DNA from: Verrucomicrobiota bacterium | GTDB lineage: Bacteria; Verrucomicrobiota; Verrucomicrobiia; Opitutales; LL51 | Assembly: GCA_021294815.2 (NCBI GenBank) | Contig: CP095464.1 | Coordinates: 390,001 to 422,000, forward strand | Direction of reading: 5' to 3' | Length of the DNA stretch: 32,000 bases | In this document: positions 1-32,000 of the stretch, piece after piece | Numbering within the stretch: the stretch's first letter is position 1 | Layout of the letters: every line of letters begins with the position of its first letter | The notes under the pieces: model-generated | What the model was told of the DNA's origin: nothing | Database searches by the model: none | The model's input: only the letters and a program-made list of their open reading frames with translations | Program-made: the position numbers and the translations under genes

Positions 1-2
1 TC

Positions 3-215
3 AGCTATTTTGAAATTTTCATGCAAACCGATGGGGTCGATCTTGAACGCTTCTTCAATAGCATATTTGACCTTTGGGAAGACCTTCATTCTCCGCAGAT
101 GAAACGTTTGATTAGCCGTATTTTGGATATGGGTAACGGCGCTCACCGCTCAATTAATCCCGTTCGAAATTCGCGGGATCTTTCGGCGATCTACCGCTAT
201 CGGAGGCCTAATTGA
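3..215 (+). CDS. 3' end of a CDS entering from the left edge; hypothetical protein
   Basis: The frame is open from nt 3 to TGA at 213-215; listed ORF 21..215 is only the Met-initiated part. A hairpin plus T-tract follows at 243-271. No motif recognised. Confidence 0.4.
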   Translation, partial: SYFEIFMQTDGVDLERFFNSIFDLWEDLHSPQMKRLISRILDMGNGAHRSINPVRNSRDLSAIYRYRRPN

Positions 216-242
216 TCATCCGAACAACACAGGACCGACACT

Positions 243-271
243 CGCGCGCCTCCTGGCGCGTGTATTGTTTT
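243..271 (+). terminator. Rho-independent terminator candidate
   Basis: The GC stem CGCGCGCC/GGCGCGTG (243-250 pairs with 255-262; six Watson-Crick pairs, one G.T, one more pair) has loop TCCT. TATTGTTTT follows. Confidence 0.6.
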
Positions 272-365
272 CAGAAGAATATCTGCATTTTGCTATTTAA
301 AAATTTTACATAAGAATTTTAAATATTCTTTAAATTTATTTTTTATTTACTAAAATAGCAATATC

Positions 366-1112
366 ATGGATTTGGATACAACTTTCTCGAGCTACGCAAA
401 TCACACGCCACAAGTCGCCCCTGCTGTGGCAAAAAGCGGTGATTTCACGCAAAAAATTTCAAAAATCGAATCTCCTAAACTGGAACTTGTCAACCTTTCA
501 GCTCCGCTTTTTAAGCGCTTCAGAGCGGATTCTAAAAAGAACCGCATCGTCAGGGCATTGCTCAACCTCTGTAGGCAATACCCTCAACTGGTTCCCGTAA
601 TTCTCGGAATACTTGACCAGTGGACAGATTCTGTCGCCGGAAATCTGAGGGACGCCTTTGTACGTTGTCTTAAAATTCGGGCGATCTCCAAGGAACTTTT
701 TGACCTTCTTTTAGCCATTGATCACATCCTAGAGGTTTGTCAGCAAGGTGGTCCTCTCGCCGAGGCACTGCGTGCGGGTTACACCTATCGAATATTAAAC
801 AATCTCGTCGGCGATAATGGCCTTTCCAACGGTAACCTTGTGGTTGGGCGTTTTCAAGAACTTTTAGCCGTAGCGAGCCGTTATAGACGAGAAAACGTTG
901 TCCTCAAAATCGTTAGGTACTTGAGGAAGCTATGTAAGTCGCCTCAAATGATTCGTATCGCCGACGATGTGCTCTACATCGGCAAATCTCCCAGAATGAA
1001 CGTTGAAAAGAGGACGCATCAACCGATACGTTCCACAAAACCCGCCTATAGACCAACATCACAGCGTTCCCGTGGGGTTTCCATTGTCCAATATGGGCGC
1101 CAATCTAACTGA
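366..1112 (+). CDS. hypothetical protein (248 aa); possibly a distant relative of the P-family repeat
   Basis: The ORF is long and sits behind an extremely AT-rich upstream region (281-365). ELFDLLLAIDHI...GPLAEALRAGY faintly resembles the P-family repeat (L..L.L..SID...P.TP..LKEAI). No known domain recognised. Confidence 0.6.
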   Translation: MDLDTTFSSYANHTPQVAPAVAKSGDFTQKISKIESPKLELVNLSAPLFKRFRADSKKNRIVRALLNLCRQYPQLVPVILGILDQWTDSVAGNLRDAFVRCLKIRAISKELFDLLLAIDHILEVCQQGGPLAEALRAGYTYRILNNLVGDNGLSNGNLVVGRFQELLAVASRYRRENVVLKIVRYLRKLCKSPQMIRIADDVLYIGKSPRMNVEKRTHQPIRSTKPAYRPTSQRSRGVSIVQYGRQSN

Positions 1113-1149
1113 AACACAATTTACACCTTAACAATTAACAAATTATATT

Positions 1150-2490
1150 ATGTTTGACATCGATTTTAATGGTTTATATGGGCAGTAAGTACGCGGAAGC
1201 CCGAAAGGCAGTTACACGCTGGAGAACCACATCTGAAACGATCCAAGCTGGGAACTACACATTTATTGTGACGACACGCCCCGCATCTGAAAGTTTTTGG
1301 AATTCACAAAAAAAGGTGCTTGTGAGCCTAGAGCCGTTAGAGGACGTTTCGTCACCCGTGGCCCTTGCGTTTAGGGATCGCTGGATCGTTGCGAAGTTGC
1401 TCAAAAAAAATCCGGCCCTGTTAAACACAATTTTACAGCTTATCGATTCCATCGACTTCCATTGCTTAACACCTAATGATTTGGGTACGCTCAAGCAACT
1501 GGACAGGATCTATAGCCATTGGAAAATGCCGAAAGAACTCAAAGAATCGCTACGCGAGCACGCTGTCACGGAGATATTGCAAAACCAAAACGCGCTCAAA
1601 TCGGTCTTTGCTTGCATGGATTCTATCAACCCTGCCCATCTGCAAAAGAGAAATAAATGGGCAATGGAACAATTGAGAAAAATTGCCCACAACCCGCAAA
1701 TACCTCTTGCAATCGAGTCGAGGAGACAATCCTTGAGGGAGTCTACGTAGTCGTTAGAGAGATCGGTAATCGCGCGGTAGGATATTTATATGCAATACCA
1801 AGGAGCATTACGGATAAGATGGTAGGGGAAGGCTCTTACACAGTTGATCTAGCTACATCCCGGGAAGACTTTCGAAAAAGGGTCGAGGAAATCAATTTTT
1901 ATGCTCAGAACGAACATTCTCAGAAAGGCATTTCCTTTAATATTCAGCAAAATGGCGACTTCCTCTACTGCGATGTTCCCTTAGATCTCAACCCCTTAGA
2001 TTTGGAAAACGACACATTTTCGCACAATCGCCTTATCGTCTTTAACCAAAAAGTGAATCAAACATAGAATGATAGAATTCCCGAAGAAATGATAAAGCGC
2101 ATCGGTCAGATAACCAAACGGCTAACAGACTACATCAAAAATAAGAGTGACATATCAGAAGAAACAGTCAGCCAATTTGCTCAAGAAATTGAAGAGATTG
2201 CAACAGCTGTAGCCCTTCGCCTTCCCATAATGGACCAAATACGGTTCGAAGAAAGTATACTCTACGCCTTTGGTACCTTACCTAAAGCGGATGACCTATT
2301 TCGCATTTTTACGGGTAAAACCATCGGAGCCCTTCAAAATGTAACACGGACAAAATTGGCTCGCGAGAAAATCGATAAGACACTTCCGCATTGTAGAGCT
2401 GCACTCGAAAAGGCTCAAGCAAAGATTGCTGAAAGTAAACTCATGAGAGGAGCGCATAGACACACGACTGCCACGCGTTTTGCTCGATAA
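1150..2490 (+). pseudogene. P1: disrupted paralogue of the P-family orphan repeat protein
   Basis: ATG at 1150 gives MFDIDFNGLYGQ*, matching the P4 N-terminus MSYIDFNNLYEQLGSKYAE. An 8-nt length difference at about 1180 shifts the frame into ORF 1154..1750. A second frame change at about 1715-1745 leads into ORF 1657..2067. An in-frame TAG at 2065-2067 sits where P3 has TGG (QT*NDRIPEE vs QPWNERTIDE), and ORF 2089..2490 follows. Confidence 0.7.
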
Positions 2491-2539
2491 GTTTCGACGG
2501 TGTCGCCATTGCTGGGTTTAATGTTGTATTATTAAAAAT

Positions 2540-2547
2540 TTTATAAA
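2540..2547 (+). promoter_or_regulatory. TTTATAAA box (possible -10 element), 10 nt upstream of the P2 ATG
   Basis: An exact palindromic octamer within AAAATTTTATAAATAAT. There is no Shine-Dalgarno between the box and ATG 2558. Confidence 0.4.
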
Positions 2548-2557
2548 TAATTGCATC

Positions 2558-5107
2558 ATGTCCATCACGAATGCGAGTTCACGCTACGATCCTAGACAAG
2601 TTATAAGGCAATACGGGAATCTCAAAAAAGACGTCGCCAATAAAGAGGAAGCGTTCGGAACAATGAACGTTACTGAAAACCTAGCAATTTGCATGGCGAA
2701 GGATCGAGGCAAAAAGGGAAAGATCTCGGACGACTCTGGGAAGTACATCATCCTTAAAGGCCAACAACCGGTGAAAAACCGTAGCTCTGTCGATGGGTCC
2801 AGCGTCCTTGAATCCTTCCAATACAAAATATCCTTCAAAAATCGGAGAGAACTCGCCAAACTGCTGCAAGATCCGAAACTACTCGAAACAACTCTCCATC
2901 TCATGGAACGAGCCGATAAACTTAAAGATTCCGGAGCGGTAACAGAACTACAAAAGATTGCCGATAACCGCAAAGCACCCCCGGCACTCAGAAGGGCAAT
3001 TCGCCAAAAACTGGACACAATTTCCAAATCATCAGAGCGTGCTCCTGCACCTGTGGACTTGCAAACCTCTTCCCCCTCTCAGGACAGCGCAAACGTAGGC
3101 AAGAAAACCAGAAGCATCGCTATTGAACCCCAGTCTGCACCCATATTTAATGGAACAATTTCTGAAAAAAGTCGCCAACAGTTGCAATCTGCCAATTTGC
3201 TACAAATCGTCCAACAACTCCAGGATGCGATGAATTTTTCCAAACTCACAGTGCAAAGCATAGCAGAAATAAAAATACAATTTGAGGAAAGAGAGAAAAA
3301 TAAGGAAGATGAGTTGCCCCTTGAGGACGCAATGGTAAAACTCGGGTACATTGCCCAGGACCCCAAGACACCCGCTGCTCTTAAGGAAGCAATTCTAGAG
3401 TCCGGCTGCGCGCAATTAGATCCAAACTTCAGGACATTGGCAGATAGCGTTCGCTTTACCTCATCAATCGAACCCAAGAGGTTAAAGCCCGAAGATGTAA
3501 AAAAGCTGCAAGAACTCGGAAATACCCTCGCTTATCCGGAAAGAACTTCTCCTATAGTCCAAAAAGAAATTGCCAAATTTTTCACAAAAATATCGGAATG
3601 GATCCCCGAACTTGCAAAGTCGATCGATCCATCTCACCTAAAGCCGGGCGATGAAAAAGCAATACAGGTCCTCTATGATCTTACTCATAATCCCTCCATA
3701 CCACCTGCAGTCAAAAAAGCGATCCCTCAAAGAAGTTATATACAACTGGGTGCCCAACCGGATCTATTAAGAAAAACCCTTGAGCTCAAAGCTTCGATCG
3801 ATTCTTCTTACCTGAGAGCCGGTGATGCGGCAGGCGTACAAAAAGCGGCAAAAGAGCTTAGCGCGATTCTCAATGATAAAACGGCATCGCTGGAACTTAG
3901 ATCCATAATCCTGAAAACCGGTTGTGCACAGTTGGAATCGTGTTCAGAACAATTAAACCGCTCTCTTGAACTCCTGGCCTCAGTTACCCCTTCCAACTTG
4001 CAAGCAACAGCCCAACAACTCAACACCATTGCCAATGACCTAGCGACTCCACGAATACTCAAGGAAACCATTCTAAGAACCGGGTACTCGCAATTAGAAT
4101 TACACCCAAAACTTCTGCAAGATGTTTTCCGGCTTACGGCCTCACTCGATCCTTCTAACTTGAAAGCGGGAGATGAGAAAACCTTAAAACAACTCACCGA
4201 TATTGCAACTAACTCAGAGACACCCATTATCCTTCAAAAAGCGATTTTCAAATTTCTTGAACCTGCTCACAAACAATTATCGAACGAAGTCCCCCAACTC
4301 ATGGCTTCCATTGACTCCACCGGGCTAAAGAAAGGGGATGAAAAAACAATGGTCAAACTCAATTTTGTTGCCAATAATCCGGCAACACCCCCTAACCTCA
4401 AAGAAGCAATTCTCAAAAAAGTTTACGAAATCTGCAAAGAAGAAGGTGCCCACGCTGCAAAATACGTTTGGGGTGTGCCAGAAGATATTCTCCGCAAGGT
4501 GCCGGTAGAGGGATGCCCTGTAGTTGCGACTGCACGGGATAGTGAAGATTTGCAAAGGCAGCTTCGTGAGGGTTTTGATACAGATAAATTCTCGGACATC
4601 GATGGAGTGAAGTTTGCTTTTGTGGAATCCCCATATACATCGATGCCTAAGAATGCAAATCTCAGATGGAACACTTTCTTGTACTTCAACAGTTCTCGTG
4701 AAGGCGCAAATCAATCATGCCAAGATATCTTCTCACAACTTCATTCTCTTAGAAAGGACCTAGGAAAGTGCTCTACATCGGAGGAACTGGAAGCAATTAA
4801 AGAAAAAGCTTCACATCTTACCAAGATGCTAGAGGACCGTACACCCTACATCCAACACGCAGCGTTTACTTCTAAAGTGCTCAATGAATTTGATCTTCCA
4901 ATAAGTGATGCAGCCCGGATCGAATATGAAGCTAAAACAACTGGTTTTGTGAAACTCTCGGGGATAGCAGCAACGACCCTTAAGGATATAAAGGATAATT
5001 TCACATCACTTAACACCGCGCTCACAGCCGCTGAGAAAAGACTTGACGTTGGTACGGGGCTCACGGATGCACAAAAACAAAAAATGTCGGGGGGGGGAAT
5101 CCTCTAA
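2558..5107 (+). CDS. P2: orphan repeat protein, 849 aa, with about 8 tandem ~55-aa repeats
   Basis: An uninterrupted 849-codon ORF. It shares the family blocks ISFKNRRELAKLLQDPKLL and AAKYVWGVPEDI with P1, P3 and P4. No signal peptide and no known domain recognised. Confidence 0.85.
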   Translation: MSITNASSRYDPRQVIRQYGNLKKDVANKEEAFGTMNVTENLAICMAKDRGKKGKISDDSGKYIILKGQQPVKNRSSVDGSSVLESFQYKISFKNRRELAKLLQDPKLLETTLHLMERADKLKDSGAVTELQKIADNRKAPPALRRAIRQKLDTISKSSERAPAPVDLQTSSPSQDSANVGKKTRSIAIEPQSAPIFNGTISEKSRQQLQSANLLQIVQQLQDAMNFSKLTVQSIAEIKIQFEEREKNKEDELPLEDAMVKLGYIAQDPKTPAALKEAILESGCAQLDPNFRTLADSVRFTSSIEPKRLKPEDVKKLQELGNTLAYPERTSPIVQKEIAKFFTKISEWIPELAKSIDPSHLKPGDEKAIQVLYDLTHNPSIPPAVKKAIPQRSYIQLGAQPDLLRKTLELKASIDSSYLRAGDAAGVQKAAKELSAILNDKTASLELRSIILKTGCAQLESCSEQLNRSLELLASVTPSNLQATAQQLNTIANDLATPRILKETILRTGYSQLELHPKLLQDVFRLTASLDPSNLKAGDEKTLKQLTDIATNSETPIILQKAIFKFLEPAHKQLSNEVPQLMASIDSTGLKKGDEKTMVKLNFVANNPATPPNLKEAILKKVYEICKEEGAHAAKYVWGVPEDILRKVPVEGCPVVATARDSEDLQRQLREGFDTDKFSDIDGVKFAFVESPYTSMPKNANLRWNTFLYFNSSREGANQSCQDIFSQLHSLRKDLGKCSTSEELEAIKEKASHLTKMLEDRTPYIQHAAFTSKVLNEFDLPISDAARIEYEAKTTGFVKLSGIAATTLKDIKDNFTSLNTALTAAEKRLDVGTGLTDAQKQKMSGGGIL
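2849..4425 (+). repeat. Intragenic tandem array of ~55-aa (~165-nt) degenerate repeats inside P2
   Basis: Recurrent pattern L..L.L.ASID.S.LK.GDEK....L..IA.NP.TP..LKEAIL..G..QL. Examples are SIDPSHLKPGDEKAIQVLYDLTHNPSIPPAVKKAI, SLDPSNLKAGDEKTLKQLTDIATNSETPIILQKAI and SIDSTGLKKGDEKTMVKLNFVANNPATPPNLKEAI. P1, P3 and P4 have only about 2 copies. Confidence 0.8.
5089..5097 (+). repeat. G9 homopolymer 8 nt before the P2 stop codon
   Basis: Nine consecutive G at 5089-5097, preceded by the A-rich ACAAAAACAAAAAATG. The frame containing ORF 5125..5601 is already open from the tract itself (GGG GGG GGG AAT CCT CTA AAG...). Confidence 0.9.
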
Positions 5108-5124
5108 AGGAGACAAAGATCCCA

Positions 5125-5934
5125 GTGGATTCAACGGATAAAGCGAAGCAGGAACAGAGAGTATCATTTGCCGCAAATGTTGCCATGCAAGTAAAGACCC
5201 CGTTGGCCAAGACAAGAGATAGAAAGAACTGGGAAAATGAACGTAAAGAAGTCGTTGCCGCGAAAAAAGCAGCACGTCCCAAAGATCCTAATCAGCCACC
5301 CTTACTTCAACTTTCCAAACAATTGACCAGTGCTAATGATTCTTTGGAAGTCGTAGTCTCCTCGATAGAGTCCGGGAAGACACCGAACGGGAAAGCCATT
5401 TCAGCGGAGGAGGTCTCTGTTTTAAAGGAGCGAAAAACCGTCCTAGAGGAACAAACGGCTACCATCAAATTAAGATTGAAGTTTCTCAGCATAAAGTGTC
5501 GACTCCAATGCTCGGGGCGCGACTCGCCTTCACAACCCCCGAACACGAAAACGCCTTGGCGAAAAAACAGGATATTCTCAAACAAAAATTGTCTGCTCTA
5601 GACGAAAAACAACGCCGACTTGCGGATAAGGCAACTGTTTCATCGGGAAAAGCGATAGTGTTCTTTCCATTAGACTCGAAAGCCAAAAAGCCGGAACAAC
5701 AGCTGGCTGCTATAAACAAGCGTATAGAAGAGTTGGACAAAGAAGCAGCTGAGTTAGACCAACAAAAGGCTGATCTCGATCAGCAAATAAAAGATTTGAG
5801 TTTCGAATAGACGGCAGAAAAAGCGTCAGATGACACAAACTTCATGGATACACAAAGGTACAATGCCATCAAGAAGCCAGAGGTCATTGCAGCTACCTCT
5901 CGAAAAACACTATTTACCAAATTTCTTTCAATAA
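5125..5934 (+). pseudogene. Decayed C-terminal tail of P2 (coiled-coil-like), split over three frames
   Basis: ORFs 5125..5601 and 5496..5810 are K/E/Q-rich and overlap in different frames. A third frame ends in ...NFFQ* with CAA TAA at 5929-5934. The same terminal codons and the same 18-nt flank occur at the ends of P3 and P4. Confidence 0.45.
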
Positions 5935-5968
5935 CCTTTGACAACACCTCCGGTATTGCTTCTTCCAA

Positions 5969-6075
5969 GGGGTGTCTTGGTTTCGGCTGGGGACCATAGC
6001 GCATCGTCGCATGCCGGAGATGATGGTTAGCTCCGTAAAAATCCATCAAACTACATTAAATGGCCAAGATAGCGC
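5969..6075 (+). pseudogene. Truncated ssrA (tmRNA) 5' fragment, copy 1
   Basis: GGGGTGTCTTGGTTTCGGCTGGGGACCATAGCGCATCGTCGCATGCCGGAGATGATGGTTAGCTCCGTAAAAATCCATCAAACTACATTAAATGGCCAAGATA aligns with 10007-10110 of the intact ssrA. There are 8 substitutions in the first 87 nt. No T-arm or 3' acceptor strand follows. Confidence 0.85.
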
Positions 6076-6186
6076 TGTTGGTCTCAATGCTAGCCTCAAT
6101 ATTCTCAAGTTTCTAAAAATGCTTCGGGATCTCTGCTGCTTTATTTATAAATATTAATTAAAATTTTTCATTGAATTATTGAAAAT

Positions 6187-6194
6187 TTTATAAA
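6187..6194 (+). promoter_or_regulatory. TTTATAAA box, 10 nt upstream of the P3 ATG (a second copy lies at 6144-6151)
   Basis: GAAAATTTTATAAATAATAGCCTT-ATG. Spacing and flanks match the P2 box, and there is no Shine-Dalgarno. Confidence 0.4.
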
Positions 6195-6204
6195 TAATAG
6201 CCTT

Positions 6205-8028
6205 ATGACTGACGTTGATTTTCATAATTTCGATCGGCAGCCCATCGGGCAATATGCAGAGGTCGCAAATATCAAAGCACAACAGATGACCTCATCAAAG
6301 GTTATCGAAGCCGGTAATTATGTGTTTACAGTTACGATGTCCCCGCGCTCCAAGTGGTCCTGGTGGCAACACGAAGAAGGCGTTCTCTCCTTAGGCACCC
6401 CGGACGAGCGAGATATATTTCCAGCTGAAATCCCTTTCAAAAATAAAAAAGAGCTAAGTCAACTACTTCAAGCACCTCAATTGTTGGGAATGACCCTGGA
6501 GCTTATCAGCTGGATCGATTTCGATTATCCGAGAAGAAGTCATCTAGAAGCACTGAATGAATTGAATGAGATTTGCAGAAATCCCCAAGCACCGCTGATA
6601 CTATGTGCATACATCCAAAAGTATCAAGTCTCAGAATTACTCAGCAATCCGGGATTACTCAATTGGACCCTTGGTTTTACAGAATCCATCAATGATTCTC
6701 ATTTAGAATCCAAGGATATCGAATCTGCAAAACACATTGGCGCAGTTATCAGAGCTCCCGGAACCCCCTCTGCAATCAGGGAAATTGCCCTGAAGAAAAC
6801 TTATGCGATTCACAAAGTCGCTATCGGTCGCGCAGTGGAATGTGCCTATGGAATCCCTCAAAAGATTATGAACCAAACTCAGGGCGAGGGCAGTTATAGG
6901 GTTATATATACGCAGCCTAATCAGAAACTCGAAAAGGAACTTCGAGAACACTCGTCGCTTACAAGTACCCTCAGTGCTGCCCGCAATAAAGTAGCAGAAT
7001 TATTTTACCAAATGGGATCTGCCAATTATCACGAGAGACTTGATTCTGCGGTAATAGCTTATAGTGACTTGATTATTCAGGTGCTTGCAGACGGCAAGTA
7101 TAACAAAACAATGGGCAATCGCGCGGTAATTCAGGAGCTCAATGCCAGTAAAGAACGGATCTCCACAACACTGACACAAGAACTTTCAACCTACACAAAG
7201 AATCACTCAGCACTCTGCCAGGACCTTCAAAGTTTTGAAAAAAGGATGAGAGCATTCGAGAATGAACTTTTGCAGGTGCTCCTGCGTGTCCCCAATGGAT
7301 ATCAATACCAGTTGAATATTCAAGAAGCTGAGGGTTTCATGTACTGCGACATTCCCCTCTCCGATGAAATAGAAACGCCATTCGAAACCAATACGCTCAT
7401 TATCGCAGACACGCATCTTGACCAGCCTTGGAATGAAAGAACAATCGACGAAATCAGAGAAGAAATTGTTTTTGTTCGAGGGAAGCTTGAAAAGTACCTA
7501 CAACACTATAAAGGCGGTAGAGTCGATTTAGAAAGTCCCAGTGAATATACACAAAAAATCGCTCAGAAAAGTGTTGAATATACACTCAAACTAATCAGCG
7601 ATTACTTCCCTAAATTGCACCATGAAGCCGAAAAACGCCTATTTATTTGGGATTCAAATAGAATAGACCGAGATGTCCTCAATGCTTTTGGAACCCTTAA
7701 GGCATCCCACCAGAGTAGAACTCCAGGCCAAGAGTTTATACAGAAAATCAATACTGCACTCAATAATCTTGTGATAGAATGGGAGCAGTGTTCGAGGGTC
7801 GCTAAACAGGTAAGAGAAGATCTCATGCCGCAAAAAACAGTTCCAGCGATGCAAATGGAACCTGTAGGGAAACAAACAGATTATATAAACTATACGCGTT
7901 CAAAAGTTGATCAAGACTTCCAGAGACACGTGAATACGTTCATAAATTCCGAAGGGAAAATTGACACAGATAAAACCGTCCCAAGTTTTCAGGATCCGGC
8001 AGCGACATCTATGGACTTCGCCCAATAA
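6205..8028 (+). CDS. P3: orphan repeat protein, 607 aa; the only fully intact family member
   Basis: A single ORF carrying every family block: MTDVDFHNF...YAE, AGNYVFTVT, FKNKKELSQLLQAPQLL, 2 repeats, AVECAYGIPQKI, GFMYCDIPLS (7336-7356), LNAFGTLKAS and the C-terminal FAQ*. No signal peptide. Confidence 0.9.
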   Translation: MTDVDFHNFDRQPIGQYAEVANIKAQQMTSSKVIEAGNYVFTVTMSPRSKWSWWQHEEGVLSLGTPDERDIFPAEIPFKNKKELSQLLQAPQLLGMTLELISWIDFDYPRRSHLEALNELNEICRNPQAPLILCAYIQKYQVSELLSNPGLLNWTLGFTESINDSHLESKDIESAKHIGAVIRAPGTPSAIREIALKKTYAIHKVAIGRAVECAYGIPQKIMNQTQGEGSYRVIYTQPNQKLEKELREHSSLTSTLSAARNKVAELFYQMGSANYHERLDSAVIAYSDLIIQVLADGKYNKTMGNRAVIQELNASKERISTTLTQELSTYTKNHSALCQDLQSFEKRMRAFENELLQVLLRVPNGYQYQLNIQEAEGFMYCDIPLSDEIETPFETNTLIIADTHLDQPWNERTIDEIREEIVFVRGKLEKYLQHYKGGRVDLESPSEYTQKIAQKSVEYTLKLISDYFPKLHHEAEKRLFIWDSNRIDRDVLNAFGTLKASHQSRTPGQEFIQKINTALNNLVIEWEQCSRVAKQVREDLMPQKTVPAMQMEPVGKQTDYINYTRSKVDQDFQRHVNTFINSEGKIDTDKTVPSFQDPAATSMDFAQ

Positions 8029-8071
8029 CCTTTGACAACACCTCCGGTATTGCTTCTCTTCGGGCGAACCT

Positions 8072-8220
8072 GGGGGTGTCTTGGTTTCGACTGGGAACCG
8101 TAACGCATCGTCGCATGCCGGAGATGATGGTTGGCTCCGTAAAAATCCATCAAACTCTATAAATGGCAAAAATCATGTCATCGCGTTCGTCTTCGGTAGC
8201 AGAGGTATGAGCAAAGCCGA
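8072..8220 (+). pseudogene. Truncated ssrA (tmRNA) 5' fragment, copy 2
   Basis: The first 88 nt differ from 10006-10093 of the intact ssrA at one position (G vs A at nt 23). Homology continues through the tag-coding region with about 9 substitutions plus a 1-nt indel. The tag stop is lost (..MSKAERSNIG..) and no 3' half follows. Confidence 0.9.
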
Positions 8221-8305
8221 AAGATCCAATATAGGTTTCTTTTTTCCTCAGCCAGCGATATCAGTCGGTTATTCATTTCGAATTACATTGCCTTTTTAAA
8301 AAATA

Positions 8306-8313
8306 TTTATAAA
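8306..8313 (+). promoter_or_regulatory. TTTATAAA box, 8 nt upstream of the P4 ATG
   Basis: AAAAAATATTTATAAAAAAACGCC-ATG; no Shine-Dalgarno. Confidence 0.35.
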
Positions 8314-8321
8314 AAAACGCC

Positions 8322-9962
8322 ATGAGTTACATCGATTTTAACAATTTATATGAACAGCTTGGCAGTAAGTACGCAGAAGTGCAAAAAGCGGTTACACGTT
8401 GGAGAACTTCATCTGAAACCGTTCAAGCGGGCGAATATGAATTCACGATTACAACACTTCCTGCTTCTGAAGATTTCTGGAGTTCCTCAAAGGTACTCAT
8501 AAGTTCAAAGCCTCTGCAAAAATCTACTATGCAAACTGCGCTGGTTGCCTCAAACCGCAATGAAGTCCAAAAGTTACTGCAGGATCCGGTTCAAGTGAAG
8601 GATATCCTTAAGCTTTTCGCTTTGATCCACTCCGCTGATTGCTCAACCCTTAGAGGGCAGCAGGAAATACTTGGCGCACTCAACGCTCTCAAGTGGACTG
8701 CCTACGAAGACCCAACGACACCGGAAATATTTCGAAAAGTTCTCAAAAAGCAGGCAATTTCAGTACTCCTGCCAAATATAGAACTATTGGAAAGTACATT
8801 CGAACTCATGAACTCAATCGATCCTTTAAAACTAAAGAAGGATGACGTAGCGACAATGACCGCACTCCGTGAGACTGTTGACGATCCTAAAACACCCCTG
8901 TCGCTCAAAGAAGCAGCTAAACAAAAAGTGGTTGATGTTAGCATAGCAATAAATCCTAAAGCAATTGAATGCGATTATGCAATACCTGCGAATATTGTGG
9001 ATAAAATATGCAGCGATAAAAATGGGGCCTATGCGGTTAGGTATAATGCACCCATGGAAGGATTCAGAAGTAAAACTCCAAAAAGATGAAACACGTAGTA
9101 AGGCATTACAGGAAAGTCGGAAAGGAATTGTGGAGTCATTTACTCAATCCAATGGCACAATCGACCAGAACCTTACTGAGAAGATCCAAGCCTATGGAGA
9201 AAAAAATGATCGAGCCACTCATGATGGAAGAAAAAGGCAAATACCCACCATCAATACAGGAATCCTTCCAAACAGAATTAAAAGCCTATGGTCAAAAAGC
9301 CGCCCAAGTACTGCAAGAAGAATTGCAAAACTACAAAGGCGACACTGCATCGCTCGATGATTGCCTCCAAGCTTATGAAAAAAAGATGCGAACATTCATA
9401 AACGAGCTTCTGAAGACCGGGCAATCTTCCTCAACAGTTAATCAAGAGGGAAATTACTTGTATTGTGATATGCCAGTCGATATAGAGGTTATCAAGAGGC
9501 ACGATTATTCCCCGAACGAATTTAATACTGTCGCAGTCGTCAATACATGCTTGCAAGAACCTTTGACCGATAAAACCTTAGATGGTCTCAATGAAGAACT
9601 TAAAAACTCAGAGAACAGCTAACAGATTGCAAAACAAAGGAACAGCTGCAGACAATTGAGGAGCGTTATCAAGAGGTTAATAAGAAATAGAAAACCGCTC
9701 CCAATTTCGCGAACAATGCTTAACAAATTTAGCGACCATGCAGGCTTTCGGACTCCCCGAAGGCGATGATCCATTTAACACCCGAACGACTCCAGCTACG
9801 AAACACCTAACGCAGATGAAGCTTCTGTTTGAAAGGACGGATAAAGAACAAGGAAAATATAGTGCCGAACTTGCCAAAGCCCAAGAAAGACTTGATGCAA
9901 ACAAAGCTGCTCCTCAGCCTCAGGATTCAGCAGCTTTCTCTTCCGCAAACGTTGTTCAATAA
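8322..9962 (+). pseudogene. P4: disrupted paralogue of the P-family orphan repeat protein
   Basis: Family blocks are spread over at least four frames or segments: 8322..9089, part of 8965..9360, 9086..9622, a short segment LREQLTDCKTKEQLQTIEERYQEVNKK*, and 9738..9962. Frame changes lie at about 9060-9070, 9190-9290 (an A7 run at 9200-9206 is one candidate site) and 9600-9740. Confidence 0.7.
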
Positions 9963-10005
9963 CCTTTGACAACATCCCCTCTTTCATTTCCCTCTAAGCA
10001 CGGTT

Positions 10006-10387
<382 letters not shown>

Positions 10388-10489
10388 TATTTTTGTCAGC
10401 GTAATGCTCACTTCCATCCATTCCACAGAAAAATCACCTTCTTCCCAAGAATAAATCTAGAGTCAAAATTTACTTATCTTTTTAAAAAA

Positions 10490-10518
10490 CTTGCATCTTG
10501 TGAAAAACTACTACCCTG
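10490..10518 (+). promoter_or_regulatory. Conserved upstream element of cassette copy 1 (CTTGCATCTTGTGAAAA-N4-CTACCCTG)
   Basis: The 17-mer and the 8-mer recur with identical spacing at 12565-12593, upstream of cassette copy 2. Each is followed by an AAGGAAA Shine-Dalgarno-like sequence and ATG. Function unknown. Confidence 0.35.
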
Positions 10519-10539
10519 CCTCGCTGAAAAGGAAATTTT

Positions 10540-11025
10540 ATGGCTAAAAAAATGAATACTAAAATAAATAAATTGGCGCTCTGCGCGTTGTTGTCGGCGG
10601 GGGGACTGTCTGCAGTGAACGGGGATGACAAAGTTTCGGATTTGCTGGGGAAGGATAGCGTTCAGCTTTTCAATCGATTGCAAACTCCTGAAAGATGTGA
10701 AACAGCACTCAAAAAGGCAGGCAAGTTGCTCGCAAAAGTGAAAAAACAAGAAACGAGGAACGCGCTTACACGCCTCATTGAGAAATTGAATTTTTTGTGT
10801 AATTTTTGGAGCTGGTTCTGCAGTGTCGAACCCGATGAGCTCGATGTTGAGGCAATTTTCTCGGAAGATGTCTCTGGAGATAAGGATCTAAAGAGCGCGG
10901 AAGAATTAATTTTTTTGCGGGACGCCGGCTGGGGAAGACAGGAAGTAAGGGAAGCCAATGAAGACAATGGAGATTGTAAGGACAAATTCGAGAAGCTGCA
11001 GGAAAAGTGTAAAAAGTTCATTTAA
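10540..11025 (+). CDS. small Sec-signal protein (161 aa); cassette copy 1, gene A
   Basis: The N-terminus KINKLALCALLSAGGLSAVNG/DD looks like a signal peptide. It is a paralogue of 12616..13083, sharing FLRD.(G/S)WG and a C-terminal C...C..FI*. The AAGGAAA Shine-Dalgarno-like sequence sits upstream. No known domain. Confidence 0.8.
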   Translation: MAKKMNTKINKLALCALLSAGGLSAVNGDDKVSDLLGKDSVQLFNRLQTPERCETALKKAGKLLAKVKKQETRNALTRLIEKLNFLCNFWSWFCSVEPDELDVEAIFSEDVSGDKDLKSAEELIFLRDAGWGRQEVREANEDNGDCKDKFEKLQEKCKKFI

Positions 11026-11034
11026 TTCCTAGGC

Positions 11035-12516
11035 ATGAAAAGATTCCGGTTTGTTGCATCATTTATGCTTTTCCTCGGGTTGTTCCTTGGAGAAGGTGGT
11101 GAGTGTGACATCTACATCGCGAATGCAGGGGCTGGAAATTGCGCGTTCGTGCGCTTTTCAGCAGGGGATGGTGATGGGAAACAACTCTACCGAGGCCTGT
11201 GGGTTGACTGCGGTTTTGGCAAGAGGGGCTTCTTTCCTAACGGTTTCAGCTCCTCTAAAGAGTGGAATGATGTTGTTGGAGACTACTTTTTTAGAGAGGA
11301 GGGCGTATCGAGGAAAGTAGGAAAAGAAAATGCGATGTTGTGGGTTACGCATTTGCATGATGATCACATCAATGGGATCTTTTCCATCAATAAGAGTGGT
11401 ATGGCAAGGGGGGAAGCGCCTACTAGTAAGGAGATGGCGACGATAAAAAAGGAAGTAGAAGAGCTTGAGAAGGATGAGGATGGAAAAGATGGGGAGTTAG
11501 TAGAGAAGGAGGAGACTAGTGAACTAGAGGAACTAGAGGGGCAGAAAGAAGAAAAAGGGAGAAAGGAGATTGATGTGGGTTCGATTATTGTTGGTATCGG
11601 CGGAAGTAAGGATGGTTTGCCGAAGTCATCAGGTCGAGCGTTGATTAAGACCTCAGAATCGATCAAGGGAATTCTGAAGGATAAAAGTACCGGAAAGGTG
11701 CTAAAGGTCAGAGTTTGGGGAGAAGGAAGTGAAGCATCTGCCAAGTGTGGTGATATATCCAAGGTGGTGGGTAATTTTTGGGGAGATTTCCCTCGTGAGA
11801 ATATCAAGATGGAACCTCTAATCCCTACGGGTGGATATGAACAAGAGCAAGAGAATCTCGAGGCTAATGATACATCGCTGGTTCTAGGGTTGGAGTATTA
11901 TGGGATTAAAGTGCTCTTTCCTGGGGATGCTCCTGGGAAGATGTGCGATTGTCTGAATCCTGATCAGAAAGGCTTTGTTAAGGATGTTGATATCCTTATC
12001 GCACCTCACCATGGGAGCGAAGGGAAAAAGAATAGTTTGTGGTACTCTAGCAACCGAAGGTTTTGCACAATCGTTTCCGGGGACCCAAGTTATAAGGCTT
12101 GGGGTATACCTGGCCTAGCCAATTATGGGGTTAGGAACCATTCAACACGTTTGGAGGCACCAAGAGCCATTTACTATTCCAATGCCCAAAGGAACGAGGT
12201 TTTGAAGAGCGAGATCGAGTTTCCTGTATTTTGCACGTGGGTCGGTATCGAAGATGAAGATGGAAAGGTTGTAGGTGCCCAAAAGTTTGTTGGATATCAT
12301 ATCAAAATAAACAGTAACGGAAACCGAGAGGATGCAGGGAAGATTAAAGTGTTTGAGATTTTATATAATGACAAAGCCAAGGAAAACGAGACGAGGTATC
12401 CTGAAGAAGAGATATATATCGAAAGACTATCCAAGCGTCGGAAGCTAGAGCTATCGGGAACTTCTGTTCTATTCGAGGTCCCTACGGCCACTGGGGGTGG
12501 CAGCGTGGGGCATTAG
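11035..12516 (+). CDS. secreted metallo-beta-lactamase-fold hydrolase, ComEC/Rec2 C-terminal-domain type (493 aa); cassette copy 1, gene B
   Basis: Signal peptide MKRFRFVASFMLFLGLFLG. MBL motifs are present in order: CDIYIANAGAGNC, LWVDCGFG, WVTHLHDDHINGI (HxHxDH), LFPGDAPG, ILIAPHHGSE and FCTIVSGDPS. It starts 9 nt after gene A. Confidence 0.85.
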   Translation: MKRFRFVASFMLFLGLFLGEGGECDIYIANAGAGNCAFVRFSAGDGDGKQLYRGLWVDCGFGKRGFFPNGFSSSKEWNDVVGDYFFREEGVSRKVGKENAMLWVTHLHDDHINGIFSINKSGMARGEAPTSKEMATIKKEVEELEKDEDGKDGELVEKEETSELEELEGQKEEKGRKEIDVGSIIVGIGGSKDGLPKSSGRALIKTSESIKGILKDKSTGKVLKVRVWGEGSEASAKCGDISKVVGNFWGDFPRENIKMEPLIPTGGYEQEQENLEANDTSLVLGLEYYGIKVLFPGDAPGKMCDCLNPDQKGFVKDVDILIAPHHGSEGKKNSLWYSSNRRFCTIVSGDPSYKAWGIPGLANYGVRNHSTRLEAPRAIYYSNAQRNEVLKSEIEFPVFCTWVGIEDEDGKVVGAQKFVGYHIKINSNGNREDAGKIKVFEILYNDKAKENETRYPEEEIYIERLSKRRKLELSGTSVLFEVPTATGGGSVGH

Positions 12517-12564
12517 CCTCCCCCGGGAAAATAACGTAAAAATTCACATGCCTCATTTAAATGA

Positions 12565-12593
12565 CTTGCATCTTGTGAAAAGCCGCTACCCTG
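12565..12593 (+). promoter_or_regulatory. Conserved upstream element of cassette copy 2
   Basis: The same CTTGCATCTTGTGAAAA-N4-CTACCCTG as at 10490-10518. Confidence 0.35.
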
Positions 12594-12615
12594 GGCCGGC
12601 GACAAAGGAAAACTT

Positions 12616-13083
12616 ATGATCAAAATGAATAAATTGGCGCTTTGTGCGTTATTGTTTTCGGGAGTGCTGTCCGCGGTGAACGGAGACCCAGAGGAGGTCA
12701 AGAACCTACTTGGTTTTGATAGCTTCGACCTTTTCAAAGAGCTAAAAACCGGGAGCAAGTGCAACAGTGTGCTCAAGGAGGTTAAGGATTGTCTTGTGAA
12801 GACAGAGGATATAGAAAAAACGGGTCAGCTTCTGTATCTGGCCGGAGAACTGAACTCTTTACGTGAGTTTTGGGCATGGCTTGACGGGGTTGATCCTAAG
12901 ACTCTTAATGTGGAGCAAATTTTTTCAGAAGATGGCCCCGAAGATCAGGATCTGGGAGCTGATAAGAAATTGATTTTCTTGCGCGATGTCAGCTGGGGAG
13001 AGGATGTTGTAGATGAGGGCGGCAATGAAGGCCTAAGAGAAAAATGCGAAGCTCTAAGAACCAAGTGCAGGGGTTTTATTTAA
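12616..13083 (+). CDS. small Sec-signal protein (155 aa); cassette copy 2, gene A
   Basis: Signal peptide MNKLALCALLFSGVLSAVNG/D. Paralogue of 10540..11025. Confidence 0.8.
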   Translation: MIKMNKLALCALLFSGVLSAVNGDPEEVKNLLGFDSFDLFKELKTGSKCNSVLKEVKDCLVKTEDIEKTGQLLYLAGELNSLREFWAWLDGVDPKTLNVEQIFSEDGPEDQDLGADKKLIFLRDVSWGEDVVDEGGNEGLREKCEALRTKCRGFI

Positions 13084-13095
13084 CCCCACGTTGGC

Positions 13096-14412
13096 ATGAA
13101 GAAATTTTGGTCTGTTTTGTCATGCATCGCTGCTCTGCTTGGACTCGTTCCAGGAAGGGGGGATGAGTGTGATATCTACATTGCCAACGCGGGTGCTGGA
13201 AATTGTATTTATGTGCTCTTTTCGGCACAGGACGCCGCCGGGGATCCAGCTAGCCGAGGTCTGTGGGTTGATTGTGGTTTTGGCAAAAGGGGGCTTGTTC
13301 CCGATGGTTGTGCGAACAACGGCTCGTGGGATAAGGTTGTAGAGGACTATTTTTTCTTTGATGGTGCGATATCGCCGTCTTCAAAAGCAAGCAGAAAGGA
13401 TACGATGCTGTGGATTACGCACCTGCACGAAGATCATGTAGAGAGGGTAAACCTGGTCGGTGAATCAAAGCGTCCGGTGAAAGGCAAAAGTGCCAGGTCG
13501 GTGGGCGTTGGTGCTGTCATCGTTGGTGTAGGTGGTGGGAACAATGATTTACCGATGCAAAGCGGTAACGGGAATCTGATTGGGTTCTCAACGCCAATCC
13601 AAGAAATTTTCAATACGGCTCCCCTAAAGGTGAAAGTCTGGGGGACGGGCCATAGTGCGACCGCATCCAGGCAGGCTATAAGGGGAAAGGTTGAGGGATT
13701 CTTAGGGGAGTTCCCTTATAAGGTTGATAGGCGGGAGAATATCAGGTTGAAACCTTTGATTCCTTCAAGTCAGTACAAAGCAACGGAGAAAGGCACGCAC
13801 CAAGTCAATCTTGTAGCTAATGATACATCGCTGGTCCTAGGGTTGGAGTATTATGGTGTTAAGATACTCTTCCCCGGAGACGCGCCAGGGGAAATGCATG
13901 ACTGTCTGAGGAAAGCTGACCGGAAGTTTGTTAAGGATGTCGACATACTCGTTGCACCTCACCATGGGAGTGAGGCGGAGAGGAACGGTTCGTGGTACTC
14001 CAGCAACCGGAGGTTTTGTACGATCATCTCCGGAGACCCGAGTTATTCAAACTGGGGGCTGCCGGTCCTAGCCAGTTACGGTGTCAGGGATAATTCGATA
14101 TATCTTAAGGACAAGAGGTCCATTTACTACTCGAATGCGTTGAAAGAAGTTTGCACCCTTAAAACTCGAGTGCCTGTTTTTTGCACGTGGGTCGGTGTCG
14201 AAGATAAAAATGGAGAGGTTGTAGGTGCTGAAAAGTTTGTCGGGTACCACATCAAAATCAACAGCAAAGGCGGGAGAGAGGATGCGGGGAAGATTAAAGT
14301 GTTTGAGATTTTATATGACGGAGCAAAAGCAGGTAGGGCAAGATATTCAGAAAAGGAGATAAAGATCGTCAGGGAAAAGAAAACAGATCAAAGGAAGTGC
14401 CTGTTACTTTAG
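13096..14412 (+). CDS. secreted metallo-beta-lactamase-fold hydrolase, ComEC-type (438 aa); cassette copy 2, gene B
   Basis: Signal peptide MKKFWSVLSCIAALLGLVPG. Motifs: CDIYIANAGAGNC, WITHLHEDHVERV, LFPGDAPG, ILVAPHHGSE. Paralogue of 11035..12516 but lacks its E/K-rich insert. Confidence 0.85.
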   Translation: MKKFWSVLSCIAALLGLVPGRGDECDIYIANAGAGNCIYVLFSAQDAAGDPASRGLWVDCGFGKRGLVPDGCANNGSWDKVVEDYFFFDGAISPSSKASRKDTMLWITHLHEDHVERVNLVGESKRPVKGKSARSVGVGAVIVGVGGGNNDLPMQSGNGNLIGFSTPIQEIFNTAPLKVKVWGTGHSATASRQAIRGKVEGFLGEFPYKVDRRENIRLKPLIPSSQYKATEKGTHQVNLVANDTSLVLGLEYYGVKILFPGDAPGEMHDCLRKADRKFVKDVDILVAPHHGSEAERNGSWYSSNRRFCTIISGDPSYSNWGLPVLASYGVRDNSIYLKDKRSIYYSNALKEVCTLKTRVPVFCTWVGVEDKNGEVVGAEKFVGYHIKINSKGGREDAGKIKVFEILYDGAKAGRARYSEKEIKIVREKKTDQRKCLLL

Positions 14413-14497
14413 AGAGGGTTGCGATGAGTTTTGCAAAGCTTTCCAGGTTCCGGAGTAGGGCCAGCCTTTCGTCGGGTTTCGCCGTAAAAGACTAAGA

Positions 14498-14517
14498 CGC
14501 GCCTCCGAAGAGGTGCG
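14498..14517. terminator. Hairpin between convergent genes; bidirectional terminator candidate
   Basis: CGCGCCTC-CGAA-GAGGTGCG forms an 8-bp stem with one G.T pair. On the minus strand it is followed by TCTTAGTCTTTTAC. Confidence 0.5.
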
Positions 14518-14545
14518 CTGTTATGAACTTAATATCGTCAAATAA

Positions 14546-15856
14546 CTAAAGATGTGCGATTGCGCTTTCGATATCGAGGAGTGCAATTCTAAGTTTGATG
14601 AAGGCGTCTTCTTGTTCTTGTGTAATGCGTTGTGCATCGACACTCATGAAATCGCGGATTTTTGCGATGTTTTCTTGGATCGTAACACGAGATTCTGCTA
14701 CAGTCTTGGCCATTGTCCAACCTTCGGAAGTGGTACATGGTCCTTTAAGCCCCCCTTCGGTAACACTTGTGGGGACAGCTTCCGTCGCCGAATTCGCTGC
14801 CGTATTGATCGCAGAAAGACAGTCACCAATCTCTGTAGCTGCACTGAGCTCTGCTGCACTGGCTCCGGTCACGAGCGTTTTCACTTCTTCGTACTGTTTC
14901 TTAATGGTGTCACAGTCCGCTTTCGATACAGTAAATGTTAGGTCTTTCACTTTCTCGTTTTTTGTGGCAGCATTTTCAATGGCAGTCATCACGGCTAAAC
15001 GCTTTGCGCCATCGGCAATCCGCCAAATGTAATCAATTGCGGCATAGTTGTAGGCGTCGGGTTTCGTGAGGTCGAGCTTGTAACGCGTATCTGCACCGGC
15101 AATCTCTGCCGCTGTCTTATGGCAATCATCACATTCAAGGACACTACCACAACTAGGACATTCCGTTGTGAGTGTTTGCCCGCTGTCTGAAATTGGAGCG
15201 AAATTCGGTGATAGAACAACTTCGACAACAGTTACCTCGCCTTTCATTACTGCGATGTGAAAAATCGTCCGCCCCAGATAGTCTTCCGAGTTGAGATTGA
15301 TATTCTTTGCCTTTAATAATATGCGCAAAGGGTTGTCGTTATTCGTTGAATTCAGAAGCCAGCTTTCGCCATAGTACTTCGCCGCAAAGAACAATGGCGA
15401 TTCGCCATTCATCGTACGGCGGTTGATGTCGATACGGCCATCGTCGACAATTAATTGCAAACACTTCGCCGAATTGATCGCCGCCGCGTGCGCCGCATTA
15501 TAGCGTAAAATCGTTTCCGCCGTGACGCTCGCATTTGTGTTCTTTAAGATCGAATCCAGTGCATCAGGCAAACTACTGCAAGCCGCCAAAATGATCGCCG
15601 GAAGCCGAAATCCAACAAGTACCTTCGTGTTAGGGGCATTGCCCTTTGCTCCGACTACAGTATTGAGCAAATTATCGAGTTGATCGATGGCATATTCCGT
15701 GCCGCTGTACCAGAAACGCGCCGCTCTCTTTTGATCACTATCCCACGTGCTGATTTGTGGAATGGCGACACTTGGTGTTAGTACGCTGGCGTTGTTTGCA
15801 TTTGAGACATTGAGAGATCCCAATAGTAAAAATGACGCTAAATAACGTTTATCCAT
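14546..15856 (-). CDS. secreted ankyrin-repeat protein (436 aa)
   Basis: Signal peptide MDKRYLASFLLLGSLNVSNA. ANK-like repeats include NGESPLFFAAKYYG...LLKAKNINLNSEDYLGRTIFHIAVMKGEVTVVEVVL. It also has a CxxC-x6-CxxC knuckle (CPSCGSVLECDDC). Confidence 0.8.
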   Translation of the reverse strand: MDKRYLASFLLLGSLNVSNANNASVLTPSVAIPQISTWDSDQKRAARFWYSGTEYAIDQLDNLLNTVVGAKGNAPNTKVLVGFRLPAIILAACSSLPDALDSILKNTNASVTAETILRYNAAHAAAINSAKCLQLIVDDGRIDINRRTMNGESPLFFAAKYYGESWLLNSTNNDNPLRILLKAKNINLNSEDYLGRTIFHIAVMKGEVTVVEVVLSPNFAPISDSGQTLTTECPSCGSVLECDDCHKTAAEIAGADTRYKLDLTKPDAYNYAAIDYIWRIADGAKRLAVMTAIENAATKNEKVKDLTFTVSKADCDTIKKQYEEVKTLVTGASAAELSAATEIGDCLSAINTAANSATEAVPTSVTEGGLKGPCTTSEGWTMAKTVAESRVTIQENIAKIRDFMSVDAQRITQEQEDAFIKLRIALLDIESAIAHL

Positions 15857-15879
15857 CCTATTTCCCTTCCCCTTAAATT

Positions 15880-16593
15880 TTAATTTCCTGACATGATCGG
15901 CTCTCGTACCGTGTTAAATGCATTCTGCAACTCTGTAAATTTGGTGTCATTGGTAATGTTATTGACCGTATTTTTATGTTCTATAATTTTGACCAATAAC
16001 GCTGGTGTCTCGCCGCGTTTGTTAGTCGATTCAAGGTCGAGCTCTTCCCCATAAAGTTCGATAATCTTTCGAGCAGCAACGTAATTCCCCGCCTTAATGG
16101 CGACCATGAGTGCTGTATCGCCCTCCCGATTTTTTCGGTTAATATCAAGACGATTATCCTGCTGCAGGAGCATAATATTTGTCATCTTATTTTCATCAGA
16201 ATTAAGAGCTGCTTCATGCAACGCTGTCCAGCCCAGAGAAGTCTCAAATGGAATGATCATATCATTCGTTCCCTCCAATAAAAGTTGTAGGTAGGTTTTC
16301 GAATCGGTGCCCGACTTAACACTATTGCTTGCAGCCGCAAAGAGCGCAATTGGTAAATAATATCCAAAGTAAACCATCGAATTCGCATCCGTGCTTTTCG
16401 CGAATAAGTTTTTTAAAGTTTCAGACTGGTCGCCCATCAAATCCGTGACCTTGTAAACCGTTTTACCGATTGCGATCCGTGCATCTAAAAGTCGACGATC
16501 ATTCCAACTTTTAAAGCAGGGAACACTTGCCTGTGTGTATGCGGCAAGACCCAATATCACCCCACCGATTGTTATCAGTTTTTTCATACCCAT
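15880..16593 (-). CDS. secreted ankyrin-repeat protein (237 aa)
   Basis: Signal peptide MGMKKLITIGGVILGLAAYTQA. ANK repeats include GWTALHEAALNSDENKMTNIMLLQQDNRLDINRKNREGDTALMVAIKAGNYVAARKII...TNKRGETPALL. Its N-terminal region is paralogous to 14546..15856, and a 23-nt gap to that gene suggests an operon. Confidence 0.85.
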   Translation of the reverse strand: MGMKKLITIGGVILGLAAYTQASVPCFKSWNDRRLLDARIAIGKTVYKVTDLMGDQSETLKNLFAKSTDANSMVYFGYYLPIALFAAASNSVKSGTDSKTYLQLLLEGTNDMIIPFETSLGWTALHEAALNSDENKMTNIMLLQQDNRLDINRKNREGDTALMVAIKAGNYVAARKIIELYGEELDLESTNKRGETPALLVKIIEHKNTVNNITNDTKFTELQNAFNTVREPIMSGN

Positions 16594-16727
16594 CCGGGCC
16601 GGAATTTGTAAATATACTTCAAATTGTCAACACAAAGTTTAATATTTTTTGAAATCGCTCTCTTTGGGTCTACGATTTCTCGATTGATTCAAGTCGATAG
16701 AACACTTTGATCTGAGGTAAAGTTAGC

Positions 16728-17978
16728 ATGGATTCCCAAAAAGATTTACCACACGTTGATCCCGAGGTCGCCGCAATTATCGAACGCGAACATCAGCGCC
16801 AAGAAGAGCACCTCGAGCTCATTGCCTCTGAAAATTTCACCTCGCCCGCCGTTATCCAGGCAGTCGGCAGTGTTTTGACAAACAAGTATGCCGAAGGTTA
16901 TCCCCAAAAGCGCTACTACGGCGGCTGCGAATTTGTCGATCAGGTCGAGTCACTGGCCATCGAACGGGCAAAACAGCTCTTTCACTGCGAACACGTCAAT
17001 GTACAACCTCATTCAGGAACCCAAGCCAATGTCGCGGTCTATTTGAGCTGCCTCAGCCCCGGGGACCCCATCTTAACGATGTCACTCGAGGATGGTGGCC
17101 ATCTAACCCATGGATACAGCAAAAATATCAGTGGGATGCTGTATCGGACGACGCACTACGGTGTTCATCGAGAAACCGAATTTATCGATTACAACGCCCT
17201 CGAGGAGCTCGCCAAAACCGTCCAACCGAAACTAGTGACCATCGGTGCCTCGGCTTACGCCCGGACAATCGACTTTGAGCACGTTGCAGATATTGCCCAC
17301 CGCCACGGTGCACTTCTAATGGCCGATATCGCCCATATTGCGGGACTTGTCGCGACTGGCCTTCACCCCTCGCCCGTACCGTTTACAGACTTTGTGACGA
17401 CGACAACTCACAAAACGCTTCGCGGCCCTCGCGGTGGGATGATTATGTGCAAAGAAGCGTTCGCTAAACGTATCGATTCGGCGTTATTTCCCGGGACACA
17501 AGGGGGGCCGCTGATGCATGTCATCGCCGGAAAGGCGGTCTGCTTTAAGGAGGCGCTTTCTCCGGAATTTCGCACCTACCAGGAACAGATTTTGCGCAAC
17601 ACAAAAGCACTTTGTACCGCAATCCAGCAGCGCGGTTACCGCATCGTCAGCGGTGGAACTGATAACCACCTTTTCTTGGTCGACTTACGCGCAACGCTCC
17701 CCGACGTCAGCGGCAAGGATGCCCAGATGGCCCTCGAAAAAGCCAACATTACGCTGAATAAAAATACCGTTCCCGGAGAAACCCGGAGCCCCTTCCAGGC
17801 CAGCGGTTTGCGCATTGGCTCTCCCGCAGTTACGACACGGGGTATGAAGGAACCCGAAATGCTCCAAATCGCCGAATTTATCGATACCGTTTTGAGGAAT
17901 CTCAATAATGACACCATCATTGCTACGGTCCGTGAACGCGTTATTGCACTCACCAAACAATTTCCTCTCCCCTATTAA
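16728..17978 (+). CDS. glyA: serine hydroxymethyltransferase
   Basis: Full-length match to the SHMT pattern: [42 protein letters not shown], and the PLP-lysine motif [18 protein letters not shown] lies 12 nt upstream of the ATG. Confidence 0.97.
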
Positions 17979-18018
17979 GCATTGCCAAAACGCAATCATC
18001 GGTTAGTGTCGCCAGCGG

Positions 18019-19086
18019 ATGGATGGGAAGTTGTATTGTCAATTCGTTGGTGTTGCCGGTTGGGCGTTATTTTTAGGCATTCTCCCGACGAGGGCTTTGG
18101 GATTAAATCCCATGCCCAGGCAGCTCGTTAAAAATATCGGGAAGGAAGCATCGCCGCAGAAACGTGCAGAGGTTTTGGGCAAAAATGCGTTCGAAATTCT
18201 TTGGGCCGAGCGCAACGCTTTCTTCAAAAGTATCATTCAACAAGAAACCAGGGAACAATCTACGGAAGCAGCGACTCCAGCACTATCGGTAGCCGCAGAG
18301 GTAACAGCCTCGGCGGCCGAAACCGATCCGCCACCGCCGCCAATCTCTGTGCTTTACCGGACGATTTTGAAGAAAAACTTCGCTTATCTTGAGGAAATGT
18401 ACGGGCAGCCGGTCCCAGCAGATAAACACGACGAGCTCTTCAATGCCGTTCTCGAACAGGTACTGCCATTCGCGGACGCTACCGATCGAATCGATACATT
18501 TTTGGCCCCATTCCTCGGCAATTCCCAGGAAGTATTTGAACGCCTCAAGACTATCGCCACGGATTATTCCAAGCATCTGAAGATTACCGATCGCAGCATC
18601 TACGGCCCACGATTCGAGCAGTTTTACTACAAAATGAATCTCGAAGGAGGGCGTTTTCAACAGATCGCTCGCGGAGCCTGTGCTAACGAGCTTTTTCGCT
18701 ACGCTCAGGAGTTTCTTGCGCACGAATACAACGCGATCCATAAACAACACCCCGAGATTGAAACAACTGCAATTACGCAAAATCTCGGCCGCCTTGTGCT
18801 CCAAGTCGTACTACCCATCGCCTCACGTTATGGTGTACTGTGGGCAATGTTGGGGAGGTTTCGCAAAAACAATAAGGAAAGTACCGAGGATCTGCAGCGT
18901 GAACTAAAGCAAAATGCCCCAGCGCTTGTACACCTCAAACCAACCGATCAGGTGGGGGAAACTTTTTGGTCCCGACAGGCACAACAGGTATTGTCGGATT
19001 GCCGTAAAGCCGCTCACGATTACGTCGAAATCTTCCAGAAAAAATCGCTATTCCACAACCTCGGTTCCCCCGTTGATGCGCTTTAA
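18019..19086 (+). CDS. hypothetical protein (355 aa) with an N-terminal hydrophobic segment
   Basis: Long ORF with an N-terminal FVGVAGWALFLGILP segment and a Pro-rich linker (ETDPPPPPIS). No known domain recognised. Confidence 0.7.
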   Translation: MDGKLYCQFVGVAGWALFLGILPTRALGLNPMPRQLVKNIGKEASPQKRAEVLGKNAFEILWAERNAFFKSIIQQETREQSTEAATPALSVAAEVTASAAETDPPPPPISVLYRTILKKNFAYLEEMYGQPVPADKHDELFNAVLEQVLPFADATDRIDTFLAPFLGNSQEVFERLKTIATDYSKHLKITDRSIYGPRFEQFYYKMNLEGGRFQQIARGACANELFRYAQEFLAHEYNAIHKQHPEIETTAITQNLGRLVLQVVLPIASRYGVLWAMLGRFRKNNKESTEDLQRELKQNAPALVHLKPTDQVGETFWSRQAQQVLSDCRKAAHDYVEIFQKKSLFHNLGSPVDAL

Positions 19087-19162
19087 GACTTATTAAAGTC
19101 GAGCTCTACCGATTATCTCGTTTCAACGAATTTAGGCAAGCAGTTAGATTTTCCCAAAAGCA

Positions 19163-19200
19163 AATTCCTCGCCCTGGATTTTTCTCCAGGATGAGGAATT
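19163..19200. terminator. Strong bidirectional terminator hairpin between convergent genes
   Basis: AATTCCTC-GC-CCTGGA / TCCAGG-AT-GAGGAATT gives 14 bp with a small internal loop. It is flanked by T-rich runs on both strands (TTGTTAT, and TTGCTTTTGGG on the minus strand). Confidence 0.65.
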
Positions 19201-19223
19201 TTGTTATCATTTAATGTTTAACT

Positions 19224-22007
19224 TTATTCTGCGACCGATGCGCTAGACCCGCGCCACCATTTAGAGAAAGCTTGCGCCTTGTCTTTCGCAGCATTCCAGA
19301 CTTTATTCGCAGAGCCGCGCCCTGAAATAACCTCCGAGTTTACATCTTGATCAGGAATCCCTGCATCCTTGGCATCTCTCGCGGTATTGGTATCATCCTT
19401 AGCGTACCCTAACGTACGCGGAAAGATATAATTGGGATTGTAGTAATCGTACGACACGAGATTACGTGAGCCACCCGGTGTTGAAACTGACTCGTCATCG
19501 GGCTCTTCAACAATAGGCTGTACAATGGAGTGAGGCATACCTTGCGCCGAATCGATATCGTTGTCGATTTCCTCAACTGTCGGTCCTGTCGCTTTCATGC
19601 CTTCCCATGTGAGCATTTGCTGAGGTTTATTGCCGTGAAACGGCGCAGAGTATGGATTAAATGCGTATCCAGGAGTTGTATTACTCACCGACGGTCTCTG
19701 ACCTACGAAATTATCGCATGCCGCCTGTACGCCTCCTAAAATGTTGTCTGCCCAATCCCATGGATTGCCTTCCTGTACTACGGTTCCATCACCGCCCTCA
19801 TTCGGCACAGTCCCATCGGCAAAGTTTTGAAGTCGCTGCAAATAACCACCCGCCCTCGAGAAGAAACTTCCATCATCAACATTCTGTTGGACATTCGTGT
19901 CCTCATTGGGTTGCTCTCGTAATACTAGGGCCATTTTGCCTAATTTTTCCGGGATACCCATATCGGGATCTTTCCATATGGCGCCAAGTGATTTCGCTTT
20001 GTTGTATGCCCATTGCGCTCCTCTCCACGCCTTATTCGCCATTGTAACAGTCTCTTTGAGTTTCTTCCGAGCTGTTTTTATTCCCTCTCGCGTTTTTGCA
20101 ACTCCATTGCGGACTTTTTGAAGCATTCCACCGTTATTGGCATCCGATGGTACCAGATGTCCGGATTGGCGTCCACTGAAATTCGGGACGATCGCATAGC
20201 TACCGGACACATTGCTTCCGTTCATTACGCCGGAAAAAGCCTGTCGCTTAGAGAACCCTAATTGATACATTGCCCCTGGGGTGGTTATAACGGCACTCAT
20301 GACGGCATGTTCCCATGTCTCTGGTGAACCGAAAATACGCGCTAGAATCTCATCATCCACTTCCGCATAATCCAGAGGATTGGCTTTCGTTTGATTGTTG
20401 GGATGGAAGACGATGTTGCCTCCTCCAATCGAAGGTCCCAGCTCACCTATAATGATCGGAGCACTTTGCTGGTCTAGATGTTCAAAAACTTTCTCAACAT
20501 CGCGGCTTGTAAATAACGGGGCACCAGGATTGGCGATTTTGTTGCGCAACTCTTCCTGTAAGTATTGTGGAACATTCAGGTTTAATAAAACAGGCTGCTC
20601 CGAATCATTGGGATACCAAAAGGCAATCACCCGATCGAGATCACAGGAACCCCACTGCGGATCTGTCGCCTGGAGCTGGCGGATATTTTGAAGGTACTGG
20701 TTGAGACCGATGATGAGATACGACACTAAAACAACGGGGAGTGCCCCATAATCCAGGCTTTGAGTGCCGGACATCTGCTTCACATAGGCACAAATCTTGG
20801 AAAGAGGTATATGTTTCGTATCTGCGGTATAGCCTAAATTGGAAAATATTTTATTAAAATCGGATTGCTCACTACCACCCCAACATAGCGACTCTAATAC
20901 GGTCTCAAAGGCTAAGGCTAAGGCATTGCACGTCTGATCTGGTCCCGCATTTTCGAAGGCGCTAACCACGTCGAAGATCTCGATAGTCCCCGTGGACCTC
21001 GTCGACACTTTTTTACCCGTAAGATGCTCTAAAACGGAACGTTTGAAAAATTCCGAGATGAGTGGGATCCGGGTACGCCGCTCAGGGGCTTCCATGTAAC
21101 CGTTTTGCACCAGTTGCGCAATCCACTCTAGTATCTGGATTGGGTTATTCCGGCGCAAATTATGAGCAATTGCTGCCGTGCCATCATTATTGACCTGAGT
21201 ATACGGAGTCAAAACTGCACATAAAACGGCCTTCCGGACTTGATCAACACTAAAACTCTTGCCCGCAAATGTCGTGCAACCCAAATTTCTTAAAATGGCC
21301 GCAATGAGCGCCCCCGCGTTGCTTCGATTGTTGTTGAAAACACCGCTCGGAGTAATGCTGCTGAGAATCTGGTTGAGCTGTCCGCAATTCCACTGCAACA
21401 TCTTGGATGTATCACGAATCTGCTGATAATATGTCCAATACATTGAGGCCTCCTGAAGCGCCCCTTCCGAATCCTTACTTTGGTGACTTTGGAGGTAAGA
21501 CTCGATATTCTGCATGCCTTTCTCCGCGAACTTGCCCAACATATTGAGATACTCAGGATTGATCCCTCGGCTTAAATCCACGCGATTCACCGTATCTTTG
21601 AGCTGTGCGACCACCTCCCAAACGACAGCTTGATGTGGGTCGCTGAAGTTTAATGCACGATCCTTCTTCGCTAGTGGCGCGTTAGATACCGGGCTTATGG
21701 GGTAGGATTGTCCCTGGGTTGGCGTCAAATCGAGCTCTTGCTGAAAGATAGCGTCTGGCTCTGGAACTGTCATCTCCTCGGGCACTTGTGGTTGAATATT
21801 TTGAGGCTTTATTTCAGTTTCAAAGTCATCGTACTGCCAATCTTGTAGTTGAGACGGCAAACGGCGCTTTCCCTTGAGCATTGGACTTCGGCGAACATTT
21901 ACATCTTGAAATTTCGATAAAAATGGGCGGCCATAATACGCGGGCCGTTCCTGTCCCTGCGCATACCCGGCCTCGTGGTATGCAATATTATTTGGCATAT
22001 CTGACAT
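19224..22007 (-). CDS. large orphan protein (927 aa)
   Basis: Uninterrupted 927-codon ORF with no signal peptide. The C-terminal third is G/N/W/D/P-rich. A TTTATAAA box lies upstream. No known domain confidently recognised. Confidence 0.8.
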   Translation of the reverse strand: MSDMPNNIAYHEAGYAQGQERPAYYGRPFLSKFQDVNVRRSPMLKGKRRLPSQLQDWQYDDFETEIKPQNIQPQVPEEMTVPEPDAIFQQELDLTPTQGQSYPISPVSNAPLAKKDRALNFSDPHQAVVWEVVAQLKDTVNRVDLSRGINPEYLNMLGKFAEKGMQNIESYLQSHQSKDSEGALQEASMYWTYYQQIRDTSKMLQWNCGQLNQILSSITPSGVFNNNRSNAGALIAAILRNLGCTTFAGKSFSVDQVRKAVLCAVLTPYTQVNNDGTAAIAHNLRRNNPIQILEWIAQLVQNGYMEAPERRTRIPLISEFFKRSVLEHLTGKKVSTRSTGTIEIFDVVSAFENAGPDQTCNALALAFETVLESLCWGGSEQSDFNKIFSNLGYTADTKHIPLSKICAYVKQMSGTQSLDYGALPVVLVSYLIIGLNQYLQNIRQLQATDPQWGSCDLDRVIAFWYPNDSEQPVLLNLNVPQYLQEELRNKIANPGAPLFTSRDVEKVFEHLDQQSAPIIIGELGPSIGGGNIVFHPNNQTKANPLDYAEVDDEILARIFGSPETWEHAVMSAVITTPGAMYQLGFSKRQAFSGVMNGSNVSGSYAIVPNFSGRQSGHLVPSDANNGGMLQKVRNGVAKTREGIKTARKKLKETVTMANKAWRGAQWAYNKAKSLGAIWKDPDMGIPEKLGKMALVLREQPNEDTNVQQNVDDGSFFSRAGGYLQRLQNFADGTVPNEGGDGTVVQEGNPWDWADNILGGVQAACDNFVGQRPSVSNTTPGYAFNPYSAPFHGNKPQQMLTWEGMKATGPTVEEIDNDIDSAQGMPHSIVQPIVEEPDDESVSTPGGSRNLVSYDYYNPNYIFPRTLGYAKDDTNTARDAKDAGIPDQDVNSEVISGRGSANKVWNAAKDKAQAFSKWWRGSSASVAE

Positions 22008-22022
22008 ATATTTTATAATAAT

Positions 22023-22030
22023 TTTATAAA
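22023..22030 (-). promoter_or_regulatory. TTTATAAA box, 15 nt upstream of the 927-aa orphan gene (the variant TTTATAAT at 22012-22019 is 4 nt upstream)
   Basis: Minus-strand reading: GTGATTTTTATAAAATTATTATAAAATAT-ATG. It lies in an 82-nt AT-rich divergent region shared with the PFOR gene. Confidence 0.35.
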
Positions 22031-22140
22031 AATCACTTACAATATTTTTTTACAAAATTATAATACATACTTAACATCCAACGTTATCCGTGGAATCGCC
22101 ATTGACGGAGACCGCTTTTTCTGCTTTTTGCCCTGAAAGC

Positions 22141-25100
22141 ATGAAACAAACGCACCTCGCGATTCTCGACGCAAATGAGGCAACGGCATCGGTCGCTTAC
22201 CGCCTGAGTGAAATCATCGCCATTTACCCGATTACGCCTTCTTCAGCTATGGCTGAGTTTTGCGACGAATGGCACGCAAAAGGTCAAAAAAATCTCTGGG
22301 GAATCGCGCCGGATATCGCCCAACTCCAGTCTGAAGGCGGTGTCGCCGGGGCTTTACACGGTGCGCTACAAGCGGGTACTTTAGCAACCACTTTTACCGC
22401 CTCACAGGGACTCTTATTAATGCTCCCCAACATGTTCAAAATCGCAGGGGAATTGACACCATTCTGTATGCACGTGACAGCACGGTCTGTTGCAACCCAT
22501 GCGCTATCGATTTTCGGCGATCATTCCGATGTGATGGTATGCCGATCGACCGGTTTTGCCTTTCTGGTATCGTCGTCCGTTCAAGAGGCCCACGACATGG
22601 CTGCAGTCGCACACGCAGCGACCCTCGAATCACGGATTCCATTTGTCCACTTTTTCGACGGCTTCCGGACCTCACATGAAATTAACAACTGTCAATTACT
22701 GTCAGATGACGACCTTCGTGCCCTCATCGAAGAACAATATATTACGGAGATGCGGCAGCGGGCGCTAACGCCGGATCATCCCTCGATTCGAGGAACGGCG
22801 CAAAACCCAGATGTTTTCTTTCAGGCACGCGAAGCGGGTAATGCTTTCTACGCACGCGTCCCCGCAATTCTGGAAAAATATTTCGACAAACTTGCTCAGC
22901 GAACTGGGCGTCATTACCGGCTCTTCGACTACTACGGTGCGCCCGATGCAGACCGTGTCGTCATCGCGATGGGATCAAGCACCGAGACCCTCCGTCAGGT
23001 TGCGGAAGAATGCAACCGCCATGGCGAAAAAGTTGGCGCCCTCAAGGTACGGCTCTTTCGACCGTTTTCACTCGAACACTTGATTAAAGCGCTTCCCGAA
23101 ACGGTACGATCGATTGCCGTTTTAGATCGTACTAAAGAACCAGGCGCACTCGGCGAACCACTCTTCTTAGATGTCGCTGCCGCACTACAACAAGCCGGAC
23201 GTTCCATACGCATCATCGGTGGACGATACGGGTTAGGGTCGAAGGAATTTTCGCCAGCCATGGCAAAAGCGGTCTTTGACGAGCTCCAAAAGCCGAACCC
23301 ACGCAATCACTTTACCATCGGAATTGACGATGATGTTACCAACACATCGTTGGCGTATGACCCCAGTTACCAACTGCCGCGGAAAAATATTTTTGAGGCG
23401 ATGTTTTTCGGTCTCGGCTCGGATGGAACCGTTGGCGCAAATAAAAATACCGTCAAAATCATTAGCAACGAAACCGACCAGTACGCCCAGGCATATTTCG
23501 TCTATGACTCGAAAAAATCTGGTGCGATGACGATTTCACACCTGCGGTTTGGTGATGAACCGATCGAAGCGCCCTACCTCATTCAAAATGCAGACTTTAT
23601 TGGCTGTCACCAATTTTCGTTTATCAATCGCTACGACCTTTTAAAACACGCACGTGATGGAGCAGCACTCCTTATCAATGCCCCCTATTCTCCCGAAGAT
23701 CTTTGGGGACATCTTGTTCGCGAAGTACAGGAAGACATCACGCAAAAACACCTCAAAGTCTACACAATCGATGCCTATCAGGTTGCACGCCAAGCAGGCA
23801 TGGGCGGCCGCATTAACACCATCATGCAGACGTGTTTCTTTGCGATTTCGGGTATTTTACCGCGTGAAGAGGCGATCGCCAAAATTAAGCAGGCGATTCA
23901 GAAAACATACGCTAAAAAAGGCGAAGCCGTTATTCAGCAAAACTTCGAAGCAGTTGAGCAGGCGCTCGCACACTTACATCTGGTCCCGGTACAAGCCGTT
24001 AACAGCAATTTACACCGCTCCGAAATTGTCTCACCGGAGGCACCGGCATTTGTTCGCGACGTGATCGCACCGATGATGCGACAAGAGGGCGACACTCTAC
24101 CAGTCAGCGCGATGCCAATCGATGGGCGTTGGCCGAGTGCGACATCTCAATGGGAAAAACGCGATATCGCTCAGGAAATTCCCGAGTGGGATCCTTCGAT
24201 TTGTATCCAATGCAATAAATGTTCTTCGGTTTGTCCGCACGCCGCAATCCGCACAAAATACTACCCTGAATCAATGCTCAATGGTGCTCCCGAAGGGTTT
24301 GCTTCTGCCAATTATCGCACTATAGCCGGTCAAAAGTTTACCGTCCAGGTATCGCCGATGGATTGCACGGGCTGTGGTCTCTGTCATGAAGTTTGTCCTG
24401 CGAAAAATCGTCAAGATCCAACGAAAAAGGCGCTCAACATGGTCGCAAAAGAAACCATATTCAAGCAGGCACAACAAAACTACACTTTCTTTCAACAGTT
24501 ACCGACACCAGAAATTCTTGAAGTCAAAGACGTGAAAACATCTCAGTTCCGGACGCCGCTCTTTGAGTTTTCAGGCGCATGTGCTGGCTGTGGCGAAACT
24601 CCGTATATCAAGCTTTTAACCCAGCTTTTTGGCGATCATTTGTTGATTGCAAACGCAACGGGGTGCTCTTCCATTTACGGTGGCAATCTTCCAACCACGC
24701 CGTATACAGTAAATGTGGAAGGGTGTGGTCCTGCTTGGGCAAACTCGCTCTTTGAGGATAACGCAGAATTCGGCTTTGGCATCCAGCTAGCAACCGAAAA
24801 GAAACGCCTCATTGCGAGCGAACTCCTTCAACGAAACGCCACGGTCATCGGGATGTCACTGGTCGACAAAATCTATAAGGCAAAGACCATTCCAGAACAG
24901 CGCCAAGCCGTCCGGCAATTACAACAACGGCTCACGGAAATCGATCTCACCTCGGAGCCGATTTTGCTTCGTGATCTCGCGGAAAACCTCATCCGCAAGA
25001 CGACTTGGGTCATCGGTGGCGATGGCTGGGCGTACGACATTGGCTACGGCGGTCTCGATCATGTTTTAGCGAGTGGCCGTGATATCAATGTACTCATCCT

Positions 25101-25629
25101 CGATACGGAGGTATATTCTAACACCGGAGGTCAGCAGTCGAAATCAACACCCGCGGGTGCGATCGCCAAGTTTGCGGCTGAGGGGAAATCGCTTCCCAAG
25201 AAAGACATTGGCCGTCTCGCCATAAGCTACGGCAACATCTACGTCGCGCAAGTCGCTTTGGGTGCCAATAACAATCAGACTGTCCGAGCGATGTTGGAAG
25301 CGGATGCGTACCGTGGCCCGTCGTTGATCGTCGCCTACTGCTCTTGTATTGCGCACGGGTTTGATCTGCGTCGCGGACTCGATCAGCAGAAAAAGGCGGT
25401 TCAATGCGGCCACTGGCCCCTCTACCGCTATGATCCGAAGGGCAAATTCCAGCTCGATTCCAAGTCACCGACGCTACCGCTGGCGGACTACATGGCTGGC
25501 GAAACGCGCTTTAACGCCCTACAACGAAACCACCCGGAGCGCGCTCAGCAACTAATTGCGGAAGAGACGGAACGCATACAGGACAAATTCGCGTTCTTGG
25601 AGCAGATGGCCAACGGAACTAAGGATTAA
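22141..25629 (+). CDS. nifJ: pyruvate:ferredoxin (flavodoxin) oxidoreductase, single-chain PFOR
   Basis: N-terminus MKQTHLAILDANEATASVAYRLSEIIAIYPITPSS. Two 4Fe-4S ferredoxin motifs (CIQCNKCSSVCPHAAI and CTGCGLCHEVCPA). TPP-binding region GGDGWAYDIGYGGLDHV...LDTEVYSNTGGQ. The ORF track extends to a GTG at 22090, but homology favours ATG 22141. Confidence 0.95.
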   Translation: MKQTHLAILDANEATASVAYRLSEIIAIYPITPSSAMAEFCDEWHAKGQKNLWGIAPDIAQLQSEGGVAGALHGALQAGTLATTFTASQGLLLMLPNMFKIAGELTPFCMHVTARSVATHALSIFGDHSDVMVCRSTGFAFLVSSSVQEAHDMAAVAHAATLESRIPFVHFFDGFRTSHEINNCQLLSDDDLRALIEEQYITEMRQRALTPDHPSIRGTAQNPDVFFQAREAGNAFYARVPAILEKYFDKLAQRTGRHYRLFDYYGAPDADRVVIAMGSSTETLRQVAEECNRHGEKVGALKVRLFRPFSLEHLIKALPETVRSIAVLDRTKEPGALGEPLFLDVAAALQQAGRSIRIIGGRYGLGSKEFSPAMAKAVFDELQKPNPRNHFTIGIDDDVTNTSLAYDPSYQLPRKNIFEAMFFGLGSDGTVGANKNTVKIISNETDQYAQAYFVYDSKKSGAMTISHLRFGDEPIEAPYLIQNADFIGCHQFSFINRYDLLKHARDGAALLINAPYSPEDLWGHLVREVQEDITQKHLKVYTIDAYQVARQAGMGGRINTIMQTCFFAISGILPREEAIAKIKQAIQKTYAKKGEAVIQQNFEAVEQALAHLHLVPVQAVNSNLHRSEIVSPEAPAFVRDVIAPMMRQEGDTLPVSAMPIDGRWPSATSQWEKRDIAQEIPEWDPSICIQCNKCSSVCPHAAIRTKYYPESMLNGAPEGFASANYRTIAGQKFTVQVSPMDCTGCGLCHEVCPAKNRQDPTKKALNMVAKETIFKQAQQNYTFFQQLPTPEILEVKDVKTSQFRTPLFEFSGACAGCGETPYIKLLTQLFGDHLLIANATGCSSIYGGNLPTTPYTVNVEGCGPAWANSLFEDNAEFGFGIQLATEKKRLIASELLQRNATVIGMSLVDKIYKAKTIPEQRQAVRQLQQRLTEIDLTSEPILLRDLAENLIRKTTWVIGGDGWAYDIGYGGLDHVLASGRDINVLILDTEVYSNTGGQQSKSTPAGAIAKFAAEGKSLPKKDIGRLAISYGNIYVAQVALGANNNQTVRAMLEADAYRGPSLIVAYCSCIAHGFDLRRGLDQQKKAVQCGHWPLYRYDPKGKFQLDSKSPTLPLADYMAGETRFNALQRNHPERAQQLIAEETERIQDKFAFLEQMANGTKD

Positions 25630-26302
25630 TTCTCGGAAACGCAGTTTCTCCAGTGTCCGTTGTATTGGGTATCCAAATGGGAGAATTGTCTTCGGGCTGC
25701 TCGATGATTTCCATGTGCGCCGTACATTCCGCCGCAACCTCTGGTGTGAAGGCATCGCACAGGCGTTCGACATCATCTGTCCATGGGCCAAAATCATTTC
25801 TTGTTTTAGCCTCGTCCAATTCCGCCACGAAATGAAAAATGCACTGCCGTACTTCTAGCGCGATATCGTGTGTCCCCAGCGCTGTCTGAGTCATACCATT
25901 GAGCACTTGGGCAAAAATTTCCTTTGCAAACTTGTGGCACGCTGCCTTGCCGACTTCAGTATCATCGATAAACGCTTCGCTGGCGACAAATTGCTTAATG
26001 GTCTGGCTGAGTGTCGTATTGGTTTGAAATTGGGCGCGAATATTTTCCCTCTCCGTGGTACACAGGCCGCACCACGCTTCAAATGACATAGGCGCTTGAC
26101 GCGTACGGTTGACAGATTTCTCAAAATGCTGAGCATCGCCTAGGCCCACGCTTCCTAGTGTCCCATTATGGACATTAGGATCTTTCCCTTGGGCGTTTGA
26201 AATCTGAACATTCCCCTTCCCTCTTCGGAAAAGACTACACAACTTGCTCGGAAGACTTTTAAACCAATTAACGATACTTGCACCAATAGAGCCGATGTTC
26301 AT
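25619..26302 (-). CDS. hypothetical protein (227 aa)
   Basis: ORF with a TTTATAAA box 8 nt upstream of its ATG. Its stop overlaps the PFOR stop region by 11 nt in convergent orientation. No known domain. Confidence 0.65.
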   Translation of the reverse strand: MNIGSIGASIVNWFKSLPSKLCSLFRRGKGNVQISNAQGKDPNVHNGTLGSVGLGDAQHFEKSVNRTRQAPMSFEAWCGLCTTERENIRAQFQTNTTLSQTIKQFVASEAFIDDTEVGKAACHKFAKEIFAQVLNGMTQTALGTHDIALEVRQCIFHFVAELDEAKTRNDFGPWTDDVERLCDAFTPEVAAECTAHMEIIEQPEDNSPIWIPNTTDTGETAFPRINP

Positions 26303-26310
26303 GCGCTAGT

Positions 26311-26318
26311 TTTATAAA
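26311..26318 (-). promoter_or_regulatory. TTTATAAA box, 8 nt upstream of the start of ORF 25619..26302
   Basis: Minus-strand reading: AATAAAAATTTATAAAACTAGCGC-ATG; no Shine-Dalgarno. Confidence 0.35.
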
Positions 26319-26390
26319 TTTTTATTAAAACATCAAACATTCTTCCCGATTCGTTCTGGTCATTTAGTTTATAATTTTCACCCTTAATGT

Positions 26391-27254
26391 GTGAAAGATA
26401 TATCAGTGGTTATTCTAGCGGCAGGGATGGGACGGCGGTTTGGAGCGGCCAAGCAAATTGTCGCTTTATCGCGGTATCAGTGGCCACTAATCCGATTTAA
26501 CCTCGTCGATGCGCAGAAGGCTGGCGTTCGGCATGTCGTCATCGTTACACGTTCGAGTTTGTTGCCCTACTTCCAACAAGAGCTGGTTCCCGCACTGCCA
26601 GAAATGAAGTTTGATTTTGTATTTCAAGATCAGGAAGTGCCACACGCGATTCGACGGGCAAAACCTTGGGGGACGGGACATGCCCTCCTCTGTGCGGAGC
26701 CTTTTACACGGGAGCAGTTTGTGGTCCTCAATGCGGATGACTATTATGGCCGGGAGGCTGTGGACGATGCGGTGCAGTTTTTGTGCCATCCCGGAGCTCA
26801 AAACTACGGCTGCGTTGGATATTTTTTAGAAAACACGCTTTCGCCGAACGGGGCGGTTTCGCGCGGGGTAATTCGAACAGAGGGAAACCGAATCATTCAT
26901 ATCGAAGAATATGTTCAGATCCAACGCAATGCCTCGGGCGTCATCGAAGCCGTTGAACATCGCTCACAGCGGAAGGTGACACTTCCTTCTCAGCAATCCG
27001 TATCACTCAATCTCTTTGCATTGAATCGATCGATATTTCCAATTTTAGAGCGCAAATTTAAGGCATTCCTTAAGGATAACGCCTCCAACAAAGAAGCCGA
27101 ATTTTTCCTCCCAACAGCGGTCACAGCATCCGATGCACCGACACCGATGGAGCTAATACCGACGCAAGCACACTGGTTGGGGTTGACGTATCCCGATGAC
27201 CTCCCCTACGCCGGGACCCAGCTGAATCATCTCATCGCCCAGGGGTACTATTAA
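26391..27254 (+). CDS. sugar-phosphate nucleotidyltransferase family protein
   Basis: N-terminal signature VVILAAGMGRRFG..KQ, GTGHAL, and LNADDYYG (a metal-binding DD). GTG start. TTTATAAT (26367-26374) lies 16 nt upstream. Substrate not assignable. Confidence 0.75.
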   Translation: MKDISVVILAAGMGRRFGAAKQIVALSRYQWPLIRFNLVDAQKAGVRHVVIVTRSSLLPYFQQELVPALPEMKFDFVFQDQEVPHAIRRAKPWGTGHALLCAEPFTREQFVVLNADDYYGREAVDDAVQFLCHPGAQNYGCVGYFLENTLSPNGAVSRGVIRTEGNRIIHIEEYVQIQRNASGVIEAVEHRSQRKVTLPSQQSVSLNLFALNRSIFPILERKFKAFLKDNASNKEAEFFLPTAVTASDAPTPMELIPTQAHWLGLTYPDDLPYAGTQLNHLIAQGYY

Positions 27255-27398
27255 AATAACGCTTCAAAAGCCTTTGAAACAAAAATTAATGTACCTCAGA
27301 GGATCTGGCGTTGACATGTATCGCGAATCGTCAAGTGTGAGCTGTTTCAAATTTTCCTTTCCATTTAGAAAAAATTTGTTTCACTCGCCTCCGTATCG

Positions 27399-28295
27399 AT
27401 GGGGAAGGAGGTCCAGTTTTTCAACCGATATACGCAAAAACTCGAACAAGAGCAAGTGTACGGCGAGGCCTTTCTTCGATTTCTCTATAGCTCTGCGGTT
27501 GGAAAGTTAGCCCTAAATCAGGTTGTTAAACGCAAGGCAGTTTCGGATCTCTATGGCTGGCTCATGCGATGGCCTTCGTCGAAAAAGAAGATTAAGCCGT
27601 TTGTCGAAAAGTATCAGATTGATACGTCAATGTGCGTAAAACAGCTTAACGAATTTACCTCCTTCAATGACTTCTTTACGCGACAGCTAAAGATCAACGC
27701 CCGGCCGATTGCCGTAGGGCCACAAAAAGTCGTATTCCCCGCCGATGGGCGTCACCTCTATATTCCAAATCTATCGAAACTCCCAAGCTTTTTTGTTAAA
27801 GGCCAGCAACTCACCCTCAAAACCCTCCTCCAAAACGAGAAGCTGGCACAGAAATTTAAAGATGGCGTTATGGTGATTTCCCGGTTAGCTCCGGTCGATT
27901 ATCACCGCTTTCACTTTCCGTGTAACTCCCGTATTCAGCGTATCTATTTGATTAAAGGGGACTACAAGTCAGTCAACCCGATCGCGACCCGAGAACGGAT
28001 TGCAATTCTATGCGAAAATAAGCGAATTGTTTCGGTACTTCAATCGGAGGATCTCGGCCCATTTCTCATGGTCGAAGTCGGCGCCACGTGCGTCGGGAGT
28101 ATTACCCAAACTGCAGAAGTCGGCCGGATTTACTATAAAGGAGAAGAAAAAGGGTTCTTCAGTTTCGGAGGCTCAACGGTTATAACCATTTTCCAAAAAA
28201 ATAAGATACGTTTCGCGGAAGATCTTTGTGAAAATTCTGGCAACGGAATTGAACTCTATGCCCTGATGGGCGATGGTATGGGAATAAGAATATGA
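27399..28295 (+). CDS. psd: phosphatidylserine decarboxylase proenzyme
   Basis: FNRYTQKLEQEQVYGEAFLRFLY, DYHRFHFP, and the self-cleavage motif FSFGGSTVI (GS-T). Confidence 0.92.
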   Translation: MGKEVQFFNRYTQKLEQEQVYGEAFLRFLYSSAVGKLALNQVVKRKAVSDLYGWLMRWPSSKKKIKPFVEKYQIDTSMCVKQLNEFTSFNDFFTRQLKINARPIAVGPQKVVFPADGRHLYIPNLSKLPSFFVKGQQLTLKTLLQNEKLAQKFKDGVMVISRLAPVDYHRFHFPCNSRIQRIYLIKGDYKSVNPIATRERIAILCENKRIVSVLQSEDLGPFLMVEVGATCVGSITQTAEVGRIYYKGEEKGFFSFGGSTVITIFQKNKIRFAEDLCENSGNGIELYALMGDGMGIRI

Positions 28296-28783
28296 AACGA
28301 CTCTATATCGTAAGGAATGCTCATGCGGCGGTCGGTGCGATCGACCGTGAGCGGGAATTGGATGAGCAGGGTAAACGAGAACTCGCGTCGATTGGAACGC
28401 AAATGGTCGCCCGTGGAATGCGCCCGAGTATCATCTTAACCAGCGGCGCTCGGCGGGCAATCGATACCGCGAAACATATCCGTGAGGTCTTTGGGCTATT
28501 GGTAAATGTCATCGATATCCGTGAGGAACTCTACACTGCGGACCTTGAAAAAATCCGCGAAATTCTCCAACTTTTACCGGATGAAAAGAATTCGGTCATG
28601 ATTATCGCTCACAACGATGGTGTCACAAAACTCCTCGAATCCATTACGGATGGGGATTACAAGGACTTTCCCAATGCCGGTATGGCGGTGATCGAACTCC
28701 GCCTCCGTCACTGGAATGAACTTGAATCCAGCAGCGGCCGAGAGATCGCGTTTCTCCGCCCTGAACTCGCTGAGGCGGTCTGA
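28292..28783 (+). CDS. SixA-like histidine-phosphatase-superfamily protein with an atypical active-site motif
   Basis: The fold pattern is LYIVRNAHA....E..L...G, LTSGARRAIDTA, IIAHNDGV. Its start overlaps the psd stop (ATGA at 28292-28295), suggesting translational coupling. The expected RH(G/A) reads RNAHA. Confidence 0.7.
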   Translation: MKRLYIVRNAHAAVGAIDRERELDEQGKRELASIGTQMVARGMRPSIILTSGARRAIDTAKHIREVFGLLVNVIDIREELYTADLEKIREILQLLPDEKNSVMIIAHNDGVTKLLESITDGDYKDFPNAGMAVIELRLRHWNELESSSGREIAFLRPELAEAV

Positions 28784-28897
28784 CGCTGCTGTATCAGTAC
28801 TGGTAATGGCTCCAAAATTTCGATCGAATATGGTGGGAGGAAGGAAACCCCTTCATCTAAGGGCTGGATTGGTTAAAATGGGAAAACTTCAGGAACG

Positions 28898-29449
28898 ATG
28901 AGTACCGCATGTGTATTACTATTTGACGGTTTCGAGGAGATTGAAGCCGTCAGTACCATCGATGTCTTACGGCGTGGTGGGATTGAGGTGATGACTGCCT
29001 CGCTTGCCGCGCCAATGGTGACTGGTGCGCATCAACTAGCGCTCAAAGCGGAGACATCGATCGAAGATCTTCAAATCGGAAAATCTCGAGCGCTTTTCGA
29101 TGCGTTGATTATTCCAGGTGGCCCTGGGATACTCCAATGGCGCCATAACCCCGTGGTCTCGGAGCTTATCCGACAATACTATCAGGCAAGCCATCTCGTC
29201 GCTGCGATTTGCGCTGCTCCGATCTTACTGTATGATCTCGGCATTTTAGAGAAACACCGCTACACGGCGCACTTTTCTATGGAGGAGCTCACCCCTCACG
29301 CACGCCTCCATGAACTCGTGGTCACTGACGGCAATATTATTACTGGTTGTGGTCCAGCAGCGGGGATCCCCTTCGGTCTCGCGATTCTCCGCTATCTTAC
29401 CAACGCCGAGGTCGTCAAAAAGGTCGCACACGGCATGATGGTTCCGTAA
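28898..29449 (+). CDS. DJ-1/PfpI (ThiJ/YajL-like) family protein
   Basis: VLLFDGFEEIEAV..IDVLRR, IIPGGPG, and the nucleophile-elbow cysteine motif AAICAAPILL. Confidence 0.88.
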   Translation: MSTACVLLFDGFEEIEAVSTIDVLRRGGIEVMTASLAAPMVTGAHQLALKAETSIEDLQIGKSRALFDALIIPGGPGILQWRHNPVVSELIRQYYQASHLVAAICAAPILLYDLGILEKHRYTAHFSMEELTPHARLHELVVTDGNIITGCGPAAGIPFGLAILRYLTNAEVVKKVAHGMMVP

Positions 29450-29536
29450 AACTCTTGCCTCAGTTAACCGGGACTTCTTTTATATTTTTGATCTTTTTTA
29501 TTTTCTTTTTGAAAAATCGTCTATCCTGAAGAGCCT

Positions 29537-30136
29537 ATGGAAGCAATCGGAAACTTTTTTTCCGGCTTATGGAGTTTGGAATGGTGGAAAGCGCTCGCTC
29601 AGAGCATTACGGACCACCCCATTTTTAAGTGGCTGGCAATCATCGCCATAGCGACTTTCGCGATCCATCTCTTGTTTTTCATTTTACGGCTATTGGGTTT
29701 CCGTCGCGCAACAGTCCTTCGGATTCACACTGATAACCACGGGATTGTTTACCTCAAGCAATCGGCGCTCAAAAATTTTATCAAAAAGATCTGTCGGCAG
29801 GTTGTCCCCCAGGCCAAGGCTCGCGTCGACTGCGTTTCGCGTTTCCGAAAGATCCGGATTAAAGTCACACTTTCGTGTCCTCATGATGCGCAACCCGTCA
29901 GCCTTCACATCCAACAGGCCATCGCACAAGTCCTAAAACACGAAATCGGGATTAGCAATCTCGGACGCATTGATGTCGTCGTCAGCCATATTTTTGGCCC
30001 AGTCCAACGCAATTTTCTGGGTACAGGAGCACCGCAATTCCAGGAGTCCTCAACCGAAACTCGTGGGTCCATAAACCACGTTCTATCAAATTTGCGTGAG
30101 GCGCGGGAAGCCGAGTCGGTGCCACCAGAGTTATAA
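29537..30136 (+). CDS. membrane-anchored Asp23/Gls24-like (AmaP-like) protein
   Basis: One N-terminal TM helix (WLAIIAIATFAIHLLFFILRLLGF). An Asp23-like pattern follows: GIVYLKQSALKNFIKKI...V.V......IKV.L.....QPV..L...IQQAIAQVLKHEIGISNLGRIDVVV.HI. The assignment rests on pattern only. Confidence 0.55.
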   Translation: MEAIGNFFSGLWSLEWWKALAQSITDHPIFKWLAIIAIATFAIHLLFFILRLLGFRRATVLRIHTDNHGIVYLKQSALKNFIKKICRQVVPQAKARVDCVSRFRKIRIKVTLSCPHDAQPVSLHIQQAIAQVLKHEIGISNLGRIDVVVSHIFGPVQRNFLGTGAPQFQESSTETRGSINHVLSNLREAREAESVPPEL

Positions 30137-30139
30137 CGG

Positions 30140-30158
30140 GAGCGGTCCTAGACCGCTC
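30140..30158. terminator. Perfect 8-bp hairpin packed between two convergent stop codons
   Basis: GAGCGGTC-CTA-GACCGCTC. It sits 3 nt after the TAA at 30134-30136 and 3 nt before the ruvC stop at 30162-30164. TTTC follows. Confidence 0.55.
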
Positions 30159-30161
30159 TTT

Positions 30162-30806
30162 CTAAGAAACAGGCGTCCCGATATTCCACAGACAACACAG
30201 CGCGGCAGCGGCGGCATCGGTCTCGTCAAACCCGACTTCAAGCGAAGTTTTCAGAATCCCCTGCACCATCCGCGACACCTGTTCCTTCGAGGCCCGACCA
30301 TACCCACACACGGCCTGCTTGATCCGCAGCGGCGCGTATTCATAGAGCGGCTTCTCTGCGAGCGCAACGGCTGACAAAATCGCTCCACGTGCAATTCCCA
30401 TTATCTGCGCCGTTTGGAAGTTCTGGACATAAATTGTCTGCTCCGCCGCGCATACATCGGGCTGGTACTTATTAAGAATCTCCGCCACTCCTTTATGGAT
30501 TTTCCCTGTACAGGACAGCAAATTCTCTTTTGCGGGGATTTTTAAGGTTTGGGAATAAACCAGTGCGATCCGGTGATCCTCAAAAACTTCTAAAACTGCC
30601 AAACCAGTTCCCCGCAAGCTAGGATCAATACCTAAAATTCGCCCCTGAAATGCGTGGTTTTGTGTTTTTTCCCTCAGCGCCTGCTCCCAATCGGAGCTCA
30701 CCAACCGTCGCTTCGACGATCGTTTTATCGTGCGCACCGCGCCACCGGTACATAGCGCCCTTGTCCATAATCCCCTTCGACTCCGAGCACTACACACAGC
30801 AACCAA
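30162..30806 (-). CDS. ruvC: crossover junction endodeoxyribonuclease RuvC
   Basis: RILGIDPSLRGTGLAVLE (catalytic Asp), CAAEQTIYVQNFQTAQIMGIARG, EYAPLRIKQAVCGYGRASKEQV, and DETDAAAAALC. The ORF has an Arg-rich N-terminal extension of about 35-55 aa with no RuvC counterpart. The true start may be the GTG at 30701, giving 179 aa. Confidence 0.9.
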   Translation of the reverse strand: MVAVCSARSRRGLWTRALCTGGAVRTIKRSSKRRLVSSDWEQALREKTQNHAFQGRILGIDPSLRGTGLAVLEVFEDHRIALVYSQTLKIPAKENLLSCTGKIHKGVAEILNKYQPDVCAAEQTIYVQNFQTAQIMGIARGAILSAVALAEKPLYEYAPLRIKQAVCGYGRASKEQVSRMVQGILKTSLEVGFDETDAAAAALCCLWNIGTPVS

Positions 30807-30880
30807 TAAAAAAACGCCCCTCCCTCAGGCAAGAAGGAAGGGGAAATTTATGGTTAGACAACCACTTTATCTATTAACGG

Positions 30881-31837
30881 TTACTGATCGATATCCCCGG
30901 CAATTTCTTGCAAACGCCCAATCGAATCATTCAGATCCCACTTATTGCTGTCACTTTGAGTTTTTTCGAGTCCTTGTAATTTTTCAACAACCTCCTGAAT
31001 CCAGCTTTTGATCGCATGGTTACATGCTTTCTCGTCCTTCAAAAGCCCAGAAAGATCGAACCCAACCTGTGAACCATTTACCGTCAATGCCTCATCTGAA
31101 GCTAATATCGTACAAAAATTATCAACAACCCCGGTTAAGTGCTGCAGTTGTTTGCTGCTAGAGGCCTTCTTTATGGCAAAATTTATATCCTTGTACTTAT
31201 TGGGAAGCGAGCTAAACATCCCTTCGGTATCGAAAACTCGCCGCACACAATCTTTAAATGCCAGAAAGGATTCGAGAGAACTACATGAATCATGGACACC
31301 CTGATCCCGTAGACCCAAACGCATCAATAAAGAAACCAAAGTTGCGTCACAGGAGCGTACAGTCTCCGCAACCTTGGCTAGCCTATTTTTCCATTCCGTC
31401 GTGAGTTCCAGAATCTTTTCATTGCATTGCTCGAACTGACTCTGCAGTTTTGCCCGTTCTTCCGCGATTTCCTGTTGGTTTTGCTGGGCCTCATGTTCCC
31501 ACTGGTTTCGTTTTCTCTTGGCTACTAGGTAAAGCGATTTGGAGAATTTTAGCTTCCGACCTATGCGCGCCTTTTTGAATCCACCCGCCTGGAGGTGCTC
31601 ATTAACCAGAGTGCGCTTTTGGGCGTCGTCAATGCGATACTGGCTGGCCCATTGTTGAACCTTTTTAGTATTCTTGAGGAGTTTCTTTATCTCTTTCGCA
31701 TCCCAAGAATCGAAATTCTGATACTTACTGGCATATACCTCTAACGCCAGCAGCTTATTGAGCTCTTCATCGCTAATGGTATAGTTCCCAACAGGGATAT
31801 CGGAAGTTTCAATGTAATGATCAATGCTAATGTTCAT
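30881..31837 (-). CDS. hypothetical coiled-coil protein (318 aa)
   Basis: Long ORF behind an AT-rich, Shine-Dalgarno-less upstream region. The central part is Q/E/K-rich and coiled-coil-like. The N-terminal IETSDIPVGNYTIS resembles the P-family TSETIQAGNYTF block. Confidence 0.7.
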   Translation of the reverse strand: MNISIDHYIETSDIPVGNYTISDEELNKLLALEVYASKYQNFDSWDAKEIKKLLKNTKKVQQWASQYRIDDAQKRTLVNEHLQAGGFKKARIGRKLKFSKSLYLVAKRKRNQWEHEAQQNQQEIAEERAKLQSQFEQCNEKILELTTEWKNRLAKVAETVRSCDATLVSLLMRLGLRDQGVHDSCSSLESFLAFKDCVRRVFDTEGMFSSLPNKYKDINFAIKKASSSKQLQHLTGVVDNFCTILASDEALTVNGSQVGFDLSGLLKDEKACNHAIKSWIQEVVEKLQGLEKTQSDSNKWDLNDSIGRLQEIAGDIDQ

Positions 31838-32000
31838 GGAGTAAGCATAACATTTTTACATATTTTGTAAATAAATTATTTAAACTCTAGCGGCATTTAT
31901 TGATAAAATTTTCAACAACTTACATACAGAAATTGCTCTTGCTGGGGACTGCCAGGCCCCCAATAATCACTTCTCCTGGGCTTCCTTTGCCTCCTTAATT

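Follow-up and report, generated by a model that had tools for sequence, protein, structure and literature searches.

Truncated 5′ copies of ssrA in a tandem array of orphan genes beside the live tmRNA gene of an Opitutales bacterium, and their likely upkeep by recombination

Partial copies of tRNA and tmRNA genes are routinely taken as the scars of integrase-borne islands. Among the islands recorded in Islander, 5′ fragments occur in 159 of 3919 and 3′ fragments in 3760 (PMC4383910). In such islands, including the ssrA islands of Dehalococcoides (PMC3146451), partial copies lie in the same orientation on one side of an intact gene, with cargo between the fragments and several tandem units, and all of these traits recur at the locus described here. 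A second group of well-described systems, the concerted evolution of rRNA operons, tuf duplicates and tandem paralog arrays, leaves patchy tracts of identity within diverged flanks, lineage-specific variants common to the copies, and changes of copy number with breakpoints within the repeats. A literature search on tmRNA 5′ fragments, tandem duplication, gene conversion and this MAG locus found no precedent for the arrangement reported below.

The locus lies in a MAG of Verrucomicrobiota/Opitutales, in a stretch of 32,000 nucleotides analyzed as a whole (hereafter the window), and the evidence base consists of MAGs and short contigs. Two truncated copies of ssrA form spacers in a tandem array of orphan genes, the P genes, directly upstream of the working ssrA (Table 1). 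Each unit measures 1934 to 3779 nt, holds one gene and follows a fixed order: P gene, conserved block AACCTTTGACAAC, variable leader, ssrA 5′ piece. The same order is found in contigs of five other samples, representing three or four related genomes. The sequences compared were those of the closest relative MAG and the Logan contigs of SRR33454233, SRR33454264, SRR30592952 and SRR30592954, all of which share the layout; the Logan contigs of the related genomes end inside the repeat. A scan of a genome collection returned one relative only, and a metagenome scan with a 22-mer from PK1 gave no match.

Table 1. Features of the P-gene array and of the live ssrA, in coordinates of the window
Feature	Position	Strand	Basis or remark
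P1, first array member, pseudogene	1150..2490	+	ORF list, tblastn
P1/P2 spacer remnant GTTTCGAC	2493..2500	+	conserved block, leader and ssrA nt 1-12 deleted
P2, 849-aa ORF	2558..5107	+	internal repeats of P-family module (six matched stretches)
Spacer 1, upstream part	5929..5968	+	last P codon and stop (CAATAA), block CCTTTGACAAC, type-A leader
Copy 1, ssrA nt 2-94	5969..6061	+	9 differences from live gene; cmscan 29.6 bits
AT-rich P3 leader (6171-6204) and intact P3, 607 aa	6171..8028	+	ORF list
Spacer 2, upstream part	8023..8071	+	stop codon, conserved block, type-A leader
Copy 2, ssrA nt 1-94	8072..8164	+	alignment; cmscan 44.0 bits
Copy 2, diverged tag region	8165..8217	+	10/54 substitutions, no indel
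P4, pseudogene	8322..9962	+	at least 2 frameshifts; frame shifts at about 9086 and 9622
Type-B region upstream of live ssrA	9957..10005	+	same conserved block, different leader
Live ssrA (tmRNA), tag GKDNVIALDFGSGVMSKAA	10006..10388	+	ARAGORN; Rfam RF00023
Second tandem duplication	10481..14412	+	directly downstream of ssrA; two units

The genes of the array are as deeply diverged as the sequence-only reading had held: the P paralogs share 27-41% amino-acid identity, and two of them, P1 and P4, are frameshifted pseudogenes. P1 has lost 8 nt behind codon 12, shifts frame near 1717 and meets a stop at 2067; its intact ortholog in the relative MAG (P0005, 427 aa) is 82% identical at the N-terminus. 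P2 is followed by a degenerate tail of 800 nt (5108-5928) that ends in frame with NFFQ and a stop codon, and a search of 5.8 billion proteins returned no ortholog of P2, the sole match being P2 itself. P3 is 81% identical to the ortholog of the relative, with a dN/dS of 0.21 indicative of purifying selection, and 60% identical to that of SRR33454233, which has a homologous leader; indeed, the P genes carry a conserved AT-rich leader of their own. The P4 ortholog P0009 is intact (483 aa) and about 50% identical to P4 over the C-terminal three quarters, and the two differ in their N-terminal module, from which it follows that P genes are mosaic. The family is rare (15 proteins among 1.84 billion representatives) and belongs to an Opitutales clade with ankyrin-repeat genes. 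Pfam assigned no domain to any P protein, the match of P0013 being a coiled-coil false positive, and the AlphaFold model of P3 is helical, with a mean pLDDT of 58.7 and no PDB fold match at E ≤ 0.001.

The live ssrA is a normal one-piece tmRNA gene that matches the whole model (RF00023, 147.8 bits, model positions 1-374). Copy 2 agrees with it at 87 of 88 positions (8072-8159 against 10006-10093) and copy 1 at 79 of 87 (5969-6055), exactly as first reported. Over nt 1-94, copy 2 has one substitution (G23) and a 1-nt deletion, and copy 1 departs from the live gene at nt 1 (G missing), 19, 23, 25, 29, 32, 62, 86 and 87. An Infernal scan with the Rfam tmRNA model, for which the stretch was cut to allow alignment of a 3′-truncated match, detected copy 2 (E 7e-17) and copy 1 (E 8e-11) over model positions 1-94, both with scores below the gathering score of 47. 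Neither has the attributes of a full-length tmRNA, i.e., a tRNA-like domain with both acceptor strands, a T-arm and a tag ORF with its stop. The T-arm and 3′ acceptor strand are missing from both copies, and blastn (word size 7) located no second copy of these parts elsewhere in the window; the tag frames, which read GKNHVIAFVFGSRGMSKAERSNIG... and GQDSAVGLNASLNILKF..., have lost the AA-stop end. These observations bear out the initial description, which nevertheless had to be amended in two respects. The 5′ acceptor strand and D-loop-like region, said to be kept by both fragments, are altered in copy 1, where GGTTTCGGC stands in place of GGTTTCGAC and G1 is missing. Moreover, the homology is longer than was claimed: its start is the P stop codon (CAATAACCTTTGACAAC...), about 50 nt before nt 1, and in decayed form it covers the tag region as far as about nt 147 (8023-8217), ending in copy 2 5 nt short of the tag stop codon, and the strongly decayed tag region of copy 1 extends to about 6125. 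Two antisense ORFs of 89 aa also overlie the fragments (5780-6049 and 7900-8169); they were set aside as by-products, as their relative starts are unlike, they run into unrelated P 3′ ends and they are absent at the live gene.

Over this longer alignment, the divergence between copy 2 and the live gene is distributed very unevenly. Upstream of nt 1, where a type-A region faces the type-B region of the live gene, 18/49 positions differ (37%); nt 1-94 hold one substitution and one indel (2%), and the tag region 10/54 substitutions (18%). This heterogeneity exceeds chance (Fisher p = 4e-8 for the upstream contrast and 8e-4 for the tag contrast), and the longest identical run spans 65 nt among 30 differences in 197 sites (permutation P = 6e-5). 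Hence, an identity tract longer than expected is embedded in diverged flanks, as in concerted evolution. Plain co-duplication followed by neutral drift is insufficient for such a contrast, and the original argument that either conversion or selection is needed was sound. On balance, the near-identity of the fragments is likely to stem from recombination, either gene conversion from the live gene or unequal crossover with it, and not from a function of the fragments as RNA; we infer the recombination events themselves from the patterns set out below.

The age of the array is the first of the points on which the alternatives divide. Synonymous divergence between the window and its closest relative is 0.16-0.5, synonymous sites are saturated between the two clades, and distant lineages have orthologs of P1, P3 and P4 in matching places of the array. 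Hence the array is old, as the layout common to the related genomes also indicates, and its age refutes the proposal of a recent duplication in which the P genes diverged only through frameshift-induced misalignment. The wider form of that proposal, a recent duplication with fast P evolution or else an assembly or polishing artefact that homogenized the repeats, is hardly credible. The window does come from a MAG, and the frameshifts of P1 and P4 could in principle be sequencing errors. However, the long housekeeping genes of the window are intact, P3 is under purifying selection, the paralogs each have separate orthologs in other lineages, and the repeats recur in the independent assemblies of the five other samples, whose contigs break within them. 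L061, which was assembled independently from the same strain, is 99.9% identical and also has the deletion at the P1/P2 junction. Reads of SRR28373616 likewise seem to come from the window strain.

Gene conversion is favored, in the first place, by the gain and loss of whole units with a breakpoint within the repeat. In the closest relative, which lacks P2 and P4, P3 is followed by a type-A leader and the full ssrA, an arrangement equivalent to the window minus one unit of 1934 nt, and the breakpoint of this difference falls inside the ssrA repeat. The type-B region is 27/28 identical to the sequence 3′ of the P4 ortholog in SRR30592952, which implies that P4 beside ssrA is ancestral and that the unit was lost in the relative. 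The tandem pair downstream of ssrA, whose units each comprise a gene of 161/155 aa and one of 493/438 aa and are 73-86% identical, likewise differs by one unit, since the relative has a single hybrid unit where the window has two.

Secondly, the blocks of identity end at different positions in different spacers: at nt 25 in L053, at about nt 60, inside PK1, in L056, and at nt 94 in copy 2 and L054. Past each endpoint the remainder is decayed yet alignable, and the boundaries vary among copies independently of the functional elements. Thirdly, an orthologous spacer has kept its likeness to ssrA in one lineage and lost it elsewhere: the one that precedes P3 still resembles the live gene at about 90% in the window and is heavily decayed in SRR33454233, with a homologous P3 leader in both. 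In the relative, CAATAA, a leader and an ssrA 5′ fragment in decayed form come after the P1 ortholog (L005 5072-5225). Decayed copies of sister lineages act as built-in controls, with the counterpoint that the orthology of single spacers is uncertain, P genes being mosaic. Fourthly, the fragments carry what are probably lineage-specific variants of the live gene. Copies 1 and 2 both have C33 and U37, which lie in helix P2 of the live ssrA of this clade and pair there with a 3′ strand that the fragments lack. U33 occurs in the post-P1 fragment of the relative and in all five copies of the other clade visible there, the polarity being read from that one old fragment; the same five copies have C37, and the fragment of the relative has a 1-nt deletion instead. 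Finally, the two tag regions that precede P4 differ mutually at 15/54 positions and only at 9-10 from the live tag (counted by eye), a star-like pattern which implies a separate renewal of each, from live-like sequence, once the lineages had parted.

These patterns can be accommodated by a simple scenario. The array would have been born by tandem duplication of a segment whose right endpoint we infer to lie inside ssrA, at about nt 150, so that the P stop codon, the block AACCTTTGACAAC, roughly 35 nt of leader and the initial ~150 nt of ssrA would have passed to each unit. The P genes, the leaders and the part in the tag region have diverged since. The 5′ part of the spacers has probably been overwritten time and again through homologous exchange, both with the live gene and among the spacers, whether this took the form of gene conversion or of repeated rounds of unequal crossover. 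Near-identity persists where homology suffices, and spacers outside this exchange decay or are deleted. The extreme 5′ module, i.e., the block, the leader paired to nt 1-8 and the U-rich nt 9-17, may in addition be under selection as a transcription signal.

Two observations complicate this scenario. The strong identity ends at about nt 85-94, which coincides with the end of the region conserved among distant live tmRNAs; in comparisons with outgroups (47 single-copy tmRNAs from other taxa, found by scanning with ssrA nt 1-20), the first ~88 nt are much more conserved than the tag. Divergence shaped by constraint could thus mimic a conversion tract in copy 2. Further upstream, the type-A block of spacer 1, whose leader has a 10-nt deletion, is 35/35 identical to 8023-8057 in spacer 2, which itself differs from the sequence upstream of the live ssrA of the relative at 0/35 and 2/14 positions, although the adjoining P3 has a dS of 0.48 and synonymous divergence from that relative lies at 0.16-0.5. 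This identity does not come from conversion by the live gene of the window, because that gene carries type B, and it suggests some selection on the type-A upstream block.

Selection is the core of the chief rival explanation, according to which the spacers are maintained as functional sequence, be it a terminator, a promoter or 5′ UTR, or a stable SmpB-binding RNA. Taken as a whole, this explanation is rather unlikely, and the evidence changes along the spacer. At the front, 12 spacers share the block AACCTTTGACAAC almost without change, although synonymous divergence between their lineages is saturated, and L053, the most decayed spacer with an intact front, retains the block and nt 1-25. A terminator for the upstream P gene would consist of a hairpin between the leader and nt 1-8, flagged as terminator-like, followed by CUUGGUUUC. 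Between the leader octamer ACAYCYYC and nt 1-8 (GGGGGUGU), 95% of cells allow pairing, a share that falls to 41-72% in a slid register. The variation consists solely of C/U facing G and of A/G facing U, but double-sided covariation is absent. The leader of copy 2 folds with a z of -2.4, whereas the fragments alone fold no better than shuffles, and a consensus scan for promoters and terminators gave matches no more frequent than in shuffled sequence.

The suggestion that the fragments donate a promoter or leader to the next P gene was weakened: the 35-nt upstream block is conserved beyond the neutral expectation, and that part may have a role, but the best-kept fragment, copy 2, precedes the pseudogene P4, P2 is intact with no upstream fragment, the P genes have their own leader, and TTGACA has no -10 element at canonical spacing, which outgroup ssrA promoters do possess. 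The decoy hypothesis, by which the fragments would act on SmpB or RNase P or as tmRNA-like RNAs, found no support in the spacers themselves, which have no element past nt 25 in common. G1 and the conserved GAC are missing from copy 1 and half of PK1 from L056, and L053 and L063 have decayed over nt 26-95; the whole front is deleted at the P1/P2 junction of the window, where hardly anything of the spacer is left, and decayed in L063 and in the post-P1 fragment of the relative. As different fragments lost different elements, a tmRNA-like function is unlikely. Selection on the extreme 5′ module is possible, and a more elaborate proposal, tentative and doubtful, is that the spacer is a co-opted terminator plus promoter, or an insulator, between P genes, and also, through its sustained identity to an essential gene, a permanent RecA-dependent anchor. 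If so, the invariant block, a leader that mimics the 3′ acceptor strand and the U-rich nt 9-17 would act jointly, a transcription signal borrowed from ssrA and a new kind of exaptation, and the anchor would allow P (host-interaction) cassettes to be gained, lost and shuffled beside ssrA with no integrase.

The resemblance to islands calls for a third explanation to be weighed, namely that P cassettes were inserted one after another at the 5′ part of ssrA, each with a 5′ copy of its own. Mobile or foreign DNA would enter by means of an integrase or in the Campbell manner, the previous 5′ part would be displaced upstream, and the similarity of the fragments would reflect an att identity block and the order of arrival. 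The locus does show 5′ fragments upstream of the live ssrA in the same orientation, the same-side end fragments on which Islander relies; units are present or absent between genomes, likeness to the live gene drops with distance, from copy 2 through copy 1 to the post-P1 fragment, and a donor could bring a near-identical 5′ part with a different tag, given the conserved ~88-nt front of live tmRNAs. Serial insertion is nonetheless quite improbable. The Islander signature includes a tyrosine integrase gene within every island, but Pfam revealed no integrase or other recombinase domain among the ORFs of the units or of the rest of the window, and the helical P3 model has no fold match. As to the cargo of at least 2 kb, variable between strains, that Islander expects, the units are 1.9-3.8 kb with a single gene, and P2 and P4 are absent in the relative, but the positional orthologs of P1, P3 and P4 suggest that the units are ancestral and not recent arrivals. 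A single crossover on its own cannot make the divergence of two parental sequences change so abruptly. To its right, each fragment adjoins a tag-like region that is homologous to ssrA and is the unit's own, a feature that an att site does not predict. In contrast with tRNA and tmRNA islands, the fragments are 5′ instead of the usual 3′ pieces, they run into a decayed tag region with no crossover-core end, and the units are vertically inherited paralogs. Island-finding logic would mis-call them; ssrA 5′ fragments here arise and persist in a vertically inherited tandem array devoid of an integrase.

Two further systems offer partial parallels. As in two-piece permuted tmRNAs, a sequence (CACCUCC) that can pair with the 5′ acceptor strand lies upstream of GGGGGUG. 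The permuted model (RF04321) was rejected, as its weak matches of 18.2 and 19.6 bits stay far below the gathering threshold of 47 and there is neither a T-arm nor a CCA end; the T-arm position of the alignment is taken by a 43-nt insert with no stem. As in the pilS/pilE silent cassettes of Neisseria, diverged coding cassettes lie between short conserved recombining sequences, but P genes are full length, with their own start and leader, and no single expression site is evident; no sign of programmed variation of this sort was found in the P array, which constitutes a rare orphan family with whole-unit turnover beside ssrA.

The closest match to the recombination favored here is concerted evolution. 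On the one hand, the patchy tracts of identity in diverged flanks, with boundaries that vary, and the copy number changes with breakpoints within repeats are shared with rRNA operons, tuf duplicates and tandem paralog arrays, and so perhaps are the lineage-specific variants common to the copies (their polarity here taken from one old fragment). On the other hand, the piece presumably homogenized here is the non-functional 5′ part, about 95 nt long, of a single-copy essential RNA gene, and the repeats are separated by protein genes that have diverged deeply instead of by copies of one gene. In this array, the live ssrA would be the master copy, an essential single-copy RNA gene that serves as a conversion master for the non-functional copies nearby.

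Partial copies of the 5′ end of ssrA occupy the intervals between P2 and P3 (copy 1) and between P3 and P4 (copy 2) of the P-gene array, where they form repeat family D1, and the window holds a single tmRNA gene according to ARAGORN and Rfam. The sequence-only reading had matched copy 2 (8072-8159) to the live gene (10006-10093) at 87 of 88 positions and copy 1 at 79 of 87, and both figures are exact; the tag frames of the fragments read as it had quoted them, and the T-arm and 3′ acceptor strand that it had found missing from both have no copy elsewhere in the window. A covariance-model scan with RF00023, run in the truncated mode of Infernal by cutting the searched stretch, scored copy 2 at 44.0 bits and copy 1 at 29.6 bits, both matches spanning model positions 1-94. 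The claim that both fragments keep the 5′ elements needs correction for copy 1, which lacks G1 and reads GGTTTCGGC instead of GGTTTCGAC. The repeat is also longer than had been given: it starts at the last P codon (CAATAACCTTTGACAAC...), takes in a leader of ~35 nt and runs on, decayed, through the tag region to ~nt 147. Copy 2 differs from the live gene at 18 of 49 positions upstream, by one substitution and one indel in nt 1-94, and at 10 of 54 positions in the tag region (Fisher p = 4e-8 and 8e-4 for segment heterogeneity); uninterrupted identity extends over 65 nt at most, with 30 differences over 197 sites (permutation P = 6e-5). The contrast between the ssrA fragments and their diverged flanks is real and statistically clear. 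The upstream block of copies 1 and 2, the type-A leader, is identical at 35/35 positions, and the type-B leader of the live gene is 74% identical to it over the 35-nt block (family D7). Two antisense ORFs start within the fragments and extend into the P 3′ ends; they were rejected as by-products, having differing relative start positions and no counterpart at the live gene.

Coordinates of the features of the ssrA locus in the window
Feature	Positions	Strand	Remarks
P1	1150-2490	plus	broken
P2	2558-5107	plus	degenerate tail after it
Stretch from P2 stop codon to spacer	5108-5928		800 nt; broken Lys/Glu-rich ORFs in three frames
Antisense ORF	5780-6049	minus	exactly 89 aa, TTG start
P3	6205-8028	plus	intact, 607 aa
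Antisense ORF	7900-8169	minus	exactly 89 aa, TTG start
Repeat with copy 2	8023-8217		
Octamer and nt 1-8, copy 2	8038-8045 with 8072-8079		
P4	8322-9962	plus	broken
Octamer and nt 1-8, live gene	9972-9979 with 10006-10013		
Live ssrA	10006-10388	plus	
Tag of live ssrA	10100-10159		19 aa, Gly resume codon
Downstream tandem duplication	10481-14412		units 73-86% identical
Ankyrin-repeat genes, adjoining	14546-16593	minus	two genes, 436 and 237 aa

P1-P4 belong to one orphan family, lie upstream of ssrA in its orientation and share 27-41% protein identity; no Pfam domain was found in their products. P3 corresponds to LW808_001915 of a Verrucomicrobiota MAG (878-kb contig), and its AlphaFold model is confident at residues 30-220 only, with no match among solved folds. 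When 1.84 billion representatives were searched exhaustively with HMMER, only 15 family members came up, all apparently from this clade, which makes the family very rare. Within P2 the helical module of the P family (~100-160 aa) recurs ~6 times, and homology search of 5.8 billion proteins found no P2 orthologue. In the stretch that follows P2, only the final ~45 codons share the reading frame of the conserved ...Q* end; the stretch is probably a decayed 3′ portion, left from a P gene that was either longer or additional. P4 and its orthologue P0009 (locus L055) have the C-terminal three quarters in common (48-76% identical) and unrelated N-terminal modules of ~70-130 aa, the P4 N-terminus being similar to that of P1 (41%); this mosaic structure suggests module exchange among paralogues. 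The first ~40 nt of P3-type ORFs (ATGACTGACGTTGATTTTCATA...; window 6205-6245, L053 510-550, L063 13124-13164) differ at only 2-3 positions across lineages with saturated synonymous divergence, the proteins being 38-60% identical overall, and the start region is common to P1, P3 and P4 at 72-78% identity (family D9). It may serve as a conserved N-terminal signal, as a region for translation initiation or as one more anchor for recombination.

A single close relative was found, an Opitutales MAG from SRR14411247. Its synonymous divergence from the window (0.16-0.51) and the dN/dS of P3 (0.21) indicate that the P genes are not unusually fast-evolving and that the paralogues are old. The contigs of the 15 family members provided an independent assembly of the window strain and loci of a second clade (SRR33454233, SRR33454264, SRR30592952, and SRR30592954), in which synonymous sites are saturated relative to the window clade. 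Every P gene with visible flanks is followed by (C/T)(A/G)ATAACCTTTGACAAC, a leader and then GGGGGTGTCTTGGTTTCGAC..., an architecture that is thus ancient and general in the clade, and the rest of an ssrA 5′ piece also precedes many P genes. The Logan contigs begin or stop within the repeat, which fits a sequence present in several copies per genome.

Compared with the window, the relative lacks one 1934-nt unit and has its junction within the repeat: its P3 orthologue is followed by a type-A leader and full-length ssrA. Since a type-B leader follows P0009 in SRR30592952 (27/28 identical), the order P4-type B-ssrA is ancestral, and the unit was lost in the relative, probably when copy 2 recombined with the live gene. 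Directly downstream of ssrA lies a second tandem duplication, each unit of which carries two signal-peptide-like protein genes (161/155 aa and 493/438 aa) in a region of strongly positive GC skew (up to +0.40). In its place the relative carries one hybrid unit, so that ssrA is flanked on both sides by arrays changing in whole units. The ankyrin-repeat genes and the many orphan ORFs around the locus would fit a bacterium that lives in association with a eukaryotic host.

Where the near-identical block stops varies from spacer to spacer: nt 25 in the one preceding P0007 (L053), ~nt 60, halfway through pseudoknot PK1, in the one preceding P0011 (L056), and nt 94 both in copy 2 and in the one preceding P0008 (L054); a decayed yet alignable remainder lies beyond each end. 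C33 and U37, in the 5′ strand of helix P2 (the live-gene partner being CGAUGCG in the 3′ strand), are common to the window's live gene, both copies and the live gene of the relative. The post-P1 fragment, the relative's oldest, has U33 and a 1-nt deletion at position 37, and the 5/5 other-clade copies visible there have U33 and C37. SRR33454233 has a true P3 orthologue (60% identical) with a homologous AT-rich leader and, before it, a heavily decayed spacer; in the window, by contrast, copy 1 shows ~90% similarity to the live gene. In the pre-P4 spacers of the window and SRR30592952, homology to the live tag is lost at the same point, and the tag regions show 15 differences between themselves in 54 positions but only 9-10 relative to the live tag (alignment counted by eye), a star-like pattern. 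In the relative the post-P1 fragment has ~80% identity and a damaged PK1; in the window only GTTTCGAC is left of it, as confirmed by the independent assembly.

Gene conversion, which the sequence-only reading had offered for the contrast between fragments and flanks, is supported by unit turnover, variable tract ends and, probably, the shared variants, whose polarity is read from one old fragment of the relative; together with orthologous spacers, star-like tags and distal loss, these indicate, on comparative grounds, concerted evolution driven by recombination. The route could be gene conversion or cycles of unequal crossover, the live ssrA would act as master copy for the fragments, and copies leaving the process would decay. 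Part of the copy 2 pattern could also be shaped by constraint, since conservation among the distant live tmRNAs compared likewise ends near nt 85-90.

The alternative that the fragments are decoy RNAs or otherwise act like tmRNA is not supported: past nt 25 no element has survived in every spacer, copy 1 lacks universally conserved positions, and the fragments show no folding advantage over shuffled sequence. As for the proposal that they serve the next P gene as promoter, the best-kept fragment precedes a pseudogene (P4), P2 is intact with no upstream fragment, and the P genes carry their own conserved leader; a promoter or terminator role is possible for the first ~60 nt only.

Recombination leaves unexplained the block AACCTTTGACAAC, which hardly varies among 12 spacers despite saturated divergence, and the type-A 35-mer, identical in copies 1 and 2 and the relative beside a P3 dS of 0.48. 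In every leader type, an ACAYCYYC octamer directly after TTGACA is complementary to ssrA nt 1-8 (GGGGGUGU). Pairing is possible in 95% of cells, compared with 41-72% in slid registers, and the octamer varies by pair-keeping changes only (C/U opposite G or A/G opposite U), with no double-sided covariation in the leader alignment. The type-A octamer contains CACCUCC, the sequence of the tmRNA 3′ acceptor strand, and the hairpin with the U-rich nt 9-17 resembles a weak terminator. The pairing could belong to a pre-tmRNA leader or form a terminator hairpin, and a role of the 5′ module in transcription is possible. Outgroup ssrA promoters are canonical (TTGACA-N17-TATA), whereas no -10 element at the right spacing was found upstream of ssrA in this lineage. 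This clade has an aberrant tmRNA tag, GKDNVIALDFGSGVMSKAA, and the nearest outgroup tmRNAs have a canonical ANEEYALAA tag and are ~80% identical in nt 1-88.

The array might also be read as one or more genomic islands at ssrA, as its geometry matches the 5′-fragment signature of Islander, in which 159 of 3919 islands have 5′ fragments (PMC4383910). However, it has no integrase, its units are single, vertically inherited paralogues, and homology to ssrA extends to the unit side of each fragment.

Follow-up and report, generated by a model that had tools for sequence, protein, structure and literature searches.

A tandem two-gene operon next to ssrA couples genes for a small, apparently exported protein and a free-standing ComEC-type metallo-β-lactamase domain

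The window, i.e. the whole 32 kb stretch of DNA that was analysed, lies on an 878 kb contig and carries a two-gene operon in duplicate, the copies having diverged, between the tmRNA gene ssrA and two genes for apparently exported ankyrin-repeat proteins (Table 1). Each cassette consists of a 55 nt upstream element, a small gene (A), a short gap (9 nt in cassette 1, 12 nt in cassette 2) and a larger gene (B), and the two cassettes follow in tandem after the tmRNA gene, which encodes the tag peptide GKDNVIALDFGSGVMSKAA. This is the arrangement described in the first-pass annotation, and ORF calls, ARAGORN, Rfam and alignments recovered every element of it in place. The 436-aa ankyrin gene is part of the syntenic context and lies outside the A-B operon.

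Table 1. Features of the ssrA-proximal locus (window coordinates).
Feature	Position	Strand	Evidence or remark
ssrA (tmRNA)	10006..10388	+	ARAGORN; Rfam RF00023, 147.8 bits, full length; left landmark of locus
Upstream element, cassette 1 (promoter/5′ leader region)	10481..10535	+	Direct repeat D7
A1, small protein, predicted exported, orphan, 161 aa	10540..11025	+	ORF; paralogy with A2; signal-peptide heuristic
B1, predicted exported ComEC-CTD/Pce-type MBL phosphodiesterase, 493 aa	11035..12516	+	ORF; alignments; PADLOC MBL models; ComEC matches
Upstream element, cassette 2	12556..12610	+	Repeat of cassette 1 element
A2, small protein, predicted exported, orphan, A1 paralogue, 155 aa	12616..13083	+	ORF; alignment; signal-peptide heuristic
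B2, predicted exported ComEC-CTD/Pce-type MBL phosphodiesterase, 438 aa	13096..14412	+	ORF; alignments; ComEC profile matches; AlphaFold2 and Foldseek
Ankyrin-repeat protein, signal-peptide-like N-terminus, 436 aa	14546..15856	-	Pfam Ank_2 1e-10; heuristic; synteny in L001-L003
Ankyrin-repeat protein, signal-peptide-like N-terminus, 237 aa	15880..16593	-	Pfam Ank_2 1.3e-9; heuristic

The proposed duplication is borne out by paralogy far beyond chance: A1 and A2 share 47% identity (E 6e-41), and B1 and B2 share 58% and 52% over two blocks (~55%; E 1e-106). The upstream element, too, is conserved between the copies as had been claimed, with 76% identity over 55 nt. Both elements contain the exact 18-mer ACTTGCATCTTGTGAAAA, which occurs nowhere else in the window (two occurrences; 0.05 expected by chance) and is kept upstream of A in two related loci, L001 and L002. 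A search for a σ70 consensus on the + strand gave no match; the cassette 1 element ends in a Shine-Dalgarno-like AAAGGAAA. Because A has its own Shine-Dalgarno sequence and B starts 9-12 nt later without one, translation of B is probably coupled to that of A, which would keep the two proteins at a constant ratio.

B has a metallo-β-lactamase (MBL) fold with all five metal motifs intact. In B2 these are D59 (motif I), H109/H111/D113/H114 (II), N242 (III), D262 (IV) and H289/H290 (V); they are invariant across five close B sequences, and an alignment of 16 family members retains motifs III-V. The ComEC-type motif set read from the sequence earlier is present as HLHxDH, GDAPG and PHHGS and invariant in the family. 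B1 additionally carries an acidic insert of ~45 aa after motif II. Pfam and NCBIfam MBL models match B only under their thresholds, and PADLOC MBL models match B1 at 1e-7 over the NxxSLV..GD..HHGS region. Among solved structures, a B family profile best matched the C-terminal MBL domain of ComEC/Rec2 (Moorella CTD; 9vcb, 9vcf and 9ic4; E ~1e-5; PMC8579336, PMC12455585). N242 lines up with the ComEC asparagine, and motif III is Asn in ComEC and His in Pce (PMC8579336). ComEC proteins are present among the sequence homologues of B, and its single plasmid match is a ComEC. Together with the motif III Asn, these matches uphold the reading of B as a free-standing ComEC-type MBL domain. B also resembles ComEC in its NxxS(L/C)V...GD...PHHGS core, bridging Asp and His pair, and in a hydrophobic helix before a fold predicted to be extracytoplasmic. 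Unlike ComEC, B has no fused competence channel or OB fold, is ~100 aa longer with lineage-specific inserts, is paired with a small, apparently exported protein, and belongs to a duplicated module confined to gut Opitutae. At motif II, B1 and B2 follow the canonical HxHxDH pattern rather than the HxDxDH typical of ComEC (PMC8579336); distant B relatives have the ComEC-type H-x-D-x-D-H.

By fold, the structure nearest to B is an esterase and not a nuclease. An AlphaFold2 model of B2 (pTM 0.75, core pLDDT 75-90) retrieved Pce/CbpE, the teichoic-acid phosphorylcholine esterase of Streptococcus pneumoniae, as the top Foldseek match (1wra/2bib; E 6e-9, probability 1.0), with a TM-score of 0.41-0.55 (0.55 on target) and 11-12% identity for a model of moderate confidence. 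The same two Pce structures are weakly matched by the B family profile, ranked under ComEC. However, Pce is also the structure most similar to the genuine nuclease domain of ComEC (PMC12455585), so the fold match cannot tell Pce and ComEC apart.

Free-standing COG2333-type 'MBL fold metallo-hydrolases', including LmuA-MBL, PDC-M48B, DRT-associated MBL and Avs1a, have the C-terminal core in common with B (1e-5 to 1e-7). The matches cover only residues ~235-330 and lie far under the family cut-offs (e.g. 15-17 bits for the Avs1a model, cut-off 420); unlike these systems, B has no NTPase, reverse transcriptase or other defence partner beside it. The conserved N-terminal half and C-terminal extension of B are common only to its Puniceicoccales and Rickettsiales relatives, not to COG2333-type MBLs.

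Both A and B look exported, in line with the signals noted earlier. Signal-peptide-like N-termini were called solely by a home-made heuristic (hydrophobicity, charge and -3,-1 positions), which scored every member of A and B, distant relatives and both ankyrin neighbours as positive but glyA, PFOR and an orphan control as negative. In profile alignments the last transmembrane helix of ComEC falls opposite the hydrophobic N-terminus of B. Taken by itself, an exported, free-standing ComEC-type MBL is not unusual: 38 of 82 free-standing distant relatives have a signal-peptide-like or transmembrane-like N-terminus.

Protein A1 has no match in Pfam, NCBIfam, PADLOC or PHROG, and no relatives of A were detectable beyond its clade. 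Mature A1 comprises ~133 aa rich in helix-favouring residues, with five Cys beyond the signal peptide; by composition, A looks helical. Hydrolases and small, usually acidic partners form two-gene units in barnase-barstar, NucA-NuiA and colicin DNase-Im, whose inhibitors are cytoplasmic, lack signal peptides and are usually encoded downstream. The A-B unit is likewise a hydrolase with a small partner. Unlike those inhibitors, A is predicted to be exported and is encoded upstream, and it matches none of the barstar, NuiA or Im types. A is not consistently acidic in charge, which lends no support to a DNA-mimic inhibitor.

The pairing of A and B is kept in related loci. A adjoins B without exception in the clade (L001-L003), and a small gene with a predicted signal peptide lies directly upstream of B in every assessable locus. 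In three distant Puniceicoccales loci (L006, L008 and L009), a co-oriented gene encoding a hydrophobic N-terminus lies directly 5′ of B. In L006 and L008 this ORF overlaps B, has a predicted signal peptide, shares a motif with A at the same position, and scores higher with the A HMM than any other ORF outside the family (E 0.08-0.1); in L009 it encodes 262 aa. The resemblance of A to these upstream proteins falls short of statistically established homology (hhalign E 0.03-0.06, probability < 2%). In L008, B is followed by an ankyrin gene whose product likewise starts with a signal-peptide-like segment. The proximity to ssrA, which also precedes A in L001, had been taken to suggest an accessory module. 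It does not indicate an integrated island: an att-like repeat of the 3′ end of the tmRNA is absent, no integrase was found among the scanned neighbours, and the order ssrA-A-B-ankyrin-glyA is common to lineages that have diverged to synonymous saturation in glyA.

A and B are under purifying but relaxed selection, with dN/dS values of 0.46-0.58 for A and 0.2-0.4 (~0.3) for B, vs 0.06 for glyA. The diversifying pressure suggested by the first-pass annotation is an overstatement: the ratios are raised and the genes are recombination mosaics, but no segment of A or B has a dN/dS significantly > 1, and constraint on the MBL core is strong (0.075-0.15). Pieces of both genes have moved from copy to copy and from lineage to lineage. 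Swaps between lineages include the 3′ half of B, and C-terminal B remnants lie downstream of B in L002, L004 and L005. In the related copy of L004/L005, an internal deletion in B removes motif II and the ankyrin genes are truncated. The module evolves fast, being duplicated, deleted and swapped piecewise by homologous recombination between the copies as well as between co-occurring lineages.

The full-length B family is tiny: apart from a single Rickettsiales MAG, it is limited to a few MAGs of gut Opitutales/Puniceicoccales. This lineage-restricted distribution agrees with the accessory character ascribed to the module. In one relative (P0010), the C-terminal half of B is fused to a UCH deubiquitinase, and a Tritrichomonas musculus contig contains B fragments with 94% DNA identity. 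Along with the apparently exported ankyrin neighbours here and in L008, these features lend the module a host-interaction character. Gut protists are known to harbour verrucomicrobial endosymbionts whose genomes measure ~1 Mb (PMC8204192). From MAG provenance and the one protist assembly, we infer that the source is probably a reduced-genome gut Opitutales bacterium living as a symbiont of a parabasalid protist.

The best overall explanation, to which we give about an even chance, is an exported, host-directed, extracytoplasmic phosphodiesterase or nuclease module with a co-exported partner, in protist-symbiont-like Opitutales. An N-terminal Sec signal or anchor, abutting the first β-strand of the fold, would take B across the cytoplasmic membrane. 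The C-terminal domain of ComEC is extracellular and works, with Mn2+, as an endonuclease and 5′-3′ exonuclease; by analogy, B most likely hydrolyses phosphodiester bonds and may be metal-dependent, with nucleic acid as the likeliest substrate. Its site of action would be extracytoplasmic, either the periplasm or a host compartment, and B may serve in nucleotide or phosphate scavenging or act on host material. A would most likely bind B as a stoichiometric partner, either a periplasmic chaperone/inhibitor or a targeting or substrate adaptor.

Alternatively, B could resemble Pce in function, as an esterase or phosphodiesterase whose substrates are non-nucleic phosphodiesters (phosphocholine- or phosphoethanolamine-decorated glycans, host phospholipid head groups); it would then remodel the symbiont surface or host membranes, with A as an accessory. 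The structural and weak sequence matches described above favour this reading, as does motif II, which is HxHxDH in Pce too (PMC8579336), itself a secreted host-interaction MBL phosphodiesterase. We nevertheless consider it unlikely: ComEC outranks Pce in sequence profiles, motif III carries the Asn of ComEC, and the choline-binding repeats of Pce were not found in B. A split ComEC is considerably less probable still. B is closest to the ComEC C-terminal domain with its preceding membrane helix, and ComEC proteins without an MBL domain are common (PMC6299819), so that B could supply the strand-degrading nuclease in trans to such a channel for DNA uptake or nucleotide salvage. Yet the distribution of full-length B does not track that of ComEC, endosymbionts often lose ComEC entirely (PMC6299819), the window contains no competence genes, and its duplication, mosaicism and fast evolution set B apart from housekeeping competence genes.

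The tight coupling of two genes with predicted export signals, as in periplasm-acting effector/immunity pairs, the diverged duplicates and the raised dN/dS would also suit an interbacterial toxin. B would then poison a competitor's periplasm or nucleic acids, A would be the periplasmic immunity protein, and the 3′-half swaps and orphan remnants would record an arms race of the kind seen at polymorphic toxin loci. We regard this as improbable, if less so than the split ComEC. Neither B nor the scanned neighbours contain Rhs, PAAR, VgrG, CdiA or LXG delivery domains; A lies upstream of B and not downstream; dN/dS never exceeds 1; and the ankyrin neighbours and the UCH fusion partner point to a eukaryotic target. 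Moreover, the swapped halves belong to the same enzyme (58-70% identity), with catalytic motifs on either side of the swap point, rather than representing alternative toxin domains. Finally, the genes might be non-functional relics, duplicates decaying in a reductive genome, as suggested by the broken L004/L005 copy and by pN/pS nearing 0.6-1.0 in recently shared segments. This is very improbable: all four ORFs of the window are intact, their metal ligands are invariant, the dN/dS of B is low overall and lower still in its core, and conservation extends to the Shine-Dalgarno sequence and the upstream element.

Downstream of a complete tmRNA gene (ssrA), two tandem cassettes each pair a small protein with a signal-peptide-like N-terminus (A1, A2) with a larger ComEC-type metallo-β-lactamase (MBL) protein (B1, B2). 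A1 and A2 share 47% identity (E 6e-41), and B1 and B2 are 52-58% identical across two blocks (E 1e-106); the main difference between the latter is an acidic insert of ~45 aa in B1, past motif II. Each A gene is preceded by a repeated 55-nt element, and the exact 18-mer core of this element, ACTTGCATCTTGTGAAAA, occurs at only two places in the window, one per element (chance expectation 0.05). The same core also lies upstream of A in two related contigs. Judged by the ORFs, the paralogue identities and the 55-nt repeat, the duplicated cassette described in the first-pass annotation is correct and far beyond chance.

The upstream element gave no match to the sigma-70 consensus on the + strand. 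A Shine-Dalgarno-like AAAGGAAA precedes A. Translation of B would begin 9 or 12 nt past the A stop codon and without an obvious Shine-Dalgarno sequence, which suggests translational coupling of A and B. Stop-codon readthrough to an A-B fusion was rejected by coordinate arithmetic, because A and B share a frame in the window and in the related contig L001 but are in different frames in L002 and L003. GC skew was +0.13 to +0.40 over the tmRNA gene and the cassettes (window 10001-15000), and negative or near zero in the 10 kb flanking this region on each side; its peak (11001-12000) coincides with the position of the Glu-rich B1 insert.

Positions of the tmRNA gene, the A-B cassettes and the associated repeats and relics
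Feature	Sequence	Positions	Length	Remark
ssrA (tmRNA gene), complete	window	10006-10388		left of the cassettes
Element ahead of A1	window	10481-10535	55 nt	76% identical to element ahead of A2
A1	window	10540-11025	161 aa	ORF, co-oriented with B1, A2 and B2
B1	window	11035-12516	493 aa	ORF
Element ahead of A2	window	12556-12610	55 nt	
A2	window	12616-13083	155 aa	ORF
B2	window	13096-14412	438 aa	ORF
ssrA-upstream/tmRNA-5' repeat, copy 1	window	5929-6071		spacing to copy 2, 2104 nt
ssrA-upstream/tmRNA-5' repeat, copy 2	window	8023-8217		spacing to copy 3, 1934 nt
ssrA-upstream/tmRNA-5' repeat, copy 3	window	9957-10152		
Third-B-type C-terminal sequence	L002	2328-2525		
Third-B-type C-terminal sequence	L004	1697-2044		
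Third-B-type C-terminal sequence	L005	10898-11245		
Third-B-type C-terminal sequence	P0005 (B homologue)	C-terminus		

Family models recognized B poorly: Pfam Lactamase_B matched weakly (E 0.09), NCBIfam Avs1a (15-17 bits; cut-off 420) and 6A-MBL (14; cut-off 220) stayed far below threshold, and the PADLOC MBL models gave partial matches of ~60-70 residues (1e-5 to 1e-7). A word-indexed search of 5.8 billion proteins returned only four B relatives, and when 1.84 billion representatives were searched exhaustively with a HMMER profile, 261 matched at E < 1e-3, only 11 of them below 1e-10. The few full-length relatives have in common with B a signal peptide followed by D-h-Y-h-x-N-V-G-x-x-N-C, and the further signatures (T/S)H-x-(H/D)-x-DH, L-x-P, N-x-x-SLV, GDAPG, PHHGS and GYH-x-x-I. 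The many weak matches cover only B residues ~240-330 and include proteins of 750-810 aa, aligned near their C-termini, which are ComEC proteins. Against PDB sequences, the family profile likewise ranked ComEC/Rec2 first (9vcb, 9vcf and 9ic4; E ~1e-5), and in these alignments the ComEC helix ahead of the MBL domain pairs with the N-terminal hydrophobic segment of B. Scans of genome and metagenome collections yielded, beyond two Puniceicoccales MAGs, generic ComEC-type core matches only. The B subfamily itself is new: it is lineage-restricted and has a conserved N-terminal half and a C-terminal extension of its own. The kind of enzyme is already known, though largely uncharacterized, since export-like N-termini were common among the distant free-standing ComEC-type MBL matches (38/82).

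An AlphaFold2 model of B2, built on a diverse 14-sequence alignment (pTM 0.75; core blocks with pLDDT 75-90), has the alpha-beta/beta-alpha fold of the MBL superfamily. In a Foldseek search with this model, the pneumococcal phosphorylcholine esterase Pce/CbpE was the sole strong match (E 6e-9, probability 1.0). B also carries the five-motif MBL metal site (I Asp; II HxHxDH or HxDxDH; III His/Asn; IV Asp; V His). All nine putative ligands (D59, H109, H111, D113, H114, N242, D262, H289 and H290, in B2 numbering) are invariant in five close sequences, and N242, D262, H289 and H290 are invariant or nearly so in 14-16 sequences that include ComEC proteins. The C-terminal domain of ComEC is described as an extracellular, Mn2+-dependent phosphodiesterase/nuclease, in which the motif III His is replaced by Asn and one motif II His by Asp (Silale et al.; PMC8579336), and crystallography of the ComEC domain names Pce as its nearest structural neighbour (PMC12455585). 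The ComEC-type Asn at motif III is present in B, where N242 (in ANDTSLV) pairs in the alignment with the NNGSCV Asn of 9vcb and 9vcf. The ComEC-type Asp of motif II (HxDxDH) is absent, B1 (HLHDDH) and B2 (HLHEDH) having the canonical HxHxDH; the Puniceicoccales relatives have a ComEC-like HTDDDH or HMDKDH. Neither the competence channel (PF03772) nor DUF4131 was matched by Pfam in B1 or B2, and each has a single hydrophobic segment, at the N-terminus. The true ComEC matches P0159, P0160 and P0163 do carry PF03772 and PF13567. Lacking a channel or OB domain, B is not a ComEC protein; by its motifs and predicted fold, it is a free-standing member of the branch of MBL phosphodiesterases that holds the ComEC C-terminal domain and Pce.

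Relatives of B also include variant architectures. A third B type is represented by its C-terminal end (MICPVLCTWDKEK..GYHIKIDSD..), encoded in short ORFs that lie 3' of B; in L004, L005 and P0005 this type finishes in a hydrophobic tail (RHWWSSH.SAFVGIASFLLGGFCGA.LWAASH); this tail may be a C-terminal membrane anchor, absent from B1 and B2. P0010 (611 aa; Puniceicoccales MAG LBF34) consists of a B-type MBL C-terminal half, with motifs III-V and without motif II, fused to a UCH deubiquitinase (Pfam, E 3.6e-36), and P0165 of the same cluster bears the JGI source name 'ubiquitin C-terminal hydrolase'. Deubiquitination by UCH enzymes is typically a eukaryote-directed activity.

For A, searches of Pfam, NCBIfam, PADLOC, PHROGs and PDB sequences gave noise only (YfdX 0.07, AlgP 0.05, IF1 0.46). 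The 5.8-billion-protein search found one relative, and more copies were recovered from the genomic contexts of B. The N-terminus of A has the features of a putative export signal, namely positive charge, a hydrophobic core 11-14 residues long, and small amino acids at -3 and -1. Helix-favouring residues abound in the mature protein (~132 aa), which is usually acidic, the L001 copy being an exception. Two Cys residues are invariant in an alignment of six A sequences, and W86, W88 and the block IFS-x(7)-D-x(6)-L-x-x-LRD-x-x-WG are conserved. A role of A as DNA mimic or charge complement of B found no consistent support in the isoelectric points, which are mostly 4.5-5.5 for A but 8.6 in L001, and range from 5.3 to 8.9 for B.

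Three contigs of the same clade repeat the arrangement ssrA, A, B, ankyrin protein(s), glyA: L001 belongs to an Opitutales MAG, and L002 and L003 were assembled from public sequencing runs. That a small exported-type partner accompanies B elsewhere, a further expectation of the first-pass annotation, held true in all loci in which the upstream partner could be judged, i.e. all except L007, where the contig ends: L001, L002, L003 and L004/L005 have true A ahead of B, and the more distant loci L006, L008 and L009 have a positional partner there. In L006 and L008, a small signal-peptide-like ORF overlaps the B start; in L009, the ORF ending 36 nt ahead of B encodes 262 aa, is hydrophobic at its N-terminus and has no detectable similarity to A. 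The L006 and L008 ORFs were the top two non-family matches of the A HMM among all ORFs of ten sequences, at weak E-values (0.077 and 0.095), and hhalign comparisons of A with them were marginal (E 0.03-0.06 over 29-31 columns, probability below 2%). A motif stands at the equivalent position, EIEKIYxxQGASDTxE..NIIFLxExR in L006/L008 versus VExIFSEDxxxDxDL..KLIFLRDxxWG in A. As read from gene order, an upstream, putatively exported partner of B is conserved by position, and homology of the distant partners to A is plausible but unproven. A itself is a new, obligatory orphan partner of B.

The neighbours of A-B are ankyrin genes, glyA and ssrA; in L008, an ankyrin gene with a signal-peptide-like N-terminus directly follows B. 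An island integrated at ssrA was rejected: the tmRNA 3' end is in single copy (at ≤ 3 mismatches), the scanned ORFs include no integrase, and synteny is kept across divergent lineages. A mobile-element origin was dismissed too: neither A nor B has relatives in phages or plasmids, the single plasmid match being a ComEC. Likewise, assignment to an anti-phage defence system (Avs1a, 6A-MBL, LmuA-MBL, DRT-MBL, PDC-M48B) failed, as the MBL matches were partial or sub-threshold and partner genes were missing.

Nei-Gojobori dN/dS was 0.46-0.58 for A, about 0.3-0.38 for B and 0.075-0.15 for the B MBL core, with 0.06 for glyA of the same genome pair. No analysis window or segment had a value significantly above 1 (binomial p at least 0.27); positive selection on A and B was rejected on this ground, and the 'diversifying pressure' proposed earlier is, in the strict sense, not borne out. 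Synonymous divergence (pS) instead revealed sharp mosaic boundaries. The single B of L001 joins the 5' half of B1 (pS ~0.02) to the 3' half of B2 (pS 0.00), so that window and L001 differ by exactly one repeat unit of ~1.9 kb; this could reflect unequal crossover or repeat collapse in assembly. When L002 B is compared with B1, the first ~210 codons are saturated and the last ~200 have a pS of ~0.05, with glyA of the same genome pair at ~0.8. In L004/L005, A2 and the 5' end of B2 are followed by a B1-like 3' end; L002, L004 and L005 also contain, 3' of B, C-terminal relics of the third B type. By these comparisons, the module is functional and under relaxed constraint, with pieces exchanged from copy to copy and from lineage to lineage. 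Both the duplication in tandem and the mosaicism across lineages are new features of A-B; the locus is a compact natural case of duplication, possible unequal crossover and between-lineage exchange. In the recently shared segments (window versus L001, L002 and L004), the amino-acid changes are mostly E>K, D>N, G>E/R/S, V>I and A>V, i.e. G:C to A:T transitions, a pattern that fits AT-biased mutation in a reductive genome rather than adaptive change.

Every named full-length B relative belongs to an Opitutales or Puniceicoccales MAG, with a single Rickettsiales MAG as the exception. The window, part of an 878-kb contig, is rich in orphan genes and exported-type ankyrin proteins and also encodes PFOR, a marker of anaerobes. 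A 239-aa protein fragment annotated as Tritrichomonas musculus, on a 1.23-Mb contig, is 74% identical to B. Verrucomicrobial endosymbionts of gut protists ('Nucleococcus cluster'), some of them intranuclear, have genomes of ~1 Mb (PMC8204192). Taken with the contig size, the ankyrin/UCH context and the T. musculus fragment, this precedent indicates that the bacterium is probably a protist symbiont. The probable symbiont context of A-B is new, and the literature searched described no bacterial endosymbiont of T. musculus; the locus ties a mouse-gut Opitutales lineage to this immunologically important commensal. Nearly all ORFs in 366-9622 and 18019-22007 of the window (248, 198, 849, 158, 607, 255, 178, 355 and 927 aa) are without a Pfam family, and the neighbourhood is unusually orphan-rich for a genome of ~0.9 Mb.

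The contig of the T. musculus fragment (L005; JAPFFF010000024.1, assembly GCA_039105265.1, 1000-20853) has a composite structure. An AT-rich block (GC 18-33%), with two actin genes and a BspA-like LRR ORF assigned by eye, adjoins bacterial-like sequence (GC 42-53%) that extends for at least 11 kb and is syntenic with the window: A, a broken B, a B remnant, ankyrin, glyA and on to PFOR. No tmRNA is present. The junction falls inside gene A, at the signal-peptide cleavage region, and fuses it in frame to an AT-rich P-loop protein, giving a product of 646 aa. L004, a bacterial MAG contig (CARKBU010000067.1, 1-10723), is 99.99% identical to L005 through the same junction. This may represent symbiont DNA in the protist nucleus, a eukaryotic island in a symbiont chromosome or a shared assembly artefact. 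On the far side of the actin block, L005 carries a GC-rich ORF (43-897; ~50% GC, 284 aa) with RCC1-like repeats by eye (GxNxxGQLG) and no similarity to the window.

We give an even chance to the proposal that B is a phosphodiesterase working outside the bacterial cytoplasm, probably against the host and most likely as a nuclease, with A as its partner. B would cut phosphodiesters, most likely those of nucleic acid; A would be exported alongside, translationally coupled to B, as a chaperone/inhibitor or an adaptor. The enzyme class is known; this function of A-B is a proposal drawn from sequence and a structural model. The Foldseek result invites a Pce-like activity on a non-nucleic substrate, which we consider unlikely: Pce/CbpE has choline-binding repeats and a His at motif III, whereas Pfam found no such repeats in B, and its motif III residue is Asn. 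Very unlikely, in our view, is a toxin (B) acting in the periplasm and countered by an immunity protein (A). Orphan C-terminal B remnants do exist, as this would predict; however, Pfam, NCBIfam and PADLOC detected no delivery or trafficking domains in B, A is upstream where an immunity gene is expected immediately downstream, and the exchanged C-terminal halves are homologous parts of one enzyme, not alternative toxin domains. A split ComEC, with B giving the nuclease for DNA uptake, is highly improbable, and decay of both genes to relics is barely credible next to the constraint on the MBL core.

If B is an exported nuclease or phosphodiesterase, a strand-degrading domain of DNA uptake would have been freed from its channel and re-used as a secreted, fast-diversifying tool by gut-protist-associated bacteria. 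It would be a concrete candidate for nucleotide acquisition, or attack on host nucleic acid, by reduced-genome symbionts, and A would be a newly defined orphan partner protein. A more specific version, which we hold to be decidedly unlikely, casts A and B as paired effectors aimed at a trichomonad host by an Opitutae symbiont that is intracellular and possibly intranuclear ('Nucleococcus-like'). B would be a ComEC-derived nuclease exported into the host compartment, harvesting nucleotides from or cutting host nucleic acid, and A would restrain or target it. Both genes would form part of a 'secretome island' of the symbiont, alongside ankyrins and, in relatives, deubiquitinase fusions, and co-resident symbiont lineages would shuffle this island among themselves. 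Were this true, the A-B locus beside actin and BspA-like genes in the T. musculus contig would record symbiont-to-host DNA transfer.

Finally, ssrA sits among tandem duplications of ~2 kb, which comprise partial ssrA copies and the A-B duplication. A 35-nt box just upstream of ssrA (CAATAACCTTTGACAAC...), together with the first ~100-195 nt of the tmRNA, is present in three copies in the window; the second partial-ssrA unit is absent from L001. Each partial copy is followed by a lineage-specific orphan gene (6205-8028, and a split paralogue at 8322-9089 and 9086-9622), and these duplicated orphan genes may have captured the ssrA promoter.
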